Assembly (NCBI GenBank): GCA_963700635.1
Contig: CAVOYH010000003.1
Span: forward strand, 1,216,001-1,280,000
Reading direction: 5' to 3'
Length of the DNA stretch: 64,000 nucleotides
DNA from: an uncultured Bacteroidota bacterium
GTDB lineage: Bacteria; Bacteroidota; Ignavibacteria; UBA10030; UBA6906
Shown: positions 1 to 64,000 of the stretch, piece by piece
Layout: each line of letters starts with the position of its first letter
Numbering within the stretch: position 1 is the first letter of the stretch
Made by a program: the position numbers and the translations under genes
The notes under the pieces: model-generated
What the model saw: the letters and a program-made list of their open reading frames with translations, nothing else
Databases searched by the model: none
Told to the model about the DNA's origin: nothing

Positions 1-24
1 ATCTTTGTAGCCATCGTTCTCCAA
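1..24 (-). CDS. 5' end of a gene running off the window edge (TTG start, MENDGYKD...)
   Basis: AAGGAGG Shine-Dalgarno just upstream of a TTG at 24. Only 8 codons are visible; an ATG at 14 in another frame is an alternative. Confidence 0.35.
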
Positions 25-93
25 TGTTAACTCCTCCTTGTACAGTAAGTGAGTTGCCTACCGGTTCTCCCCGTCGGTGCGGAGGGTGTTCCG

Positions 94-2361
94 TTATCGT
101 TTGATGAGCGCGACTTTTCCAGCGGCAACCGTGCTGCCATCCTTTGCATAAGCCACGATGATATACACACCCGAGGCAACCACTTCTCCCCTGACATCCT
201 TGCCATCCCACGTGCCGATCAAACCGCCCGGTGTGGTAATATTGCGCACGACGTTGCCGTCGACGGTCAGAATCTTCATCTCCGATCCGGCTACCAGTCC
301 GCTGACCGTGAGAGGATCCGGAGAGGGGACAATAAACGGATTCGGATAGACGGTCAGTCCGTCGAATGCCGCCCGCGGCGCCGCGGCCGGGGTCGTGAGA
401 CTTGCCAATCCTGACATCGTGCCAATGTAGACGGTTCCCGTCCTGGAATCCACTCCGATTGATTTGATGTCGTTATCCATCAACTTTCCGGCCGTATTCT
501 CAACGGTATACGAAGCAAGTGTCTGCGTCCCATCGGGAGAGAGGAGGAACACGCCTTCCGTTGTCCCGACCCATTTCTGATTCAGGGGATCCTGTGCGAT
601 GGTGTTCACCACCAGTCCGTTCAGGGGTTTGTACGCGGCGATAGCGCCTGTCCGGGTTGGATTGGAAGGTTCCAGGATGATGGCAATACCACGATCGGTG
701 CCCACCCAGATGTCATTGTCGCGGTCGACAAGGAGGGTTTTGACCTCACTGCTGGGCAGTCCGTTGGAGGCTCCCAGAAGAAAGGCGGCAGTACTGTCAA
801 TCGTTCCGGCATTGCCCAGAGAAATCAACCCGCGATACGCAGGGTCGCGAACAGTTGCCCAGACATTGTCGAACGCATCGATGGCGATGCAGCGATCCAC
901 CGGGCGATCCATCAGGCTGGTCATCTTGATGCCATTGATCATGGCAGGGAAAAACGACCAGGTTCCGTCAGGTTTCCGCACGGTGAACACATTCCTGTCC
1001 GCAGCCAGCACAACACTCATCCATGCATTGCCGCGACTGTCGCAGGCAACGTTGCTTACCACCACATAGTTGCGATCGGCATCCAGGCCGATCATGCCGA
1101 CATTCCGGCCATAGACAAACTGGGAATCAAGCTTTGTGCTTCCCCGCGGGATGGCAACAACACCGCGTCCGTAACTCGACGCCCATACCCTGCCATCGCA
1201 TCCGGTGGACATCCGGTAAATGTCGTTGGTGGGGAGCGGACTGTTTTCGGTCGTAAATGTTGTCCACAGCGACCCGTCATATCTGAACAAACCGCGGCCG
1301 GAGAGATCGCCTGATGCACACCACAGGATACCGTCGGGATCCACGACGAGGTTAAGAAACTGGTTGGAGTTTGGTCCGTTCGGCACGTGTGCTGACCACG
1401 TGGTCTCCCCGGTGAGTAATCCCGTTGTTGCGGTGCCCACAACGGCCTTCCCGTCGTTGCTCATGGTCAGGGCGGTCGGCGTGACGGGCAGCGCGGGACC
1501 CACGGTAGTGACGACGTTCGAGGGTGAGATGGAAAATACAACTTTGTCAAGTGTGGTGGCGATAAGTTGTGTCGCAGAGGACGAAAGAGCAACCACACTC
1601 TTCCCGCTGAGTGCCGATACTTCGGTCCACACGCCGTTCTCCTCGACGTAGAGTCCCGCGGAGGTGCCGGCGTAGAGCTTGCCCGCAAAAACATCCAGGA
1701 CCCTGGGAATCGTTGCGGTCCCGCCCACAATCTGGAGTGTCCATGCCTCCGGAGGCAGCAGGTTTGGATTGGCAAGCGACGCGGACGCAACGCGGTTGAC
1801 GGACTGTCCGTCGGAAACACAGGCCCACATTTTTCCGGCATGGATTGCGGCAGATGTCACCGCGCTCCGTGTTCCTGCGGGTATTGTACCAAAGCGTGAG
1901 TAGGTATCGCCAAATTCAAAACGCCGGATGTGGAAAAGGCTCAGACCAAACTCGGTGGAAAACAGGGCGGTGTCGCCGACGATCGTGATCGCATTGATCT
2001 TTTTGTTGGTCTGATTTGACGAGGCGATATCCAGAACAGGCCGGATGGTACCCGTTGACGGGGTGTACACATGGAGCGTGCCGTTGGTGCTTCCGGTCCA
2101 CACGTCGCCCTGCCGATCGACATTCACGGCGGTGAGATCAATTGTCCGCAGTCCTTCGGCATTTGTCAGAAGGAGATACTGTTCGGAAGCGGGTGTCCAG
2201 CGGAAGAGGCCGCCCGAGGTGGCAGCCCAGAAGGTTGTGCCGTCGCGGACGACAGCACGGACGTCCTTCATTGATGTGTAATTGCGCCACGTCCCCGATG
2301 CGCCCAGAGCGCACAGTGGTGCGAGGAGAACAGCCGCACAGACATACCACCCTCTCTTCAT
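94..2361 (-). CDS. porZ: PorZ-like type IX secretion system component (beta-propeller repeats plus C-terminal sorting domain)
   Basis: Signal peptide, many D-x-x-G-x-x-W-x-G-T propeller repeats, and C-terminal VYPNPF...WDGKD...ASGVYI...KVALIKR. Confidence 0.75.
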   Translation of the reverse strand: MKRGWYVCAAVLLAPLCALGASGTWRNYTSMKDVRAVVRDGTTFWAATSGGLFRWTPASEQYLLLTNAEGLRTIDLTAVNVDRQGDVWTGSTNGTLHVYTPSTGTIRPVLDIASSNQTNKKINAITIVGDTALFSTEFGLSLFHIRRFEFGDTYSRFGTIPAGTRSAVTSAAIHAGKMWACVSDGQSVNRVASASLANPNLLPPEAWTLQIVGGTATIPRVLDVFAGKLYAGTSAGLYVEENGVWTEVSALSGKSVVALSSSATQLIATTLDKVVFSISPSNVVTTVGPALPVTPTALTMSNDGKAVVGTATTGLLTGETTWSAHVPNGPNSNQFLNLVVDPDGILWCASGDLSGRGLFRYDGSLWTTFTTENSPLPTNDIYRMSTGCDGRVWASSYGRGVVAIPRGSTKLDSQFVYGRNVGMIGLDADRNYVVVSNVACDSRGNAWMSVVLAADRNVFTVRKPDGTWSFFPAMINGIKMTSLMDRPVDRCIAIDAFDNVWATVRDPAYRGLISLGNAGTIDSTAAFLLGASNGLPSSEVKTLLVDRDNDIWVGTDRGIAIILEPSNPTRTGAIAAYKPLNGLVVNTIAQDPLNQKWVGTTEGVFLLSPDGTQTLASYTVENTAGKLMDNDIKSIGVDSRTGTVYIGTMSGLASLTTPAAAPRAAFDGLTVYPNPFIVPSPDPLTVSGLVAGSEMKILTVDGNVVRNITTPGGLIGTWDGKDVRGEVVASGVYIIVAYAKDGSTVAAGKVALIKR

Positions 2362-2371
2362 TGCGATGTGC

Positions 2372-2860
2372 CTACCCCCCCGCTCTCTTCTTTTTGTTGT
2401 GCAGTTGTCTGTGAACGTGGAGCAATTCCATGACGCTTAAGGCGGCATCCCACCCCTTGTTTCCGGCTTTTGCACCGGCGCGTTCAAGCGCTTGTTCGAG
2501 GGTCTCTGTCGTGAGCACGCCGAAGGTCAACGGAACTCCTGTCTGAAGAGCCACCGATCCGAGGTCGCGAGCAACCCCCGATGCAATATATTCAAAATGA
2601 GGAGTGTCTCCCCGGATGACACAGCCCAGACAAATGACAGCATCGGCGGTACCTGTGCGGGCGACCTGGAGTGCTGCCTGGGGGATTTCGAATGCACCTG
2701 GGACATAGATCGTGGTAATGGCGTTCTCGTTGCCGCCGTGTCGCAGCAGACAGTCAACGGCGCCCGACACAAGTTGTTGGGTTATCAGACTGTTAAACCG
2801 GCTGACAACCAGAGCGAAGGTGGATCCCTCGGCGGTAATCTGACCTTGAATAGTGCGCAT
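2372..2860 (-). CDS. ribH: 6,7-dimethyl-8-ribityllumazine synthase
   Basis: SRFN, VPGAFEIP, LGCVIRGDTPHFEYI and NKGWDAA motifs. Confidence 0.97.
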   Translation of the reverse strand: MRTIQGQITAEGSTFALVVSRFNSLITQQLVSGAVDCLLRHGGNENAITTIYVPGAFEIPQAALQVARTGTADAVICLGCVIRGDTPHFEYIASGVARDLGSVALQTGVPLTFGVLTTETLEQALERAGAKAGNKGWDAALSVMELLHVHRQLHNKKKRAGG

Positions 2861-3146
2861 GGAATTCTTCCCTTATATCACAACATTCATCACAAACATC
2901 CGTCATCCCCAGGGCCGATCCACGATGGAGGCCCAACCCGGCTTTCTGCCGACCGCCGTATTCTTCCCTTGCCACCGCCGGGACTCCGTCAGGATATCTC
3001 CGACAGAGCGTCAAGTGTTCGCACACACACGCGGGAGGGTTTTAAGGAGGTGGTGCGGGTCACCTCGAGCGTCGCTGGAAGGGGGCAGGGTACGGTCCGG
3101 TTTCCCTTCGCGGCGTTCCTGTCGGGAAGAAAGAACGAAGAAAGGC

Positions 3147-3830
3147 CTACAGATACCTGCTTTTGAATTTCTCGTAGTCGTTGATGATCAGCTTTCCGCG
3201 CTCGATCTCAATGTGGCCTTCCCGGATAAACGAGTGAATCATCCGGGAGATGGTTTCACGTGAGGTACCGGCCATATTTGCAAGATCCTGTTGCAGGGGA
3301 AGCTCATCAATTTCGACCCGACCCTTGCGGATCTTTCCGATATCATCGGCAAGCTGCAGCACCACGTTTGCGACCCGTCCCGCAGCATCTTTCAAAGACA
3401 GGCTCTTGATCATTGCGTCTGCTTTGCGCAAACGCATCGTCAATTCCTTGAGGAGGGCAATAGCCACGGAGGGGAAATCGTGCAGCAACTTCAGGAAATC
3501 CCTTCGGTGGATCATAAACAATTCAGCTTTGGTCGTCGCCACGACGCTGGCACTGCGGGCCAGACCATCCAGGATGGCCATTTCGCCAAAGAAGTCACTT
3601 TCCCCCAAAATCGATAAGATTACCTCGCGTCCGTCATCATCCATCCGTAAAATCTTCACCTTGCCGGTTACGATGACAAAGAGGGCTGCTCCGGCTTCTT
3701 CTTCGAGCAGGATGATGCTCCCTTTTTTGTATTTTTTACGAACCCCGACTTTGGAAATCGTATCAAGGTCCATCGCCTCGAGATCGCTGAGGATCGGGAC
3801 ATTCTTAAGGAATTCCAGGTCGTCCTTCAT
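3147..3830 (-). CDS. Crp/Fnr family transcriptional regulator
   Basis: cNMP-binding domain (FFGEMAIL...ARSASV) plus HTH (QQDLANMAGTSRETISR). Start placed at ATG 3830, downstream of the predicted promoter. Confidence 0.93.
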   Translation of the reverse strand: MKDDLEFLKNVPILSDLEAMDLDTISKVGVRKKYKKGSIILLEEEAGAALFVIVTGKVKILRMDDDGREVILSILGESDFFGEMAILDGLARSASVVATTKAELFMIHRRDFLKLLHDFPSVAIALLKELTMRLRKADAMIKSLSLKDAAGRVANVVLQLADDIGKIRKGRVEIDELPLQQDLANMAGTSRETISRMIHSFIREGHIEIERGKLIINDYEKFKSRYL

Positions 3831-3890
3831 TGGGGGGCTGGCATGTGGTAAAGGCGCGTGTCCAGGCGATACGACCGATCGCAATGGTCA

Positions 3891-3919
3891 AATATAGGTC
3901 GTGCAACCGTGAAAGTCAA
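3891..3919 (-). promoter_or_regulatory. Sigma70-type promoter for the Crp-family gene
   Basis: TTGACT-N17-TATATT(TG) on the minus strand. Confidence 0.7.
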
Positions 3920-3947
3920 GGTTTGCAAGAGGTTACGGCGATTCCTC

Positions 3948-4757
3948 CTATTCCGAGATCAGCAGGTAGCAGAACAAGGCCAGCCCGACCTGGGTAAGTG
4001 CAAACGAAACCCCCGCCCACGTGTCCAGCCGACGCCGCTCGGTGAGCAAGGCCGGAGTACCACTCTGTAAATATGCCGCCTGCCGTTCATCTGCGGCAAT
4101 TTTGAAGTATGCAGCAGCGATGCCTGCAAGCACAGACACACCCCCACTGACGTACAATCCGATACGGCGGGTGGACCACCCGTCAGGAGAGACGAAGAGC
4201 TGGGACTCGTCTGGGGGGAGCCGCTGCCAACCGGCCTTGAGCGCCGTTTGAAACACACTTCCCGAAAGCTCAGAAGCACCAAGAGAAACAGTCTCAAAAC
4301 CCTCTTTTTTCAATGCAACGCGCAGGCCCGGGTGAAGAAGTGAAGGGTGCAAGAGGAAGGGTGTTGTGCCGGCAAGCGAGTCGTCAAGATACACGCCGGC
4401 ACCCGAGGGCTGGCTGTTTACCGAGACATACGAACGGACAGCATAGTGAAGGGTTTGTGTCTGGCCCGGGGCCAGCACCAGTGAGTCCGTGACCGTGGTT
4501 CCAAGCCAGCTTTCAATGTGGGGATGGCTGATCCTGAAGATGTACGTTCCCGGCCTGAGGGAGTCTGCCGCGAAAGGAGTTCGCCCGACATAGGATCCAT
4601 CAAGAAAAACAAGTGCGCTGTCGATGTCGGCGAAGATCTTCACCCCTGCCACCTCACTGACAGTAACAGAATCATCAGGAGACGGCCTGGTGAACGCATA
4701 TTCCCCGCAGCACACCAGGAGGGCGAGGCATGTAATCGTTGTGCGAGCGCTGATCAT
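3948..4757 (-). CDS. PEGA domain membrane protein
   Basis: Two PEGA-like repeats (ALVFLDGSYVGRTP; SQPSGAGVYLDDSLAGTTP), an N-terminal signal and two C-terminal TM helices. Confidence 0.8.
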   Translation of the reverse strand: MISARTTITCLALLVCCGEYAFTRPSPDDSVTVSEVAGVKIFADIDSALVFLDGSYVGRTPFAADSLRPGTYIFRISHPHIESWLGTTVTDSLVLAPGQTQTLHYAVRSYVSVNSQPSGAGVYLDDSLAGTTPFLLHPSLLHPGLRVALKKEGFETVSLGASELSGSVFQTALKAGWQRLPPDESQLFVSPDGWSTRRIGLYVSGGVSVLAGIAAAYFKIAADERQAAYLQSGTPALLTERRRLDTWAGVSFALTQVGLALFCYLLISE

Positions 4758-5980
4758 TTTTTCCCCTCCCGGAAGGCCTGGAGGATCCGGTTATCCCCGG
4801 CGACAAAGATACGCCCCACCCCAATGATCGGTGTCGTTTTGATTCTGCCCCCGGTCGTGCCGCGCCATACAACCTCTCCCGTCTTACGCTGGAGTGCCAG
4901 AAGGTCCTTTCTGAGTGTTCCTGCGTAAACGTATTGGCCGGAACCGACGATTCCGGAATTGATAGGGGCACGGACGTCCGTCTCCCACACCAGCAATCCT
5001 GTCGCGCGATTGATCGCGACGACGCGCCCTGCTGTTGTGCCGACGATCACGAGGGCAGAATCGACAAGCGCGGAACCATAGATCGACCCTCCCGCGTCAT
5101 AGGACCACAGTGCAGTTCCGGTCGTCATGGCAATTGCGAGAATTTTGCCTTCCAGCGTTCCGACAAACAGGTCGCCCTGATGGATCACCGCTGGTGCATA
5201 CACTGCTGCGCCGGCATCAAACCGCCACCGCAATGTGCCGGATGATGCAACCAGATGATAGAGAAACCCATCATCTGCTCCAAAGAGAACGGATTGATCA
5301 AATCCCGCCGGTGACGAACGGATTCCTTTCATCGTCGTGTTGTCCGGAAGATCAAACCTCCAGAGTTCTCCTCCATCCTCGCGGGAGACGCAGTAGAATG
5401 TCCCAGCGGTATTTGCGATGAAGATCCGGGATTCCAGAAGGAGTGGAGATACGTGGATGTCGCCGAGCATCTGGCGCCAGCGGGTCTTTCCTTCCAGCAG
5501 ATCATAGGCGACCAGGGACTCGCGCGACCCGACGAGAGGGACGATGGCAAGGTTGCCGTCGATGACCGGCGCGCCATGGATCGCTCCGCCAAGGCCCACC
5601 CATCCATACCGTTTGCCGGTGCGGGCGTCGAAGGCGTATAGCTCACCGCGGAGATTGCCGAGAAAGAGCACACTATCAACAAGCAACGGTGCGCCCTCAC
5701 CGAAGCCTGCGGTCAGATTCTGTTCCCATTCAAGAAACAGCGGGGGGTCCGAGATGGGCTGCCGGTCATTGTTGCGCAGCGTGTTTCCATTAAACGTCCG
5801 GATGTCTGCTTCCTGGTCCCGCAGAGGATACGGGAGCCGGAGTCCGCCACACCCTGCGAGAACACCGATCAGCAGCGCGGCGATGGTCACCCTGGACGCT
5901 GCCGCAGTGCGTCCGGCAGCCGCAGGTGACAGCGAGGTCACGTCGCCATAGCAAGAGGTGCTTGACATCAGAAGTCCCAT
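4754..5980 (-). CDS. PQQ-type beta-propeller lipoprotein, BamB-like
   Basis: Lipobox LAGC and repeated A-x-D-x-x-T-G-x-x-x-W blades. True start may be slightly downstream. Confidence 0.8.
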   Translation of the reverse strand: MGLLMSSTSCYGDVTSLSPAAAGRTAAASRVTIAALLIGVLAGCGGLRLPYPLRDQEADIRTFNGNTLRNNDRQPISDPPLFLEWEQNLTAGFGEGAPLLVDSVLFLGNLRGELYAFDARTGKRYGWVGLGGAIHGAPVIDGNLAIVPLVGSRESLVAYDLLEGKTRWRQMLGDIHVSPLLLESRIFIANTAGTFYCVSREDGGELWRFDLPDNTTMKGIRSSPAGFDQSVLFGADDGFLYHLVASSGTLRWRFDAGAAVYAPAVIHQGDLFVGTLEGKILAIAMTTGTALWSYDAGGSIYGSALVDSALVIVGTTAGRVVAINRATGLLVWETDVRAPINSGIVGSGQYVYAGTLRKDLLALQRKTGEVVWRGTTGGRIKTTPIIGVGRIFVAGDNRILQAFREGKK

Positions 5981-8808
5981 CCGAAAAAGAACTGATGAAA
6001 GATGCCGTTCTGAAATCGTGAAAAATTGTCTTCGATACGTTTTCCCACGTCATACCGCAGGACGAGGAATCCTCCCAGGTTCATCCGCAGCCCTGCTCCG
6101 GTGCTCCCCAGGGTCTCGACATAGCTGCGGTCCCAGGCTCCGCCCGCATCGACGAACAACGCGCCGCGAATGGAGAAGAAACTTAGCCCGAATATCGGAA
6201 AGCGGATTGCGAGTTCGTCGATGAACGGAAAACGTAATTCATGGCTGGTAAGCCAGAGCTTCTCCCCCCGGATAGTCCACCGATCGAATCCGCGTAGGTC
6301 CCAGCTTCCCCCCATCACAAAACGGCGCGACTCTTTGCCATGATTGTAAAAGACCCAGAAACGGGATGCGAACGCGCTTCGTTGTGAAAGGCGTGCGTAG
6401 TGACGGTAATCGGCGATGACGGTAAAATAGTTGACGTTTGAATATTGGATATCCGACGTGTACGCAAGGGTAAGATTGAACCGGCTGCCGTCCAGCGGGC
6501 CGCTGGGCCCCCAGAGGGAATTATCGTGTGTCAGGGATATCGAATTGGAGACGAGCAGCGCTTTCCGTTGTTCGATGGTTCCGTCCACTTCACGGTTGGA
6601 ATTACTCAGACTGATCCCCGTTTCAATACGCTGAAATTTCGTGAGGGGGTAACTCAGCGCAAAGTACCCTCCGAAGACACGTTCGTAGTAAAACTCATCC
6701 TTTGACGTAAGATCGTAGCGCCTGCCCGTGAAGCGATAAATGCCGTATGCGTAACTTGTGCGCTGACTCAGTGAGATTCGCGAGATGGCAATATTAAAAC
6801 TTGACAGGAGCTCGTCCTGTGACTGGGCGGTATTATAGAGAAGAAAGTAGTACTGGTCGTTGCCAAGGAGGTCGCTTAATGCCACAAAAGCGCCGCCGGA
6901 CGTGCCGAATACCGGATCGGTGGAGATGGCGCTCTGGGCGATATCCAGACTGTAGTCTCCCCGGTATTTGAGTCGTTCCACGCCGGACTCCCCGGAAATC
7001 GAGCGCGCCTCCCACGGCCGTTCTCTGTCATACAGGTCCATGATGCGGACCGTGGTTGACGTGTCGCGGACCGACCGTACGTTTTGCAGGGATTGCAGCC
7101 GGAAGCTGAACCGTTCAAAGGTGGCGAACACGAGGTCCCCTGATGACGTCCACGCCGGGTCAAAAGCCGAAGTGACAAACGACGTGACGCGTGTCATCGT
7201 GCGCATTCCGCCCGGATGTGTTTTGTTCGGGTCCGTGATCCATATATTGCTGGTGCCGTCAACATCGGAGGTGAATGCCAGCATGGAGCCGTCACGGGAC
7301 CATGCGGGGGATGCGTCGAGTTGAGCACCGCATGTAATGTACCGTATGTCGTTGCTGGTGAGGTCGAAGAGGAACAAATTGTATTTTCCCTGCTGGCCAT
7401 ACGGAGTCCGGTCGGAACTGAACGCGATCTGATCGCCGGTTGGAGACCAGGCCGGATCACGATCGTCAAAGTAGTCTTTGGTCAGCCGTTGCAGCGCGCG
7501 GGTTTTGGTATTGAGCATGTACAGGTCATTCTGTCCCGCCCTGTCAATGGCCGAGAAAGCGACACGTATGCCATCTGCTGCCCAGGACGTGGAACCAATG
7601 CTGACAATATCACGGAACCGGAACGTGTCAACGAGGTCATCGGCAAGGACGTCGTACAGATGCAGGGCATCGTGTTCGCCGCTTTTGGTAACAAACGCGA
7701 GTGTTCCTTGACGCGAAATGTCAATGCGACTCCGGAAGGGATGGAAGGCCTCAAATTCGTCGGTCTGTTCTCCCTCCACGACGTTCTCGGCGTCCTCCTC
7801 GTCCCTGTCCCCCGGCTTCTTCTCACGGAGAGCTTTCCGATAGATTCCCGTATATCCGGTCCGATTCCCGATGAAGTACACCTCGCGTGTCGTGTCGTGC
7901 TCGAACACCACGGGCTTGCTGCTAAAGCCTTCCATGGCGACCTTGCGCATCACCTTGCTGGGTTGATCTTTTGACGCGAGCAGGGGGTAATACTGTTTCT
8001 TCAGCTGGTATAACCACTCTTCATCAAATTCCTTGAATGTTTTTCCGATGGTTGTCTTCAGGAGATCATTAAAGGACGGTTCTTTCCAGAAGTTTTCCAT
8101 CAGGAGAAGGATTTTCTCTTCACCATAGTGCTTGCCGATGTGCATCAGGATGTTCTGCCCCGCCTTGTACATAAGGAAGGAGCCGTAAATGCGTGGCATG
8201 TCCTCAAGTCCGACAATGATATTGCTCAGGACAGCGTCTCTCATCACCATCTCCGCCTGTGAATCCCATTCGGTCGACCAGTATTCCGCGAGACCTTCCA
8301 CGAACCAGAGTGGTGGATACCGGTCCTGGGTCTTCCGATGATCGGTAAGAACTCGACTCACCTTGCTGTGCATAAACACGTGGACCAGTTCATGTCTGAT
8401 GACGTGGCGGAACTGGGAGGTGGAACCGTCGGAGGGAATGACAACCCGGCCTTTCAGGAATTCAAAAAAACCGCCGACGCCTTCGGGGATAAATCCCCCG
8501 ATCGTGTTCGTCTGTTGAAAATGGAGATGGGAACTGTAGAAAATCAGGGGGACGCGTGTATTCAGGGAGTGATTAAACCGGACTTCGAGGCCGCGGTATG
8601 CTTCTTCGGCAAAAAACGCCCCCCTCTCCGCCAGCTCCTTCATTTCGGGATAATAGTAAATGTCAAAGTGCTCGGTCTTGAGGACGTGCCACTCAAAATC
8701 GGTATACTGCACTTTGTTCCGCCCGAAGTAGAAGAACTGTGCATGCGCAATCGCACCGATCGTTACAAGGGTGAAAAGAAGGAACATTCTGAAGGAAAAA
8801 CGCTTCAT
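5968..8808 (-). CDS. Omp85/BamA-TamA family outer membrane protein with N-terminal metallopeptidase-like and TolB/PD40 domains
   Basis: Signal peptide; HELVH plus WFVEGLAEY; PAWSP-type PD40 repeats; barrel with LRGF loop motif ending in FFFGWDF. Confidence 0.8.
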   Translation of the reverse strand: MKRFSFRMFLLFTLVTIGAIAHAQFFYFGRNKVQYTDFEWHVLKTEHFDIYYYPEMKELAERGAFFAEEAYRGLEVRFNHSLNTRVPLIFYSSHLHFQQTNTIGGFIPEGVGGFFEFLKGRVVIPSDGSTSQFRHVIRHELVHVFMHSKVSRVLTDHRKTQDRYPPLWFVEGLAEYWSTEWDSQAEMVMRDAVLSNIIVGLEDMPRIYGSFLMYKAGQNILMHIGKHYGEEKILLLMENFWKEPSFNDLLKTTIGKTFKEFDEEWLYQLKKQYYPLLASKDQPSKVMRKVAMEGFSSKPVVFEHDTTREVYFIGNRTGYTGIYRKALREKKPGDRDEEDAENVVEGEQTDEFEAFHPFRSRIDISRQGTLAFVTKSGEHDALHLYDVLADDLVDTFRFRDIVSIGSTSWAADGIRVAFSAIDRAGQNDLYMLNTKTRALQRLTKDYFDDRDPAWSPTGDQIAFSSDRTPYGQQGKYNLFLFDLTSNDIRYITCGAQLDASPAWSRDGSMLAFTSDVDGTSNIWITDPNKTHPGGMRTMTRVTSFVTSAFDPAWTSSGDLVFATFERFSFRLQSLQNVRSVRDTSTTVRIMDLYDRERPWEARSISGESGVERLKYRGDYSLDIAQSAISTDPVFGTSGGAFVALSDLLGNDQYYFLLYNTAQSQDELLSSFNIAISRISLSQRTSYAYGIYRFTGRRYDLTSKDEFYYERVFGGYFALSYPLTKFQRIETGISLSNSNREVDGTIEQRKALLVSNSISLTHDNSLWGPSGPLDGSRFNLTLAYTSDIQYSNVNYFTVIADYRHYARLSQRSAFASRFWVFYNHGKESRRFVMGGSWDLRGFDRWTIRGEKLWLTSHELRFPFIDELAIRFPIFGLSFFSIRGALFVDAGGAWDRSYVETLGSTGAGLRMNLGGFLVLRYDVGKRIEDNFSRFQNGIFHQFFFGWDF

Positions 8809-8849
8809 GGCCGGCCCGACAAATTCCAGATGCACAACATCTTCATTTT

Positions 8850-8878
8850 ATGGTAGAAAGTTTCCGGAGAAGTTGCAA
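8850..8878 (-). promoter_or_regulatory. Sigma70-type promoter for the Omp85 operon
   Basis: TTGCAA-N17-TACCAT on the minus strand. Confidence 0.5.
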
Positions 8879-9005
8879 CCAGGAGGACTCGTCCCCTTGG
8901 ACCCGCGCGGACGCGCCTTCCACGTAAAAGAAACGTTGATTATCGGTTCACCGGGAGCGATATTGTCTTCCACACAATCGCCTTTGGGAGAACACGGAGC
9001 AAGTC

Positions 9006-10088
9006 ATGAGCACAGCACTATCCTTTCGCAGGGATGCCGCCCTGGACCTTGTTTCTCTTGGTGCCCTGGTGCACCGGCTGGATACGGGAATCACCCCGTT
9101 TCGAAAAGCAATGGATTGTCGTATTCACGTCAGCGGTGGAGAGTTTAATGTCGCCGCAAACATGGCGGATTGTTTCCGGATGAACACGGGTATTGCGACT
9201 GCGATCGTGGACTACCCAATCGGGGAACTGATCGCTGAGCGCGTGCGCGCGCTGGGTGTACGGCCATTCTACAAAAGGTTCACACACAACGGTGTAACCG
9301 GGCCGAACATGGCCACCGTGTACAGTGACCGCGGACGAGGCGTGCGCGCCCCCGTGGTATTCTACAATCGCAGCAATGAAGCTGCCGCGCTGCTGAAGCC
9401 GGGTGACTTCGACTGGCCTGCCATTTTCAGCGGTGGTGTCAAGTGGTTCCACAGCGGAGGGATTTTCGCCGCGCTGTCCGAGACAACCCCTGAGGTTATC
9501 GTTGAAGGGATGAAGGCGGCCCGGAAGGAGGGCGCAATTACCAGCTTTGACCTCAACTACAGGGAGAAACTGTGGCATATCCGGGGCGGACAGCAGAAGG
9601 CCGTCGAGGTGATGAAGCGGATCGTTGACCATGTGGACGTGCTCGTCGGGAACGAAGAAGATCTCCAAAAGTGTCTCCGGATCCCCGGTCCGGAGGTGAA
9701 GGCAACATCCCCGCTCGACCCGGCCGCGTTCTTTTCCATGACCAACACCGTTCTGAAGAGACATCCCCATCTTCACTGTGTCGCGACCACTCTGCGCGAA
9801 GTGCATTCGGCGAACCGGCATAGCTGGAGCGCAGTGGCATGGTGTAACGGGAGAAGATGTGCTGCACCGACAGTCGAACTCGATGTGTTCGACCGCGTTG
9901 GAGGAGGAGATGGATTTGTCAGCGGCTTAATCTATGGACTGCTCTCCGGTGAGACTCCCGACGAGGCCGTAAAATTGGGGTGGGCACACGGGGCACTCCT
10001 GACAACATTCCCGGGTGACACGACCATGGCGACAGCCGAGCAGGTCCACGCTTTTGCAGACGGAAATTCGGCGCGCATTCAACGTTAG
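9006..10088 (+). CDS. kdgK: PfkB family sugar kinase, 2-dehydro-3-deoxygluconokinase-like
   Basis: GGEFNVA, SFDLNYREKLW, GNEED and DRVGGGDGF signatures. Confidence 0.8.
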   Translation: MSTALSFRRDAALDLVSLGALVHRLDTGITPFRKAMDCRIHVSGGEFNVAANMADCFRMNTGIATAIVDYPIGELIAERVRALGVRPFYKRFTHNGVTGPNMATVYSDRGRGVRAPVVFYNRSNEAAALLKPGDFDWPAIFSGGVKWFHSGGIFAALSETTPEVIVEGMKAARKEGAITSFDLNYREKLWHIRGGQQKAVEVMKRIVDHVDVLVGNEEDLQKCLRIPGPEVKATSPLDPAAFFSMTNTVLKRHPHLHCVATTLREVHSANRHSWSAVAWCNGRRCAAPTVELDVFDRVGGGDGFVSGLIYGLLSGETPDEAVKLGWAHGALLTTFPGDTTMATAEQVHAFADGNSARIQR

Positions 10089-10208
10089 CCGCCCGGGTGG
10101 GCACAAAGGTGAAAGGGAGGAATCTCACCGCGCAAGGAGAAAGCTGTTGCCGCTGTGTCAGAAAAAGCGGCGGTCAGGACAACTCCGTTTCCGGTGTTCT
10201 TCCTCAAC

Positions 10209-10226
10209 CGCCGTGGTCACGGCGGG
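10209..10226. terminator. GC hairpin between convergent transcription units
   Basis: CCGCCGT-GGTC-ACGGCGG perfect stem, with no strong U tract. Confidence 0.35.
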
Positions 10227-10237
10227 GGGCTCGACGC

Positions 10238-10333
10238 CTACCAGGCAGTTCCATTCCGGAAGACCGTCGCAATGAGAATCAGCACAAGCGTAAGAACCGC
10301 GACACCGGCGGCGACATAGTGTTGTTTTTTCAT
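10238..10333 (-). CDS. Small single-TM protein, 31 aa (MKKQHYVAAGVAVLTLVLILIATVFRNGTAW)
   Basis: ATG overlaps the TGA of pgi/pmi (ATGA). Basic N-terminus and an 18-residue hydrophobic run. Below the ORF-track cutoff. Confidence 0.55.
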   Translation of the reverse strand: MKKQHYVAAGVAVLTLVLILIATVFRNGTAW

Positions 10334-11409
10334 TGCACCTTTCCCAATTCAGTCTTGAGATAATTGATTACCGCGACCGGCGTCGGATCTTCACCATGCA
10401 GAAGTCCCAGATAATAACTCACCCAATCCCCCAGATAAATCAATGAAAACATCCGCGCCAACAATCCATCCCCCTCACTCCATACTTCTGTCACATGTGT
10501 TGTATATTTTTTGATGATTTCCCTTGTAATCCCCATCCGGATCTGCACACGGGCATGATCGGCGCGGTCGCGGAGGAATATCACGTGCATTTCGCGCATC
10601 TCGTTCTCCAGAACCTTCCATCCCACCAGCTCATTGTGATTCATTTCGGGCAGCACGTGACCAAAGGCGAGGGATTTACCGTTTTCGGCGATTTGTCCTC
10701 GCCAGCGGGTGTTCACGGTGTCAAATCGTTCGGTCGAGGAGTAGCAGACGACCAAACGGTTTTTCATTTTCATAGCAAGCGCAAGCGCAGGATTAGAGAC
10801 GGGGTCGGGAGAAACGTACGCATCCGCTTTGGCGGCTAATAATGAAAGCGTTTCCTTGATTTCCTTCTGCTTGTTCCTGATGAGGCCGAGTTTTGACAGC
10901 GTCAACAGGAGTGGAAAAAAGGAGTATCCGAGTGCCGCGCGCGGGGGGAGCCCGCCGGGAACCTTGATAAAAGGGGACCTGGCCTTGTGCGCCAGTGTTT
11001 CGGTAAAGCCGTTCGAGGAGATACAAACGATGCGGGCCTTCCGCTTTACTGCTTCCCGGTGTGCGGCATTGGTCTCCTCCGTGTTGCCGGAGTAGCTGGA
11101 GATAAACAGGAGAGTGTTCGGGCCCACGAATTTCGGGAGCGTGTAATGCCGGTTGACGAGGAATGGTACCGGCAGTTCATCGGCGAGGTATGATCGAAGC
11201 AGATCCCCTCCGATGGCCGATCCCCCGAGTCCGCAGACAACAATGTTTCGTATGCCAGTTGTGCGGAGGCGAACCTGGGCGTTCCGGCCGATTTCCAACG
11301 CCTCAGAAACCTGAGCGGGGAAGTCGCGGAGAAGCGAAAACATATTGGCTTTATCGATACCTGCAAGAGTCTCGGAAATCATGTTCTTCTTTCTCTTTTG
11401 GGGATACAT
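10330..11409 (-). CDS. Bifunctional phosphoglucose/phosphomannose isomerase
   Basis: GLGGSAIGG, SYSGNTEET, PRAA, ENGK and PEMNHNE motifs. Confidence 0.92.
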   Translation of the reverse strand: MYPQKRKKNMISETLAGIDKANMFSLLRDFPAQVSEALEIGRNAQVRLRTTGIRNIVVCGLGGSAIGGDLLRSYLADELPVPFLVNRHYTLPKFVGPNTLLFISSYSGNTEETNAAHREAVKRKARIVCISSNGFTETLAHKARSPFIKVPGGLPPRAALGYSFFPLLLTLSKLGLIRNKQKEIKETLSLLAAKADAYVSPDPVSNPALALAMKMKNRLVVCYSSTERFDTVNTRWRGQIAENGKSLAFGHVLPEMNHNELVGWKVLENEMREMHVIFLRDRADHARVQIRMGITREIIKKYTTHVTEVWSEGDGLLARMFSLIYLGDWVSYYLGLLHGEDPTPVAVINYLKTELGKVQ

Positions 11410-11423
11410 GGGCTGTAGTCGGG

Positions 11424-13187
11424 TTACTCTTCGAAGGGAATTTCGGGCACTTTGTTTCGTATAATGGACGACAGGTACTCACGGATTTCAGGACCACGGG
11501 TCATGCCGAGGACTTTTTCCGCCACCCGCCGGGCGTCTTTATATTTGATGGACCGGATGATCTTTTTTATCTCCGGAAGGACGTGAGGAATAACGCTGAG
11601 CTCGTCCACGCCCAGTCCGACGAGCAGAACGGTTGCGATCGGATCTCCGCCCATTTCGCCGCAGACACCCACCCAGTTCTTTTTTTTGTGCGCAGCCTCT
11701 ACGATCTGATGGATGGTGCGGATCACTGCAGGATGAAACGGTTGGTACAACGCGGCAACCGCATCGTTGCCACGGTCCACGGCCATCATGTACTGTACCA
11801 GGTCGTTTGTCCCGATACTGAGAAAGTCCACTTCCGCGGCAATCTGTTCGGCCATGAGGGCGGCGCTCGGGACTTCGATCATCACGCCGATTTTCATTTT
11901 TGCGTCAAAGGGAACGCCCTGCGTACGGAGTTCTTCCTGGGCTTGCCGGATGAAGGCCCTGGCGTGTTGTACCTCTTCGATGGTTGCGATCATGGGAAAC
12001 ATGACCCGCACATTACGTCGGACGCTCGCGCGGATAATAGCGCGCAGCTGGTCAAGAAAGATCTCAGGCCGGTCCAGCAGGACGCGGATACCGCGCCAGC
12101 CGAGGAACGGATTTTCTTCATGATGTGCACTGGGAGAAAGTTTGTCGCCCCCGACGTCGAACGTCCGGAAAATCACCGGATGGGGGAAAGCGGCATCTGC
12201 GACCTGCGTGTACACCTGAGTCTGCTCCTCTTCGCTGGGATATTCCGCCCGCCCGATCAGCAGACTTTCGGTACGGAACAAGCCAACCCCCTCCGATCCC
12301 TGGACTTTTGCAAACTCGATCTCATCGGGTAATTCGATATTGGAAGAAAGTTCGATGTGTTTACGGTCGAGGGTTTCTGCCGGCAATCCGGCGATACCCG
12401 CGAGTTTCTCTTCAAAGGCCCTGAACCGGCCGGCCTTAGCGTCGAGGGCCTGCAGTGTCGCCCCGGAGGGATTGATGATGAGTAGGCCGGCGTAGCCATC
12501 GATGGCGACCGTATCGCCCGTTTTGACCACACGCGTTGCGTTTCTGAGTCCGACCACAGCCGGGATCTTGAGGGTTCTGGAGAGCAGGGCAGCATGTGAT
12601 GTTACACCGCCCAGATCGGTGGCATACCCGAGAACGTTGTTCCTGCTGAATATTACGGTGTCTGCGGGGGCCAGCTTCTCCGAAATGATGATTGATGCAC
12701 CTTCCAGACGGGAAAAAAGTTTCTGATCCTGGATATTACGAATGATTCTGTTCATCACGTCGTCCACGTCATGCGCGCGTTCGTGCATGTATTCATTCGT
12801 GGAGGCCATCATCAACTGTTTGTACTTGCTGATCTCATCGGACACGACATATTCGGCGTTCCGGAGTTCGTCAACAATCCTGCGTTCTATGGTGCCCATG
12901 AGGATGGTATCACCGAGGATCATGATCTGCGCTTCAAAAATCGTCGCACTGTCAGAACCAAGTTTTTGTTCGGCGAAGGCATGAACTTTCCGGAGTTCCT
13001 TTTCCGCACGGGCGTTTGCGTTGCGAAGGCGTTCGATTTCGGCGGGGACGTCCTCGGGAGTGATGATGCGTGCATGGACTTCCGGTATCAGTTTGGAATA
13101 GAGATAGGCGGAGCCCGTCGCGATGCCGGGGGCGGCCGCGACACCCTTGATAATAAATTCATTGTGCGTGTCAGCTTCTTGCGTCAT
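11424..13187 (-). CDS. ptsI: PTS enzyme I (PEP-protein phosphotransferase)
   Basis: GGVTSHAALLSR phospho-His motif, GLFRTE, ENPFLGWRGIR, SIGTNDL, CGEM. Confidence 0.95.
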   Translation of the reverse strand: MTQEADTHNEFIIKGVAAAPGIATGSAYLYSKLIPEVHARIITPEDVPAEIERLRNANARAEKELRKVHAFAEQKLGSDSATIFEAQIMILGDTILMGTIERRIVDELRNAEYVVSDEISKYKQLMMASTNEYMHERAHDVDDVMNRIIRNIQDQKLFSRLEGASIIISEKLAPADTVIFSRNNVLGYATDLGGVTSHAALLSRTLKIPAVVGLRNATRVVKTGDTVAIDGYAGLLIINPSGATLQALDAKAGRFRAFEEKLAGIAGLPAETLDRKHIELSSNIELPDEIEFAKVQGSEGVGLFRTESLLIGRAEYPSEEEQTQVYTQVADAAFPHPVIFRTFDVGGDKLSPSAHHEENPFLGWRGIRVLLDRPEIFLDQLRAIIRASVRRNVRVMFPMIATIEEVQHARAFIRQAQEELRTQGVPFDAKMKIGVMIEVPSAALMAEQIAAEVDFLSIGTNDLVQYMMAVDRGNDAVAALYQPFHPAVIRTIHQIVEAAHKKKNWVGVCGEMGGDPIATVLLVGLGVDELSVIPHVLPEIKKIIRSIKYKDARRVAEKVLGMTRGPEIREYLSSIIRNKVPEIPFEE

Positions 13188-13188
13188 A

Positions 13189-13455
13189 TCAGTTCTCCCC
13201 GAACCCCTGTTCGAACAGTTCCACCAATGCCGTGGCCGCCTGCTCTTCATCGGGACCGTTGAAGATCAGTTTCATTGACGACCCCTGTTCGGCGGCGAGC
13301 GTCATGACTCCGATGATGCTCTTCCCGTTGATTTCAAAGATTCCCTTTTTGATGAAGAAGTCAGCTTTAAACCGGGAAGCGGTCTTTACAATCGCAGCCG
13401 CGGGACGTGTGTGCAGGCCTGCTTTGTTCACTATGGTGACAGTGCGTTCGACCAT
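13189..13455 (-). CDS. ptsH: Phosphocarrier protein HPr
   Basis: GLHTRPAA (His15) and NGKSIIGVMTL (Ser46). Confidence 0.96.
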   Translation of the reverse strand: MVERTVTIVNKAGLHTRPAAAIVKTASRFKADFFIKKGIFEINGKSIIGVMTLAAEQGSSMKLIFNGPDEEQAATALVELFEQGFGEN

Positions 13456-13462
13456 GCGCTGC

Positions 13463-14479
13463 TCAGGAAACCCTGTGGATTAATTTCTGTGCCAGCCAGG
13501 ACAGCATCTCTTGCGCCGCGGTTGGCGGGAGCGCGCGAAGAGCCTGGGTTGCCCGCCGGGTATTGTGCTGCACCGCGGTGCGTGTGTCGTTGATGACGCC
13601 ATAGACATCGTACAATGATCGTACGGTGGCCACAAGCTGCCGGCGTTGTGCAGGGGATTCCGGACGTGTCGGAGGTCTTGTTTTCCGCTTGAGAACCCGT
13701 TCGAGCAGGACCCTGTCGGACTTTCGTGCACGCTCCATCGCCGTGAGCAGGAGGTACGTACGTTTGCCTTCCAGAATATCCCCCCCGATCTTCTTCCCGA
13801 AATACTTCTCTTCGCCGATGACATCCAGAAGATCATCCTGCAACTGGAATGCCCGGCCGAGATACCGGCCGAATGTGCGCAGCCCTTTCACCTCGGCCGG
13901 GGATCCGCCTCCGATCCTGGCGCCGAGTTCCGTTGCCACCGTGATCAGCCGGCCGGTTTTCTGCTCGATCATGGCAAAATAATCGGCCACCGTGATGTCT
14001 TCCCGCCGTTCAAATTCAAGATCGAGGGCCTGCCCCTCGCACACGTTGATGACACTCTCCGTGAACAGCTGGAGAAGAAACTTCTGGTTTTCTGCTGCAG
14101 TCTTGAGCAGACGATCATAGGCGACGGCGAGCAGCGTGTCACCCGTAAGCAGAGCTGTGTTCAGATCCCATCGGACATGCACCGTAGCCCGCCCCCTCCG
14201 CGTCCGGGCGTGATCCATGATGTCATCGTGGACCAATGTGAAGTTGTGCATAATTTCGACGGCGGCACCTGCCGGCAGTGCCTTTGTTACTGACCCGCCC
14301 ACCGCCTCGCTTGAAAGGAGCACCAGAATGGCACGCAGGCGCTTTCCCCCTCCGGTGAGAACATACGCACACGCTTTGCGGAGTTGCCGGGGGGGCCCCG
14401 GGGTGATGATCGCCGCCAGATGGCGGTCTACCCGGCGACGCAACCGTTCATACCGGGGATAAAAATGGTTCTTGGTCAC
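13463..14479 (-). CDS. Polyprenyl (geranylgeranyl-type) diphosphate synthase
   Basis: GGKRLR, first aspartate-rich motif FTLVHDDIMD, GQALD, KT, FQLQDDLLD. GTG start overlaps the fni stop. Confidence 0.92.
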   Translation of the reverse strand: MTKNHFYPRYERLRRRVDRHLAAIITPGPPRQLRKACAYVLTGGGKRLRAILVLLSSEAVGGSVTKALPAGAAVEIMHNFTLVHDDIMDHARTRRGRATVHVRWDLNTALLTGDTLLAVAYDRLLKTAAENQKFLLQLFTESVINVCEGQALDLEFERREDITVADYFAMIEQKTGRLITVATELGARIGGGSPAEVKGLRTFGRYLGRAFQLQDDLLDVIGEEKYFGKKIGGDILEGKRTYLLLTAMERARKSDRVLLERVLKRKTRPPTRPESPAQRRQLVATVRSLYDVYGVINDTRTAVQHNTRRATQALRALPPTAAQEMLSWLAQKLIHRVS

Positions 14480-15531
14480 GAGGCGCTCCTCCTGAGGAGG
14501 GGTTTTGTCTGAAGGTCGGCAATCGTGCGCGCGCCTGTAAGGAACATCACGCTCCGGAGTTCCCCGGTCCATTGCTGAATCAATCGCAAAAGGTTTGTTT
14601 TTCCGCCGGCATTAAGCGCGCTCAACATCGGTCGCGCCGAAGATGCAAGATCTGCTCCGAGCGCGATACTTCGCGCAACATCCAATCCGGAACTGATTCC
14701 GCCCGATGCGATGAGGGTGAACGGTGGCGCGCCGGGCCGCAACGACGCAGCGTCCCGCACGGCCGTTGCTGTCGGAATCCCCCAGTCCCAGAACAGCTCC
14801 CGGCGCTCCGGTTTACGCCGGCGGAGTATCTCCACGCCCGCCCAGCTTGTTCCCCCGGCTCCTGCCACATCCACGTACCGGACGCCGGCTTCGAGCAGTT
14901 GCCGGACAACGTCACGGGAAAGCCCCGCGCCCACCTCTTTGACAATCACCGGAATGGGGAGCTCGCGCACCATACGTGTTATCCCATTCAGGACGCCGCG
15001 GAACCGGGGTGTGCCTTCCGGTTGGAGAAGTTCCTGGAGGGGGTTGAGATGGATGGCCATGGCGTCCGCCCTGGTGAGGGCGATGAGGCGCAGCATCGCA
15101 CCGGCGTCTTTCATGGAGGCTACCTCCGCAGCACCGATATTGCCGATGATGGGGATGCCCGGCGCAACGTCGCGTACCACCGAAAACGTCTTGTGGTAGG
15201 TTGTATCTTCGAGGGCCTGTCGTTGACTCCCGACTCCCATGGCGATCCCTGTCTGTTCACACACGGCGGCGAGTTCACGATTGATACGTCCTGCCCCTGC
15301 GTACCCGCCGGTCATACAGGAGACCATGAGGGGAGCTCTGAGCACGTGTCCGAGAAATTCTGTGGAACAATCAATGTCTGCGAAGTCGAGCTCCGGGAGG
15401 GCGTTGTGCACGAACTCCCACTCCTCGAGGCCTGTTGATTTTGACCGAAAAGTCACGTTCTTCTTCAGGACGAGGTCCACATGCTGAGCCTTGCGGGCAA
15501 TGGTACTACGGGGAGGGGATCGTTTGGGCAT
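14476..15531 (-). CDS. fni: Type 2 isopentenyl-diphosphate delta-isomerase
   Basis: RKAQH, MTGG, GVGSQR, HLNPLQE, KEVGAG and AGAGGTSW motifs. Confidence 0.95.
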   Translation of the reverse strand: MPKRSPPRSTIARKAQHVDLVLKKNVTFRSKSTGLEEWEFVHNALPELDFADIDCSTEFLGHVLRAPLMVSCMTGGYAGAGRINRELAAVCEQTGIAMGVGSQRQALEDTTYHKTFSVVRDVAPGIPIIGNIGAAEVASMKDAGAMLRLIALTRADAMAIHLNPLQELLQPEGTPRFRGVLNGITRMVRELPIPVIVKEVGAGLSRDVVRQLLEAGVRYVDVAGAGGTSWAGVEILRRRKPERRELFWDWGIPTATAVRDAASLRPGAPPFTLIASGGISSGLDVARSIALGADLASSARPMLSALNAGGKTNLLRLIQQWTGELRSVMFLTGARTIADLQTKPLLRRSAS

Positions 15532-15690
15532 GCAGGTCGGTGGCGTTGTGCTCCGGTTGCTTGTCCGCAACATACACAATTCGCGAGCGAATTTCAATCC
15601 CGTGATGCGGGTCACAGGGCTCACACAGTGTGTTGCTTCTCTCTCGGGAGTTGTGTACCATGTACTGATTTTTGAACCGGAATCCCTTAT

Positions 15691-16668
15691 ATGCATGCGA
15701 TTATACCGGTTGCGGGCATCGGCACGCGCCTCCGACCGCATACTTTTACGCACCCCAAAGTCCTGCTAAACGTTGCCGGGAAACCAATTCTCGCGCACAT
15801 ACTGGACAAGCTGATCGGAGAGGGTGTGACATCGGCGACCATCGTTGTTGGTCACATGAGCGAGAGGATCATCGAATACGTGCAGGCCTCTTATCCGGGA
15901 CTGCCGGTTGACTTTGTGGAACAGGACATGCCGCTTGGTCTCGGCCATGCGATCTACACAGCACGCGGAGCATTAAAGGACAAACCTGTACTCATCATCC
16001 TGGGCGACACGATTTTTGAGGTGGATCTCCGGCCGGTATTAAAGAAGCCCGTCACGGCTCTCGGCGTGAAAACCGTTGAGGATCCGCGCCGGTTCGGGGT
16101 TGCGGAGATGGTTGACGGCACCATCACCCGCCTGATTGAAAAACCCGAACGTCCCACAAGTAACCTGGCCGTGGTCGGGTTGTATCATATCCACAATACC
16201 CCGCTGCTGCGCTCCTGTCTGGAGGAGGTCGTCTCCCGAGATATCCGGACGAAGGGGGAATACCAGCTGACGGATGTTCTGCAGATGATGATTGATCGCG
16301 GCGAGCGGATGGAGACATTTCCCGTTGAGGGGTGGTATGATTGCGGAAAACCTGAGACATTGCTCTCCACGAATCAGGCGTTGCTGGAGAAGCAGTCCAC
16401 CTTCCGCCCCATGGAAAGTGTGGTCATTGCCGAGCCGGTGTTCATCGCGCCCACCGCCGTTCTCTGTAATTGTGTGATCGGCCCGAATACTACCGTTGGG
16501 GACGGCGCGGAAATCAGTGAGGCCGTCATCCGGAACTCCATCATCGGATCCCAGTCCCGCGTAAGCCGTGTGCTTCTGGAGAATTCCATCATCGGCAACG
16601 GGGCTCTGGTCAGAGGGAGTTTTAAGCGGTTTAATGTCGGTGATGCATCAGAACTTGAATTTGAATAA
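15691..16668 (+). CDS. Sugar-phosphate nucleotidyltransferase (glucose-1-phosphate thymidylyltransferase-like) with C-terminal beta-helix
   Basis: AGIGTRLRP, PKVL, LGLGHA, EKP, GEYQLTD, WYDCG, followed by hexapeptide-like repeats. Confidence 0.88.
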   Translation: MHAIIPVAGIGTRLRPHTFTHPKVLLNVAGKPILAHILDKLIGEGVTSATIVVGHMSERIIEYVQASYPGLPVDFVEQDMPLGLGHAIYTARGALKDKPVLIILGDTIFEVDLRPVLKKPVTALGVKTVEDPRRFGVAEMVDGTITRLIEKPERPTSNLAVVGLYHIHNTPLLRSCLEEVVSRDIRTKGEYQLTDVLQMMIDRGERMETFPVEGWYDCGKPETLLSTNQALLEKQSTFRPMESVVIAEPVFIAPTAVLCNCVIGPNTTVGDGAEISEAVIRNSIIGSQSRVSRVLLENSIIGNGALVRGSFKRFNVGDASELEFE

Positions 16669-16705
16669 CACAATCATCACGATCCGTTCACAATTGAGGT
16701 AAGTC

Positions 16706-17848
16706 ATGTCTTATCTGTTCACGTCCGAGTCCGTCTCCGAGGGGCACCCTGACAAGGTGTGCGACCAGATATCCGATGCAGTGCTGGACGCAATCCTGGA
16801 TCAAGACAAACGTTCTCGTGTAGCCTGCGAGAGTTTTGTGACGACAGGACTGGCCTTCGTCGGCGGCGAAATTACGACCGATGCCTATATTGAAGTACAG
16901 GACGTGGTCCGCAAGGTGATCCGGGAGATCGGGTATACAAAGGCGGACTATCGCTTCGATGCGGAATCGTGCTCCGTTATCTCGAGCATTCACTCGCAAT
17001 CGGCGGATATTGCCCGGGGTGTGGACACCGGCGGTGCGGGCGATCAGGGTATGATGTTCGGGTACGCTTCGAACGAGACCCCCGAATACATGCCGATGCC
17101 GATCATGTACGCACACAAACTCGTGAAGCGGTTGTCCGACATCCGGAAGAAGGAACTAAAACTGATGCCGTATCTGCGTCCGGATGCCAAGTCGCAGGTT
17201 ACGGTGGAATATCATGGCCGGAAGCCGGTACGTGTGCACACCATCGTGATTTCCACACAGCATGACCCGGGTGTTACCCAGAAGCAGATCCGCGAAGATG
17301 TTATTAAGCACGTAATCCGGAAGGTGCTTCCGGCGGAGATGGTGGACAGGAGCACGGTGATTCATGTCAATCCGACCGGTCGTTTTGAAATCGGCGGACC
17401 GCACGGCGACACGGGTCTCACCGGCAGAAAGATCATTGTGGATACATACGGTGGCCGGGCGCCTCACGGTGGGGGTGCCTTTTCCGGAAAAGACCCCTCA
17501 AAAGTTGACCGGAGCGCGGCGTACGCCACGCGGCACCTTGCCAAGAACCTCGTGGCGTCAGGTCTGGCGGATGAATGTCTGATCCAGGTCGCCTATGCGA
17601 TCGGCGTCGCAGACCCGGTTTCCATTCATGTGAATACATACGGTACGGGCAGGATTCCGGACATGGAGCTTGAAAAAGTTATCATCAAGGAAGTTGACAT
17701 GACGCCGCGCGGCATCATTAAACGCCTTAATCTCCTGCGTCCGATCTACAGAAAGACCGCGGCGTACGGACATTTCGGAAGAAACGAGAAGGATTTCACC
17801 TGGGAGAAACTGGACCTGGTGAATACCATACTCAAGGCGATCAAATAA
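16706..17848 (+). CDS. metK: S-adenosylmethionine synthetase
   Basis: [28 protein letters not shown]. Confidence 0.98.
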
Positions 17849-17894
17849 CGGGAATATCCCGGAACACATTGTTCACAAGAAGGTACAGGATCAC

Positions 17895-19175
17895 ATGGAT
17901 CAGAAAGTTGGCAAATTCAAAGTACGCGATCTGAAAATGGCAAAAGAAGGATCCCGGCTCGTCGAGTGGGCCGAGTCCCGCATGCCCGTCCTCATGGCGC
18001 TTAAGGAAAAGTACAAAAAAACAAAACCCTTCAAGGGCTACCGGATTGCCGGATGTCTGCATGTCACAAAAGAAACTGCGGTTCTGGTGGACACGTTCGT
18101 TGCCGCAGGTGCAGAAGTCAGCTGGAGCGGCTGCAATCCTCTCTCCACGAATGACGCAGTGGCTGCCGCCCTGGCTGCCAGGGGAGTTTCGATATTCGCC
18201 TGGCACGGGATGAACGTCAAGGAGTTCTACTGGTGTATCGATCAAACACTCAAGTTCCATCCCAACCTTACGCTGGATGACGGTGCGGACCTGATCTTCA
18301 CGATCCACAAAGACCATCCCGAATTCGCACAGAAGTATGTCATCGGCGGGACGGAAGAAACCACCACCGGCGTGCACCGGCTCCGCGCGATGGCTGCGGA
18401 TGGTGCGTTGCGATATCCGGTCATTGCTGTGAACGATGCCGAGACAAAATGGGATTTTGACAATGTGTACGGAACGGGCCAGTCGACGCTCGACGGCATC
18501 TTGCGCGCAACGAGCGTCCTGTTCGCGGGGAAGAACGTCGTCGTGGCCGGGTACGGTCATTGCGGACGCGGTGTTGCGCTACGCGCAAAGGGACTCGGTG
18601 CCAATGTGATCGTCACTGAGGTGAAACCTACCGCGGCGCTGAAAGCGACGCTGGAAGGGTACCGGGTGATGAAGATGGATGATGCAGCAAAGATCGGCGA
18701 CATTTTTGTGACCGCTACGGGCGTCAAAGATGTGATTGTCAAGCGGCACTTCCAGTCCATGAAAGACGGTGCGATCGTCTCTAATACGGGCCATTATGAT
18801 TGCGAAATAAACATCCCCGATCTGGCTGCCGTGACCAGGGGAAAGCGGGAGATCCGGGAGAACAATGAAGAGTACGTGACCAGAAACGGCCGGAGGATTT
18901 ATCTTCTTGCGCAGGGGCGGCTGGTGAACCTCGCGGCGGCGGAGGGTCATCCATCGGAAGTCATGGACATGTCGTTTGCGAATCAGTTTATGTCGCAACT
19001 CCGGTTGGCCGAGCTTCATAAGAAGGGTGTGCGCCTGGAGAATACGGTGCACGATATCCCCGAGGAGCAGGACCAGGAAATTGCCCGCGTAAAGCTCGGG
19101 ACGAATGGCATCAAGATTGACAAACTGACTCCTGCGCAAATCAAGTATAACGAAGATTACAGTGCGGGGACCTGA
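17895..19175 (+). CDS. ahcY: Adenosylhomocysteinase
   Basis: CNPLST, LDDGAD, EETTTGV, KWDFDNVYGTGQS, GRLVNL...GHP. Confidence 0.98.
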   Translation: MDQKVGKFKVRDLKMAKEGSRLVEWAESRMPVLMALKEKYKKTKPFKGYRIAGCLHVTKETAVLVDTFVAAGAEVSWSGCNPLSTNDAVAAALAARGVSIFAWHGMNVKEFYWCIDQTLKFHPNLTLDDGADLIFTIHKDHPEFAQKYVIGGTEETTTGVHRLRAMAADGALRYPVIAVNDAETKWDFDNVYGTGQSTLDGILRATSVLFAGKNVVVAGYGHCGRGVALRAKGLGANVIVTEVKPTAALKATLEGYRVMKMDDAAKIGDIFVTATGVKDVIVKRHFQSMKDGAIVSNTGHYDCEINIPDLAAVTRGKREIRENNEEYVTRNGRRIYLLAQGRLVNLAAAEGHPSEVMDMSFANQFMSQLRLAELHKKGVRLENTVHDIPEEQDQEIARVKLGTNGIKIDKLTPAQIKYNEDYSAGT

Positions 19176-19202
19176 TCTTCGTATGAAGCGAAGGTAAGAC
19201 AC

Positions 19203-19238
19203 AACGGCGGGTTGCACATGCAATCCGCCGTTTGTTTT
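19203..19238 (+). terminator. Intrinsic terminator after ahcY
   Basis: AACGGCGGGTTGCA...TGCAATCCGCCGTT stem followed by TGTTTT. Confidence 0.8.
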
Positions 19239-19265
19239 GGTGCTCCGGTGGTGCCCCCCCCTGCC

Positions 19266-19294
19266 TTGAACCTCACTCCATTTCTTGGTATTAT
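19266..19294 (+). promoter_or_regulatory. Sigma70-type promoter for the kinase/activator pair
   Basis: TTGAAC-N17-TATTAT with a TG extension; ATG follows after a 6-nt gap. Confidence 0.65.
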
Positions 19295-19300
19295 GAACCG

Positions 19301-20737
19301 ATGAAGGCTCTTTCCACGTCTGCGGCTGACTCTCTCCGCGGTCTTCTGGATATCGTTCCCGACATGTGTTTTGTGCTTTCTGCGGACCTGAAGATCCTGG
19401 ACTGCAACCGGCGGGCACGGGCAATGACCGGTCTCCCTGCCCAGCTCGATGGCTCCATTCCTTTTGCCTCTGTGCTCACCTCCGAATCTTCGCGTCCGCC
19501 TTTTGATTCCCTCGATGAAACCACTCGTTCGTGCGAAACCGAAGTCCGCTTCCGGCTGGACGGACGCAGAGACCTGGATGTCCTTGTCTATGTGAACTGC
19601 ATACAGGTGGACGGGGAACGGCAGTACGTGATTTTCGGGAGGGACATCTCGGGTTCAAAACAGCGGGAGCTGGATCTGCTCCGCTTTGCCAATGTGGTCC
19701 ACTATACGGTCAACCCTATCCAGATCACCGATGCACAGGGACGGATGATCTATGTGAATCCCGCCTTTGAACGTACGACCGGGTTCACCAAGGAAGAACT
19801 TATCGGCCGGAACCCCAGCATCATCTCGAGCAAGAAATATGGCAAAGAATTCTGGGAGAAAGTATGGACGAGGATCAGCGCCGGGAAGGTCTGGAACGGC
19901 GAGATTGAAAACCGGCGGAAGGATGGTCAACCGCTCTACACACAGCTGCTGATCTCCCCCATTATGGATGCGGATGGGAATGTGGTAGGTTTTCTCGGTT
20001 CACATCGGGACGTAACCGAGCAGCGCGCACTCGAACAACAGCTCATGCATTCACAGAAAATGGAGAGTATCGGTACCCTGGCGGCAGGGATCGCTCATGA
20101 AGTGGGCAATCCGCTGGCCTCGATTTCCTCAATTGTACAGGTCTTGCAGCGCACCATGAGCGACGAGCTTGCGCGGGACAAACTGGCTCTGGTGCAATCC
20201 CAGGTGCATCGGATCACAAAAATCATCCGTGACCTTGTAGATTTTTCGCGTCCATCCAACTACCAGATTCAGCCCACCGACCTCGTAAAAGTTCTGACTA
20301 ATTCGGTCGAGATTGTGAAGATGGGCAAGAAAGCGAAGGAGGTCACGTTCTATACGCATGTACGCCACCAGGTACCAATCCTCTCTCTCGTGCCGGATCA
20401 GGTCGCCCAGGTCTTCATCAATATTCTTCTGAACGCCGTGGACGCGCTGCAGGGTAAGCGGGGGACCATCACGACGGATTTTGAACGTGATGAGGATGTG
20501 GTGCGGGTGACCATTGCTGATGACGGCGCCGGCATTGCGCCCGAACACCTTTCGAAAATCTTTGAACCGTTCTTTACGACAAAACGTGTGGGTGAAGGAA
20601 CCGGACTCGGGCTCTGGGTCAGCTATGGCATTATCCGGAGCTTCCGCGGTGATATCACGGTCCGCAGTGAACGGGGAGAAGGAACGTCATTCTGTGTCAC
20701 ATTGCCGTTACAACCAAAGGACTATATGCATGGCTGA
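19301..20737 (+). CDS. Cytoplasmic PAS-PAS sensor histidine kinase (NtrB-like)
   Basis: Two PAS domains and no TM segment; LAAGIAHEVGNPL H-box; N, G1, F (FEPFFTTK) and G2 (GTGLGL) boxes. Confidence 0.93.
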   Translation: MKALSTSAADSLRGLLDIVPDMCFVLSADLKILDCNRRARAMTGLPAQLDGSIPFASVLTSESSRPPFDSLDETTRSCETEVRFRLDGRRDLDVLVYVNCIQVDGERQYVIFGRDISGSKQRELDLLRFANVVHYTVNPIQITDAQGRMIYVNPAFERTTGFTKEELIGRNPSIISSKKYGKEFWEKVWTRISAGKVWNGEIENRRKDGQPLYTQLLISPIMDADGNVVGFLGSHRDVTEQRALEQQLMHSQKMESIGTLAAGIAHEVGNPLASISSIVQVLQRTMSDELARDKLALVQSQVHRITKIIRDLVDFSRPSNYQIQPTDLVKVLTNSVEIVKMGKKAKEVTFYTHVRHQVPILSLVPDQVAQVFINILLNAVDALQGKRGTITTDFERDEDVVRVTIADDGAGIAPEHLSKIFEPFFTTKRVGEGTGLGLWVSYGIIRSFRGDITVRSERGEGTSFCVTLPLQPKDYMHG

Positions 20738-22094
20738 GTCGATCCTGATTGTTGACGACGAAGAGATCATTCGTGAGTCTCTTTCCTTTGTGCTTACCAA
20801 GGAGGGATACCGTGTCGTGGATGCGGCGAACGGCAGGATCGCACTGGACATGATCCGGGAGACCTCGTTTGATCTGGTCATCACCGATCTCGAGATGCCG
20901 GAGATGAAAGGGATCGAGCTTCTGGAACACGTTACGCAGTTAAGCCCGGAGACGTTTGTCGTTATCATCACTGCCTATGGATCCATTGATACAGCGATTG
21001 CCGCCCTGCGTAAGGGTGCCGTGGACTATGTACTCAAACCGGTGGAGTTTGACGAGCTGCTCGTAAAGATCTCCCGGTTGCTGCAGACCCGCCGGATCAG
21101 CCTGGAAAACAAGTTGCTGCGGGGGGAACTCCATCGTCAATACACGTTTGATCAGATCATCGGACAGAGTCCCGCGATGCAGCGCGTGTTCGATACCATC
21201 CGTAAAGTGGCCGTCACCGACGGCACTGTGCTCATCAGCGGGAAAAGCGGGACCGGCAAGGAATTGGTTGCACGCGCAATCCACTTTAACAGCAAGCGAT
21301 CCGCGGGGCCGTTTGTTGCGGTCAACTGCGGTGCCATCGTGGAAAATCTCTTTGAAAGTGAACTCTTCGGCCATAAGCGGGGCGCGTTTACCGGGGCAGC
21401 GATGGACAAGGAGGGATTCTTCAAGGCAGCCGACGGGGGAACGTTGTTCCTGGATGAAATAAGCGAAATCCCCATGCACCTGCAGGTAAAACTCCTGCGC
21501 GCAATCGAACTCAAGGAGGTCACTGCGGTAGGCACCTCCATGCCGGTGCCGATGGATGTTCGGATCATCTCTTCAACGAACAAAAATCTGGCGAAGGAAG
21601 TCGAGGAGGGACGTTACCGGGAAGATCTCTTCTATCGTCTTAATATCGTAGAAATACCTCTCCCCTCGCTGACGGAACGCGTCGATGACATTCCCCTTCT
21701 GGTTCAACATTTTGTCGCCAGATACGCCAAGGAGATGAGCAAGGATGTGCGAGGGGTGGACAATGAAGTGATGAAATGTCTGGTGGGACACTCCTGGAAG
21801 GGGGAAATCCGGGAACTCGAGAACATTATCGAGCGCGCGGTGATTTTTGCCGAAGGGAATATTGTGACCAAAAAGGAATTGCCCGCGTTTTTTGATCAAC
21901 GAACTGATGCGGTGTACTCGTTCGACGCCCGGCGTTCAATGAAGGAGGCGGTGGACGACTTCGAACGGCAGTATATTGCACATGTGCTCCGGACAAACCA
22001 GTTCAACAAGGAAGTCGCCGCAAAAGCCTTGAAGATCAGCCTTTCTTCTCTCTACCGGAAGATCGAGGAGTTAAATATCCCTTCGCAGGGTTAG
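20730..22094 (+). CDS. Sigma54-dependent response regulator (NtrC family)
   Basis: Receiver (IVDDE, TDLEMP, LKP), Walker A GKSGTGKE, intact GAFTGA, LFLDEI, Fis-type HTH. Confidence 0.96.
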   Translation: MAESILIVDDEEIIRESLSFVLTKEGYRVVDAANGRIALDMIRETSFDLVITDLEMPEMKGIELLEHVTQLSPETFVVIITAYGSIDTAIAALRKGAVDYVLKPVEFDELLVKISRLLQTRRISLENKLLRGELHRQYTFDQIIGQSPAMQRVFDTIRKVAVTDGTVLISGKSGTGKELVARAIHFNSKRSAGPFVAVNCGAIVENLFESELFGHKRGAFTGAAMDKEGFFKAADGGTLFLDEISEIPMHLQVKLLRAIELKEVTAVGTSMPVPMDVRIISSTNKNLAKEVEEGRYREDLFYRLNIVEIPLPSLTERVDDIPLLVQHFVARYAKEMSKDVRGVDNEVMKCLVGHSWKGEIRELENIIERAVIFAEGNIVTKKELPAFFDQRTDAVYSFDARRSMKEAVDDFERQYIAHVLRTNQFNKEVAAKALKISLSSLYRKIEELNIPSQG

Positions 22095-22126
22095 GAATTT
22101 CGCCCCCCCATTCCCACAATTCGGAA
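22082..22126. promoter_or_regulatory. Paired imperfect palindromes, candidate enhancer sites
   Basis: TTCGCA-N4-TAGGAA (22082) and TTCCCA-N4-TCGGAA (22111). Confidence 0.5.
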
Positions 22127-22207
22127 TCAGCTGCCAACGGCCCACGCCTACATAGTCAAAATCGGGGTGTTTTCGGCAGCTTCTTTCCCTCCTCAGGCCT
22201 CGACTAT

Positions 22208-22222
22208 TGGCACAACTCTTGA
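22208..22222 (+). promoter_or_regulatory. Sigma54 -24/-12 promoter upstream of the USP gene
   Basis: TGGCACA-ACTC-TTGA. Confidence 0.7.
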
Positions 22223-22252
22223 AAAACCCCCATCAAACAACGGGGGTCATGG

Positions 22253-22717
22253 ATGATATTTCTCAAGAAGATACTCGTAACAACGGATCTGTCGCCGTTC
22301 TCTCTGGCAGCAATGGAGTACGCGACGTCGTTAGGAACACTCTACTCTTCGAGGATCTATCTCCTTTACGTGCCGGACGGGAAGGAGGGACAAGCACAAC
22401 CGAAGACCGAAGAGGAGGCCGGGAAGGCCCTGGAGGAATTTGTCCGCACGAACGTGTCAAGTGACACGCGGCTTGTCCAGGTAGTGCGAAAGGGTGTCCC
22501 CGTGGAGGAAATCAATCGCTTCTCCCAGGAGGAGGGCATTGACCTCATCATCATAGCATCACACGGACGAACGGGCTTGCGCCACATGGTAATGGGAAGC
22601 GTGGCAGAACGAATCGTCCGGCTTTGCACTGTGCCGGTGTTGACCATTAAACCCCAACCCTTCCGGGAGACGATTCTCCGGAGGGAGGACATCGAAAAGG
22701 AACTGCACCTGCGGTAA
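22253..22717 (+). CDS. Universal stress protein
   Basis: KKILVTTDLS...DLIIIASHGRTG...MGSVAERIVR...VPVL. Confidence 0.93.
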   Translation: MIFLKKILVTTDLSPFSLAAMEYATSLGTLYSSRIYLLYVPDGKEGQAQPKTEEEAGKALEEFVRTNVSSDTRLVQVVRKGVPVEEINRFSQEEGIDLIIIASHGRTGLRHMVMGSVAERIVRLCTVPVLTIKPQPFRETILRREDIEKELHLR

Positions 22718-22744
22718 GCAGGTCATGGATGTAAATACAGAAAC

Positions 22745-23170
22745 ATGCAACAAGACACCAAACATAAAAATACGGAAACCACTTCTGAAGTGGAAGGCGG
22801 AGACGGGAAAAAGACGATACTGCTCTACAGTCCCGACCTGAACTTCTGTTTTAGCCTGTCAATGCTTTTCCAGGATCGTTATAATGTAATCACGACAACA
22901 AATCTTGGTATGCTGGACAAGCTGGTTGCTGACTATTCAGCAGACCTCGTGCTGGTTGATGCAGTTCCTTCCGAGAAACTCATCGAACGGCTGGGAGCAC
23001 TGCGCGGCTTGAACAATGCCCTCCCGATCATCCTCCTCTATGTGTACAATGCCAGGGATGTGGACCTGGATCGTACCATTCGTGAACATGTTGATTCAGT
23101 ATTTTACAAACCGTTAGAGATTCTCTCAATCTCCAAACGTGTTGAAGAACTGCTCTCCCGGACATCTTGA
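22745..23170 (+). CDS. Stand-alone degenerate receiver-domain protein
   Basis: CheY-like pattern (ILLYSPD, DLVLVD, PIILL, YKP) lacking the usual acidic pair. Confidence 0.65.
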   Translation: MQQDTKHKNTETTSEVEGGDGKKTILLYSPDLNFCFSLSMLFQDRYNVITTTNLGMLDKLVADYSADLVLVDAVPSEKLIERLGALRGLNNALPIILLYVYNARDVDLDRTIREHVDSVFYKPLEILSISKRVEELLSRTS

Positions 23171-23196
23171 ACACCCCCGCCAGAATGGCCTGTTGT

Positions 23197-23265
23197 TTCC
23201 CAACCCTGCAAATAAGGCGCGAAATTCTCGCATATTTAGGAATATTTTCAGAGCATGCTTGAGAA
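23197..23265. promoter_or_regulatory. Candidate enhancer sites upstream of the cytochrome operon
   Basis: TTCCCA-N4-TGCAAA (23197), CTCGCA-N4-TAGGAA (23227) and half-site TGAGAA (23260). Confidence 0.45.
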
Positions 23266-23301
23266 TATGTGGCAAATTTCAACAATTTCGACGCCTGAAT
23301 C

Positions 23302-23316
23302 TGGCATGTTGATTGA
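23302..23316 (+). promoter_or_regulatory. Sigma54 -24/-12 promoter of the multiheme cytochrome operon
   Basis: TGGCATG-TTGA-TTGA, 44 nt before the GTG start. Confidence 0.65.
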
Positions 23317-23359
23317 CCCTGAAGTCAGTTATCTAGCCCGAATCGGGAGAATAAGTCTT

Positions 23360-25492
23360 GTGAAACGGTTTCTCTTTATACTACTGGGAGTCTGGATATT
23401 TTCTACTCCCCGCCTCGCTGCGCAGTCCGATACGGAATGCCTCAGTTGTCACTCTGATGCATCGATCAGTATGGAACGTAAAGGGGTGACGGTTTCCCTC
23501 GCTGTGGACGGGAAGCAGTTCGCCTCTTCGGCACATGGAAAGCTGGGATGTGTGCAGTGCCATTCCGGATTCCGTCCTTTTGAACTCCCGCACGCGCGGA
23601 AAATCAAGGCGGTCGACTGTTCGCAGTGTCATCAGAGCGACCACCTCAACACCTATGCGCAGAGCGTTCACGGTGGGGCAGCGAAGGAGAAGGGTGCGGC
23701 TGCCTGCGTGGACTGCCATACAACACACGCGATTCGCAAAGTCTCAGACCTGGAGCCCCAGCAGCGGAAAGCGTTTGCGGAACGGATGTGTTCGAAATGC
23801 CATGGGAGCGTAAGTGTACGGTACGTGCAATCGGACCATGGGATCGCACTCGCAAACGGAGTAAAAGGTGCGCCGAGTTGTATTGATTGCCATGGTGAGC
23901 ACGGCGTACAATCCTCGGCAACGACAGAGTCAACCACGCACCGCGCGCATCAGGCGCAGATGTGCGAAAGTTGTCATCTTGACAACCCGGAAGTACGCGC
24001 CCGCGTGGGACCCTCGGCTGGGTTCATCCGCAGCTACGAGCAAAGTGTCCACGGGCAGGCAATCGCACACGGCAATGATGCTGCTGCCACCTGCACCGAT
24101 TGCCACACGAGCCATGATATGCGGAAGGGCTCGAATCCGGGGTCGACGGTGTCCAAGAAGAACATTGCGGCCACGTGCGCAGCCTGTCATGGCGATATCA
24201 AAGAGCAGTATGACGCGAGTATTCATGGCATAGCGCTTTCAAAGGGAATTGGCGCTTCGCCGACCTGCACCGACTGCCATGGCGAACATAACATCCTCTC
24301 GCCCAAAGACGCACGCTCCCCGGTTGCCGCCGGCAACGTCTCCGCACAAGTGTGTTCCCCCTGCCATGAATCCGTCCGACTGACGGAAAAATATGGTCTT
24401 GCCTCCGACCGGTTCCGGAGCTTCGAAGACAGTTTCCATGGTCTTGCCACGAGGGCGGGATCTGTGGAAGTGGCAAATTGCGCCAGCTGTCATGGCGTGC
24501 ACGATATCAAGCCGTCAACGGATTCCACTTCGCGGATTTTTCCCGCAAATCTTATACAGACATGCGGGGATTGCCATCCGGGTGCCAACGAAAATTTTAC
24601 CCGCGGCTCGGTGCACGTGATTGCGACGGAAAGCGGCGAGCAAATCCTGTACTTTGTATCCAACGGGTATCTGGCTCTGATTTTCGTCATCATCGGAGGC
24701 ATGCTCTTTCACAACATCCTGGACTTCCTGAGGAAATCCCGGAAGCAGCTTCAGTATCGCAGGGGTGATCTCCCCCGTAAACATGTTGCGCACCGGCTCT
24801 ACGTACGTATGACGCTGAACGAGCGAATACAACACGGCACACTGGTGGTCAGTTTTATCGCGCTCGTCGTCACCGGGTTTGCGCTCCGGTATCCGGACGC
24901 CTGGTGGGTCGCGCCGTTGCGCAGCCTGAGTCCCTTGATGTTTGAACTGCGCGGTATCCTCCATCGGGTTGCGGCGGTTGTGATGGTGGGGGCGAGTCTG
25001 TACCATGTGTACTATCTGTTCTTCGTGACGCGGGGAAAAGAACTCTTGAAGGATCTTCTCCCGCGCAGGCAGGACATTACCGATGCCGTCGCAGTGTTAC
25101 GCTACAATCTGGGGTTCTCACCGGAGAAACCCAGATTCGGCCGGTTCAGCTACATTGAAAAGAGCGAATACTGGGCGCTGGTATGGGGAACCATCGTCAT
25201 GGGAGTCACGGGAGTGATTCTCTGGTTCGACAACCTCTTTCTTGGCCTGCTGACCAAACTCTGGTGGGATGTTGCACGAACGGTGCATTATTACGAGGCA
25301 TGGCTTGCGACCCTCGCAATTATTGTCTGGCATTTCTATTTTGTTATTTTTAACCCGGATACCTACCCCATCAACCTGGCGTTCTGGAAAGGAACGCTGA
25401 CGGAAGAGGAGATGGAGGAAGAACATCCGTTGGAACTGGAGAAACTACAGGAGCAGCAGCGGCTTCTTCCGGCGGATGCAGAGAGTGTGTAA
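23360..25492 (+). CDS. 13-heme cytochrome c fused to a cytochrome b/b6 membrane domain (CbcL-like)
   Basis: Signal peptide and 13 CXXCH, then TM helices with His residues (IQHG, LHRVAA, VHYYEA, WHFY) and GRFSYIEKSEYWAL. Confidence 0.9.
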   Translation: MKRFLFILLGVWIFSTPRLAAQSDTECLSCHSDASISMERKGVTVSLAVDGKQFASSAHGKLGCVQCHSGFRPFELPHARKIKAVDCSQCHQSDHLNTYAQSVHGGAAKEKGAAACVDCHTTHAIRKVSDLEPQQRKAFAERMCSKCHGSVSVRYVQSDHGIALANGVKGAPSCIDCHGEHGVQSSATTESTTHRAHQAQMCESCHLDNPEVRARVGPSAGFIRSYEQSVHGQAIAHGNDAAATCTDCHTSHDMRKGSNPGSTVSKKNIAATCAACHGDIKEQYDASIHGIALSKGIGASPTCTDCHGEHNILSPKDARSPVAAGNVSAQVCSPCHESVRLTEKYGLASDRFRSFEDSFHGLATRAGSVEVANCASCHGVHDIKPSTDSTSRIFPANLIQTCGDCHPGANENFTRGSVHVIATESGEQILYFVSNGYLALIFVIIGGMLFHNILDFLRKSRKQLQYRRGDLPRKHVAHRLYVRMTLNERIQHGTLVVSFIALVVTGFALRYPDAWWVAPLRSLSPLMFELRGILHRVAAVVMVGASLYHVYYLFFVTRGKELLKDLLPRRQDITDAVAVLRYNLGFSPEKPRFGRFSYIEKSEYWALVWGTIVMGVTGVILWFDNLFLGLLTKLWWDVARTVHYYEAWLATLAIIVWHFYFVIFNPDTYPINLAFWKGTLTEEEMEEEHPLELEKLQEQQRLLPADAESV

Positions 25493-25496
25493 CCTC

Positions 25497-27533
25497 ATGA
25501 AAAGAGAACGGACAGACATGCACCGGGGAGGATGGTTGTGGCGGTGGAGTGTTATGCTCTGTCTGGCGCTTCTCTGCCTTCTCCCCGGCACGGTGCAGGC
25601 ACAGGATGCGGAAGAGTGTCTCCTCTGCCACAGCGATCGGGATCTGCGCGGGACGCGGAAAGGGAGATCGATCAGCGTCTTTGTGGACGAGAAGAAGTTT
25701 GGTTCTTCCGTGCATGGGACCCTCGCGTGTGTTACCTGTCATGCCGATCTTTCGGGGAAAGAAATGCCGCATGCGGACGATGTGGCGCCGGCGGTCTGCG
25801 GTGACTGTCACGACAGGGTGCAAGCTCTCCACACGGGATCTCTTCACGGCAAGGCGGTGAAGAGCGGAGATCCCCTTGCGCCACGCTGTGCGGATTGTCA
25901 TGGGTCACACGGAATTCTTCCTGCAAAGGATCCACGGTCACCTGTTGCCCCGATGAAAATTCCCTTTCTTTGCGGGAAGTGCCACACGGAAGGGGCTCCG
26001 GTTCAACGGCAACGGGTAATCCACGCAGATCATATCGTCGAAAACTACTCTGAAAGTATTCACGGCGAAGGACTTCTCCGCAAAGGGCTTGTCGTCTCGG
26101 CAACGTGTGCCTCCTGCCACACCGCACACGCGATTCTTCCTCACACCGATCCCGCATCATCGATAGCGAGGCGCAATATCGCGGCCACCTGCACGCAATG
26201 TCATGCGGAAATTGAGATGGTGCACCGGAAGGTGATCAAGGGCGAGTTGTGGGAACGGGAAGCCCATGTCCTGCCTGCCTGCGTGGATTGCCACCAGCCA
26301 CACAAGGTGCGCAAGGTGTTTTACGATCAGGGTATGGCCGATAAGGACTGCATGCGCTGTCACGCCAAGCCCGATCTTGTTGCATCCAGAGACCGGCGGT
26401 CAATGTATGTCGCGCAGGATCATCTGGGAAATTCGAAGCACGCACGGACGTCATGCAGCCAGTGCCATACGGGTGTGAATGCAGCCAAGGTGCGGCCGTG
26501 CGAGACCATCACACAGAAAGTTGATTGTGCATCATGCCACGCCGAGGTAGCGCAGCAGTATGCGGGCAGCATTCACGGTAAGCTGGTGGCGCGTCAGGAT
26601 CCCAATGGCCCGACATGCAAAGAATGCCACGGAACACATGCGGTGCTTGGCAAACTCCAGCCCGAGTCGCCCAGCTTTCCCACAAATGTCCCGACACTGT
26701 GTGCCCGCTGTCATCGCGAAGGTGAGAAAGCCGCGGTTCGGTATACAGGGGATCAAACGAACATCGTGGAGCATTACGGCGAAAGTATTCATGGTAGGGG
26801 CCTGACACGAAGCGGGTTGACGGTGACCGCCATGTGCACCAACTGTCACACCGCACACGGCGTGCTCCCGCGGAAAGATCCCCAGTCCAGCATCAACCCG
26901 AAAAATGTCCCTGCAACATGCGGACGGTGTCACCACGGGATCGAAGACCAATTCCGTCACAGTGTGCATGCAAGTATCGACACCACCTCAGGGAAGAAGC
27001 TGCCGGTCTGTGATGATTGCCACAGCGCCCACACGATCCGCCGGGCTGACGAAGAGGGATTCAAGCTCACGATCATGAACCAGTGCGGCAGGTGCCATGA
27101 GGATATCGCCAAAACGTACTTTGATACGTACCATGGGAAGGTGTCACAGCTCGGGTACACCAAAACTGCAAAATGTTACGATTGCCATGGCGCGCATGAT
27201 ATCCTTCCGGTTACGGATACCCGCTCACATCTCAGCAGAGAAAATGTCGTCGCAACATGTCAGAAGTGCCATCCCGGCGCAAACCGGAGGTTCGCGGGAT
27301 ATCTCACCCATGCCACGCACCATGATCCCGACAAGTACCCGTTCCTGTTCTGGACTTTCTGGGGGATGACCGGGTTGTTAGTGGTGACATTTGTCGTCAG
27401 CGGCTTGCACACACTCCTCTGGTTGCCACGGGCGATCCAGATGCGAAGGGCGCGGACACGGCGGGAAAAAGCCGTCGAGGCGAAACCGAAGGCGGATGAA
27501 GTAGAAAAGGACAATGAACCACCAGCACAATAA
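25497..27533 (+). CDS. 19-heme membrane-anchored cytochrome c
   Basis: Signal peptide (VQA/QD), 19 CXXCH and one C-terminal TM helix; paralogous to the c-domain of the upstream gene. Start may be 25518. Confidence 0.9.
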   Translation: MKRERTDMHRGGWLWRWSVMLCLALLCLLPGTVQAQDAEECLLCHSDRDLRGTRKGRSISVFVDEKKFGSSVHGTLACVTCHADLSGKEMPHADDVAPAVCGDCHDRVQALHTGSLHGKAVKSGDPLAPRCADCHGSHGILPAKDPRSPVAPMKIPFLCGKCHTEGAPVQRQRVIHADHIVENYSESIHGEGLLRKGLVVSATCASCHTAHAILPHTDPASSIARRNIAATCTQCHAEIEMVHRKVIKGELWEREAHVLPACVDCHQPHKVRKVFYDQGMADKDCMRCHAKPDLVASRDRRSMYVAQDHLGNSKHARTSCSQCHTGVNAAKVRPCETITQKVDCASCHAEVAQQYAGSIHGKLVARQDPNGPTCKECHGTHAVLGKLQPESPSFPTNVPTLCARCHREGEKAAVRYTGDQTNIVEHYGESIHGRGLTRSGLTVTAMCTNCHTAHGVLPRKDPQSSINPKNVPATCGRCHHGIEDQFRHSVHASIDTTSGKKLPVCDDCHSAHTIRRADEEGFKLTIMNQCGRCHEDIAKTYFDTYHGKVSQLGYTKTAKCYDCHGAHDILPVTDTRSHLSRENVVATCQKCHPGANRRFAGYLTHATHHDPDKYPFLFWTFWGMTGLLVVTFVVSGLHTLLWLPRAIQMRRARTRREKAVEAKPKADEVEKDNEPPAQ

Positions 27534-28365
27534 ACCCGACGAGCGTCAGTACCTGCGGTTCACGCGGCTGAACCGCCTACTCCACGCCACCATGATCGTC
27601 TGCTTCATCAGCCTGGCGTTGACGGGCATGACGCTCAAATTCTCCTATACAGGCTGGGCCGCGTTTCTGTCGAGACTCTTCGGCGGGTACGAAACGGCGG
27701 GCTACGTTCACCGTCTCGCCGCAGTCGTGATGGTAGGAATCTTCATCGTGCATCTTGTGGACCTCGTCCGTCGCAAGCGGCGAGGACATACGAGCTGGAA
27801 AAGTATGCTCACCGGGCCGGACACCATGATGCCCACCAGGCGGGATCTTACCGACGCCCGGGACTCGCTACGGTGGTTCCTGGGCATGGGGCCGCGTCCG
27901 AATTACGGGAGATGGACATACTGGGAGAAATTTGACTATTTTGCAGTGTTCTGGGGGATGGTTGTCATCGGATCCACCGGGTTTACGCTCTGGTTCCCGG
28001 AGTTCTTCACATTGGTGTTTCCGGGTTGGATGATTAATGTGGCGGCAATCATTCACAGTGATGAAGCCCTGCTTGCGACAGGGTTTATCTTCACCGTACA
28101 TTTCTTCAATACCCATCTCCGTCCCGAAAAGTTTCCCATGGATATGGTGATTTTTACCGGACGAATGCCGGTTGAGGAGCTTGCGGAGGATAAGCCGGAG
28201 GAGTATGCAAAACAGGTTGCAGCTGGGACGCTGGAAAACAACCTCGTGGAACCGTATCAGCCTATCGTGATTCGTGCGATCCGGACATTTGCCTGGATAG
28301 CGCTGGGGATCGGATTCAGCATCGTGGTCTGGATCATTTATGCCATGGTATTCTCATATCGGTAA
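27514..28365 (+). CDS. Cytochrome b/b6 membrane subunit, partner of the 19-heme protein
   Basis: LLHAT, VHRLAA, GRWTYWEKFDYFAVFWG, IHSDEA, VHFFN; overlaps the upstream stop. Confidence 0.88.
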   Translation: MNHQHNKPDERQYLRFTRLNRLLHATMIVCFISLALTGMTLKFSYTGWAAFLSRLFGGYETAGYVHRLAAVVMVGIFIVHLVDLVRRKRRGHTSWKSMLTGPDTMMPTRRDLTDARDSLRWFLGMGPRPNYGRWTYWEKFDYFAVFWGMVVIGSTGFTLWFPEFFTLVFPGWMINVAAIIHSDEALLATGFIFTVHFFNTHLRPEKFPMDMVIFTGRMPVEELAEDKPEEYAKQVAAGTLENNLVEPYQPIVIRAIRTFAWIALGIGFSIVVWIIYAMVFSYR

Positions 28366-28476
28366 CCGGATTGTTCTTGAGGGCTTAATGGCCGGCCCTC
28401 AGCCATGGCAAAAAGTGGCAAATTGTTTTTGTTTCCCGTACATTACAGTATCATTACACCTTAGAAGGAGGAGTTT

Positions 28477-29016
28477 ATGAGAATCGCTCTGACGGTCGTC
28501 ACAGTCGTCGTTGCTGTCGTGTTCCTTACCGGCACGGTCGCTGCTGAGAACAAGTTTGTGGGTACGAAGATGTGTGCGATGTGCCATAAGGCAAAGGACA
28601 AAGGCGAGGCCTCTGTCATCTGGCAGAAGAGCACTCACGCAAATGCCTTCAAGACGCTGGAAGGCGAACAGGCAAAGAAGATTGCGAAGGAGAAGGGTTT
28701 GTCGAAACCGCCGGCCGAATCTCCCGAATGCCTCAAATGCCATGTCACCGGTGGTGGAGTTGCAAAAAATGTCGACAAGTCATTCGATATGAAAGAAGGT
28801 GTGACGTGCGAAGCATGCCATGGCGCAGCGTCGGGATACAAGACCCTCCATGCAAAGGCAGAGAACAAGGCGAAGGCAGTCGCGGCAGGCCTTATCACGG
28901 GTGAAGCGTCCGCGAAGTTGTGTGTAACCTGCCACAACGAAGAGAGTCCGACATTCAAGGGATTCAAGTACGACGAGTACTGGTCCAAGATCGAGCACAA
29001 ACTTCCCAAGAAATAG
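28477..29016 (+). CDS. Periplasmic tetraheme cytochrome c554-like protein
   Basis: AAGGAGG SD, signal peptide, FVGxxxCAMCH, WQKSTHANAF, CLKCH, GVTCEACHG, CVTCH. Confidence 0.88.
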   Translation: MRIALTVVTVVVAVVFLTGTVAAENKFVGTKMCAMCHKAKDKGEASVIWQKSTHANAFKTLEGEQAKKIAKEKGLSKPPAESPECLKCHVTGGGVAKNVDKSFDMKEGVTCEACHGAASGYKTLHAKAENKAKAVAAGLITGEASAKLCVTCHNEESPTFKGFKYDEYWSKIEHKLPKK

Positions 29017-29029
29017 GAACATTTGTACG

Positions 29030-29066
29030 ACGGCGGGGGATGAAGGAACTACCTCCGCCGTTTTTT
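29030..29066 (+). terminator. Intrinsic terminator-like hairpin inside the cytochrome cluster
   Basis: ACGGCGGGGG...CCTCCGCCGT followed by a T run. Confidence 0.65.
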
Positions 29067-29088
29067 GTCACTCACTCCGACGTCGTGT

Positions 29089-30588
29089 ATGTCGAACCGA
29101 AAACTTCCTGACATCTTCTACAATCCGCTGAGCATCGGCGGCGCGGCGCTTGCCAGCGTTTCGCTGGTGACGATCGTTTTTCTCATTCTTGTTGAATGGT
29201 TGCAGCACGATTCTCCTCCCTACATCGGCATTATCTCGTACGTGATTCTTCCGCTCCCGCTGGTCATGGGACTCCTGCTGATTCCTGCCGGCGCGTGGCG
29301 CGAACGCTGGCGAATACGCAGAGGTCAGCCGGCCAGCCGGCTTGCATTTTCTGTGGACCTGGCGGTGCCGCGCCAGCAGGCTGCCCTGACGATCTTCAGC
29401 AGTGTATCCGTTATCATACTCCTACTTACGGCGTACGGGAGTTACCGGACGTTTGAATGGACAGAATCTGTGGAGTTCTGCGGTACCATCTGTCATGAAG
29501 CGATGGAACCCGAGCATACGGCCTACCAGCATTCGCCGCATGCACGCGTAAAATGTGTTGACTGTCATGTGGGCTCCGGGGCCGGGTGGTATGTCCGCTC
29601 GAAACTTTCCGGCGCCTATCAGGTGTACGCGGTGATCGCCAATGTATTCCCGAGACCGATTCCTACCCCGATCAAAGACCTCCGTCCGGCACAGGAAACC
29701 TGCGAGCAGTGCCATTGGCCCTCACACTTTTCTGCCGAGAAAAAATACGTCAATACGTACTTCAAGTCCGATGAGGCCAACACACGCTGGACGATTGCGT
29801 TGTTGATGAAGATCGGCGGCGGCAGTGAAGAACGCGGCCCGTCAGGCGGAATCCACTGGCACATGAACATTGACAACGAAGTGACCTATGCGGCGACAGA
29901 TTCTCAACGTCAGGTGATTCCGCTGATCAGCATCAGGAACCGACGTACCGGTGTTGTTTCTGAGTTCATCGCACAGGATGCCATTGATGACATCGAGACA
30001 CTGCGCACCCTCCCCAGGGCCACGATGGATTGTATTGATTGCCACAACAGACCTTCACACATCTACCGGCCCCCTGCCCGTATCATTGACCAAAGTCTTG
30101 CGCATGGCCGGATCAGCTCCGATCTTCCCCGGATACGGGAACAGGCGATGGAGCTGCTGAAGTTTGAGTACACGAGCACCCAGGCGGCCGTCGACAGCAT
30201 TGACATGCTCCTGAAAGAATTTTATGCCAGGGAGTACCCGGCAATCACAGAATCACAACCCGCATTGATTGCCGCCGCAAGCAAGGAGCTTCAGGCTCAA
30301 TTCCGTCTCAACTTCTTCCCGCGCATGAAGGTGCGGTGGAGCGCATATCCCGACAACATCGGACATATGACCGATCTTGGTTGTTTCCGATGCCATGATG
30401 GAAATCACCGCACTGCTGACGGACGTGTACTCTCAAAGGATTGCAACATCTGTCACACAATTTTGTATCAGGGAACGGCACCGAATCCACAGACACTGTC
30501 TGTTGCAGGTCTTCCCTTCGAACATCCCGAAGATATCGGCGACATCTGGAATGATATGAACTGCGTTGAGTGCCACTCCGGTCGGTGA
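29089..30588 (+). CDS. NapC/NirT-family 7-heme inner-membrane cytochrome (ImcH-like)
   Basis: Three N-terminal TM helices, FCGTICHEAM, SPHARVKCVDCH, RPAQETCEQCHWP, GIHWH; 6 CXXCH plus 1 CX3CH. Confidence 0.87.
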   Translation: MSNRKLPDIFYNPLSIGGAALASVSLVTIVFLILVEWLQHDSPPYIGIISYVILPLPLVMGLLLIPAGAWRERWRIRRGQPASRLAFSVDLAVPRQQAALTIFSSVSVIILLLTAYGSYRTFEWTESVEFCGTICHEAMEPEHTAYQHSPHARVKCVDCHVGSGAGWYVRSKLSGAYQVYAVIANVFPRPIPTPIKDLRPAQETCEQCHWPSHFSAEKKYVNTYFKSDEANTRWTIALLMKIGGGSEERGPSGGIHWHMNIDNEVTYAATDSQRQVIPLISIRNRRTGVVSEFIAQDAIDDIETLRTLPRATMDCIDCHNRPSHIYRPPARIIDQSLAHGRISSDLPRIREQAMELLKFEYTSTQAAVDSIDMLLKEFYAREYPAITESQPALIAAASKELQAQFRLNFFPRMKVRWSAYPDNIGHMTDLGCFRCHDGNHRTADGRVLSKDCNICHTILYQGTAPNPQTLSVAGLPFEHPEDIGDIWNDMNCVECHSGR

Positions 30589-30631
30589 GGGAACGCAGAT
30601 CATGTACAGGCGGCAAGGAAAGGAATATGGA

Positions 30632-31939
30632 ATGAACGGATCTCGTCTTCTCCCGCTCGCACTACTTCTGACGTGGAGTGCGGCGGCTCCAGCACAATAT
30701 GTCTCGGGCCGCCTCTCGACGGCATTCTACGCGTGGGAACAATTTGATACGGTTGGCACATCCCAGCAATACCTCCGTGCCTACCAGACGGCGCAGTTAA
30801 GCATCGCCCACGGTGATGTATCACTGACAACATTTCTCCAGGGAACCACAAACCTGGCCGGCACGTTCGGCGCTTCGGGACGCGTTCGCTTCTACAATCT
30901 CTACCTGAGTTGGACGAACATCGGTAAGGTTGTCGACCTTCACCTGGGACGGCAGGGAATCTTTGCCGGGGCGGGGGTAGGCACCATCGACGGACTCTCC
31001 GCAAAAGCGCGGCTGTTTCAGAACAGAGTGACCCTGACCGGATACGGGGGTGCAACGGTTGGTCCTGAGTTTACCGGAGTGCGCGAAAACATCGGGGATA
31101 ACTATTTTTACGGAGGCCAGGTGGTTACTTCCCTCCTTCCGGGTACGCGCATCGGGTTAAGCTACATGAATCGTCACGAAGAGCGGGACCCCTACTGGAC
31201 CCTTCGCGCCCGGGACACCTCGTATGCGCCCGTGCCCTACTATGTGGCCAACGATTCTCCGGCGGAAGAACTCGGGAGCGCAGATGCCCGGTATGAGTAC
31301 GGTGACCGTTTCTCCGTGTACGGGCGTTATGACTATGATTTCCTGAATGAGCGCACGTCACGGGCTCAGGGTGGTGCGCGGGTCCAGGTAACTCCAAAAC
31401 TTTCCGTCAACGCCGATTATATTCACCGGGTGCCCCGTGTGTTCTACAATTCCATATTCTCGGCGTTTGTCACCAATGCCGTCAACGAATTTGAGGGCGG
31501 TCTCGAGTATGGTTTCACGCCGCTGCTTCGGCTGTTCGGACGGATGGCATGGGTTTCGTATACCGACGAAAAAAGTCACCGCTGGACGCTCGGACTGAAC
31601 ACAGGATATGCCACGGTGGTGTATGCGGGGAGCGACGGATATGCCGGCGAGTTGAGTTCGTTCAGTGTGCAGGGATCCTATCCGCTCTTCGGCCGCACGG
31701 TCGTTCCGACAGCAGGAATCTCGTATGCCTCGTACCGGCTCAGCAGGGAAAGTACGCGAGACAATGCCTTGAGTCTCCTGCTGGGCGCGATGGTCCGGCC
31801 CACGTCCACCTTCTCCTGTGACGTTCAGGGGCAATGGTTGACGAACAAGCTGATGCAGCGTGATCTTCGCGTTCAAGTGCGGTTGAGTTACTGGTTTGCG
31901 CAACGGCTCTCATCCAGCAAAGAGGAGGGGACACCATGA
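30632..31939 (+). CDS. Outer-membrane beta-barrel, porin of a porin-cytochrome complex
   Basis: Signal peptide, amphipathic Tyr/Gly-rich strands throughout, VRLSYWF near the C-terminus; coupled to the next cytochrome gene by ATGA. Confidence 0.75.
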   Translation: MNGSRLLPLALLLTWSAAAPAQYVSGRLSTAFYAWEQFDTVGTSQQYLRAYQTAQLSIAHGDVSLTTFLQGTTNLAGTFGASGRVRFYNLYLSWTNIGKVVDLHLGRQGIFAGAGVGTIDGLSAKARLFQNRVTLTGYGGATVGPEFTGVRENIGDNYFYGGQVVTSLLPGTRIGLSYMNRHEERDPYWTLRARDTSYAPVPYYVANDSPAEELGSADARYEYGDRFSVYGRYDYDFLNERTSRAQGGARVQVTPKLSVNADYIHRVPRVFYNSIFSAFVTNAVNEFEGGLEYGFTPLLRLFGRMAWVSYTDEKSHRWTLGLNTGYATVVYAGSDGYAGELSSFSVQGSYPLFGRTVVPTAGISYASYRLSRESTRDNALSLLLGAMVRPTSTFSCDVQGQWLTNKLMQRDLRVQVRLSYWFAQRLSSSKEEGTP

Positions 31940-33141
31940 TCCGCCGCTATTTTTTCTTCCTCGCGGTCGTTGTCGTGGCGTTGTTGACCGCCGTCGCGTA
32001 CCGTCCGATGAGCCAGCAGGGGTGGCCTGAGCTCGACGACAGCAAGCAGCTGAAATTTTCGCATCAGACGCACATACAGGGTGTGGCGATTGAGTGTGTC
32101 TCCTGTCACGGCGCGACCACCAGCAAAAAGGCCTCGGATTCTCTCAGGCCAACACACGATAATTGCACCTCCTGTCATGAAGAACAACTGACGAATGAAT
32201 GCGGGTATTGTCATGTAAATCCAGATGACATTCAGCCCCCGCCTTCCCCCGTCAGAGAAATTGTGTTCTCCCATGCGCAACATGTCACGATGTCCGATGT
32301 GGCGTGCACCACGTGCCACGCCGGCCTGGACGAAACTGACTATGCCAGAGCGAAGCACATGCCTGCCATGGCCACCTGCGCCACCTGTCACAATGAGCGG
32401 AAGGCAACCAACCAGTGTGAAGCATGCCACACCAATGTGACCAATCTGGTGCCTCCCGATCACCTTGCCGCGAATTTTAAGAGCCGTCACCGCGAGTTGA
32501 CCAGGTTGGGCGAGCTGGATGCGTCGTGCTCAACGTGCCATTCGCAGAGTTTCTGCGCGGAATGCCACAGCGCCACAGAAGTGATGCAGTTCGGCAAGGG
32601 AGCAATGATGAGTGACCCGACTCCACGCACATTTCCGGGAGCCACAACCAGGACGTCGACGCTTCAGATGGTGCATGATTTGAACTACCGCTTTATCCAT
32701 GGCATCGACGCAAAAGCAAAAGGGTCGGACTGTTACTCCTGCCATTCCGCACAGGATTTTTGTGCAACGTGTCATGAAACGGGTGACAATATCACCACCA
32801 CCCGTGGTTTCAAACCGGCCTGGCATCTTGGGGCAGGTTTTACAACACTTGGCGTGGGAAGCGGAGGCGGCCGCCACGCGGATCTTGCACGCCGCGATCT
32901 CGAAAGCTGCATTGCATGCCACGACGCGCAGGGCGGTGATCCGACATGTATCACCTGCCATAGTGATCCCGACGGTATTCGCGGCACGGATCCCCGGACC
33001 CACGTGCCGGGCTATATGAAGACAGAGCGGGGTCCGTGGCATGCTCAACCCGGATCAACCTGCTATAACTGTCATACCGACATGAACGCGCGTCCGGACG
33101 GCACAAAGGGGAGAAACTTCTGTGGGTACTGCCATGGCTAA
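31936..33141 (+). CDS. 14-heme periplasmic cytochrome c (c7/c3-like domains)
   Basis: 14 CXXCH, two FSHxxH c7-like triheme units at the N-terminus, N-terminal signal/anchor. Confidence 0.9.
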   Translation: MIRRYFFFLAVVVVALLTAVAYRPMSQQGWPELDDSKQLKFSHQTHIQGVAIECVSCHGATTSKKASDSLRPTHDNCTSCHEEQLTNECGYCHVNPDDIQPPPSPVREIVFSHAQHVTMSDVACTTCHAGLDETDYARAKHMPAMATCATCHNERKATNQCEACHTNVTNLVPPDHLAANFKSRHRELTRLGELDASCSTCHSQSFCAECHSATEVMQFGKGAMMSDPTPRTFPGATTRTSTLQMVHDLNYRFIHGIDAKAKGSDCYSCHSAQDFCATCHETGDNITTTRGFKPAWHLGAGFTTLGVGSGGGRHADLARRDLESCIACHDAQGGDPTCITCHSDPDGIRGTDPRTHVPGYMKTERGPWHAQPGSTCYNCHTDMNARPDGTKGRNFCGYCHG

Positions 33142-33151
33142 GAAGGACGAT

Positions 33152-34549
33152 ATGATGAAGAGACGAACCCTCCTTCACTGTGCTGCACCACTCCTGGTGG
33201 TCGGCGCGGTGCTGTTCCTCGGCGGTTGCGGGGAACTTAAGACTGATCTCCCGGCCCCCGGGCCGCAAAAAGGAGTGCACGATCTGGGTTGGAATGATCC
33301 TGCCTCCTCAGCGTTTCATGGGAACGTGCTGAAACAGACACAGTACAAAGCCGACGCGTGTATCGCGTGCCATGCCCGGGCGTTCACGGGCGGAACCAGC
33401 GGGAAATCCTGTTTCACCTGCCACACATCATACCCGCACAAAACGGGCTGGAGTGACACCGTTTCAACACAATTCCACGGTAGATTTCTCCGACTCGGAA
33501 TGTCTGAACTCGCCGAGTGCGCAAAATGTCACGGTGCCGCATTTGACGGCGGAAGCAGTGGGACATCATGTTATTCGTGCCACGCATCCTACCCCCACAA
33601 AAGCGGGTGGACCGGCGTTCTCCCTGCATCATCACACGGTGGGTACCTGGCGCAGAAAGCCTGGCAACTTGGCGAGTGTACGGGATGCCACGGAGATGAC
33701 TTCAGCGGTGGGACCAGTGGAAAATCCTGCTTCACCTGTCACGCCTCCTATCCTCACACCACGTTTACAACAGCGGGTGGTCACCCAGCCTATCTGGTTG
33801 ACAAGGGATATCCCCTGGAACAGTGCAGGGTTTGCCATGGCGCAACCTATGATGGCGGCACGGTCGTGTCCGTATCCTGCATGTCCGCAGGATGCCATGT
33901 TGATGCAGGTGGACAGAAAAAATCACCGGAAGCCTGCAACACCTGTCACGGCGGATTCCGTGCTCTCGCGTTGAACATACCATCCTGGGCCCCCCCAAAA
34001 GGTGTTCTGGGCGATTCTTCCATAACGTCCCGCTCTGTCGGGGCGCATCAGAAACACCTTGTCTCCGGCGCACTCGGTAAGGATGTAAAATGTGCAGAAT
34101 GTCACACGGTTCCGGTACAAGTGGTGGCTTCGGAGCACTTCGATACGCGACTGCCTGCGGAGGTCATGTTTAATGACACGCTTGCCAGATTGAAGACTGC
34201 AGCCGGAACATTTACTCCTGCGCCATCGTATAGCGCGATCACATTACGCTGCAGCGGCACGTATTGTCACGGCAACTGGAAAGCAAGCAGGGCGACATCA
34301 GCGTTTGCGTTTGCCTACACGGATTCGTTCATGGTGGGTTCGAACTATGCGCCGACATGGACGGGTGGAACAGCTGAAGCTGCGTGTGGGAGCTGTCATG
34401 GGCTGCCTCCCACAGGCCACATGCCGGCCACACTGGCCACGTGTGTGAACTGTCACCAGGGTGTTGTTAATGGGTCCGGCAGCATTATTGACAATTTGAA
34501 GCATATCAACGGGAAGATTAACGCGTTTGCCTCAGAGCGCCCGTTCTGA
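33152..34549 (+). CDS. 13-heme lipoprotein cytochrome c with CxxxxCH/CxxCH domain
   Basis: Lipobox LGGC; 11 CXXCH plus CMSAGCH and CSGTYCH; PTW...CGSCHGLPP. Start may be 33134. Confidence 0.88.
   Translation: MMKRRTLLHCAAPLLVVGAVLFLGGCGELKTDLPAPGPQKGVHDLGWNDPASSAFHGNVLKQTQYKADACIACHARAFTGGTSGKSCFTCHTSYPHKTGWSDTVSTQFHGRFLRLGMSELAECAKCHGAAFDGGSSGTSCYSCHASYPHKSGWTGVLPASSHGGYLAQKAWQLGECTGCHGDDFSGGTSGKSCFTCHASYPHTTFTTAGGHPAYLVDKGYPLEQCRVCHGATYDGGTVVSVSCMSAGCHVDAGGQKKSPEACNTCHGGFRALALNIPSWAPPKGVLGDSSITSRSVGAHQKHLVSGALGKDVKCAECHTVPVQVVASEHFDTRLPAEVMFNDTLARLKTAAGTFTPAPSYSAITLRCSGTYCHGNWKASRATSAFAFAYTDSFMVGSNYAPTWTGGTAEAACGSCHGLPPTGHMPATLATCVNCHQGVVNGSGSIIDNLKHINGKINAFASERPF
33278..33898 (+). repeat. 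Four tandem diheme modules within the lipoprotein
   Basis: First Cys codons at 33359, 33518, 33677 and 33824 (periods 159, 159 and 147 nt). Unit H.GW..HG..L..CxxCHG..F.GG.SG.SCxxCH.SYP; the fourth copy is diverged. Confidence 0.85.
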
Positions 34550-34552
34550 GTG

Positions 34553-34590
34553 AACGGAAAGGGGACGGCAACGTCCCCTTTTCGTTTTTT
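34553..34590 (+). terminator. Intrinsic terminator ending the cytochrome operon
   Basis: GAAAGGGGACG-GCAA-CGTCCCCTTTTC followed by GTTTTTT. Confidence 0.88.
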
Positions 34591-34622
34591 CACTCCTGCA
34601 AACCTATTCTTACAGATTGGAA
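34587..34622. promoter_or_regulatory. Paired candidate enhancer sites upstream of ccmF
   Basis: TTTTCA-N4-TGCAAA (34587) and TTCTTA-N4-TTGGAA (34607). Confidence 0.45.
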
Positions 34623-34702
34623 AGGCCCAGCGGGATCGCCGGTGCAGCCCGCCCAAACCCCCCTCTATTCATCCTATTCGCGTATTTTCCCCCTTCCACC
34701 TA

Positions 34703-34717
34703 TGGCACGCATGTTGA
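34703..34717 (+). promoter_or_regulatory. Sigma54 -24/-12 promoter upstream of ccmF
   Basis: TGGCACG-CATG-TTGA. Confidence 0.72.
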
Positions 34718-34752
34718 ACCATAAAAAGTGATCAAGCACTTCTGGAGTTGGA

Positions 34753-36978
34753 ATGACTGTTCTTGGACAATGGGTACTCGTACTCGCTGGCGCGCTGTCC
34801 CTCTTTTCTGCCGTGAGTTATCTTCGTGCTGCCGCTCATGGCAAACGTCCGCTGGAGACACCCCGCATGCTTATGGTCATCAGCACTGCACTGGTGGTGA
34901 TTGCCTCGGCACTGCTTTATGCACTTCTCCTCTCACATGATTTTTCAAACGGGTATGTTTTTGGCTACAGCGATCGGGCGCTGCCGCTGCACTACCTTCT
35001 GTCCACGTTTTACGCCGGACAGGAGGGGAGCTTTCTGTTCTGGGTGCTCTGCTCTTCTCTGGTGGCAGTAGGCCTTTCCGGATACTCGCGAAAGCGCGAT
35101 GCAGAGGCAGAGGTTATGGCCGTGTTCCTTTTTGTGCAGACGGTCCTGATTGCCCTCACCCTTGCCAAGTCGCCGTTCCGCCTTGTGTGGGATATGTACC
35201 CGGGGATCCCCCTGGGTCAACTTCCGCCCGATGGACGCGGCCTTAATCCACTCCTGCAAAACTTCTGGATGGTTATTCATCCGCCGGTGTTGTTTGTCGG
35301 CTTTGCCCTCATGGCCGTGCCGTTCAGCCAGGCGATCGCCTCGCTGTGGAAAAAGAAATTTAACCTGCTCGCGGAGCAGGCAATCGGCTGGACTCTTTTC
35401 GCGGTGTGTGTGCTTGGTCTCGGCATCATGCTGGGTGCCTACTGGGCATATGGTGTCCTGGGGTGGGGTGGATACTGGGGATGGGATCCTGTGGAAAATT
35501 CCTCGCTGGTCCCGTGGCTGACAGGCATTGCCATGGTACACACCCTGATTGCCCAGCGAAGGACGGGGAAATATATCCGGACGAACTTCGTGTTGGCTGT
35601 TGTCTCGTTCTTTCTCGTCATCTACAGCACATTTCTTACGCGCAGTGGTATCCTCGGTGATGCATCCGTTCATGCGTTCACAGATTCAGGCGCCGAAGTA
35701 TACTGGCTCCTGGTCGGTCTTATGAGTGCCATTCTGATCTCCGGCGGTGCACTCCTTGTGAACCGGCGGAGTTATCTCAAACCGGCGGTCGGAACGGGCG
35801 GTTGGCTTACCCGAGAAACCATGCTGGCCGGCGGGGCGATTGCGCTTCTGATGAGTGCTGCCGTTGTGCTCTTTGGAACAAGTCTTCCGATCTTTTCCAC
35901 AATCCGGGTCGAACCATCGTTTTACGATACCACCAATCTCCCCCTTGCGGTCCTGATGGCGATGCTCATCGGCGTGAGTCTGTATACGCAATGGGAGGAC
36001 CATGACTTCCGCTTCACCGCACAACGGTCATGGAAGATGCTCCTCGCAGCGATCCTTGTTACGGCAGTCTTTTTTATAGCCGGCATGAACGATATATCGA
36101 CGGTTGCGCTCGTCTTTACCGCGTTCTTTGCACTGTTCGTGAATGTGGATATCGGCATCCGCATTGCGAGGGGCGATCCGTGGTTTCTCGGCGGCAAGAT
36201 TGCCCATATCGGCCTGGCCGTGTTTTTTCTCGGTGTGGTTGCCACCGGCAAATACAGCACCAAAGAGCACGTCTCATTACCAAGGGGTACCCCGGTTCAG
36301 GCCCTGAACCATACGCTGACCTATGAGGGGTTTACCGTTACGGAGGATCAGAAGTATGTCTTTAGCGTCCGCGCTCAAAAAGGCGCCGAGTCGTTTGTCC
36401 TTTCGCCGGTGATGTTCGAAGCGGGGGAACAGGGTATCATGCGCAATCCTGATATCGTGGAGGCCATCACGAGTGACTTCTACATGGCTCCCCAGTCTCT
36501 GGAGCCCCCGCAGGACGGCAGCCCTCTTGAGCAGGCCTCACTGGAGAAGGGGAAGTCAGCGGTCATCGACGGCGTGACTGTCACGTTTGTGGATTTCGCC
36601 TCGGGTGATCACGGGGATTCGAAAATGATGGGAGGGGAGGGAACGGTGAGCGTTGCGGCGGTTCTTGAGCTCCAGAAGGGGCCCGAGCGTGAAACGCTGA
36701 AGCCGACCCTGTCGTTTTCGGAGCAAGGGCCGGTCCATCCCGAAGTTGTTTCAAAGCTGCTGGCCGGTGGGGTCCAGCTGCTCACCATGAATGTCAGCAT
36801 GGGCGGCGCCCCGTCCGTCATACAGATCGGCCTGCAGCACAGTGGCGGAGAGAGTTCCCGGCCTGATGTCCTGGTCGTTGAGGCAAGTGTAAAACCCTTT
36901 GTAAGCCTTCTCTGGGCAGGTACCGTGTTAATGATGATTGGCTTCGGATTGGCCATAGTGAAACGTTGGAAGGAATAA
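34753..36978 (+). CDS. ccmF: Cytochrome c heme lyase, CcmF/NrfE family
   Basis: GQEGS, GLNPLLQ, IHPP, WAYGVLGWGGYWGWDPVENSS, RSG...SVHAF. Confidence 0.93.
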   Translation: MTVLGQWVLVLAGALSLFSAVSYLRAAAHGKRPLETPRMLMVISTALVVIASALLYALLLSHDFSNGYVFGYSDRALPLHYLLSTFYAGQEGSFLFWVLCSSLVAVGLSGYSRKRDAEAEVMAVFLFVQTVLIALTLAKSPFRLVWDMYPGIPLGQLPPDGRGLNPLLQNFWMVIHPPVLFVGFALMAVPFSQAIASLWKKKFNLLAEQAIGWTLFAVCVLGLGIMLGAYWAYGVLGWGGYWGWDPVENSSLVPWLTGIAMVHTLIAQRRTGKYIRTNFVLAVVSFFLVIYSTFLTRSGILGDASVHAFTDSGAEVYWLLVGLMSAILISGGALLVNRRSYLKPAVGTGGWLTRETMLAGGAIALLMSAAVVLFGTSLPIFSTIRVEPSFYDTTNLPLAVLMAMLIGVSLYTQWEDHDFRFTAQRSWKMLLAAILVTAVFFIAGMNDISTVALVFTAFFALFVNVDIGIRIARGDPWFLGGKIAHIGLAVFFLGVVATGKYSTKEHVSLPRGTPVQALNHTLTYEGFTVTEDQKYVFSVRAQKGAESFVLSPVMFEAGEQGIMRNPDIVEAITSDFYMAPQSLEPPQDGSPLEQASLEKGKSAVIDGVTVTFVDFASGDHGDSKMMGGEGTVSVAAVLELQKGPERETLKPTLSFSEQGPVHPEVVSKLLAGGVQLLTMNVSMGGAPSVIQIGLQHSGGESSRPDVLVVEASVKPFVSLLWAGTVLMMIGFGLAIVKRWKE

Positions 36979-36980
36979 CA

Positions 36981-37235
36981 ATGCAAACGCAAATAACACA
37001 ACGCCTGCCAAACAATGTCGCGGGTAGATATTTCACCACCGAAGAGTGTGATGGATGCGCCTACTGTGCCTCTATCGCGCCGGAAAACTTTGATTTTGAA
37101 AAGGCCAGCAACACATACTTTGTCAGCTGCCAGCCGCGGAACGCGGAAGAAGAAGAGTATATGCAGGAGGCGGCGGATGACTGTCCGGTGGATGCTATTC
37201 GTATAGAAGAAACCGTTGCCGTGAAGTTTGATTGA
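36981..37235 (+). CDS. Monocluster ferredoxin
   Basis: CDGCAYC...AP.NF...CPVDAI; acidic 84-aa protein. Confidence 0.88.
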   Translation: MQTQITQRLPNNVAGRYFTTEECDGCAYCASIAPENFDFEKASNTYFVSCQPRNAEEEEYMQEAADDCPVDAIRIEETVAVKFD

Positions 37236-37293
37236 TCAGCGGTCCCGACATCCTTCACGGTCTAGCCACGCCACAGAGTGCACAAACGATAGG

Positions 37294-38631
37294 ATGGTTT
37301 CCATGGAATCAAAACCGGACAAGGAAACAAAAACAGACAAGCAGCACCATTCGGTGGAAGCACAACTGATTTACGGACAGATGGATGACCCTCTCTGGGA
37401 TTACAGCCACCATCTCCTGCCGCCGATGTCTTCGTCCGCAACATTCCGGCTGGATAGCGCGCAACGCGGTGCCCAGGGATTCACCGAATTCGCCCACCGC
37501 ACTGACGAAGTGCAGGTGAAGAGCAAAGCCCCGATCTATATCTACGATCGCCTGGGCGAACCGAACAAGGACATGCTCGAGGCGAATCTGGCGTGCGCTG
37601 AAGGCGGTGACATCGCCGTCACATTTGGAAGCGGTATGGCGGCGATCTCCGGGATCCTCGGCATCCTCACGGGTTCAGGCAGCGAAGTGATCGCCCACAA
37701 GGTGCTGTACGGGTGTTCGTACTCGCTGCTGACAAACTGGTATCCCCGTTTGAAGATCAATGTCAAGTTTGTGGATTTCAGCAATCCGCCTGAAGTGGCC
37801 GCAGCCATCACACGGAATACCCGCGTGCTGTATATGGAATCTCCGGTGAACCCCACGATGCGTCTGGTGGATCTCCGTGCAATCACCCAGATTGCGGAAG
37901 AGGCAAACAAGAACCGGGCTGCTGATGAGCGGTTGCATACCGTTGTGGATAACACGTTTGCCTCGCCATTCTGCCAGAGGCCGATCTCCCTCGGGATTGA
38001 TTTTGTAGTACATTCTCTGACAAAAGCGATCGGGGGCTTTGGCACTGATGTCGGAGGCGTCGTCATTGGGCCCCGCTGGAGCCATGACAGACTGATGCTG
38101 TACCGGAAGGACTTTGGCGGAATTTTGTCGGCGAAAAGCGCCTGGCCTGTGCTTGTAGTCGGGCTCCCTTCCCTCGCAGTCCGGATGCGGCAGATGCAGG
38201 CGACCGCTCAACGGGTTGCGGAGTTTCTTGAACAACGTTCCGAATTCGAGAGGGTTCTGTATCCAGGCCTGCAGTCTTTTCCCCAGGCGGATTTAGCCAG
38301 GCGGCAGATGGTCGATTTTGACGGACTCTTCGCGCCGGGCTCGATGATCTACTTTGTCATGAAGGGAAAAACCGCCCGTGATGCACTCAAGCGGGCCGAA
38401 CGGTTTATCGACCACGTTGCACAAGAAGCGTATTGTATCACACTCGCCGTGAGCCTCGGAAATATCAGAACACTCATAGAACACCCCGGCTCCATGACAC
38501 ACTCCGCCATTCCGGCGGAAGAACAGGTCGGGAAGGGCCTTGAACCCGGGGGTGTCCGGCTCGCGGTGGGGCTGGAGAAGCCGGAAGATATCATCAAGGA
38601 TCTGGCGTTTTCTCTTGACGCAACAACGTGA
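37294..38631 (+). CDS. Methionine gamma-lyase-like PLP enzyme (Cys/Met metabolism family)
   Basis: SGMAAI, LYGC (the Cys typical of methionine gamma-lyases), ESPVNPT, VDNTFA, HSLTK (PLP Lys), LAVSLG, MTHS. Confidence 0.8.
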   Translation: MVSMESKPDKETKTDKQHHSVEAQLIYGQMDDPLWDYSHHLLPPMSSSATFRLDSAQRGAQGFTEFAHRTDEVQVKSKAPIYIYDRLGEPNKDMLEANLACAEGGDIAVTFGSGMAAISGILGILTGSGSEVIAHKVLYGCSYSLLTNWYPRLKINVKFVDFSNPPEVAAAITRNTRVLYMESPVNPTMRLVDLRAITQIAEEANKNRAADERLHTVVDNTFASPFCQRPISLGIDFVVHSLTKAIGGFGTDVGGVVIGPRWSHDRLMLYRKDFGGILSAKSAWPVLVVGLPSLAVRMRQMQATAQRVAEFLEQRSEFERVLYPGLQSFPQADLARRQMVDFDGLFAPGSMIYFVMKGKTARDALKRAERFIDHVAQEAYCITLAVSLGNIRTLIEHPGSMTHSAIPAEEQVGKGLEPGGVRLAVGLEKPEDIIKDLAFSLDATT

Positions 38632-38684
38632 TTGCTCGCATGGCGCGCAGCACTACTGAATAACGAACGCGAGGAGCAGAGCCG

Positions 38685-38975
38685 ATGGCTAAAGGTGCGG
38701 TGACATTCGATATCGAAACCTGCAAAGGATGTGAACTCTGTATCGACGCATGTCCGCAGGGAAGTCTTCAGATCTCTCCCAGGATTAATACCCAGGGGTA
38801 TCATTACGCCGTCCTGATAGAAGACAATTGCACCGGTTGTACGAATTGTGCACTTGTGTGCCCCGATGCCGTGATTACCGTGTACCGTGAAACCAAGAAG
38901 GCAAAAGTTCCTGTTGCACGGATTTCACAGGTGACGGAAAATATTACCGTGACACTGACCGACGAAAGGAAATAG
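38685..38975 (+). CDS. 2-oxoacid:ferredoxin oxidoreductase delta subunit (2[4Fe-4S])
   Basis: CKGCELCIDACP and CTGCTNCALVCPD. Confidence 0.9.
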   Translation: MAKGAVTFDIETCKGCELCIDACPQGSLQISPRINTQGYHYAVLIEDNCTGCTNCALVCPDAVITVYRETKKAKVPVARISQVTENITVTLTDERK

Positions 38976-38977
38976 TC

Positions 38978-40066
38978 GTGGGTGACATTCGACTCATGAA
39001 AGGAAATGAGGCGCTTGCAGAAGCCGCCATCCGCGCCGGCTGCCAGGCCTATTTTGGTTATCCCATCACGCCACAATCAGAGGTGCTGGAGTACCTCGCC
39101 GATGAAGGGCGTAAGCGCGGTATGATTGTCCTGCAGGCGGAAAGCGAAGTGGCGTCTATCAACATGGTCTATGGCGCCGCCGGTGCAGGAGCACGAGTCA
39201 TGACATCATCATCCAGTCCGGGCATGAGCCTGATGATGGAGGGGGTGTCGTATATCGCCTGCGCTGAATTGCCGTGTCTGCTCGTGAATGTGAACAGAGG
39301 GGGACCGGGTCTCGGAACCATCCAGCCTTCTCAGAGCGACTACTTCCAGGCAGTGAAGGGAGGCGGCCATGGTGATTACCGGTTGATCGTGCTTGCCCCC
39401 TCCAGCGTGCATGAAATGGCGGATTTTGTGTATGAGGCGTTTGATCTGGCGGACACCTACCGGAATCCGGTAATGATTCTTACCGACGGCGCACTCGGAC
39501 AGATGATGGAAAAGGTAGAGTTCCGGGAGTATGATCCTGCGCAACATAAGAACCCCAAGCCATGGGCGACCACCGGAAAACCTTCTACCCGTCCGCCGAA
39601 TGTGATTACGTCTCTTCATATGCAAGCCGAAAAGATGGAAGAAGTGAACCGGAAACTTCAGAAGAAATACGCGACGATTCAGGAACGTGAAGTGAGATAT
39701 GAACTCCTGGAAGCGGAGGATGCAGAGTACCTCGTCGTTGCGTACGGGCTGGCGGCCCGGATCGCACACCGCGGCGTGGAAATTGCCCGGGCGAAGGGTC
39801 ACAAGGTCGGACTGCTCCGTCCGATTACGCTGTTTCCCTATCCGAGTACGGTGCTGCAGTCTCTTGCAGCACGTCTACAGGGAATCCTGGTTGTCGAAAT
39901 GAACGCCGGCCAGATGGTGGAGGATGTCCGCCTGGCCGTCGAAGGACGTACGCCGGTCAGTTTCTACGGGCGGATGGGAGGCGTTATCCCGTCTCCTAAC
40001 GAAGTCGCCGATGCTCTGGACCGGATGATCACCAAAACCGTCACACATCCCGTGGAGGCGAACTGA
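38978..40066 (+). CDS. vorB: 2-oxoacid:ferredoxin oxidoreductase alpha subunit (VorB-type)
   Basis: MKGNEA, YFGYPITPQSE, QAESE, RGGPGLG, VEMNAGQM. Confidence 0.88.
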   Translation: MGDIRLMKGNEALAEAAIRAGCQAYFGYPITPQSEVLEYLADEGRKRGMIVLQAESEVASINMVYGAAGAGARVMTSSSSPGMSLMMEGVSYIACAELPCLLVNVNRGGPGLGTIQPSQSDYFQAVKGGGHGDYRLIVLAPSSVHEMADFVYEAFDLADTYRNPVMILTDGALGQMMEKVEFREYDPAQHKNPKPWATTGKPSTRPPNVITSLHMQAEKMEEVNRKLQKKYATIQEREVRYELLEAEDAEYLVVAYGLAARIAHRGVEIARAKGHKVGLLRPITLFPYPSTVLQSLAARLQGILVVEMNAGQMVEDVRLAVEGRTPVSFYGRMGGVIPSPNEVADALDRMITKTVTHPVEAN

Positions 40067-40067
40067 C

Positions 40068-40853
40068 ATGGCACAGGAGATTCTGCAGGAGATGATAACA
40101 CCTGATCTCGAGGGGATGGAGTGTGTGTACGAACGTCCGGAAACGCTGCTGGATACGCGGTTCCACTATTGCCCCGGTTGCGGGCACAGTGTTGTCCATC
40201 GTGTCCTGATGGAGGTGATCCAGGAGCTCGGGATTACAGACAAGACCGTGGGTATCGCACCGGTGGGATGTTCGGTTCTGGCATATCATTACATGGGTAT
40301 TGACATGCAGGAAGCCGCGCACGGACGGGCGAGTGCTGTGGCGACCGCCGTCAAGCGGATTCTCCCGGACCGGTTTGTATTTTCCTATCAGGGTGACGGC
40401 GACCTCGCCGCCATCGGCACAGCCGAGACCATTCATACGTGTAACCGAGGCGAAAACATCTTGATGATCTTTATCAACAATGGGATTTATGGGATGACCG
40501 GCGGTCAGATGGCACCCACGACGCTGCTCGGGATGAAGACATCCACATCGCCGGCAGGGCGGACCGTGGAAACGGCCGGTCACCCGCTGAAGATTACCGA
40601 GCTGGTAGCACAGCTCCCCGGCGTTGCCTATGTCACGCGTCAGTCGGTTCACGCACCCAATGCCGTGCGTCAGCTGAAAAAATCTCTGACCAAGGCATTT
40701 CAATATCAGAAAGAATCACGAGGGACCTGTTTCATCGAGGTCGTATCCAATTGCCCGTCGGGATGGAAAATGACGCCCGCCGAGTCCAATACGTGGCTCG
40801 TGGAAAACATGTTTCCAGTCTATCCGCCCGGTGATCTCCGGACACCACAATAA
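40068..40853 (+). CDS. 2-oxoacid:ferredoxin oxidoreductase beta (TPP-binding) subunit
   Basis: YCPGCGH, HGRA, QGDGDL...NNGIYGMTGGQ, SNCP. Confidence 0.92.
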   Translation: MAQEILQEMITPDLEGMECVYERPETLLDTRFHYCPGCGHSVVHRVLMEVIQELGITDKTVGIAPVGCSVLAYHYMGIDMQEAAHGRASAVATAVKRILPDRFVFSYQGDGDLAAIGTAETIHTCNRGENILMIFINNGIYGMTGGQMAPTTLLGMKTSTSPAGRTVETAGHPLKITELVAQLPGVAYVTRQSVHAPNAVRQLKKSLTKAFQYQKESRGTCFIEVVSNCPSGWKMTPAESNTWLVENMFPVYPPGDLRTPQ

Positions 40854-40891
40854 GGACGATTATCAAGCTGACCGAGAACAAAGGATCTGTT

Positions 40892-41443
40892 ATGACTCAT
40901 GAAATGCTCATTGCGGGTTTTGGCGGCCAGGGTGTGTTGTCGATGGGAATGACTCTCGCCTATGCCGGCATGATCGAAGGGAAGGAAATCACCTGGATGC
41001 CTTCCTACGGTCCCGAAATGCGCGGCGGTACGGCGAATTGTATTGTCATTGTGTCGGATCAACGGATTAATTCGCCGATCGTCACAACGTTCGATACCGT
41101 CATCGCACTGAACCAGCCGTCCCTTGACAAGTTTGAACAGGCTGTAAAACCCGGTGGACTGCTTCTGTACGATTCCACAAGTACGATCACGCCGCCAACA
41201 CGGACGGATATTCAGTTGCTCGGCATTCCGGCGGGCGACGAAGCGGTGAAACTCAAAAACACGAAGGTGTTGAACATGATCGTGCTCGGGGCCTTCCTCG
41301 ACCGGTCGCATGTCCTGGATATGTCGGCAATTCTCAAAGCCCTGAGCAAAGTTCTTCCGGAACGGTATCACCATCTCCTTCCGGTCAATGAGCAGGCGCT
41401 CCGGCGTGGCGTGGAGCTCTCAGGTCAACCCGTGTCAGCGTAA
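40892..41443 (+). CDS. 2-oxoacid:ferredoxin oxidoreductase gamma subunit
   Basis: AGFGGQG, PSYGPEMRGG, NMIVLGA. Confidence 0.92.
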   Translation: MTHEMLIAGFGGQGVLSMGMTLAYAGMIEGKEITWMPSYGPEMRGGTANCIVIVSDQRINSPIVTTFDTVIALNQPSLDKFEQAVKPGGLLLYDSTSTITPPTRTDIQLLGIPAGDEAVKLKNTKVLNMIVLGAFLDRSHVLDMSAILKALSKVLPERYHHLLPVNEQALRRGVELSGQPVSA

Positions 41444-41508
41444 GCGGCCGGGGGTAGTGGAAAAGACAACGTACTCACGAAGTGGATTCGTCCGGAGGAG
41501 AGGATTCT

Positions 41509-41757
41509 ATGGCCCCACCATGCGTACATTCCTGCAAAGGGTTGTGTAACGCGTTAAAAGCCGCTGAACACCGTGAAAAAGAGAATCTTGCTGAATACCG
41601 GCGTTTTGCTGCGGAGTGTGACTACCCTGAGGTGAAGCAGATCCTGGATTCACTCGTTGCCGAGCGTGAGCAAACGCTGGTCATGCTCAAAGAAAAACGG
41701 GAGATCCTTGCCCAGAAGTTCGAAGTCATTGATCGTATCAACGACAGTTTCGCGTGA
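41509..41757 (+). CDS. Small half-ferritin-like protein with an N-terminal CxxxCxxxC
   Basis: GGAGG SD; A.HRE....Y..FA....PEVK..L..L...E pattern of a rubrerythrin half. Confidence 0.6.
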   Translation: MAPPCVHSCKGLCNALKAAEHREKENLAEYRRFAAECDYPEVKQILDSLVAEREQTLVMLKEKREILAQKFEVIDRINDSFA

Positions 41758-41760
41758 CCC

Positions 41761-42012
41761 ATGGCACACCCACCGCACGATAAACTGAATTGGACCGATT
41801 TGTCGATCCAGGATATTCTCGAGCTCGCTATCGAGGACGAAATTGAGGCACGCGATTACTATACGACTGCGGCCGACCACGCAGGAGACAGCAACACCCG
41901 GCGCATGTTGCTCGAGCTTGCCGGGATGGAGCAGGGACATGCCGATGTGCTTCGCAAGGAGCTGGAAGACCTCCGGCTGCAGCGGGATCTGGAAACGGGA
42001 ATGGCTGACTGA
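41761..42012 (+). CDS. Half-rubrerythrin/ferritin family protein
   Basis: LELAIEDEIEARDYY...LAGMEQGH (E..E and ExxH ligands). Confidence 0.8.
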   Translation: MAHPPHDKLNWTDLSIQDILELAIEDEIEARDYYTTAADHAGDSNTRRMLLELAGMEQGHADVLRKELEDLRLQRDLETGMAD

Positions 42013-42090
42013 GCCGTACCGGTATCATCGGCACGAACGTCCCCATAGTCACCCTCAAGCATAATCACGAAACGGAGCCCCGATCGATCT

Positions 42091-43209
42091 ATGAGCAAAT
42101 ACACTATTGCATGGCTGCCTGGTGATGGGATTGGTAATGATGTGATGGAGGCTACCCGGCTTGTTCTGGACCGTATTCATCTGGACGCCGAATATATTCA
42201 CGGGGATATCGGGTGGGAATTCTGGTGTAAAGAGGGAGAGGCGTTCCCGCAGCGCACGACCGAGCTCCTTGGCCGGGTACACGCCGCCATGTTCGGCGCC
42301 ATTACCTCCAAGCCGGTAAAAGCCGCGGAAGCGGAACTCGTGCCCGAACTCAGGGGAAAAGGCCTCATCTATCGCTCTCCCATCGTCCGGATGCGGCAGA
42401 TGTTTGATCTGTATACCTGCCTTCGTCCGTGTAAGGCCTATGCCGGAAACCCCTTGAACCTGAAAGACGGAATCGATCTGGTTGTCTTCCGTGAAAACAC
42501 CGAGGACCTCTATGCCGGAGTTGAATTCCATCCCGTTCCCAAAGAACTCGCAGGTGTGCTGGAGAAGCTCTCGAAGCCGTTTCATGTGTTCAAAGATATC
42601 CCCTCCGACCAGTATGCTATTTCCTGCAAAGTGAATACCCAGAAGGGATCTGAACGGATTGTGAGGGCGGCGTTCGAGTTTGCAAAGAAACACAAGCGCC
42701 GCAAAGTGACCGTCGTGCATAAGGCGAACGTTGTCCGGGCGACCGATGGGCTCTTTCTGGAAGAAGCGAGGAAGGTCGCCCGTGCGTATCCCGACATTCA
42801 GTTTGACGAAGCCAACGTGGATGCCATTTGTATGTGGTTGCTTAAAAACCCGTTCAATTATGAAGTACTCGTCGCACCAAACCTCTATGGCGATATCATC
42901 TCCGATCTGGCCGCCCAGATGGTCGGCGGGCTTGGTTTCGGTTGCTCGGGGAATATCGGCCAGAAACTTGCCGTGTTTGAACCTTCGCACGGTTCCGCCC
43001 CCAAGTATGCAGGCCAGTATAAAGTGAACCCGATCGCCACCATCCTCGCGGCAAAAATGATGCTGGACTGGCTGGGGGAGACCGAAAAGGGGATTCAACT
43101 CGAGCGCGCAACGGCAGCCGTCATCAAGGAAGGCCGCGTCCGTACATACGACATGGGCGGGTCCAGCTCCACAATGGAGATGGCAGAAGCCATTAACGCA
43201 CACCTATGA
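42091..43209 (+). CDS. Isocitrate/isopropylmalate family beta-decarboxylating dehydrogenase
   Basis: PGDGIG, YRSPIVRMR, RENTEDLY, VHKANV, NLYGDIISD, FEPSHGSAP. Confidence 0.92.
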   Translation: MSKYTIAWLPGDGIGNDVMEATRLVLDRIHLDAEYIHGDIGWEFWCKEGEAFPQRTTELLGRVHAAMFGAITSKPVKAAEAELVPELRGKGLIYRSPIVRMRQMFDLYTCLRPCKAYAGNPLNLKDGIDLVVFRENTEDLYAGVEFHPVPKELAGVLEKLSKPFHVFKDIPSDQYAISCKVNTQKGSERIVRAAFEFAKKHKRRKVTVVHKANVVRATDGLFLEEARKVARAYPDIQFDEANVDAICMWLLKNPFNYEVLVAPNLYGDIISDLAAQMVGGLGFGCSGNIGQKLAVFEPSHGSAPKYAGQYKVNPIATILAAKMMLDWLGETEKGIQLERATAAVIKEGRVRTYDMGGSSSTMEMAEAINAHL

Positions 43210-44117
43210 GTCCAACAGGGCTCATACTGCACGAGGTCGGACTCCGGGATGGACTTCAAATGGAACACACACCCGTTCCGACCGAAAAAAAGATTCAGTG
43301 GGTCAGAGAGCTCGCAGCAACCGGACTGGATGTCCTCCAGGTAGGCTCCTTCGTCCATCCGACGAAGGTTCCGCAGATGGCTGACACGGATGAGCTTTTC
43401 CGGCAGCTGATGGTGCCCGGCATGATGCCCCCGAGTGTGGTTCTTTCCGGCCTCGTGCTGAACGAGAAGGGACTCGAACGCGGACTGACCTGCGGCGTCC
43501 CCATGTTCTGCATGGGGGTATCGGCAAGTGAGACACACAGTAAGAAAAACACCGGCATGTCGGTATCGGAAGCGACGGACCGGATACTTGCGATGGGAAA
43601 ACTGGCGTTGCAGGAAAACCGCTCAGTACAGGTTTCCGTGCAATCGGCGTTCGGTTGCGGGTACGAAGGCCACGTTACCCCGGAGCGCGTCGTGTCTATC
43701 GTGAGCCGCTACATCGAAAACGGGTTCGTGCATATCAGTCTTGCCGATACCGCCGGCCATGCAACACCGGATCTGGTGGAGACACTTTTTACAACCATCA
43801 GCAAACTCGACGGCGCTGCTGAATTTGCCTGCCACTTCCACAATACATACGGCATGGCCATCGCCAATTGTCTTGCCGCCAGACGTGCGGGGGTACGCTC
43901 GTTCGAGTCGTCCGTCGCCGGCCTCGGCGGCTGTCCGTTCACAAAGGTTGCCGGTGGAAACGTGTGCACGGAAGATTTTGTGCACATGCTGCACCGCATG
44001 GGAATGCGTACTGATGTGCGGCTTGAGGGATTGATTGCGGTCGCACAGGATGTGGCATCTTTTTTCAATCGGGAAATGCCCGGGATGGTTTACAAGACGG
44101 GACCAATAAGGTCGTAA
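43206..44117 (+). CDS. HMG-CoA lyase family enzyme
   Basis: EVGLRDGLQ, GSFVHP..VPQMAD, ASETHS..N, ADTAG, HFHNT, GLGGCPF...GN..TED; no regulatory domain. Confidence 0.9.
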   Translation: MSPTGLILHEVGLRDGLQMEHTPVPTEKKIQWVRELAATGLDVLQVGSFVHPTKVPQMADTDELFRQLMVPGMMPPSVVLSGLVLNEKGLERGLTCGVPMFCMGVSASETHSKKNTGMSVSEATDRILAMGKLALQENRSVQVSVQSAFGCGYEGHVTPERVVSIVSRYIENGFVHISLADTAGHATPDLVETLFTTISKLDGAAEFACHFHNTYGMAIANCLAARRAGVRSFESSVAGLGGCPFTKVAGGNVCTEDFVHMLHRMGMRTDVRLEGLIAVAQDVASFFNREMPGMVYKTGPIRS

Positions 44118-44119
44118 CG

Positions 44120-45325
44120 ATGACCGCACACCGCTCACTCCTTGCCGGTATCCGCGTTCTGGACCTCACGAACGTTCTCTCCGGGCCATTTGCCACCTTG
44201 CATCTTGCACTGCTCGGCGCGGAAGTGATCAAGATCGAGAATCCAAAAGACGGAGACCTGGCGCGCAAACTCGGTTGTGTTCCAAAGTATAACCAGATGC
44301 TCATGGGCACCAGCTTTCTTGCCCAGAACGCCAACAAGAAGTCTCTGACGCTCAATCTCAAATCCGCTGAAGGAAAAGAGATTTTCGAGAAATTGGTGGC
44401 GACAGCGGACGTTGTTGTGGAGAATTTCCGCCCCGATGTTATGGGCCGGCTGGGATTGTCGTACGATGTGCTTCGTGGTATCAATCCCCGGCTGATCTAT
44501 TGCGGGATTTCAGGCTTCGGACAGCATGGCCCGGACGCGCTAAAACCTGCATATGACCAGATCATCCAGGGCTTAAGCGGTGAGATGGCCATCAACGGTG
44601 ACGAGCGGCTGAGCCCCCTGCGCGCGGGCTTCCCGGTCTGTGATACCGTAGGCGGATTGAATGCCGCATTTGCCATCATGGCTGCTCTTTTCTGGCGCGA
44701 GCGCACGGGCGAGGGCCAATCGGTTGATGTGGCACTTCTGGACTCCATCATGCCGCTGATGGGGTGGGTCGTGGCAAATCTTATGATCGGCGGTCAACAA
44801 CCGGTTCTTATGGGGAATGACAACTTTACGGCTGCACCATCGGGTGTGTTCGCGACTCAGGATGGATTCATCAACATCGCAGCGAACAAGCAGGAGCAGT
44901 GGGAAGCGGTAGCGGATGTGCTCGGCCTCCCCGGGCTGAAAACAGATCCCCGGTTTCAGGAACGTGATACTCGCAAAAAGAACCGCAAGGCCCTGACACC
45001 ATTGCTCGAGGAAAAACTGAAGGACCACAACACCGCATTTTGGGTGGAAGTTCTTAATGCGCACGATGTTCCTTCCGGCGCCATATTAACTCTTGAACAA
45101 TCAATGCATCAGCCTCAGGTCGAACACCGCAAGACATTTGGAACGGTCGACGTGGAAGGTATCGGCACAATTCCGCTGTTCAACCTGACTGCCAAATTCG
45201 AAAAGACGCCCGGGATGGTTGTAACCCCGCCTCCAAAACTTGGAGAGCACAACGGAGAGATCCTGAAGTCTCTTGGTTATGAGGAAGCGCAGATTGCCGG
45301 TCTCAAAGGCCGTAACGTCATTTAG
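44120..45325 (+). CDS. Class III (CaiB/BaiF) CoA-transferase
   Basis: LAGIRVLDLT, GAEVIKIE..GD, NKKS, ENFRP, PAYD (catalytic Asp), PPKLGEH. Confidence 0.93.
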   Translation: MTAHRSLLAGIRVLDLTNVLSGPFATLHLALLGAEVIKIENPKDGDLARKLGCVPKYNQMLMGTSFLAQNANKKSLTLNLKSAEGKEIFEKLVATADVVVENFRPDVMGRLGLSYDVLRGINPRLIYCGISGFGQHGPDALKPAYDQIIQGLSGEMAINGDERLSPLRAGFPVCDTVGGLNAAFAIMAALFWRERTGEGQSVDVALLDSIMPLMGWVVANLMIGGQQPVLMGNDNFTAAPSGVFATQDGFINIAANKQEQWEAVADVLGLPGLKTDPRFQERDTRKKNRKALTPLLEEKLKDHNTAFWVEVLNAHDVPSGAILTLEQSMHQPQVEHRKTFGTVDVEGIGTIPLFNLTAKFEKTPGMVVTPPPKLGEHNGEILKSLGYEEAQIAGLKGRNVI

Positions 45326-45359
45326 GAGAGAACCTGGAAACATCACCACGAGGTCGTGT

Positions 45360-46649
45360 ATGGGAATGACAATTGTTGAAAAGATCCTTGCGCGCGCCAG
45401 TGCACAAAAAGCGGTCAGGGCCGGTGACGTCCTGGAACCGCGTGTTGATCTTGCAATGTCGCATGAGAATGCCGCACTTGTCATCAATCAGTTTCTTGAG
45501 ATCTACAAAGGCACAGGGCTTGAACCGACGGTCTGGGATCCCTCACGTGTGGCCATCATCTTTGACCACAGGGTGCCTGCAGAATCGGCGAAAACGGCAA
45601 CCAACCAGAAGAAGGTGCGCGAATTTGTTGCACGCCACATGATCAAGAAGTTTCATGACATCCGGGGCGACAGGGGTGGGATCTGCCACCAGATCCTCCC
45701 CGAAAGCGGATACGTGCGTCCGGGCTCCGTGGTGGTCGGCACCGATTCCCACACCACGAGTCATGGTGCGCTCGGAGCGTTTGCTTTTGGCATCGGAGCG
45801 ACGGAGATGGCCAGCGTATGGACTCTGGGGTATGCAGTGAACGTTGAGGTCCCGGCAACCATAAAGGTGGAAGTGACGGGTGACTTTCCCCGTATGGTCA
45901 GTCCGAAAGACCTGATTCTTCATGTGATCGGCACACTGTCGGCCCAGGGAGCGAACTTCCGCGTCATCGAGTTTCATGGCCCGACAATCAGTCGCATGTC
46001 CACGTCCGGCCGTCTGGTGATCTGTAATATGTCCGTCGAAGCAGGCGCGACCTCCGGTATCGTTCCGGCTGACGCGGAAACAGAGTCCTATCTCCGCGAA
46101 GAGGCGGGAGTTCAGGACCCGATAATTCCGGTGCTGCCCGATCCGGATGCGGTGTATGAAAAGACAGTTACGTTCGATGTTTCAAAACTCACACCGCAGG
46201 TCGCGTGTCCTCATACGGTTGATAATGTGAAGTCCGTTGAGCTGGTCTCCGGGACGCGCATCCATCAGGTGGTCATCGGTTCCTGCACCAACGGGCGGCT
46301 GGACGACATTGCCGCCGCCGCCGCGATCGTCCGGGGGAAAAGTGTCGCGTCCACGACGAGAATGCTGGTCTTTCCGGCCTCGGGCAGGATATATCAACGG
46401 GCCCTGGAGCACGGGTATGTGGCCGATCTCATCGGCGCCGGTGCCGTCGTGATGAATCCGGGATGCGGCCCGTGTCTCGGCATTCATGAAGGTGCGTTAG
46501 GCGATGGTGAAGTGGCCCTGTCCACAACCAACAGAAACTTCAAGGGACGGATGGGAAATCCGACCGCGGAAGTGTATCTCTGTTCTCCGGCCGTTGCGGC
46601 TGCATCGGCGATCGCCGGCGAAATAACCGATCCAAGGAAGGGGGCGTAA
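45360..46649 (+). CDS. Isopropylmalate/homoaconitase-type dehydratase, large subunit
   Basis: DHRVP, GICHQ, TDSHT, GSCTNGR, GCGPCLG, TNRNFKGRMG. Confidence 0.93.
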   Translation: MGMTIVEKILARASAQKAVRAGDVLEPRVDLAMSHENAALVINQFLEIYKGTGLEPTVWDPSRVAIIFDHRVPAESAKTATNQKKVREFVARHMIKKFHDIRGDRGGICHQILPESGYVRPGSVVVGTDSHTTSHGALGAFAFGIGATEMASVWTLGYAVNVEVPATIKVEVTGDFPRMVSPKDLILHVIGTLSAQGANFRVIEFHGPTISRMSTSGRLVICNMSVEAGATSGIVPADAETESYLREEAGVQDPIIPVLPDPDAVYEKTVTFDVSKLTPQVACPHTVDNVKSVELVSGTRIHQVVIGSCTNGRLDDIAAAAAIVRGKSVASTTRMLVFPASGRIYQRALEHGYVADLIGAGAVVMNPGCGPCLGIHEGALGDGEVALSTTNRNFKGRMGNPTAEVYLCSPAVAAASAIAGEITDPRKGA

Positions 46650-46654
46650 AGGCC

Positions 46655-47170
46655 ATGGCGAAAGTGGTGTACTCCATCGGTGACGATATTTCGACAGATG
46701 TTATCTATCCCGGCCGTTACATGGCAACCGTACTGCCAACGGAAACCCCTCAGTTTGCGTTTGCCGATGATGCCGCATTCAACGACCAGCTCAGGAACAA
46801 ACAGATTCCTCCGGGAAGTATCATTGCCGCCGGCGGGAACTTTGGATGTGGCTCTTCCCGCGAGCAGGCGGTATCCACCCTGAAGGGATATGACCTTGTG
46901 ATCGTGGCACGCAGCATTGCGCGTATTTTTATGCAGAACGCGGTCAACCTGGGACTACGGCTGGTTGTTGCACCCGGCTGGGAAGCGTCCGCGGGTGACG
47001 ACATCGAATTGGCGGAGGAGCATGTGGTCAACCGGACAACAGGCCAGCGGTATACAATCGAGCGTCTTCCCCGCGCACGGCAGGCGATCGTCGATGCAGG
47101 CGGTCTGATTTCGTATACACGCAAGCGACTCGTTGAAGGATCCACTCTCACTCCCCCGACACGAGGCTGA
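46655..47170 (+). CDS. Isopropylmalate/homoaconitase-type dehydratase, small subunit
   Basis: DDISTDVIYPGRY, NFGCGSSREQA, ARIF..NAVNLG, GGL. Confidence 0.92.
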   Translation: MAKVVYSIGDDISTDVIYPGRYMATVLPTETPQFAFADDAAFNDQLRNKQIPPGSIIAAGGNFGCGSSREQAVSTLKGYDLVIVARSIARIFMQNAVNLGLRLVVAPGWEASAGDDIELAEEHVVNRTTGQRYTIERLPRARQAIVDAGGLISYTRKRLVEGSTLTPPTRG

Positions 47171-47180
47171 CGAGGATATC

Positions 47181-47645
47181 ATGGAAGCTGCTGAACACCC
47201 TACTGTCCGAACAAAATCTTTCACGTACAAGACCGGCACGACGTGGACGGATGGACGTGCCGGGACGCTGGCGTCGGAAGGCAAGCCCACCCTCCGCATA
47301 TCAAGTCCGCCGGAATTCAAGGGCGAACGGGGCGTATGGACGCCGGAGGATCTGTTTGTCGGCGCTGTGGAAGTATGCCATATGACGACGTTTCTCGCAT
47401 TCGCCGGGCAGCGAAAGATCAACGTCCTCTCGTACAAGAGCCATGCCAATGGTGTGCTGGAGTTCATTGACGGAGACTATCGATTCACCCGCATCGTGAT
47501 ATTTCCGACGATCACGGTCGGGAACGCGGTGGTGGAGACAGAGGTCCATACCCTCCTGCGTGAGGCCGAAAAACACTGCCTGGTCGCGAATTCGATTGCG
47601 TCGATCGTTGAAGTGAATCCGACAATTGTCGTTCAGCCCGGATGA
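47181..47645 (+). CDS. OsmC/Ohr family protein
   Basis: PPEFKG..WTPEDLF..AV.VC, plus a second Cys in AEKHCLVANS. Confidence 0.85.
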   Translation: MEAAEHPTVRTKSFTYKTGTTWTDGRAGTLASEGKPTLRISSPPEFKGERGVWTPEDLFVGAVEVCHMTTFLAFAGQRKINVLSYKSHANGVLEFIDGDYRFTRIVIFPTITVGNAVVETEVHTLLREAEKHCLVANSIASIVEVNPTIVVQPG

Positions 47646-47667
47646 CTTCGGCGGGCGAATCCGTGAT

Positions 47668-47696
47668 TTGATTTTACCCCGCCAATATGGTATACT
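47668..47696 (+). promoter_or_regulatory. Sigma70-type promoter of hemN
   Basis: TTGATT-N17-TATACT with a TG extension. Confidence 0.7.
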
Positions 47697-47702
47697 GTAT
47701 GC

Positions 47703-49109
47703 GTGAGCAATAAGTTTATGGGACGACCGTTCTTGAATATCGATGTTGACCTTCTAAAGAAGTACGACAGGCCGGGACCACGATACACCAGTTATCCGAC
47801 CGCCCCCATCTTCCAGCCCACGTTCACCGCCGCAAATTTTCGGGATGAAATCCTTGCCACAAACCCTCCCGGGGCGAGTGACGACATTTCGCTGTATGTC
47901 CATATCCCTTTCTGCGACACCCTCTGTTTTTTCTGTGGATGTACGATGTTGGTGACACGGGACCGGAACCGGATCGATGAGTATGTACGGTACCTGAAGG
48001 TAGAAATTACGCGTGTGGCCGAGCTTGTTGCTCCCGGCCGGCGCGTAACACAACTGCACTGGGGGGGTGGTACGCCAACCCATCTTTCACCGGATCAGAT
48101 TCTGGATATCGCCGGAGCACTCCGTTCGGCATTTGTTTTTGCGCCGGATGCAGAATGTAGTGTCGAAATTGACCCGCGGGAGCTTGACCGCCGCCATCTG
48201 GAGGCGCTTGCAGAAGCAGGCTTCAACCGCATGAGCATGGGGGTGCAGGATTTTGAACTGCAAGTGCAGGCCGCAGTCAACCGGATCCAACCGGAGTGGA
48301 TCTCGCGCCAGGTCTATGGGTGGGCGAGAGAACTCGGTTTCTCGAGTATCAATATCGATTTAATGTACGGCCTGCCGCATCAAACGGTGGATTCATTCGA
48401 GCGCACCATTCGGGGAATCATCACCTATAACCCCGACAGAATTGCGGTCTTCAACTATGCGCACGTCCCGTGGCTGAAACCACACCAGAAGTTGATCCAG
48501 CAGGATATGCTGCCATCTCCCGAATCCAAACTTGACATACTGAAGATGACGATCGAGCTCCTCACAGAGGGCGGTTATGAGTACATCGGAATGGATCACT
48601 TTGCCAAACCTGAAGATGAACTTGCCAGGGCGCGGGAAAGCCGCACGCTGTACCGCAACTTCCAGGGATACTCGACCAAAGCCGGCGCGGACCTCTACGG
48701 TTTTGGCATGTCATCCATCAGCCACTTCCAGAACGTCTACGCACAGAACACCAAAATCCTCCCTGACTACTACAAAGCTCTCGATGCAGGGACGCTGGCA
48801 ACAATTCTCGGATACCGGATGACCCCGGATGATCATCTGCGCAAGCATGTCATCATGCGCCTGATGTGCGATCTGGAGCTGGACATGGGATCGGTCGAAC
48901 GGCAGTTCGGAATCCGGTTTGCGGAGTATTTTGCCACGGCACTCAAAGCCCTGGTTCCACTGGAACAGGATGGATTGGTCGAGTGTACATCTGACCGGAT
49001 AGTGATTGTCGGTCCGGGTCGATTACTTCTGCGCAATATTGCGATGTGTTTTGACGCATATCTCGAACGCCTCAGCAAAGAAAAACCCATCTTCTCCCGC
49101 ACCGTTTGA
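47703..49109 (+). CDS. hemN: Oxygen-independent coproporphyrinogen III oxidase
   Basis: GPRYTSYPTA, HIPFCDTLCFFCGC, GGGTP, IGMDHFA, RNFQGY. Confidence 0.96.
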   Translation: MSNKFMGRPFLNIDVDLLKKYDRPGPRYTSYPTAPIFQPTFTAANFRDEILATNPPGASDDISLYVHIPFCDTLCFFCGCTMLVTRDRNRIDEYVRYLKVEITRVAELVAPGRRVTQLHWGGGTPTHLSPDQILDIAGALRSAFVFAPDAECSVEIDPRELDRRHLEALAEAGFNRMSMGVQDFELQVQAAVNRIQPEWISRQVYGWARELGFSSINIDLMYGLPHQTVDSFERTIRGIITYNPDRIAVFNYAHVPWLKPHQKLIQQDMLPSPESKLDILKMTIELLTEGGYEYIGMDHFAKPEDELARARESRTLYRNFQGYSTKAGADLYGFGMSSISHFQNVYAQNTKILPDYYKALDAGTLATILGYRMTPDDHLRKHVIMRLMCDLELDMGSVERQFGIRFAEYFATALKALVPLEQDGLVECTSDRIVIVGPGRLLLRNIAMCFDAYLERLSKEKPIFSRTV

Positions 49110-49213
49110 ATACTGCTTCGTTTGCGCGGGGGATCGTGCGCGCAAACCGGATAGAAGGAGAGAGCTTGCTTATTCTCTTTCGAAGTGCGATATTAAAACC
49201 AAAGACCCACCGT

Positions 49214-52200
49214 ATGCTTGCCATCTCCCTCTTGCCCCGGCTGCTCATTTTCACCCTTCTGATTCCCGTCTTTGCCTATGCCCAGATGCCCCAACTGTAC
49301 GACAGCTGGCGGTGGGCCCGGTTTGGGAAGGAAGCCGGCCTGTCTTCCGAGAAGATCCTGCAGCTTCATGAATCCCAGAATGGTGAAGTATGGGTGTACA
49401 CGGCGGGCGGCATTAACCGGTTTGATGGATTTCAGTGGATTCCGGTGAAAGTGCCGAACATACCGGTGGAGGGAGTCCATGACCTTCGCATCTCCCCCGA
49501 CACAGCCGGCATTCTCTTGAGTTATGATTACATGATCTATGCTGTGAGGCGAGACACCGTTGTGGCTATTCCGGTTTCTGACTCCCGGGGTCCTCTTGCC
49601 ACGTATGCGACGTGGCGGGAACCGGGTGGATCGCTGGTCGTTCGGGGAGATACGGCACTGTACCGCATTACCGGCACGAATGTCTCTACCCTTCCCTCTC
49701 CGTTTGCTCCTTCTCAGATCCGAAACGTGTACCCACCCGTGCCGGCAAACTTCATTTTTCCTTCAGATCTGGGGCTCTGGTTCAAAGCCGGACCGGCTCT
49801 ATTCCGGTACGAGTCGGGAAACTGGGAAAACATGTATCACTCTCCCGGTGGCTTCCTGCGCCTTCACCATCTTGTGGAAAACAAGGCCGGATCGGGGATG
49901 GTCATACTCGAACCCGTTACCGGAGACGTACGCATCTTCGAATGGTCCCGTTCCGGACCGCTTCAAGAACTTCGCGGCGAAAGCGGTGACCTCGTGCAAT
50001 CACTCACGGTCGATCCCGACGGGCGTTTTCTCCTGCTTTATACTTCCGGGGAACTCCGGTTTCGCCATAACGGACACTGGTCATGGCTTCCCCCTCTGCC
50101 GCCCCCGGTTGCACAGGCACGGTTTCTCAAGTTCGGATCCAGAGGCGATCTCTGGGTGGGAGGTGATGACGGTCTCTTTTACTGCCGTATCTCCCGGGAC
50201 CGCTGGCTGAACTGGAAAGAACCACTCCCTTCCCTCGCGAATATGATCAACGAAATTGTCCTGGCCCGGGATGGCACCTTCTGGATTGGCACACGCGATG
50301 GAATAGAGATACGCAAGCCCGACGGTCAAACACAACGAATCAGGGAGTTGTCCGGTATACCTCTGGGCCGTGTGACTGCCATAGGTGAAGACCGGGACGG
50401 CCATATCTGGATTGGCAGTGGAGCCGCCTTTGCCGGTGCATTCTGCTGGAATGGCCGGACCTGGAACCACTATGGTGTGAAGGAGGGATTAGCTGCTCCG
50501 CGCATCCATCGGATTGCAAAAGACCGGCGGGGGCGATTGTGGTTTCTCGGTCTAAACACGGGACGGCTTGTCCCGGGTCTCGTCGACGAACCGGGTGCTT
50601 TTGTCCTGGAAGACAGAACATTTATCCGCTGGGGAAAAGAGGAGGGTCTGCTCGATGGCCGCGTGTACGCGTTTGTTGAAGACGCAAAGGGTGCGTACTG
50701 GTTCGGAACATGGTCGGGCCTCAGCCGGTTTCACAATGGCCAGTGGACGTACTGGCAAAGGGATCGTGGGTTGCGCGAATCACGGGTCTGGACTCTCGCC
50801 GTGGACTCAACGGATCGTGTTTTTTTTAGTCATCAGTTCACCGGACTGGGTTACTTTGATGCACACGACAGCGTACACTATTTTGGTAATGCCGATGGTC
50901 TGATCGGAGACCAGGTTTGGGAAGTGGACGTGGACCAACGCGGATGGGTATGGGTCGCTACGAGCAGTGGCCTTGGATGTTGGACTGGTTCTGAGTGGTT
51001 TCGATTTGATTCACATGCAGGCTTGCCCAATGACAAACTGTGGCCGATTCTGCCGATGGGTCGTGAAATTCTCGTCGGCACCCTGGGCGATGGTGTGGCC
51101 GTTCTCAGGCTTGACAGTCTGAACACGGTACCACCCCGAGTTGTCATTGCCGAACCTGTGGTGGAAGGTGATGACGCCTCGCTGTCATGGACCCCGCATG
51201 CGTATTGGGGGGATCTTCCCGCGATGGGTATCAAGACTCGCTTTCGGCTCTCCGGCACTGCGTGGTCCACCTGGAGCCTGCAGCATGCCGTTACCATACG
51301 TGGCCTGCCCGCAGGGACCCACCAATGTGAAGTCCAGGCAGAAAGTCCCCTTGGACAAGTCCGATCACAGTCGGCCGTACGTACCTTTACCATTCCTCCC
51401 CCTCTGTACCTGCGCCCGGTTGTGGCCCTGCCTATTGTGATCCTTCTTACGCTCGTGATCACGCTGGCGCTTGTCGGATGGCTGCGCCGTCAATCCTACA
51501 ACCGGACGATTCGGGAAAACGAGGCGAAGTTCAGGGCACAATACAAGGGGAATCCCATTCCAACTTTTACTTTTAGAAGACTTGCTGATGATTTTGTCTT
51601 GAACGACTGTAATGACGCCGCAGAGGTAATCACGCTCGGCAATTCCCGTGAATGGTTGGGAAAACGTTTTGATGAAATCCTTCCCCATGCGAGTGATGCG
51701 AAAGACCTGCTGGAGGAGTGTGTCCGAACGAGTTCCACTATTCGGACGGATTACAGTTATCAATATCAATCGGTAAACCGGAGGGTGGATCTCGCCGTGA
51801 CATTTGCATTCGTCCCTCCCGACTTTGTCCTGGTACACACCGAAGATGTCACCGAACGAAAACTGAGCGAGGAGTATCTGAAACAATCCCGTGAGCAATT
51901 ACGTGCCCTGGCGGCACGCTTGCAGTCTGTCCGTGAAGAAGAACGGACGATGCTTTCGCGGGAGATCCATGATGAGCTGGGACAACTTATGACGGGCTTG
52001 AAAATGGATCTGGCGTGGATCCGGCGGAAGGTCGTGGATCTGGGCCGCGAAATTCCCGACGCGGTGTCCCAGCGTATGGTCCAGATGAATGGTCTGCTCG
52101 ACGATGCGATTCAAACGGTTCGCAAGATTGCCGGACAACTGCGCCCGGCCATTCTGGACGATCTGGGGCTTGTGCCGGCAATCGAGTGGCAGGCCCGCGA

Positions 52201-52567
52201 CTTCGGAGACCGGACGGGTATAGCCTGCGAAATATCTCTTGGTACGGAGGAAGTCCAGATGGAGCGTGACAAGGCGACCGAACTGTTCCGGATTTATCAG
52301 GAGCTCCTTACCAATGTGGCCCGGCATGCCCATGCATCACGGGTGAATGTCACTCTCCATCTGGAAGGAGAACACGTTATTCTCGAAGTGCGTGACAATG
52401 GCCGGGGAATCCAGGAGGAAAATGTCCGACTCCCTTCATCGCTGGGTATTCTCGGTATGGAAGAGCGGGCCAGGCGTGTTAACGGTACACTCACCCTTGT
52501 GCAGGGCGATGAAGGTGGAACCGTGGCACGCGTTTGTGTTCCACGTAATCCCGGAGGCATGGTATGA
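49214..52567 (+). CDS. Membrane sensor kinase: periplasmic beta-propellers, Y_Y_Y-like domain, TM, PAS and HisKA_3/HATPase
   Basis: Repeated EGL...D..G..W.GT blades, IPPPLY then a TM helix, REIHDELGQ, ELLTNVARHA, DNGRG. Confidence 0.9.
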   Translation: MLAISLLPRLLIFTLLIPVFAYAQMPQLYDSWRWARFGKEAGLSSEKILQLHESQNGEVWVYTAGGINRFDGFQWIPVKVPNIPVEGVHDLRISPDTAGILLSYDYMIYAVRRDTVVAIPVSDSRGPLATYATWREPGGSLVVRGDTALYRITGTNVSTLPSPFAPSQIRNVYPPVPANFIFPSDLGLWFKAGPALFRYESGNWENMYHSPGGFLRLHHLVENKAGSGMVILEPVTGDVRIFEWSRSGPLQELRGESGDLVQSLTVDPDGRFLLLYTSGELRFRHNGHWSWLPPLPPPVAQARFLKFGSRGDLWVGGDDGLFYCRISRDRWLNWKEPLPSLANMINEIVLARDGTFWIGTRDGIEIRKPDGQTQRIRELSGIPLGRVTAIGEDRDGHIWIGSGAAFAGAFCWNGRTWNHYGVKEGLAAPRIHRIAKDRRGRLWFLGLNTGRLVPGLVDEPGAFVLEDRTFIRWGKEEGLLDGRVYAFVEDAKGAYWFGTWSGLSRFHNGQWTYWQRDRGLRESRVWTLAVDSTDRVFFSHQFTGLGYFDAHDSVHYFGNADGLIGDQVWEVDVDQRGWVWVATSSGLGCWTGSEWFRFDSHAGLPNDKLWPILPMGREILVGTLGDGVAVLRLDSLNTVPPRVVIAEPVVEGDDASLSWTPHAYWGDLPAMGIKTRFRLSGTAWSTWSLQHAVTIRGLPAGTHQCEVQAESPLGQVRSQSAVRTFTIPPPLYLRPVVALPIVILLTLVITLALVGWLRRQSYNRTIRENEAKFRAQYKGNPIPTFTFRRLADDFVLNDCNDAAEVITLGNSREWLGKRFDEILPHASDAKDLLEECVRTSSTIRTDYSYQYQSVNRRVDLAVTFAFVPPDFVLVHTEDVTERKLSEEYLKQSREQLRALAARLQSVREEERTMLSREIHDELGQLMTGLKMDLAWIRRKVVDLGREIPDAVSQRMVQMNGLLDDAIQTVRKIAGQLRPAILDDLGLVPAIEWQARDFGDRTGIACEISLGTEEVQMERDKATELFRIYQELLTNVARHAHASRVNVTLHLEGEHVILEVRDNGRGIQEENVRLPSSLGILGMEERARRVNGTLTLVQGDEGGTVARVCVPRNPGGMV

Positions 52568-53199
52568 GGGTACTTATTGCCGATGATCATGCGGTTGTGC
52601 GACGGGGTGTCCGGCAGATACTGCTGGATGAATTTCCGGATTGTGAGGTAGTCGAAGCCCAGAACGCCGAAGAACTCGTGCGCTTTGTCCGCGCAGAGCA
52701 AACGGACATCGTTGTGCTTGACATCTCTCTTCCTGACCGGAACGGTCTGGACGTTCTTAAGGACCTCAAGCTCGAATTCCCTGCTCTGCCCGTGGTCGTC
52801 CTGAGCATGCATCCGGAAGAGCAGTTTGCCGTGCGGGTTCTTCGTGCAGGTGGCGTGGGATTTGTCACAAAAGAAAGCGCTTCGGATGAGCTGACCACGG
52901 CAGTGCGATTAGGGCTGAAACGGCAGCAATATCTTAGCCCCGCCCTTGCGCGCCGGCTCGCGCTGGAATCGATCACATATCCGAAAGATCTTCCATCACC
53001 TGTCGGACTCTCTGATCGGGAAGTCCAGATCCTTTGCCTCATTGCTCAAGGCAAGACCCTCGCCGAAATGAGGGATTCACTCTCCCTGAGCATCAAAACG
53101 GTAAGCACCTATCGGGCAAGGCTTATGGCGAAACTGAACGTGCAAAACAATGCCGAATTGATACATTATGCTATTGTGAATGGCTATGTCATAAAGTAA
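52564..53199 (+). CDS. NarL/UvrY family response regulator
   Basis: IADDHAVVR, LDISLP, LuxR HTH LSDRE...SIKTVSTYR. Confidence 0.94.
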   Translation: MRVLIADDHAVVRRGVRQILLDEFPDCEVVEAQNAEELVRFVRAEQTDIVVLDISLPDRNGLDVLKDLKLEFPALPVVVLSMHPEEQFAVRVLRAGGVGFVTKESASDELTTAVRLGLKRQQYLSPALARRLALESITYPKDLPSPVGLSDREVQILCLIAQGKTLAEMRDSLSLSIKTVSTYRARLMAKLNVQNNAELIHYAIVNGYVIK

Positions 53200-53229
53200 G
53201 ACTCCGTCTGCCAATATGACTGCCACTTC

Positions 53230-53292
53230 TTCCTACGAGGCCTTCCAGAGATTCTGACACAGACCGCTTTCTTTTCAGGCAGATTCCTACAC
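53230..53292 (+). promoter_or_regulatory. Phased direct repeats, candidate response-regulator binding sites
   Basis: TTCCTAC (53230), TTCTGAC (53252) and TTCCTAC (53284). Confidence 0.4.
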
Positions 53293-53368
53293 GAAAATCA
53301 GATGATTTGGAATTGACTGGATCGGGGCAGGTTGGTACCTTGGCCTTGCTCATTGTTCGTTGCCATCA

Positions 53369-53821
53369 ATGCCCCCCAAACCCAAGACAACGCCCTGCAA
53401 CATCATCCTGGCCGACGCTCATTTTCTTGTGAGGCGTGGTCTCCGCCAGATTATCATCGATGCGCTAGGTTCGGCCACCATAAGAGAAGTTGCCGACGCA
53501 GAGTCGTTGGTGCGAGCGATAAAGCAGTCCATTCCCGATCTCATTCTCTTTGATATTTCGCTGCCTGGACCCGGAGGTCTCACCGTCTTCAAAGAGGTTC
53601 GTCAGTTACTCCCGCAGGATGTCCCCATCGTAGTGCTGAGCAGCCATCTGGAATCTGAATTTGTTCTCTGTACGATTGCTGCAGGGGCTCACGCGGTTGT
53701 TCTGACGGAGCGTGCCGATGAAGACCTTTTCCGAGCCATCGAGGCAATTCAATCGGGGAAGATTTACGTGAGCACTGCCCTGCTTACCACCCGCAGCACA
53801 CTCGCTGTTCTTTCCGCCTGA
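53369..53821 (+). CDS. Receiver-only response regulator (NarL-like, no HTH)
   Basis: ILADAHFLVRRGLRQI...FDISLPG; the protein ends after the receiver domain. Confidence 0.75.
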   Translation: MPPKPKTTPCNIILADAHFLVRRGLRQIIIDALGSATIREVADAESLVRAIKQSIPDLILFDISLPGPGGLTVFKEVRQLLPQDVPIVVLSSHLESEFVLCTIAAGAHAVVLTERADEDLFRAIEAIQSGKIYVSTALLTTRSTLAVLSA

Positions 53822-53887
53822 TCGTCCTCACACAAAGCATCTCATGGCATAATCCCGTATATTGTGCGGAATTAATCTCATTGAGGA

Positions 53888-54964
53888 ATGGCGACTGCAC
53901 GTTTTTCAACCCCGGGCCGGGTGTGTCTGTTTGGCGAACATCAGGATTACCTCCAACTTCCTGTCGTTCCGTGCGCAATTTCATTGCGTATCACCATTCG
54001 TGGTGAGCATCAAAACGAACGGTCCATAACTGTCGAGCTGCCCGATATCAGTTCTCAGGAGGACCTGGCTCTCGACGAGCCGGCTCCCTACAGGCACAAC
54101 AGAGACTATCTTCGGAGTGGCCTGAATGTGATGCGGCGCCATGGTCATTCCTTCAACCGGGGCATCCGCGCCTCAGTCCGTAGTGCGATACCGATCAATG
54201 CCGGGACCTCAAGTTCATCCGCCTTGCTGGTAACCTGGGTCGCACTCCTCGCTCGATTAAGCGATCAGGAAAAGACCCTCTCTCCTGAAGAGTGCGCCCG
54301 GTATGCCCATGAGGCAGAAGTGCTGGAGTTTGGAGAGCCGGGCGGGCAGATGGATCATTATTCGACCGCGCTAGGAGGGATTCTTGCCATAGAGTTCGCC
54401 CCTGCGTTGCGTATTGATAAACTGGCCGTGTCGCCGGGCGCCTTTGTTCTGGGTAACTCCGGCGAGCCCAAAGACACCACCGGTATTCTCAGGCGTGTAC
54501 GGGACAGAGTGCAGCACATTACCCGGATACTTGAGCAAAGGCATCCGGGGTTCTCGTTGCAGACCGCGGCAGAAAGCACCATCGCGGACCTTGGAGCAGA
54601 ACTTCCCTCTGATGATGCCCTTCTCCTCGCCGGAACGATCAAGAACAGACAGCTGACGCGCGAAGCCCGCGCACTGCTCGGCTCCGCGGCGGTCGACTAC
54701 CGTCAACTCGGTGTGCTGCTGAACGAACACCACGCCGTGCTCTCCGGCACACTCCGCATCTCTACACCGAAAATTGACCGTATGCTTGACGCGGCATCTG
54801 CGGCAGGTGCCTACGGGGGGAAAATTAATGGATCCGGTGGGGGAGGATGTATGTTTGTGTATGCGCCCGAGAATCCTTCGAATATTGCGCAAGCCATAAC
54901 GGAGGTGGGGGGTGAAGCCTTCATCGTCCATATGACTGATGGGATTCGCCAGGAAGGTGCGTAG
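53888..54964 (+). CDS. GHMP family sugar kinase, galactokinase-like
   Basis: PGRVCLFGEHQDY, PINAGTSSSSA, GQMD, GKINGSGGGG. Confidence 0.88.
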   Translation: MATARFSTPGRVCLFGEHQDYLQLPVVPCAISLRITIRGEHQNERSITVELPDISSQEDLALDEPAPYRHNRDYLRSGLNVMRRHGHSFNRGIRASVRSAIPINAGTSSSSALLVTWVALLARLSDQEKTLSPEECARYAHEAEVLEFGEPGGQMDHYSTALGGILAIEFAPALRIDKLAVSPGAFVLGNSGEPKDTTGILRRVRDRVQHITRILEQRHPGFSLQTAAESTIADLGAELPSDDALLLAGTIKNRQLTREARALLGSAAVDYRQLGVLLNEHHAVLSGTLRISTPKIDRMLDAASAAGAYGGKINGSGGGGCMFVYAPENPSNIAQAITEVGGEAFIVHMTDGIRQEGA

Positions 54965-54970
54965 GACACC

Positions 54971-55861
54971 ATGAATGAAGGGAACCTGGTGATTCTGGCA
55001 GGCGGAGGCTCTTCGCGCATGCAGTCATCGACTGCGCGCGTGGAGGGACTTGATCAAGAAACCCGTCGCCAGATTCTGAGCGGGGGAAAGACCATGGTGA
55101 GCGTTGATGCAGCCGGCCGACCTCTCATCGAGTACATCGTCCGGAACGCAGCAGCGGCAGGCTACCATCACGTGGCCCTCCTGCTGGGTGTAAAGAATCA
55201 GGGGCTGCGCGACTATTTCGAACAGAAGACCGGCAGCGGCGAGCTTCAACAGATAACGTGGACATTTGTGACACAACCCATCCCTCCCGGACGCAGCAAG
55301 CCTGAAGGCACAGCCGCTGCGTTATTGTGCGCCCTGCGGGCCGTGCCGTCATGGCAGGGACAACACTGTACCGTGTGTAACGGCGACAATTTGTATTCAA
55401 CGCAAGCCCTGCGCCTTCTCCGCGAATCCCAGGCTCCCAACGCCCTCATCGACTACGACCGCGCAGCCCTGCAGTTCAGTCAGGAACGGATCAGGAGCTT
55501 TGCCGTCTTGCTGAAAGACAGGGACGGCTACCTCCGCGCGATTGTTGAAAAGCCCTCGCCTGAAGATCTTGAAGCAGCCCGCGACCGGACCGGGCGGATC
55601 GGGGTGAGTATGAACCTGTTCCGCTTCAGCTATGATGTGATCTTCGGCTTGCTCGAGAAGGTGCCGATGCATCCACAACGACAGGAAAAGGAACTTCCCG
55701 CCGCTGTTGCAGCACTACTTTCGACCGACGCACACACGATGCAGACAATCCCTCTGTCAGAGCATGTTCCCGATCTGACCGATGCCCATGATATAGGGAC
55801 TTTGCGCGGGTTGTTGTCGCCAGACTCACCATCTGGCTCCCGGAATACGAAGTTTCAATGA
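54971..55861 (+). CDS. Sugar-phosphate nucleotidyltransferase family protein
   Basis: ILAGGGSSRM, KP.GTA, NGDNLY, EKP, EKELP. Confidence 0.83.
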   Translation: MNEGNLVILAGGGSSRMQSSTARVEGLDQETRRQILSGGKTMVSVDAAGRPLIEYIVRNAAAAGYHHVALLLGVKNQGLRDYFEQKTGSGELQQITWTFVTQPIPPGRSKPEGTAAALLCALRAVPSWQGQHCTVCNGDNLYSTQALRLLRESQAPNALIDYDRAALQFSQERIRSFAVLLKDRDGYLRAIVEKPSPEDLEAARDRTGRIGVSMNLFRFSYDVIFGLLEKVPMHPQRQEKELPAAVAALLSTDAHTMQTIPLSEHVPDLTDAHDIGTLRGLLSPDSPSGSRNTKFQ

Positions 55862-55901
55862 ATGAACACCCGTTAACGAAGGGAAGTTGCGGGACCTTGC
55901 C

Positions 55902-57131
55902 ATGAAACCTTCCGGCGACACGCCAATTCGGGATGATCGCCTGTTCACAGGCCGTTTTTTTGTGATGTGCCTGTTCACCTTTGTTGTCTTCCTCTCGGCA
56001 TTCCAGCTTTTTCCCACTGCCCCATTCCGGATCATTGACCTGGGCGGCAGCACATTCACCGCAGGACTCTTCCTCGGACTGCTGACCTATGCCTCTGCAT
56101 TTTCCGCTCCCCTGACCGGCGCTTTGTCCGACCGGCTGGGCCGCAGGAAAATGTTGCTGGTGAGCAGCTGGGCACTCGTGTTTTTTGCGGTGGCGTACGG
56201 ATTGAGCCCGAATTATCAGATCCCGCTGATTCTTGTTGTCTTCCACGGGCTGTTCTGGTCCGGCCTCCTTTCCGCCTCTTCGGCGTACATGGGGGATATT
56301 ATTCCTGCTCACAGAAGGGCCGAAGGCATCGGGTACTGGGGGATGTCGAGTGTACTGGCCATTGCGGTCGCACCGTCACTCGGTTTATGGATTTATGAGT
56401 ATGGCTGGGAATGGATGTGTGTTTCCATAGCAGCGCTGAGTCTCCTCATGGCTGCCATCGCCTACAAGCTTCCCGAGACTGTTCCACCCAGAAACGTACA
56501 GGGACCAAAACTTCATCTCCGTGATCTGGTTGAATGGAAGGTTCTTGTACTTTCCATAGCACTGTTTATGTACGCGGTCGGACACGGAGGTGCAACATCC
56601 TTTTCTGCAGTGTATGCCCGCGCGCTGGAGATTGACCCGCCGGGGCTGTTCTTTACCGTAAATGCCGTGATGATTCTTCTGACGCGCCCGTTTTCCGGGA
56701 TGCTGGCCGACCGCCTGGGGCACCGGAAAGTGCTGGTTCCGTGTCTTCTGCTCATCTTCATTGGTTTGCTCCTGCTTGCCTTCAGCACTTCAAAGACCCT
56801 GTTTGTTGTGGCGGCGGCCGTGTACGGGCTGGGAATCGGCAATGTCTATCCGGTGTTCTCCGCATACATCATTCAACGGATCCCGGCCGAACGTCGTGGT
56901 GCGGCATTCGGGAGTGTTCTTGCGGCATTTGACACGGGGATAGGGACCGGTTCAATGATGACCGGCTTCCTCATCGAGCGGTACGGATTTACGGTGGCAT
57001 TTCTCTCCACCGCGGCACTTGCAGGTCTGGCGGTGCCGTATTTTCTGATTGCAGAAAAACGGCTTGCCTTAGATGATTCTCACCCGCCGCATTCCTCCCT
57101 TACCCCTTTAAAGCAGGACAGCCCGGAATGA
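55902..57131 (+). CDS. MFS transporter
   Basis: 12 hydrophobic segments, motif A twice (GALSDRLGRR; GMLADRLGHR). Confidence 0.92.
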   Translation: MKPSGDTPIRDDRLFTGRFFVMCLFTFVVFLSAFQLFPTAPFRIIDLGGSTFTAGLFLGLLTYASAFSAPLTGALSDRLGRRKMLLVSSWALVFFAVAYGLSPNYQIPLILVVFHGLFWSGLLSASSAYMGDIIPAHRRAEGIGYWGMSSVLAIAVAPSLGLWIYEYGWEWMCVSIAALSLLMAAIAYKLPETVPPRNVQGPKLHLRDLVEWKVLVLSIALFMYAVGHGGATSFSAVYARALEIDPPGLFFTVNAVMILLTRPFSGMLADRLGHRKVLVPCLLLIFIGLLLLAFSTSKTLFVVAAAVYGLGIGNVYPVFSAYIIQRIPAERRGAAFGSVLAAFDTGIGTGSMMTGFLIERYGFTVAFLSTAALAGLAVPYFLIAEKRLALDDSHPPHSSLTPLKQDSPE

Positions 57132-57145
57132 TACGCCGGGCTGTG
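57119..57145. terminator. Hairpin between convergent MFS and gpmA genes
   Basis: CAGCCCGG-N9-CCGGGCTG stem. Confidence 0.45.
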
Positions 57146-57167
57146 TCTGCACTGCCATCCAGGGAAT

Positions 57168-57914
57168 CTATTTTTTCTTAAGTTGATCGGCGACCGCTTT
57201 TGCCGCTGCCTGAATCGCGGCCTCGTCGCCAAGATAGTAGTGACGGATGGGTCTCAGCTGGTCGTCCAACTCATACACGAGCGGAATGCCGGTCGGGATG
57301 TTGAGTTCAACGATCTCCTGTTCGGGGATATTGTCCAGGTATTTCACCAGTGCGCGAAGACTGTTTCCATGTGCTGCGATGAGTACGCGTTTTCCTGATT
57401 GGACAGCGGGAGCGATGGTCTGGTGCCAGTGAGGGAGAAAGCGGGCAACCGTATCCTTAAGTGATTCAGTGAGGGGGAGATCCCCGGGATTAAGTCCGGC
57501 GTACCGCGCTTCGCGCAGGGGATATCGCGGGTCGTCCGGAGTGAGGGCAGGAGGCGGAATGTCGTAACTCCTGCGCCATATCTTCACCTGTTCAAGTCCA
57601 TGTTTCTCAGCGGTTTCCGTCTTATTCAGACCCTGGAGGCTTCCGTAGTGACGCTCATTCAGGCGCCAGCTGTTATACACCGGGATATACATCTGGTCAA
57701 GTTCTTCGAGTGCGACCCAGAGTGTTTTGATGGCGCGGGAGAGCACAGAAGTAAACGCGACGTCAAACGTATACCCCTCTTTTCGTAGTGTCTTTCCGGC
57801 CTCACGTGCCTCCAGCAGCCCTTTTTCACTCAGCCCTACATCGGTCCATCCGGTGAAACGATTCTCCTTGTTCCATGTGCTTTCGCCGTGACGCAATAAG
57901 ACCAGCTTCTTCAT
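57168..57914 (-). CDS. gpmA: 2,3-bisphosphoglycerate-dependent phosphoglycerate mutase
   Basis: LRHGES.WN..NRFTGW, LNERHYG, AHGNSLR. Confidence 0.97.
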
Positions 57915-57955
57915 GATGTATACGTCCTCTCCTTGTGAACGGGATGACAACCCAC

Positions 57956-57984
57956 AAGGTACGGGTTTTTTTACGGTGGTGCAA
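57956..57984 (-). promoter_or_regulatory. Sigma70-type promoter of gpmA
   Basis: TTGCAC-N17-TACCTT on the minus strand. Confidence 0.55.
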
Positions 57985-58035
57985 AGACCCCGGGATGTGT
58001 CCGGCCAGGCAGCGGGAGTTCCGGGGAAAAGACAT

Positions 58036-60057
58036 TCAGGGTTTTGTTTCTTTTGCCTGCGGCACGAACAACCATTCAGGCGGATGGAGCAAGTTCAGGT
58101 GATCGCGCAGTGAAGGATCAAGCAGCAGGAGACCGACCTGGTATGAAGCATTGGTCCATCCAAATCCCTCACGCGTGATGTAGGAGAAGTCTGTACCCAC
58201 ATTGCCGTATTCTGCGAAAACCTGATGAGAACGAAGTTGCACATCGTACTTCTCCGTTACTGTTCCCGCATAGTATGCGGCATTGACGGTAATGGTAAAA
58301 AGCCATCGATAGGCAAGCCGCTGGGCGGCCGCAGAAAAACCGTAACGCTGGAGCCCACCCCACACCAGCATTTGGTGGGGCGCCCAGCCATATGGATAAT
58401 CCCATTGGCGCAGAGGATGTTCGGGAGTCACCGGTCCCCTGGAGATCTCGCCGGAGGATGCGATGCCCCCCGGTTCTTCCAGCAGCGGAAGAAGATTGGA
58501 AACGATGCTTCGGGCCTGCCCGGGTGATGCACACCCTGCCCACAATGGATAGAACCCGGTGGCGCTGGTATAGGGGATCCTGCGTTGCGCGACGATGTCA
58601 TAATCCAGGTACACTCCCCGCTCCGTATCCCAGAGCAGGGAATCGATTCGTGTTTTTCGATCCTGTGCCCGGCGGCGCCACTCTGCCCCCGTCGAAGTGC
58701 GTCCGTCTGGCAGAGTGAGTGTGCCGCCGAATTCAGAGGTGATCATCTGAGCCAGGTCATCCTCAATCTTGTAGAGAAGGGAATTCAGATCCACCGTAAC
58801 AAGGTTTCCGCAGCGCCCGAGCAGGCGATAACCTGTATCGTGTCCTGATTCACGCATCGCTCTGTCATGGACGAAGAACGAATCGAGTGCAGGGATCTTC
58901 AGTGTGCCCCCCTTATAGGCCTGTTCAAGGGCTTGCGGGGTCATACCATATCGAGGCGCATAGTGCCGGAACACAGGGGCAAAGTGACCGGGTTCGACTT
59001 CTGGAGGAACGCCGCTGCTCTCGTCGAGATACCTGCTGAGTCCGGTATCGGTAAGCCGGAGTTTGCCCATCCAGACGGTATCGTATTCGACAATAGCCGC
59101 AGCCAGAATCTCTGCAAGCCATGTACGCGCGGCCGCACCAGCGGGCATGCGCCGGTACACCTCGGTTGCCATAGAGGTCAAAAACGGCGGCTGGGATCGG
59201 CTCAGATAGTATGTTCGATTGGCGTTAAGAATCTTGCCGTAGTGACGGATCTGATAGGCCATATTGTCAACCATACTGCGAGCCAGCTCAAGGCGGCCGT
59301 CAGCGAGAAGTCCCAGGACAATAAAATAACTGTCCCATCCGTACATTTCATTAAATCTGCCACCGGGGACCACGAAAGGAAGCCCGGTTATACGCCCGTC
59401 AGCATGCCGCCGGAGAGCGAGAGTCAGGAGCCCGTGTTCTCGTCCCCCATCTTCCGCAAAAGCGATACGGGATGAAGACGGCAGGGCGTGGACGATAATG
59501 CCCGGTTCGGGCAGGCGTCCGGACAACGATCGGAAATAGTCGAGCGCCAGACTATCACTGTGAGGCACATACACATGCGCGGGACCTGCACGGCCGGCCA
59601 TTTTGGAATCTGCCACGATGTTCAGGAGACCGGCTGAGTCCACGTTTCTGGTCAGGCCGTCCCAGTACCGTTCGCGGATCAACCGGGTAATCCGGGAGGA
59701 GGGAGGCTCGTAGATCCGGCGGAATGAGAGATCCGCGGTGTCTCTTCCCCGTTCCTTCTCCAGGGCCAGTTCCTGAAGCAGATGTGACAACGGCTGGATG
59801 CCGAACACGTCGAATGACCGTCCATCGGTCAGCGGGATGGAGAACTTCTTGTCACCGCGAATGGTCCCGCGGATCGGCGCATCAAGGACCGTGATCCGGG
59901 TATCATGGTCAGTGTCCTCTTCGGTGAGCAGTGAGGAAAATACCTGTGCAGTCACAACCCGCACGGCGACACTATCAACCTGACCCCACGAAGAAGAAAA
60001 GAAGATGCAGAGAGCCAGACCGATGATAGTGGTGCTGGCCTGTAGAGAGAGTCTCAT
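58036..60057 (-). CDS. Exported alpha,alpha-trehalase (GH37)
   Basis: [55 protein letters not shown]; signal peptide. Confidence 0.93.
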
Positions 60058-60099
60058 GGCAATGTTCCATCCGGATTGGGTAATCGAGGGCCTTTCCTC

Positions 60100-62409
60100 T
60101 CAGGGAGAGAGCGAGGAGAGCATGTCAAGGACTTCATGGTGGTCCCTGAAGTTGTACCGCGCCTGGGTATTGGTTATGCCGATACGCACCGTGTAGGCTG
60201 CCGCGGGGAGCGCTGTAAACAGATCTTCATCTGTCCAGTCGTCTCCCGCCGCGAACGTGAAGCCATAGGAGGAGCGGTTTGTCCAATGGCGTGCACCGAC
60301 CCCTTTATTCACTCCGGCGTTCCGGACTTCAATCACTTTTGCTCCCCGGAGGACCTGGACATCAATGTTTCCCGTGAACGTCATCACATGGTCGGCCAGT
60401 TCGGCTTCGATCGGGCGGGACTGATCGGGGTCTGCTGCCCGGCAATGCCAGACAAGGGAATGTTCCTTCTCTTCGACAAAAGCTCCCGGAAGTCTGTCAG
60501 CATAGAGCTGGAATATTGGCTGCAGCTGTGCTTTCCAGGCACTCGTCCGGTGTTGCGCCTTGAACCATTCCTGGTGCGCTTCGCGGATCCAGAATCCGTG
60601 TTCGGCGACCAGTCCGATGGGTAGTGTACCAAACCATTCATCCAGGACTGCGCGCTGCCGGCCGCTGATGATAACCAGTGTCGTGCGGGGATCGGCGGAA
60701 AGACGTGTCAGAAGGTTAAGAAGCGTTTGTCCGGGGCGTGCCTGCTGTGGTCGGCGTGCAAAGGGAACAAGCGTGCCGTCGTAGTCCAGGAGAAGGAGGC
60801 GTGATTCCGCCGCATGATAGGCCAGACGTACCTGTTCCTTTGCGGCCGGAGAGAGGAGTTTTGCATAGTAGTGCTGTTGCACATCATGCATTGCCTCCAG
60901 TTCGGAAAGGAAGTCATGTGCCCACCGATGGATGTCATACCTGCGCAGACGCTCACGCATGATCTGATTCCTGCGCAGTTGTTCCTCCGGCGGCATTTCC
61001 AGGGCCTCGCGCATTGCATCGGCCATCTCGATACGATCGTTAGGGTTGATGACGATGGATTCACCAAGCTCTTTGGCCGCGCCAGCCATCTCGCTCAGGA
61101 TCAGCACACCGGTACCGCTGGCACGCGCAGCGATGTACTCCTTTGCGATGAGGTTCATGCCGTCACGCAGCGGCGTTACCAGCGTGACATCACTTTCGCT
61201 GTACAACGCCATAAGGGGTTCGAACGAAAGATACCGGTACTGGTAAATAACCGGCGTCCACCCGATCGTGCCAAACCGTCCGTTGATCCGTCCGACGGCC
61301 TCCTCGATCTGTTTCTTCATCAGTTCATATTGGTCCACGCCGATTCTGGACGGTACGACAATGAGGACGAGTACGACGGCATTGCGGTAGCCCAGGTCGG
61401 TTTTCAGCAAATGTTCGAATGCGTGGAGCCGGTTAAGAATTCCCTTGGTGTAGTCAAGGCGGTCCACGGAAAGGATAAGGCGGCGGTTGCCGATCTCCTC
61501 GCGCAGTTTGTTCCGTTCAATCTCGACGGCCGGCTCGCCCGCCCCGGTCGCGAATTTGTCGAAGTCTATGCCCATGGGAAACGTCTTGCTGTGCACCACA
61601 TGGCTTGGAAGCACAAGGCGGCCCATCTGATGCTCGTGACCCAGGATACGGAGGACAGACTGGAGAAAGTGCTGGCTGTACTCATAGGTATGAAACCCGA
61701 CAAGGTCGGCTCCGAGCAATCCCTCGAGTATTGCCTTCCGCCACCGGCCGGGGAGCAGCCGGAAGATCTCGAAGGACGGAAACGGAATATGCAGGAAGAA
61801 GCCGATCGATACATCAGACAGACGGTCACGGAGCAGTTTCGGGAGGAGCATCAGGTGATAGTCATGGACCCAGATAATATCACCCGGGCGCGCCGTTGCG
61901 GCGATGACGTCGCAGAATTGCTGGTTCACCCGGCAGTACTGTTCCCAGTGCTCTTCGAGGTATGATGTGTACACCGCAAAGTAGTGGAAAAGAGGCCAGA
62001 TGGTCTTGTTGCAGAAGCCATGATAGAAGTGCTCCATATCTTTTTCGGTCAGGAAGACGGGAAGTGCACCGGCTTCATCGAAGGAGCGTTTCCGCGCGGC
62101 TTCCTGGATCTCCGGTGCGAGTGTCGAGCCGGGCCAGCCAACCCAGAGGGAATCCATTTCCGGTTCTGCAGCGCCGGCCAGGTATGATCTCATCCCTGTT
62201 ACAAGACCGCCGGTGGCTTCGGTGAACCGGACCTCTCCCTCAACCTCGGAGATGGTAAACGGGAGCCGGTTTGAAACGACGATGAGTCTGCGCCCCTGAG
62301 TGCCGCTGCGGGTACCTTTGCTTGCTGATGGTATTGCCATCTGTGATGCAAGGCCGGTCCTCCCGTCCGGTGTTCCGGATGCGGGGGAACTTCCCCGGGG
62401 ATCTTTCAT
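60100..62409 (-). CDS. otsAB: Bifunctional trehalose-6-phosphate synthase/phosphatase
   Basis: VSNRLP, WVHDYHL, FLHIPFP, DRLDYTKG, RDGMNL..KEY; HAD domain DYDGTL and GDDWTDED. Confidence 0.94.
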   Translation of the reverse strand: MKDPRGSSPASGTPDGRTGLASQMAIPSASKGTRSGTQGRRLIVVSNRLPFTISEVEGEVRFTEATGGLVTGMRSYLAGAAEPEMDSLWVGWPGSTLAPEIQEAARKRSFDEAGALPVFLTEKDMEHFYHGFCNKTIWPLFHYFAVYTSYLEEHWEQYCRVNQQFCDVIAATARPGDIIWVHDYHLMLLPKLLRDRLSDVSIGFFLHIPFPSFEIFRLLPGRWRKAILEGLLGADLVGFHTYEYSQHFLQSVLRILGHEHQMGRLVLPSHVVHSKTFPMGIDFDKFATGAGEPAVEIERNKLREEIGNRRLILSVDRLDYTKGILNRLHAFEHLLKTDLGYRNAVVLVLIVVPSRIGVDQYELMKKQIEEAVGRINGRFGTIGWTPVIYQYRYLSFEPLMALYSESDVTLVTPLRDGMNLIAKEYIAARASGTGVLILSEMAGAAKELGESIVINPNDRIEMADAMREALEMPPEEQLRRNQIMRERLRRYDIHRWAHDFLSELEAMHDVQQHYYAKLLSPAAKEQVRLAYHAAESRLLLLDYDGTLVPFARRPQQARPGQTLLNLLTRLSADPRTTLVIISGRQRAVLDEWFGTLPIGLVAEHGFWIREAHQEWFKAQHRTSAWKAQLQPIFQLYADRLPGAFVEEKEHSLVWHCRAADPDQSRPIEAELADHVMTFTGNIDVQVLRGAKVIEVRNAGVNKGVGARHWTNRSSYGFTFAAGDDWTDEDLFTALPAAAYTVRIGITNTQARYNFRDHHEVLDMLSSLSP

Positions 62410-62421
62410 TCATATTCCTTT

Positions 62422-63639
62422 CTACAACTGCACGATGTCCTCGGTGTGGTACAATGACAAAAACAGGAGAAGGTAGTCTTTGATATGGCGGGTAATGAGG
62501 AAGTTATTCTTGACATGTTGGCGCCCGTTCTCCCCGAGCCGGTTGGCAAAGGCAGGTTCTTGCAGAAGTTGTTTGATCCAGTGTGCCGTGCCCTCGATCG
62601 AATGAGTGAGGATGCCTGAGTATTTGTGCTTGATCTGGAGAGGGATGCCACCCACGGCCCCCGCGATTGTTGGTTTTCCTTTCCAGAGGGCTTCGGCTAC
62701 CGTAAGTCCGAACCCTTCACGGAGAGATTTCTGAAGGACAACAGTGGAGCCTCTCTGAAGGGCATTAATCTCAATGTCACTGGAGGGGGGGAGGTAGAGG
62801 ACGTGGATATCCTTGTCGTGTGCCGCCTCGTCGTTCACCTGCTGCATGATCGCAGGTCCTTCCGGGTCGTCCGTCGCACCGCCGCCCGCCAGAATGAGCT
62901 GGCAGTTTACATGGCGCTTGGCCAGCCTGTACGCTTTGATGACCCCGACGGGATCCTTCAGGAAGTCGAACCTCGAAATCTGCGTCACGATGGGCCGGGA
63001 ACGGTCAATGCCAAACCGCGTGAAGATGGCATCAATGGTCTCCTCGGGGAGTTCCCGGTTCTTGTCGCTGAGGGGATCAATCGAAGGTGAAATGAGAACC
63101 TGGGGGATACTGAGTGCCCGGGCAAATGCCGGGGCAGAGAACACGGCCGAATCGTATTGGTCAACATACGACTTGAGAAACTTCCAGACCCTTTCATCCG
63201 GGCGGGAGAAGTCGATATGGCACCGCCACACCCACTGTCCGCCGACCTGACTACGTTTGTCCACGAGCGCGATCGGTTGCGGGTCGTGAACGAACACGAT
63301 ATCCCCGTAGGTCATGCCCGAGGCGTTTTCCCTGTTGGTTTCAAGAAAGCCGGCCAATTCATCATCGGAGATTTCCACCGGGACGCCGTGAAGCGCGTTG
63401 TGCATCTTCTTGGTTGTCGAAAAGAAGCGCTCGTTTCCTTTAATGACATCCCAGCGGGCGTCAACACCGAGGTCGCGAAGCAGGGGCAACATGCGGGTAA
63501 GGATTTCTGCCACGCCCCCTCCGACAGCGGTCGAATTGATATTCTGTACTACCTTGCCCTGCAGCCGGTCTGCAAGCAGGAACAGCTCCTCAACGGAGCC
63601 CCTGCCTGTGATTTCTCCGTATTCGCTAATGTGTGTCAT
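62422..63639 (-). CDS. treT: GT4 trehalose glycosyltransferring synthase
   Basis: NSTAVGGGVAE, HDPQP, WRCHID, PSIDPLS.KN, SRFD..KDP, DDPEG, EGFGLTV.EA. Confidence 0.88.
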   Translation of the reverse strand: MTHISEYGEITGRGSVEELFLLADRLQGKVVQNINSTAVGGGVAEILTRMLPLLRDLGVDARWDVIKGNERFFSTTKKMHNALHGVPVEISDDELAGFLETNRENASGMTYGDIVFVHDPQPIALVDKRSQVGGQWVWRCHIDFSRPDERVWKFLKSYVDQYDSAVFSAPAFARALSIPQVLISPSIDPLSDKNRELPEETIDAIFTRFGIDRSRPIVTQISRFDFLKDPVGVIKAYRLAKRHVNCQLILAGGGATDDPEGPAIMQQVNDEAAHDKDIHVLYLPPSSDIEINALQRGSTVVLQKSLREGFGLTVAEALWKGKPTIAGAVGGIPLQIKHKYSGILTHSIEGTAHWIKQLLQEPAFANRLGENGRQHVKNNFLITRHIKDYLLLFLSLYHTEDIVQL

Positions 63640-64000
63640 GCTGGCGGACCATTGTGATAATCTGTGAACGTAAGCCTTCCATGGTTTGCGTGTACGGGTC
63701 AAGCGTGCGCATCTGTGCTGCAAGCGATGTATGGCCGAGATCGGCGAACCAGCGTGAAAAATCGTTGTCCCCGCGGCCCAGGCGCAGTTTTGCGTCAAAG
63801 ATGTGGTAGTAGAGGGCGCTAATGCTGATATGCTCCAGGACCGCAGCAAAATCGCCAAGCCCTTCCACCGCATAGGGTGTCGGCAAGACGAATATCCTGG
63901 ACGCCATGAAGTGAAATTCCTGCCCTCGTGGACAGTCGGCGAGGCGTTCCGAATGGTGCAGAGAGTCTTCGACGGCAGCAACAAAGAATGCCCGCAATTC
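63626..64000 (-). CDS. DUF5752-like protein, partial (5' end outside window)
   Basis: LYYHIFDAKLRL...NDFSRW...DPY pattern; overlaps the treT start. Confidence 0.7.
   Translation of the reverse strand, partial: ELRAFFVAAVEDSLHHSERLADCPRGQEFHFMASRIFVLPTPYAVEGLGDFAAVLEHISISALYYHIFDAKLRLGRGDNDFSRWFADLGHTSLAAQMRTLDPYTQTMEGLRSQIITMVRQHDTH

Follow-up and report, generated by a model that had tools for sequence, protein, structure and literature searches.

Geobacter sulfurreducens possesses quinol oxidases of two families, ImcH (GSU3259) and CbcL (GSU0274), and conduits such as OmbB-OmaB-OmcB and ExtABCD, in which a porin is combined with a periplasmic and an outer cytochrome. The locus described here has quinol oxidases of the same families and a conduit of the same architecture. 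ImcH oxidises menaquinol and is required above about −0.1 V. Geobacter needs this menaquinol oxidase for high-potential extracellular acceptors (PMC6295460; bioRxiv 2023.05.03.539133). The ImcH family has been reported only in Fe(III) reducers, and the same survey found no mtrAB or mtoAB adjoining imcH (PMC6295460). In Geobacter, imcH and cbcL are constitutive and lie in separate loci (bioRxiv 2021.04.15.440034); in our locus both belong, together with the conduit genes, to a single operon of sigma-54 type.

Several quinol oxidases beside a conduit, as seen here, are also found in the mtr cluster of Rhodoferax ferrireducens (two cymA, mtrH and mtrABC) and in MtoABC clusters (PMC6295460). Unlike our locus, these use MtrB (28 predicted strands), the decaheme MtrA and CymA. 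Ignavibacterium album JCM 16511 carries a pcc cluster (IALB_1837-1840; Shi et al. 2014, PMC4245776) encoding a porin, a 400-aa periplasmic cytochrome with 14 hemes, an outer-membrane cytochrome with atypical motifs and an adjoining periplasmic cytochrome; no inner-membrane gene was reported, in contrast to our locus. Furthermore, a seven-gene cluster orthologous to ours (JNFKJAOJ_00295-00301) is present in the anode-enriched 'Bacteroidetes_1' MAG, whose abundance increased from 0.08% to 3.1% on a +400 mV anode. Berger et al. 2021 termed the cluster genes hypothetical, and ImcH, CbcL and NapC are absent from the main text (PMC8258643). The passages found in two Melioribacter papers do not describe the locus.

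An operon of eight genes rich in heme motifs

The window is a stretch of 64,000 nucleotides from an uncultured member of the Ignavibacteria. A preliminary description had reported eight co-oriented genes with 67 CXXCH, one CX3CH and two CX4CH motifs, and we could reproduce both the place and the counts. All eight reading frames (8/8) lie on the + strand between 23360 and 34549 and carry, in gene order, 13, 19, 0, 4, 6 (plus one CX3CH), 0, 14 and 11 (plus two CX4CH) CXXCH motifs. In six frames this region contains 68 CXXCH motifs, compared to a mean of 0.66 and a maximum of 4 in 200 base shuffles; the remaining 53 kb of the window contains 5. Together, the eight adjacent genes appear to encode a complete heme wire that links the quinone pool of the membrane with the cell surface. 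Its three entry modules appear to be of the kinds used by Geobacter to breathe on solids. The operon and its surroundings comprise the following features:

19301..22094, + strand: pair of PAS histidine kinase and NtrC-type sigma-54 response regulator, which may activate the operon
22208..22222, + strand: sigma-54 −24/−12-like site before the usp gene, present in 11/11 related usp upstream regions
22253..23170, + strand: universal stress protein gene (PF00582) and small receiver-like gene
23302..23316, + strand: sigma-54 −24/−12-like site TGGCA-N6-TTGA, likely promoter of the eight-gene operon
23360..25492, + strand: predicted CbcL-family fused quinol:cytochrome c oxidoreductase, 13 c-hemes and an FdnI-type cytochrome b domain
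25518..27533, + strand: 19-heme cytochrome c, anchored in the membrane by its C-terminus, first of the two parts of a split CbcL-family protein
27514..28365, + strand: cytochrome b (PF01292), second half of the split CbcL-family protein
28477..29016, + strand: soluble periplasmic tetraheme cytochrome, c554-like (PF13435), candidate shuttle
29089..30588, + strand: predicted ImcH-family 7-heme inner-membrane quinol oxidase (499 aa, three helices, CX3CH and six CXXCH)
30632..31939, + strand: outer-membrane porin, predicted 22-strand plugless barrel of Pcc type (model, fold search)
31936..33141, + strand: periplasmic cytochrome with 14 hemes and c7-type domains at its N-terminus, proposed to insert into the barrel
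33152..34549, + strand: 13-heme lipoprotein cytochrome, proposed surface terminal (TIGR01904 above cut-off, PF09698)
34557..34590, + strand: hairpin and subsequent T run, at which transcription of the operon likely terminates intrinsically (−23.5 kcal/mol for 34555-34595)
34703..34717, + strand: sigma-54 −24/−12-like site before ccmF, present in 32/40 related ccmF upstream regions
34753..36978, + strand: CcmF/NrfE-family heme lyase (PF01578, PF16327)

With the start codons chosen here, the gaps within the eight-gene unit range from −20 to 111 bp. The unit is bounded upstream by the sigma-54-type site at 23302 and downstream by the hairpin at about 34557-34590, after which ccmF follows at 34753, apparently under a promoter of its own. 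A sigma-54-like site was found upstream of 18/32 orthologues of the first gene and upstream of 0/56 imcH genes, and rpoN is present in the genome. Since the pattern is only modestly in excess genome-wide (55 occurrences, compared to 18-32 in three shuffles), the case for this promoter rests on positional conservation. Scans for sigma-70 promoters (16 against 8.5 ± 3.3) and, by pattern, for terminators (10 against 13.8 ± 3.9) were uninformative, and the hairpin at 34557-34590 was not among the terminators listed by the latter. The kinase and regulator (Pfam domains PAS/HisKA/HATPase and Response_reg/Sigma54_activat/HTH_8) are retained upstream in many close relatives. The small receiver-like gene has a weak OmpR-family match far under the cut-off. 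The ccmF gene is the second copy in the genome, with a paralogue on contig C4 (44% identity), and its product is likely dedicated to maturing the cytochromes of the operon. The listing of sequencing runs for 23360-33140 was empty, which has no bearing on expression.

Putative inner-membrane entry modules

The preliminary description had named two c/b modules and a NapC-like protein. These parts are present, and the names can be refined to the CbcL family for both modules and to ImcH for the third. The gene at 29089 is an ImcH gene as judged from its sequence features. Its product has 499 aa (family range 495-519), three N-terminal transmembrane helices, and a CX3CH motif beside helix 3 followed by six CXXCH motifs in the family spacing. 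Hydropathy peaks lie at 16-34, 46-64 and 98-116, compared to 13-35, 45-67 and 100-122 in GSU3259. The distances from histidine to histidine are 24, 49, 110, 117, 20 and 40, close to those of GSU3259 (24, 49, 106, 117, 20, 38) and M. roseus (24, 49, 110, 117, 20, 42). Moreover, E126, H136, K172 and Q178 are in register with the published E127, H137, K173 and Q179, as read from residue numbers rather than from an alignment with Geobacter. For heme-1 His/Gln ligation and the quinol site, H136, K172 and Q178 are invariant in 56/56 rows of the ImcH alignment, and position 126 is E or D in all 56. Position 187 (published Y188) is F in the window and Y in 42/56 rows.

The two cytochrome b domains of the preliminary description were recovered as PF01292 b561-type matches in the 23360 and 27514 products; in both, the TIGR01583 match scores below its cut-off. 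The CbcL/MtrH/MtoC family, defined by an N-terminal multiheme c domain fused to a HydC/FdnI-type cytochrome b, spans 3-23 hemes and has six helices, or five or four in a few members, with histidines in helices 1-3 and two in helix 5 (PMC6295460). The 23360 product has this fused architecture, with 13 CXXCH motifs followed by PF01292 at residues 519-700 of a 745-aa frame. Five helices are predicted, with histidines after helix 1 (H451), in helices 2 (H492) and 3 (H535) and two in helix 5 (H643/H658). Because five-helix members were accepted in that survey, we regard this protein as a minority form. Its 13-heme domain weakly matches 28pb_A (E 2e-6), which is not diagnostic; this entry may be the CbcA structure given as '2BPB' in a review.

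The second module is distributed over two genes. The heme spacing of the 25518 product is nearly identical to that of OGU58019.1, a fused 19-heme Ignavibacteria entry of the CbcL family (Table S2, PMC6295460), and fused forms of the 19-heme protein in relatives have 927-967 aa. Over 208 aa, the 27514 product and the 23360 b domain are 37% identical (E 3e-34), and in a quick tree the 27514 product clusters with the b domains of the fused 19-heme proteins (SH-aLRT 100). The pair combines one anchor helix (25518) with a b subunit harbouring H24, H66 and H181/H196. By homology, heme spacing and helix and histidine pattern, both c/b modules are CbcL-family proteins, one a 13-heme fusion and the other a 19-heme protein split in two genes. 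The corresponding arm of Geobacter CbcL has 9 hemes, and the 13-heme form lacks the sixth helix. In Geobacter CbcL, the residues that gate redox potential are V205 and F525 (bioRxiv 2022.08.31.506072).

An identity of the split pair with Geobacter CbcBA (GSU0593-0594) was considered as well. CbcBA likewise consists of a multiheme c subunit with a C-terminal anchor and a separate cytochrome b gene, in a sigma-54-dependent operon as proposed here. However, CbcB has four helices and three histidines and no sequence homology to CbcL (bioRxiv 2021.04.15.440034), whereas the 27514 product has the paired histidines of the CbcL family and its 37% identity to a CbcL-type b domain, and the assignment was rejected. 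Because the split pair belongs to the CbcL family, the idea of a full Geobacter trio of ImcH, CbcL and CbcBA at this locus was also dropped.

The proposed outer-membrane conduit

A c554-like tetraheme gene is found in 74/78 related loci having a long upstream flank. The beta-barrel gene of the preliminary description was borne out, as the 30632 product (435 aa) was modelled by AF2 as a wide, unplugged barrel (pLDDT 88, pTM 0.77), in which we counted 22 barrel strands and one loop hairpin; a signal peptide was read from its sequence. It has no Pfam or NCBIfam match, and its profile gave no sequence match to solved structures. The model's closest structural neighbours (Z 19.5) are TonB receptors, whose 22-strand barrels align with it while the plug is left out; the MtrB chain 6r2q_B gave Z 16.5. 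The porin profile matches 715 cluster representatives. Among 20 of 150 looked up, named relatives are Ignavibacteriaceae, KSB1 and Calditrichia, with no Geobacter or type-strain sequence among those compared; protein atlas entries are 'hypothetical protein' clusters of Bacteroidota/Ignavibacteriota only.

The porin stop and the start of the 14-heme gene overlap as ATGA, which indicates that the two genes are translationally coupled. The 14-heme cytochrome (401 aa) has 14 motifs and 14 spare histidines, and its profile matches 3ov0_A (E 3e-25). In the lipoprotein, which consists of three 53-residue diheme repeats and a CxxxxCH/CXXCH domain, the spare histidines likewise equal the hemes in number, as expected of bis-His wires. 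Its lipobox cysteine is almost invariant among homologues. The optimal Bacteroidetes lipoprotein export signal, C-X-K-(D/E)2 (PMC5080379), is absent, and 15/82 orthologues have K-(D/E)2 within positions +2 to +8. At least two D/E residues at +2 to +7 occur in 60/82 orthologues compared to 10/44 predicted lipoproteins of the same genome, the orthologues being related and not independent. An AlphaFold model of the lipoprotein was unusably poor (pLDDT 42, pTM 0.22; 16 sequences), and a sequence search against solved structures gave no match. A T9SS-tail label on one homologue (P0187) was set aside, as it stems from a single short contig and was lost on rescan.

The porin, with 22 strands in the model, lies beside a 14-heme periplasmic and a proposed outer-membrane cytochrome, as in Pcc systems, whose porins have 18-22 strands next to a 5-14-heme periplasmic cytochrome (PMC4245776). 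The I. album triad matches that of the window; the proposed orthology is based on the described features and on Ignavibacteriaceae-named porin relatives. An MtrCAB or MtoAB identity was discarded, given the 22-strand model of a 435-aa protein against 28 predicted strands in MtrB (PMC4245776); the 14-heme cytochrome scores 16 bits against TIGR03508 (MtrA/DmsE; cut-off 192).

Distribution and direction of electron flow

Co-occurrence of the triad in other genomes had been put forward as a check on the preliminary description. Porin, 14-heme and lipoprotein genes are indeed together and intact in 88/88 related loci with enough flank, and the barrel model and this synteny support the envelope-spanning conduit from quinone to surface that had been proposed. 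In one sample of 201 class genomes compared by hand, the porin occurs in 125 and ImcH in 96, and 92/96 ImcH genomes also have the porin. The conduit can thus exist without ImcH. The imcH gene adjoins the porin in 19/22 genomes of the host's order compared to 3/70 elsewhere in the class, and in a 301-genome sample of the phylum one genome outside the class has the porin. Among 78 long-flank loci, 38 have an added Rieske/cytochrome b/11-heme module and 15 lack any inner-membrane module close by. Loci of this kind are frequent in the host's order. The operon combines known parts compactly, many uncultured relatives have it too, and some of it had been described earlier.

We consider it probable that the operon serves anaerobic respiration and encodes a chain that transfers electrons outward, to the cell exterior. 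Menaquinol would be oxidised at the inner membrane by ImcH and the two CbcL-family c/b proteins. Electrons would then run along the heme arms of these proteins (7, 13 and 19 hemes) and, probably carried by the tetraheme shuttle, reach the 14-heme cytochrome in the 22-strand porin. From there they would pass to the surface 13-heme lipoprotein and on to an insoluble or bulky acceptor; candidates are Fe/Mn oxides, humic quinones, conductive particles or a partner cell. The sigma-54 promoter would switch the operon on, probably via the adjoining PAS kinase/NtrC pair, and the neighbouring CcmF would attach the hemes. In this reading, the genes and motifs, the ImcH and CbcL family features, the modelled barrel, the synteny and the conserved promoter-like sites are direct observations; complex formation, exposure of the lipoprotein at the surface, direction of flow, regulator and acceptor are what we infer. 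The ImcH and CbcL-family identities tilt the direction towards outward flow, ImcH being reported only from Fe(III) reducers (PMC6295460). In addition, the plugless barrel within the Pcc range (PMC4245776), the invariably intact triad, the porin in nearly all ImcH genomes, the spare histidines, and the futalosine-pathway menaquinone genes of the host argue for the proposed chain. So do an orthologous cluster in an anode-enriched genome (PMC8258643), which is a correlation in a mixed community, and a search of the host genome (97% complete) for the RuBisCO route only, which found no RuBisCO. On the other side, I. album, with its matching triad, failed to grow when given oxides of Fe(III) or Mn(IV) (PMC4245776), the CbcL family also occurs in Fe(II) oxidisers and has no direction-specific feature (PMC6295460), the lipoprotein and most of its orthologues lack the export signatures mentioned above, the porin is more widespread than ImcH, and some loci lack an inner-membrane module in the vicinity.

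CbcL/MtrH/MtoC homologues, found beside mtoAB in Fe(II) oxidisers (PMC6295460), would suit an inward or two-way chain. Such a chain would use Fe(II), reduced humics, sulfide minerals or a partner cell as electron donor and reduce menaquinone through CbcL/MtoC-type modules for nitrate or oxygen respiration. Judging from sequence and gene order, the host has a nitrate and a nitrite reductase as well as two clusters for alternative complex III, and the Rieske-containing module of many of its relatives points the same way. We nevertheless judge inward or two-way flow unlikely, given the reported restriction of ImcH to Fe(III) reducers (PMC6295460), the RuBisCO result and a single ecological observation that concerns an electron-accepting anode (PMC8258643). 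A periplasmic electron store or hub (about 70 hemes per set), feeding soluble-acceptor reductases with the lipoprotein facing inward and the barrel non-conductive, seems to us very unlikely. It would explain the non-canonical lipoprotein signal, the unused metal oxides in I. album (PMC4245776) and arms exceeding the 9 hemes of Geobacter CbcL, but not a plugless barrel that is translationally coupled to the 14-heme gene and never apart from it in 88 loci, nor the acidic lipoprotein N-terminus in most of the (related, not independent) orthologues. We see a slight chance that the conduit runs outward but that minerals and electrodes are not its target; it would instead serve an enzyme outside the cell or a narrow non-metal acceptor (sulfur species, oxyanions of selenium or arsenic, organic N/S-oxides). 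Shi et al. suggested non-metal substrates for the pcc clusters of non-reducers such as I. album (PMC4245776), and our genome encodes other secreted multiheme proteins. Against this, no gene for a catalytic subunit is present in the operon or was recognised in related loci, which were screened against the locus's genes and a few modules, and every lipoprotein heme has a spare histidine, leaving no obvious open catalytic heme.

Returning to outward export, we tentatively suggest, as a possibility we would not yet bet on, that this order gathered Geobacter-like, potential-tuned entries and their conduit in one operon. ImcH would serve high potentials and the two CbcL paralogues two lower windows, Rieske/cytochrome b and NrfD modules would be optional, exchangeable parts, and the length of the surface cytochrome would depend on how many diheme repeats it has. 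If so, an abundant uncultured order of Ignavibacteria would be a major and overlooked group of extracellular respirers that adapt to redox conditions, and the 11-kb operon would be a self-contained, portable cassette for electron export. Ignavibacteriaceae were active on electrodes and upregulated cytochromes there in a 2024 study, which stated that their mechanism of extracellular electron transfer was not known (PMC10874420); for Ignavibacteria, the locus offers a named and ordered candidate pathway with marker genes. A single promoter probably serves ImcH, both CbcL proteins and the conduit, which makes potential-window switching outside Geobacter, and the sufficiency of one operon for wiring a cell, directly testable in a heterologous host.

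Since the parts and the general layout are known, the locus refines current models and does not overturn them. The matching I. album triad (PMC4245776) and, left unnamed, the orthologous whole cluster (PMC8258643) are already in print. At their visible N-termini, the proteins of the latter match reading frames of another locus, L072, which compared to the window shows identities of 55% (13-heme CbcL), 48% (ImcH), 48% (c554-like), 40% (porin), 50% (14-heme) and 32% (lipoprotein). The gene order is nearly as in the window. However, the 'Bacteroidetes_1' cluster is without the split 19-heme CbcL module, its c554-like protein has 3 CXXCH motifs, and a shorter 7-heme lipoprotein is accompanied by a second lipoprotein with 5 CXXCH motifs.

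Organization of the putative conduit operon and its promoter-like elements

Eight co-oriented genes had been noted in the preliminary description together with their heme motifs, and both the layout and the counts could be reproduced. All genes are located on the + strand (23360..34549), with the following starts and motif numbers:

23360, +: CbcL-family cytochrome, 13
25518, +: 19-heme cytochrome of a split CbcL-family pair, 19
27514, +: cytochrome b subunit of the same pair, 0
28477, +: tetraheme cytochrome, 4
29089, +: ImcH, 6 CXXCH + 1 CX3CH
30632, +: porin, 0
31936, +: 14-heme cytochrome, 14
33152, +: 13-heme lipoprotein, 11 CXXCH + 2 CX4CH

In six frames, this region gave 68 CXXCH matches, compared to a maximum of 4 among 200 base shuffles. 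When counting ORFs with two or more motifs, it holds 67 of the 188 CXXCH of the host genome (4.2 Mb, 97% complete; the window lies on contig C3).

Positions 22208, 23302 and 34703 each mark the start of a TGGCA-N6-TTG(A/C) element. We read it as the sigma-54 −24/−12 pattern, in which the usual C often gives way to A. Among related loci, it is kept upstream of usp (11/11), the first cytochrome gene (18/32) and ccmF (32/40), is rarer before the porin (11/80) and tetraheme genes (4/74), and was found before imcH in 0/56. The host encodes rpoN, and genes for a PAS kinase and an NtrC-type regulator lie a short way upstream. A strong hairpin followed by a T run is present 3′ of the lipoprotein gene. 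These elements and the hairpin with its T run indicate that the eight genes probably form one transcript. The ccmF gene that follows (34753) is a second copy in the genome.

Further sites of the element were found, for example, at C1:217607, C3:1696129, C6:122544 and C3:234052 of the host genome, in front of genes that read from sequence as dnaK, two small heat-shock proteins and a FliL-like gene. Their −12 is often TTGA, not TTGC, which suggests a possible lineage-specific promoter consensus.

Predicted proteins of the outer and inner membrane

The model of the 30632 product (pLDDT 88, 22 strands in our count) supports the wide beta-barrel initially proposed. Its best structural alignments were to 22-strand TonB-receptor barrels without plug, and Foldseek returned outer-membrane barrels only, among the matches listed. 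The stop codon of the porin and the start codon of the 14-heme gene overlap. The encoded cytochrome has c7-type domains at its N-terminus, and its spare His number exactly 14.

In the lipoprotein, the lipobox Cys is conserved and followed by three diheme repeats of 53 residues and a CxxxxCH/CXXCH domain. The presence of 13 spare His for 13 hemes suggests that both CX4CH motifs are real heme sites. Orthologues carry 6 to 29 heme motifs across related loci; longer homologues hold more diheme-repeat copies, and one of 874 aa (L105, G190:C32:70500-90499) has 28 CXXCH. Many relatives (L012-L014, L016, L018, L072 and others) encode an additional lipoprotein, which has 5 CXXCH and, past the lipid Cys, a linker rich in Gly-X-Y, giving a set of porin, 12/14-heme cytochrome and two lipoproteins that presumably resembles Geobacter ExtABCD. 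For a possible surface location of the lipoprotein, the signals are mixed: its N-terminus is acidic in 60/82 orthologues versus 10/44 in a crude same-genome control, but the optimal Bacteroidetes export signal, as given in the available text of PMC5080379, is absent from it.

The 29089 product had been called NapC-like, a label that can be narrowed, as it fits ImcH on every described feature. It has 499 aa, three helices, a CX3CH beside helix 3 and six CXXCH spaced as in the ImcH family. Compared via published positions rather than by alignment to a Geobacter sequence, its H136/K172/Q178, invariant in 56/56 aligned orthologues, are offset by one residue from H137/K173/Q179 of ImcH, whereas Y188 is replaced by F, as in 14/56 orthologue rows.

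In the 23360 product, a 13-heme c domain is fused to a cytochrome b of the FdnI type, which has five helices and its His residues placed as in CbcL. By homology, the 25518/27514 pair is assigned as a split CbcL-family protein. The heme spacing of 25518 matches a fused 19-heme Ignavibacteria entry in a published CbcL table (PMC6295460), and a quick tree built from 92 b domains places the 27514 subunit in a 35-row clade with fused 19-heme forms, with 13- and 16-heme forms outside. CbcBA was considered for this pair and rejected: the layout is alike, but the b subunit is homologous to the CbcL-type b domain (37% identity to that of 23360), and CbcB shows no homology to CbcL according to the available text of bioRxiv 2021.04.15.440034.

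Distribution and gene order among relatives

The porin is present in 50/61 relatives sampled from the order, 125/201 class genomes and 51/301 phylum genomes, only one of the 51 lying outside the class; a relative is encoded in 372 stretches of the species collection. We examined 120 related loci, and 12 duplicates and one with a porin below the score threshold were removed. Synteny, which the preliminary description had proposed to check, was found in these loci, which are skewed to close kin and not independent: with at least 2.8 kb downstream, the triad is kept in 88/88, the porin being partnered by a 14/12-heme gene and a lipoprotein. Upstream flanks of 9 kb or more are available for 78 loci; an inner-membrane module is encoded in 63 of them and absent from 15. 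CbcL-type modules occur in 55 (two copies in 29), ImcH in 50, both together in 46, a Rieske/cytochrome b module in 38 and NrfD in 14. The exact eight-gene order was found again in 7 loci.

ImcH is encoded in 96/201 class genomes, 92 of which also have the porin. According to two tables compared by hand, in which fragmented assemblies may conceal some pairs, imcH and the porin gene share a contig and lie no more than 15 kb apart in 19/22 genomes of the order versus 3/70 others. It is therefore chiefly in this order that imcH has joined the conduit locus.

The lone porin genome outside the class harbours L119 (G272:C40:11500-30481; 65% GC), with genes for a tetraheme cytochrome, porin, 12-heme cytochrome, lipoprotein, split 19-heme pair and CbcL; transfer or mis-binning is possible.

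Proposed electron path and neighbouring genes

We consider it likely that the locus serves outward respiration via ImcH/CbcL and the porin conduit. Menaquinol, for which futalosine-pathway genes are present, would be oxidized by ImcH/CbcL at the inner membrane; electrons would then pass to the tetraheme shuttle, the 14-heme cytochrome inside the porin, the lipoprotein, putatively at the surface, and an external acceptor. In its mode of action the system would resemble a Pcc pathway of Geobacter that uses ImcH and CbcL. At the sequence level, the proteins have the features of ImcH and CbcL and lack those of CbcBA and MtrCAB. The parts are known families, and their packing into one sigma-54-type operon is the difference from Geobacter. 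By analogy with Geobacter, the three entry modules could serve different potential windows, at a fairly low probability.

Electron flow that is inward or reversible appears unlikely, and the cytochromes acting as a periplasmic hub is rather improbable. A conduit dedicated to a non-metal acceptor has a very low probability.

Shi et al. 2014 (PMC4245776) listed an I. album pcc cluster with a 400-aa 14-heme cytochrome and, in the text available, reported no growth on Fe/Mn oxides. Berger 2021 (PMC8258643) described a seven-gene cluster in a MAG with 39-fold enrichment on an anode; its proteins match L072, a locus orthologous to the window's operon. OmbB-like clusters in Ignavibacteria MAGs were described by Fortney 2018 (PMC6137239) and Arbour 2020 (PMC7399161), the main text of the latter mentioning neither ImcH nor CbcL. 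Zhong and Shi 2018 (PMC6295460) listed ImcH and CbcL homologues in Ignavibacteria, with no mtrAB/mtoAB adjoining imcH in the accessible part of their survey. In literature searches of openly available papers, ImcH together with CbcL in an Ignavibacteria conduit operon was not named among the matches listed, as far as titles, abstract openings and the text passages covered show.

Elsewhere in the genome, C4:220916-226120 harbours a second multiheme cluster, with 20- and 13-CXXCH genes and then one for a secreted protein of 539 aa; it may represent a further porin-cytochrome conduit. The Rieske/cytochrome b/multiheme module, located inside the conduit locus of many relatives, is here at C3:1099676-1102023 (− strand), with cytochrome b split in three pieces and the cytochrome shortened to 6 motifs; it is a pseudogene or an assembly error. 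Two similar 8-CXXCH secreted proteins (C3:1707695-1709902 and C6:111161-113353) have near-duplicate neighbourhoods on different contigs, for which the genome contamination of 6.7% may be the source. In the window, ccmF is followed at 36966-41443 by a small ferredoxin, a Cys/Met PLP enzyme and a 2-oxoacid:ferredoxin oxidoreductase set, the first two being kept behind ccmF in close relatives. A gene at 47703-49109, HemN-like by sequence and 56% identical to one adjoining the L012 conduit locus, would fit a high demand for heme under anaerobic conditions.

What the first reader, a model, noticed from the sequence alone, without database searches (positions are those of the whole stretch)
42091..47170. 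LeuBCD-type cassette with a CoA-ester lyase and class III CoA-transferase in place of the synthase
Seen: dehydrogenase, HMG-CoA-lyase-family enzyme, CaiB-type transferase and both dehydratase subunits are tightly linked, with no LeuA/CimA/homocitrate synthase in the window. Established: Chloroflexus uses a class III succinyl-CoA:(R)-citramalate CoA-transferase with an HMGL-family (R)-citramalyl-CoA lyase, and LeuCD/LeuB convert (R)-citramalate to 2-oxobutyrate. Inference: lyase plus transferase form a reversible, thioester-conserving substitute for the synthase. Forward, pyruvate + acetyl-CoA gives 2-oxobutyrate, and the neighbouring oxidoreductase then gives propionyl-CoA, a TCA-like oxidative arm. 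In reverse it would shorten 2-oxoacids, though reductive carboxylation is uphill. I know of no described pathway with this five-gene set.
Basis: partly seen in the sequence, partly recalled or inferred. Interest (0 to 1): 0.85.

Follow-up and report, generated by a model that had tools for sequence, protein, structure and literature searches.

The report
Thioester-linked alkylmalate pathway gene cassette
A five-gene set shared by many uncultured bacteria looks like the leucine/isoleucine chain-extension enzymes with the first enzyme replaced by a CoA-dependent carbon-carbon splitting pair, and probably lets cells convert a four-carbon keto acid plus CO2 into pyruvate and acetyl-CoA (or the reverse).

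Summary
Window 42091-47170 holds five tightly packed co-directional genes: an Iso_dh-family dehydrogenase (DH), an HMGL-family lyase (LY), a class III CoA-transferase (CT) and archaeal-type LeuC/LeuD (LC/LD). It is not the leucine operon: leuA-leuC-leuD-leuB lies on another contig. Linkage is strongly conserved: 49 of 71 LY loci with enough flank carry all five genes, across more than ten phyla by record title. The cassette also stands complete in genomes with no LeuA/CimA, no other LeuC and no KARI. Orthologous DH is found with two other lyase systems, in one of them with the same LC/LD: an ICL/petal-death-protein-type lyase sits exactly where LY-CT sits (7 loci), and a CitD/E/F-type lyase occurs in 3 loci. 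DH carries an NADP-type motif and a hydrophobic substrate loop. LD has its own invariant recognition loop. Two non-orthologous 2-oxoacid:ferredoxin oxidoreductases adjoin the cassette. Best reading, by inference only: an alkylmalate, most likely (R)-citramalate, module linking 2-oxobutyrate + CO2 + NADPH with pyruvate + acetyl-CoA, probably run towards cleavage. Substrate and direction are untested. My library searches found no description.

The parts
37228..38631 (+). Cys/Met-metabolism PLP enzyme, methionine-gamma-lyase-like (possible 2-oxobutyrate producer). Neighbour in the family's genomes, not part of the core cassette.
   Evidence: PF01053 2e-93. Best NCBIfam models are methionine gamma-lyase (324.7 bits), below the 549.7 cut-off. 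Adjacent to the oxidoreductase also in a cassette-less relative (L185).
38685..38975 (+). Small 2x[4Fe-4S] ferredoxin-like delta subunit of the oxidoreductase.
   Evidence: ORF. Its orthologue in L012 matches Fer4_7 and other Fer4 families. tblastn orthologues at 56-81% identity sit beside the alpha subunit.
38978..40066 (+). 2-oxoacid:ferredoxin oxidoreductase alpha subunit (NCBI name: VorB type).
   Evidence: POR_N and PFOR_II. NF005507 548.9 bits against a cut-off of 399. Orthologue found in 48 of 61 relatives.
40068..40853 (+). Oxidoreductase beta (TPP-binding) subunit.
   Evidence: PF02775 1.2e-19. PorB_KorB-type models, below cut-offs.
40892..41443 (+). Oxidoreductase gamma subunit.
   Evidence: PF01558 4.9e-37.
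41482..41757 (+). Small conserved ORF (91 aa) with faint ferritin-like resemblance; function unknown.
   Evidence: No Pfam hit. Only a weak EncB-like hit, E 0.0075. Conserved after the oxidoreductase in relatives.
41761..42012 (+). Small rubrerythrin/ferritin-like protein (83 aa).
   Evidence: PF02915 6.3e-10.
42091..43209 (+). DH: NADP-type beta-decarboxylating dehydrogenase of the isocitrate/isopropylmalate family. Inferred 3-alkylmalate (3-methylmalate) <-> 2-oxoacid (2-oxobutyrate) + CO2.
   Evidence: PF00180; below every NCBIfam equivalog cut-off. Substrate loop YRSPIVRMRQ in 41 of 42 orthologues and HGSAPKY in 42 of 42. The same genome's LeuB and NAD-type IDH have HGSAPDIAG; its NADP-type ICDH has HGTAPKYAG.
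43206..44117 (+). LY: HMG-CoA-lyase-family (DRE-TIM) lyase. Inferred 2-alkylmalyl-CoA, most likely (R)-citramalyl-CoA, <-> 2-oxoacid + acetyl-CoA.
   Evidence: PF00682; NF004283 276.5 bits against 246. Closest solved structures are HMG-CoA lyases (198 bits). RDGLQ in 62 of 64, the H-x-H motif and GLGGCPF in 59 of 64. It is the only HMG-CoA-lyase-family gene in each of the 28 positive relatives, and none is found in the 33 negatives.
44120..45325 (+). CT: class III (CaiB/BaiF) CoA-transferase. Inferred acyl-CoA:2-alkylmalate CoA-transferase; donor unknown.
   Evidence: PF02515 full length. Best NCBIfam is succinate--glutarate CoA-transferase, 301 bits, far below the 750 cut-off. Closest solved structures are a 'formyl-CoA transferase' (10uh) and succinate--hydroxymethylglutarate CoA-transferase. 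Adjacent to LY in 70 of 71 well-flanked loci.
45360..46649 (+). LC: large subunit of an archaeal-type LeuC/HacA-family Fe-S hydro-lyase (alkylmalate isomerase).
   Evidence: NF001614 542.8 bits against 385; LEU2 equivalog not reached, 430.6 against 610.65. Cys307, Cys367 and Cys370 invariant in 41 of 41 orthologues. Start codon.
46655..47170 (+). LD: small subunit of the isomerase, with its own substrate-recognition loop.
   Evidence: TIGR02087 114.7 bits against 108.95. GCGSSRE in 30 of 30. Loop GR[YF]MATVLP in 29 of 30, against YLVY (3VBA), YLRT (2PKP) and YNLT (1V7L) in solved relatives.
47181..47645 (+). OsmC/Ohr-family peroxiredoxin-like protein at the end of the gene string.
   Evidence: PF02566 3.2e-13. 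Likely start at 47181. Follows LD in several relatives.

Best explanation
The five genes form one metabolic module that handles a 2-alkylmalate through a CoA thioester. It is separate from amino-acid biosynthesis. The steps are inferred from family chemistry; none was shown. DH interconverts a 2-oxoacid + CO2 + NADPH with a 3-alkylmalate. LC/LD isomerise that to the 2-alkylmalate through the alkylmaleate. CT loads CoA onto it from an acyl-CoA donor, which could be succinyl-, acetyl- or propionyl-CoA. LY splits the 2-alkylmalyl-CoA into acetyl-CoA and the next-shorter 2-oxoacid. The most likely substrate series is 2-oxobutyrate <-> (2R,3S)-3-methylmalate <-> citraconate <-> (R)-citramalate <-> (R)-citramalyl-CoA <-> pyruvate + acetyl-CoA. 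The most likely physiological direction is cleavage: 2-oxobutyrate + CO2 + NADPH gives pyruvate + acetyl-CoA. The chain is reversible in principle. In this organism 2-oxobutyrate would come from the upstream methionine-gamma-lyase-like enzyme, or from propionyl-CoA through the adjacent ferredoxin oxidoreductase. My odds: one alkylmalate/thioester module, about 0.75; cleavage direction, about 0.55; citramalate series, about 0.5.
For: 1. Anatomy: five overlapping or near-abutting genes with intact catalytic motifs.
2. Separate canonical leuA-leuC-leuD-leuB on C4.
3. Conserved linkage. Of 71 unique LY loci with at least 4.5 kb on both sides, 49 have all five genes, 11 have LY-CT-LC-LD, 6 have LY-CT only, 3 have DH-LY-CT, 1 has DH-LY and 1 has LY-CT-LC. 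All are co-directional.
4. In 61 relatives, DH orthologues occur in 26 of 28 LY-positive genomes and 1 of 33 LY-negative genomes.
5. G017 and G020 (completeness given as 100) carry the full cassette. Their only aconitase-family genes are aconitase and LC, their only HMGL-like gene is LY, and no KARI was found.
6. Non-orthologous displacement of the lyase. Of 53 DH-anchored loci with at least 6 kb downstream, 31 have LY+CT. Seven have DH-[ICL/PEP-mutase-family lyase; best solved match petal death protein, 190 bits]-LC-LD, with the same LD loop. Three have a CitD/CitE fusion plus CitF. G045, of the Cit type, has no HMGL-like gene at all.
7. Direction. Free-acid and ACP-type lyases work as cleavage enzymes (established knowledge, recalled). 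DH has the NADP-type KY motif.
8. Substrate. DH has Ile and Val where ICDH has Asn115 and Thermus HICDH has Arg85 (residue numbers recalled; alignment). LD has no Arg in its recognition loop; the role of that loop is described in PMC7308503 (passages read). All three lyase families have members recalled as acting on citramalate or its CoA ester.
9. 2-Oxobutyrate node. The methionine-gamma-lyase-like gene and the oxidoreductase lie directly upstream. A non-orthologous two-subunit oxidoreductase sits directly upstream of DH in a Holophagaceae MAG. Oxidation of 2-oxobutyrate to propionyl-CoA by anaerobes is described in PMC8473912 (passages read).
Against: No activity, metabolite or expression data exist. 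CimA coexists with the cassette in 12 of 28 positive relatives. In G001, CimA is present with no canonical LeuC, LeuA or KARI. That suggests forward flux (citramalate to 2-oxobutyrate) through LC/LD/DH there. The cassette is commoner in genomes with KARI (19 of 28) than in those without the cassette (8 of 33). This is compatible with a biosynthetic link, though relatives are not independent samples. The LD loop has smaller residues (Ala, Thr) than the M. jannaschii citramalate/isopropylmalate isomerase (Val, Tyr), which could instead mean a bulkier substituent. The characterised CitDEF-type citramalate lyase acts on the (S) isomer (recalled), whereas LeuCD-type enzymes make (R). NCBI names the oxidoreductase VorB (2-oxoisovalerate type), which would fit a leucine/valine series. 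In 7 of 53 DH-anchored loci no partner was recognised. Orthology of LY and CT to the Chloroflexus enzymes could not be tested.
Confidence: 0.42

Rival explanations
1. Same module and same citramalate chemistry, but run forward. Pyruvate + acetyl-CoA give citramalyl-CoA, then citramalate (the thioester is passed to succinate or another acid), then 2-oxobutyrate + CO2 + NADPH. The oxidoreductase then makes propionyl-CoA. This would be an energy-saving route to 2-oxobutyrate or propionyl-CoA, or a TCA-like oxidative arm.
For: LY and CT reactions are near equilibrium (established chemistry, recalled). A review notes that citramalate could form indirectly through (R)-citramalyl-CoA lyase plus succinyl-CoA:(R)-citramalate CoA-transferase (PMC8307300, passage read). 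G001 has CimA but no canonical LeuC, so CimA's product would have to pass forward through LC/LD/DH. The window's own genome has neither CimA nor a threonine dehydratase, yet has KARI and the leu operon, so it needs a 2-oxobutyrate source. The cassette is associated with KARI: 19 of 28 against 8 of 33.
Against: Orthologous DH (with orthologous LC/LD in the first case) is coupled to ICL/PDP-type (7 loci) and CitDEF-type (3 loci) lyases, which cannot plausibly run as synthases at cellular concentrations. NADP coupling and the loss of the thioester-hydrolysis pull weaken the forward drive (inference). Nine of 28 cassette-positive relatives lack KARI, so 2-oxobutyrate for isoleucine cannot be the general purpose. 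There is no complementarity with CimA or threonine dehydratase: 14 of 28 positives and 13 of 33 negatives have neither.
Confidence: 0.22
2. Same module logic but a different side chain. One option is the leucine/valine pair: 2-oxoisocaproate <-> 3- and 2-isopropylmalate <-> isopropylmalyl-CoA <-> 2-oxoisovalerate + acetyl-CoA. This would be a carboxylase-independent way to degrade leucine or isovalerate, or to interconvert Val and Leu in auxotrophs. Another option is a larger alkyl or carboxyalkyl chain (citrate or homocitrate series).
For: The adjacent oxidoreductase matches the model NCBI names VorB, above its cut-off. The LD loop has smaller residues than the M. jannaschii enzyme, which allows a bulkier group. 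Many relatives lack KARI and so appear to be branched-chain amino-acid auxotrophs living on peptides (34 of 61). For the carboxyalkyl options: CT's nearest named relatives act on C5/C6 dicarboxylates, DH's best NCBIfam and PDB neighbours include homoisocitrate and isocitrate dehydrogenases, and the Cit-type variant resembles citrate lyase.
Against: For citrate and homocitrate: DH lacks the ICDH Asn and the HICDH Arg, and LD lacks the loop Arg. The genome already has an aconitase and two isocitrate dehydrogenases. For isopropyl: known ICL/PDP-family, CitDEF-type and HMGL-type lyases release pyruvate, 2-oxobutyrate, oxaloacetate or glyoxylate-type products, and none is known for 2-oxoisovalerate (recalled). 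No paper in the library mentions isopropylmalyl-CoA, homocitryl-CoA or ethylmalyl-CoA.
Confidence: 0.22
3. LY is an ordinary HMG-CoA lyase and CT a succinyl-CoA:hydroxymethylglutarate or acetoacetate CoA-transferase of leucine or ketone-body catabolism. DH and LC/LD are unrelated paralogues that merely sit beside them.
For: LY passes NCBI's HMG-CoA lyase model (276.5 bits against 246) and every database name seen is 'hydroxymethylglutaryl-CoA lyase'. Its closest solved structures are HMG-CoA lyases. A solved succinate--hydroxymethylglutarate CoA-transferase is CT's second-best PDB match. An acyl-CoA dehydrogenase and a 563-aa carboxyltransferase that could be methylcrotonyl-CoA-carboxylase-like exist elsewhere in the genome.
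Against: LY and CT are embedded between DH and LC/LD in the same order across many phyla (49 of 71 loci). LY is co-distributed with DH (26 of 28) but not with the carboxyltransferase, which is in 56 of 61 relatives, including ones with no HMG-CoA-lyase-family gene. LY-CT is replaced in place by an alkylmalate-type lyase between orthologous DH and LC/LD. HMG lacks the 2-hydroxy-acid group that aconitase-family enzymes need (chemistry).
Confidence: 0.06
4. The cassette is simply a second, redundant leu/ile biosynthetic leuBCD set with two passenger genes.
For: Family membership of DH, LC and LD. Association with KARI-positive genomes.
Against: The complete cassette occurs in genomes without LeuA, CimA or KARI. 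DH, LC and LD miss every leuB/leuC/leuD equivalog cut-off. DH has an NADP-type motif, unlike the genome's own LeuB. LD's recognition loop is distinct and invariant.
Confidence: 0.03

Closest known systems
(R)-citramalyl-CoA lyase (EC 4.1.3.46) with succinyl-CoA:(R)-citramalate CoA-transferase (EC 2.8.3.20) of Chloroflexus aurantiacus (Friedmann, Alber & Fuchs 2006/2007). The papers are not held. I saw only a reference listing in PMC4676930 and a review passage in PMC8307300. Enzyme properties are recalled.
   Same: An HMG-CoA-lyase-family lyase is paired with a class III CoA-transferase. Together they connect pyruvate + acetyl-CoA with free (R)-citramalate without losing the thioester. LY-CT adjacency is seen in 70 of 71 well-flanked loci here, and the full cassette is present in MAGs labelled Chloroflexia (L118, L122, L123).
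   Different: Orthology was not tested, because the sequences were not obtainable with these tools. Here the pair is embedded between a dedicated NADP-type dehydrogenase and a dedicated isomerase. To my knowledge (recall) the physiological role of the Chloroflexus pair was left open after the 3-hydroxypropionate bi-cycle was revised.
Citramalate (pyruvate) pathway to 2-oxobutyrate: CimA + LeuCD + LeuB, as in Methanocaldococcus, Geobacter and Leptospira; also proposed for acetate assimilation in Rhodospirillum rubrum.
   Same: The same carbon skeleton chemistry is inferred: citramalate <-> citraconate <-> 3-methylmalate <-> 2-oxobutyrate. The same enzyme superfamilies supply the isomerase and the dehydrogenase.
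   Different: There is no synthase: a reversible lyase plus transferase takes its place. The dehydrogenase has an NADP-type rather than NAD-type motif. The isomerase small subunit has a distinct recognition loop. The cassette occurs without KARI. The likely direction is the reverse.
Citrate cleavage in the reductive TCA cycle: citryl-CoA synthetase/citryl-CoA lyase or ATP-citrate lyase, with NADP-isocitrate dehydrogenase, aconitase and 2-oxoglutarate:ferredoxin oxidoreductase.
   Same: The sequence of reaction types is formally identical: acyl-CoA + CO2 to a 2-oxoacid (ferredoxin oxidoreductase), then + CO2 + NADPH to a 3-substituted malate, then isomerase, then thioester, then lyase giving acetyl-CoA + a 2-oxoacid.
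   Different: A different side chain is inferred (alkyl, not carboxymethyl). The lyase is of the HMGL family, not the citrate-synthase family. Activation is by CoA transfer, not ATP. The isomerase and dehydrogenase are dedicated LeuCD/LeuB-type paralogues.
Citrate/citramalate lyase complexes (CitDEF type) and ICL-superfamily 2-alkylmalate lyases (petal death protein, 2,3-dimethylmalate lyase, methylisocitrate lyase).
   Same: They take the place of LY+CT next to orthologous DH. The ICL type sits between DH and orthologous LC/LD in 7 loci. The Cit type occurs in 3 loci, with other LeuCD-like hydro-lyases. They would carry out the same net C-C cleavage of a tertiary 2-hydroxy acid.
   Different: They are not present in the window. 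They do not conserve the thioester as acetyl-CoA: the products are acetate plus a 2-oxoacid.
HMG-CoA lyase (EC 4.1.3.4) of leucine catabolism and ketogenesis.
   Same: Same fold, catalytic motifs and NCBI model membership.
   Different: The gene context and phyletic pattern do not fit leucine catabolism. Activity is untested.

Membership tests
HMG-CoA lyase family (HMGL-like / DRE-TIM metallolyases) | HMGL-like TIM-barrel domain over its full length, and the curated family model passed | tested here: met
   PF00682 positions 3-260 of 260; NF004283 276.5 bits against a cut-off of 246.
HMG-CoA lyase family (HMGL-like / DRE-TIM metallolyases) | Catalytic and metal-binding motifs (Arg-Asp near the N-terminus, H-x-H, Cys in a G-C-P loop; human residue numbers recalled) | tested here: met
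   RDGLQ, HFHNT and GLGGCPF align with 1YDO and 6NDS. Conserved in 62 of 64, all listed variants, and 59 of 64 orthologues.
HMG-CoA lyase (EC 4.1.3.4) as the enzyme of leucine catabolism | Co-occurrence or context with leucine-catabolic genes (isovaleryl-CoA dehydrogenase, methylcrotonyl-CoA carboxylase, methylglutaconyl-CoA hydratase) | tested here: not met
   LY is always in the cassette. A candidate carboxyltransferase occurs in 56 of 61 relatives regardless of LY (28 of 61). The identity of that carboxyltransferase is itself unresolved.
HMG-CoA lyase (EC 4.1.3.4) | Cleavage of HMG-CoA to acetoacetate + acetyl-CoA | not testable with these tools
   Needs an enzyme assay.
(R)-citramalyl-CoA lyase / succinyl-CoA:(R)-citramalate CoA-transferase pair (Chloroflexus type) | HMGL-family lyase gene adjacent to a class III CoA-transferase gene | tested here: met
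   2-base gap in the window. CT lies next to LY in 70 of 71 well-flanked loci.
(R)-citramalyl-CoA lyase / succinyl-CoA:(R)-citramalate CoA-transferase pair (Chloroflexus type) | Sequence orthology to the characterised Chloroflexus aurantiacus proteins | not tested
Two protein searches listed only unnamed or 'HMG-CoA lyase' entries. The papers are not held.
Class III CoA-transferases (CaiB/BaiF) | Full-length CoA_transf_3 domain | tested here: met
   PF02515 positions 1-366 of 366, E 2.5e-120. No equivalog cut-off is reached; the best is 301 bits against 750.
Isopropylmalate isomerase LeuCD (biosynthetic) | Aconitase-family large subunit with three cluster cysteines, and a small subunit with the GSSRE motif | tested here: met
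   Cys307/367/370 in 41 of 41; GCGSSRE in 30 of 30.
Isopropylmalate isomerase LeuCD (biosynthetic) | Equivalog-level model scores and an IPMI-type substrate-recognition loop | tested here: not met
   TIGR02083 430.6 against 610.65; TIGR02084 101.8 against 245.85; TIGR00170 and TIGR00171 far below cut-off. The loop is YMAT, against YLVY in 3VBA.
3-Isopropylmalate dehydrogenase LeuB | Equivalog score and an NAD-type cofactor motif | tested here: not met
   TIGR00169 193.7 against 353.2. The motif is HGSAPKY, not the HGSAPDI of the genome's own LeuB.
NADP-isocitrate dehydrogenase | Ser-x-Asn substrate motif plus a Lys-Tyr cofactor motif (E. coli numbering recalled) | tested here: not met
   Lys-Tyr is present. 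The substrate loop is RSPIV, with Ile in place of Asn, whereas the genome's two IDHs have RS[IV]N. All ICDH equivalog cut-offs are missed.
Leucine/isoleucine biosynthetic operon | Presence in the same genome of the synthase (LeuA/CimA) and of KARI that the pathway needs | tested here: not met
   G017 and G020 have the full cassette but no LeuA/CimA and no KARI. Nine of 28 cassette-positive relatives have no KARI hit.

The most novel reading that the evidence does not exclude
The cassette is the missing arm of a reversible, rTCA-like 'citramalate/2-oxobutyrate cycle'. Propionyl-CoA + CO2 + reduced ferredoxin give 2-oxobutyrate (the adjacent oxidoreductase). 2-Oxobutyrate + CO2 + NADPH give methylmalate, then citramalate, then citramalyl-CoA, then pyruvate + acetyl-CoA (the cassette). 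Pyruvate returns to propionyl-CoA through oxaloacetate, succinate, succinyl-CoA and methylmalonyl-CoA. The genome has methylmalonyl-CoA mutase and mmdA-type carboxyltransferases. The net reaction is 2 CO2 + 8 [H] to acetyl-CoA, or acetyl-CoA oxidation when run backwards. This would be a so far undescribed carbon-fixation or acetyl-CoA-oxidation cycle, widespread in uncultured anaerobes. The carbon and electron balance is my own bookkeeping and was not tested.
Probability: 0.1. Interest if true: 0.95.

Novelty: new variant of a known kind. Interest (0 to 1): 0.78.

Why it matters
If the reading holds, a very widespread gene module now annotated as 'HMG-CoA lyase', 'CoA transferase' and 'isopropylmalate' enzymes encodes an unrecognised central-metabolic route. 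More than 150 loci were examined here, from over ten phyla by record title, and all are MAGs.

The route would be a thioester-conserving link between C4 and C3+C2 keto-acid pools that fixes or releases CO2 and needs neither ATP nor B12. It would change how threonine, methionine and propionate catabolism, isoleucine precursor supply and CO2 incorporation are read in metagenome-based models of soils, sediments and reactors.

It would also give a physiological role to the orphan (R)-citramalyl-CoA lyase and CoA-transferase chemistry. The three interchangeable lyase solutions around one conserved dehydrogenase, two of them around the same isomerase, are a clean natural experiment. They make the hypothesis directly testable with four or five recombinant enzymes.

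Tried and rejected
Isoleucine-precursor complementarity was rejected as a general explanation. Among 61 relatives, the 28 cassette-positive genomes split into 12 with CimA, 2 with a threonine-dehydratase-like gene and 14 with neither. The 33 negatives split into 7, 13 and 13.

Canonical leucine catabolism was rejected as the home of LY. NCBIfam could not name the 563-aa carboxyltransferase; its only hit was mmdA, below cut-off.

Propionyl-CoA dead-end rescue is not needed, because methylmalonyl-CoA mutase is present.

The promoter and terminator scan gave chance-level counts: 7 against 6.8 expected, and 15 against 11.3.

No RNA holder was listed for the operon.

Two protein-database searches gave only unnamed or 'hydroxymethylglutaryl-CoA lyase' entries and no Chloroflexus protein among the 120 rows listed by each.

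Flanking-gene clustering with a crude ORF caller found no further universally conserved neighbour. It works poorly on high-GC loci, where spurious antisense ORFs displace real genes: LY was recovered as an ORF in only 64 of 80 loci.

Neighbours annotated were varied. They included aldehyde dehydrogenase, GlgB, MFS, DUF3788, Usp, hemerythrin, an NfnAB-like pair and glutamine synthetase.

In loci labelled as archaeal MAGs, the gene next to DH is a butyryl-CoA-dehydrogenase-type protein, which is not informative.

Literature searches found no paper that describes this gene set. No paper in the library holds 'isopropylmalyl-CoA', 'homocitryl-CoA' or 'ethylmalyl-CoA'. Of the papers hit, I read only search listings and the passages named above. 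Supplementary files were not opened and may hold gene tables that bear on this.

Structure prediction, fold search, complex prediction, the search of protein representatives, the protein-atlas search, the RNA tools and search_dna_similar were not used. I judged that none of them could settle substrate or direction.

Full report
**What is there.** Window 42091-47170 carries five co-directional ORFs with gaps of -4, 2, about 35 and 5 bases.
- DH (372 aa) is a full-length member of the isocitrate/isopropylmalate dehydrogenase family.
- LY (303 aa) is an HMGL-like TIM-barrel lyase that passes NCBI's HMG-CoA-lyase model.
- CT (401 aa) is a full-length class III CoA-transferase.
- LC (about 429 aa, starting at ATG 45360 or 45366) and LD (171 aa) are the archaeal type of LeuC/HacA and LeuD/HacB.

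DH, CT, LC and LD miss every equivalog cut-off in NCBIfam, so they belong to unnamed subfamilies. The catalytic hardware is intact and conserved in orthologues: three cluster cysteines in LC (41 of 41), GCGSSRE in LD (30 of 30), and RDGLQ (62 of 64), the H-x-H motif and GLGGCPF (59 of 64) in LY.

**Surroundings.** Directly upstream and co-directional lie several genes:
- a methionine-gamma-lyase-like PLP enzyme (37228-38631);
- a four-subunit 2-oxoacid:ferredoxin oxidoreductase: ferredoxin-like delta 38685-38975, alpha 38978-40066, beta 40068-40853, gamma 40892-41443;
- two small ORFs, the second rubrerythrin-like.

An OsmC-like gene follows LD. After it come a HemN-like radical-SAM gene and a histidine kinase with its response regulator. 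A simple promoter and terminator scan was uninformative.

**Not the leucine operon.** The window's genome (G000: 4.2 Mb, 6 contigs, completeness 97) has leuA-leuC-leuD-leuB on contig C4, and its synthase passes the LeuA equivalogs. It has only two HMGL-like genes, LeuA and LY. It has no CimA and no threonine dehydratase; the best 'IlvA' hit is threonine synthase. It also has an aconitase and two isocitrate dehydrogenases, one with an NADP-type and one with an NAD-type motif.

**Conserved linkage.** Two scans of species-representative genomes with LY homologues returned 157 loci, of which 151 were unique. All came from MAGs. By record title they span Ignavibacteriota, Bacteroidota, Acidobacteriota, Gemmatimonadales, Zixibacteria, Calditrichaeota, Chloroflexota, Elusimicrobia, Armatimonadetes, Verrucomicrobiota and others.

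Among the 71 loci with at least 4.5 kb on both sides of LY:
- 49 have all five genes;
- 11 have LY-CT-LC-LD;
- 6 have LY-CT only;
- 3 have DH-LY-CT;
- 1 has DH-LY;
- 1 has LY-CT-LC.

All are co-directional, and the order DH-LY-CT-LC-LD appears in 42, plus 4 more where one gene gave split hits.

In 61 relatives of the window's genome, LY is in 28. The same 28 are found with the HMG-CoA-lyase family model, and no other member of that family is found in the other 33. DH orthologues are in 26 of the 28 LY-positive genomes and in 1 of the 33 LY-negative ones.

**Independence from amino-acid biosynthesis.**
- KARI (PF01450) was found in 19 of 28 cassette-positive and 8 of 33 negative relatives.
- Canonical LeuC was found in 18 of 28 and 7 of 33.
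- CimA was found in 12 of 28 and 7 of 33.
- A short threonine-dehydratase-like gene was found in 2 of 28 and 13 of 33.

So the cassette is not complementary to CimA or IlvA. Nine carriers have no KARI.

Two carriers with completeness given as 100 (G017, G020) have the full gene string from the oxidoreductase through DH-LY-CT-LC-LD to OsmC. Their only aconitase-family genes are aconitase and LC, and their only HMGL-like gene is LY. In these genomes LY plus CT are the only enzymes that could make or break a 2-alkylmalate.

G001 has CimA and the cassette but no LeuA, no canonical LeuC and no KARI. That suggests CimA's citramalate is handled by LC/LD/DH, which is evidence for the methyl series and also for forward flux there. 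Its DH frame is open for only 301 aa, and G005's for 248 aa. These may be sequencing errors.

**Three interchangeable lyases.** This is the most informative result. I anchored on DH, using the G045 orthologue as query, and obtained 80 loci. All 19 loci I checked carry YRSPIVRMR and HGSAPK[YH]. I set aside 27 loci with less than 6 kb downstream. The remaining 53 divide as follows:
- 31 have LY+CT;
- 7 have a 310-aa lyase of the isocitrate-lyase/PEP-mutase superfamily;
- 3 have a CitD/CitE fusion plus CitF;
- 3 have only a fused aconitase-like gene and an HD-domain gene;
- 2 have LY only;
- 7 have nothing I recognised.

The 310-aa lyase sits exactly between DH and orthologous LC-LD, which carry the same MATVLP loop. 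Its best solved matches are petal death protein (190 bits), methylisocitrate lyase and 2,3-dimethylmalate lyase.

The Cit-type loci have ACP + HpcH/HpaI domains. The best solved matches of the CitD/E fusion are the human citrate-lyase-beta-like protein and malyl-CoA lyase. These loci also carry other LeuCD-like hydro-lyases. One of them, G045, has no HMGL-like gene anywhere in a genome given as 98% complete.

So one conserved dehydrogenase, joined in one variant by the same isomerase, is coupled to three unrelated ways of cutting a tertiary 2-hydroxy acid. This is what a pathway built around alkylmalate C-C cleavage or formation predicts. Two of the three lyase types work on free acid or ACP ester and are cleavage enzymes in every known setting (recalled). 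This favours the cleavage direction for the module as a whole.

**Cofactor and substrate hints (inference).** Within one genome, LeuB and the NAD-type IDH read HGSAPDIAG. The NADP-type ICDH reads HGTAPKYAG, and the cassette DH reads HGSAPKYAG. This motif is conserved in 42 of 42 orthologues. The Asp-Ile versus Lys-Tyr rule for NAD versus NADP is recalled from work on E. coli ICDH and Thermus IPMDH.

In the substrate loop DH reads RSPIVRMR. It has Ile where ICDHs have the Asn that binds the gamma-carboxylate, and Val where Thermus homoisocitrate dehydrogenase has Arg85 (alignments; residue roles recalled).

LD's five-residue recognition region is YMAT(V). The M. jannaschii isopropylmalate/citramalate isomerase has YLVY, its homoaconitase YLRT, and the P. 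horikoshii protein YNLT. PMC7308503 states that this region sets substrate preference (passages read).

Both hints point to an uncharged side chain. They do not separate methyl from larger alkyl groups.

The methyl (citramalate) series is favoured for three reasons. All three lyase families have members recalled as acting on citramalate or citramalyl-CoA: the Chloroflexus Ccl, the clostridial citramalate lyase, and petal death protein on (2R)-alkylmalates. CimA in G001 has no other isomerase to use. In this lineage the methionine-gamma-lyase-like gene and the oxidoreductase share 2-oxobutyrate as a plausible common metabolite with DH; PMC8473912 describes 2-oxobutyrate from threonine and homocysteine and its ferredoxin-dependent oxidation to propionyl-CoA (passages read).

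**The oxidoreductase link.** Orthologues of the alpha subunit occur in 48 of 61 relatives, including cassette-less ones. In the carriers of this family the cassette sits about 4 kb downstream of it (coordinates). A cassette-less relative keeps ccmF, the PLP enzyme and the oxidoreductase without the cassette (L185). Inheritance alone could explain this adjacency. Two further arrangements argue for a functional link:
- a Bacteroidota MAG has the oxidoreductase convergent and downstream of the cassette (L160/L195);
- a Holophagaceae MAG has a non-orthologous two-subunit oxidoreductase directly upstream of DH (27-32% identity to the window's subunits; OAFO_sf 567.8 bits).

In all, 20 of 157 LY-anchored loci show oxidoreductase hits.

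**Mechanism proposed.** All steps are inferred. A 2-oxoacid + CO2 + NADPH give a 3-alkylmalate (DH). LC/LD convert it through the alkylmaleate to the 2-alkylmalate. CT makes the 2-alkylmalyl-CoA. LY gives acetyl-CoA plus the shorter 2-oxoacid. With R = methyl this reads 2-oxobutyrate + CO2 + NADPH to pyruvate + acetyl-CoA, at no net ATP cost.

From recalled textbook free energies of the homologous TCA reactions, the chain is close to equilibrium. NADPH coupling, CO2 and the splitting of one molecule into two make the cleavage direction feasible at cellular concentrations. I did not compute this.

Both directions may be used.

**Known or new.** The chemistry of the LY/CT pair has a precedent in Chloroflexus (EC 4.1.3.46 and 2.8.3.20). 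A review mentions that the pair could form citramalate indirectly (PMC8307300). I could not read the original papers or obtain the sequences, so orthology is open. MAGs labelled Chloroflexia do carry the whole cassette.

No search of the held library found this five-gene set, its lyase variants, or a reverse citramalate route. Subscription papers and supplements were not visible.

I class it as a new variant of a known kind: the 2-oxoacid elongation/TCA-type module with the synthase replaced by lyase plus transferase and with an NADP-type dehydrogenase.

**Limits.**
- Everything about substrate and direction is inference from sequence, context and phyletic patterns.
- Relatives are not independent samples.
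- MAG completeness and binning errors affect the absences.
- My ORF calling in scripts was crude.
- The scans returned only the best 80 of more than 570 hits each.

Noticed in passing
L190 (G045:C18:306000-323500), also L214 and L247: Variant operon: ferredoxin-oxidoreductase-x91-DH orthologue-HD-domain protein-fused aconitase-like protein (602 aa)-LeuC-like-LeuD-like-CitD/CitE fusion-CitF-Memo-like-EamA transporter. The genome has no HMGL-like gene. The pairing of two hydro-lyases with a citrate/citramalate-lyase-type complex is unexplained.
   Followed up: partly
L212, L215, L218, L239, L245, L251, L260: DH-[ICL/PEP-mutase-family lyase, about 310 aa; best PDB match petal death protein]-LC-LD in MAGs labelled Verrucomicrobiota, Ignavibacteriae, Sumerlaeota, Anaerolineales/Anaerolineae and Aminicenantes. 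The lyase replaces LY-CT in place.
   Followed up: partly
L203, L208, L235 (also L228): DH orthologue followed by a fused aconitase-like gene and an HD-domain gene, with no recognisable lyase nearby (WOR-3 and other MAGs). The LeuD-like loop reads PGKYLPLTDK.
   Followed up: no
L017, L020, L025: In three loci the cassette is accompanied by a universal stress protein, a hemerythrin and an NfnAB-like pair (DHODB Fe-S/NAD-binding protein plus GltD-like Fer4_20/Pyr_redox_2 protein). The pair lies downstream of the cassette in L017 and L020, and upstream on the opposite strand in L025. It could link ferredoxin and NADPH pools to the NADP-type DH.
   Followed up: no
The genome search relatives: KARI was not found in 34 of 61 genomes of this order, many of them with completeness near 100. 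This suggests widespread branched-chain amino-acid auxotrophy.
   Followed up: partly
G000:C1:255925-258790 (L104): MeaB-like GTPase, an acyl-CoA dehydrogenase and a 563-aa carboxyltransferase lie together. The carboxyltransferase is 63-83% identical across 56 of 61 relatives but unnamed by NCBIfam (only mmdA, 345 bits, below cut-off). It could be glutaconyl-CoA-decarboxylase-like or methylcrotonyl-CoA-carboxylase-like.
   Followed up: partly
window 41482-41757 and 41761-42012: Two small ORFs between the oxidoreductase and the cassette: one with no Pfam family, one rubrerythrin-like. With the OsmC-like gene at 47181-47645 they may protect the oxygen-sensitive Fe-S enzymes.
   Followed up: no
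window 29065-36978: A run of multihaem cytochrome c genes (31936-33141 and 33122-34549, with Cytochrome_C7/c3 and Geobacter-type CxxCH motifs) lies next to a CcmF-like cytochrome c maturation gene (34753-36978). This points to a metal- or electrode-respiring lifestyle.
   Followed up: no
window 58036-62409, minus strand: A trehalase (58036-60057) sits beside a fused trehalose-6-phosphate synthase/phosphatase (60100-62409). Upstream lie a GHMP kinase, a nucleotidyltransferase and an MFS transporter (53888-57131).
   Followed up: no
G001:C6:151715-152563 and G005:C9:53632-54246: The DH orthologue is open for only 301 aa and 248 aa in two same-genus genomes. These are frameshifts, pseudogenes or long-read indel errors.
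   Followed up: no
L224, L227, L238: DH orthologues at 74-76% identity lie on contigs labelled Methanomassiliicoccales or Methanobacteriota MAGs, next to a butyryl-CoA-dehydrogenase-type gene. This is either inter-domain transfer or mis-binned bacterial contigs.
   Followed up: partly
window 43206-44117: The protein database holds this gene's product as a 285-aa form that starts at the internal Met (43260), which would remove the catalytic RDGLQ motif. Homologues are 303-307 aa, so the longer start is the likely one.
   Followed up: partly
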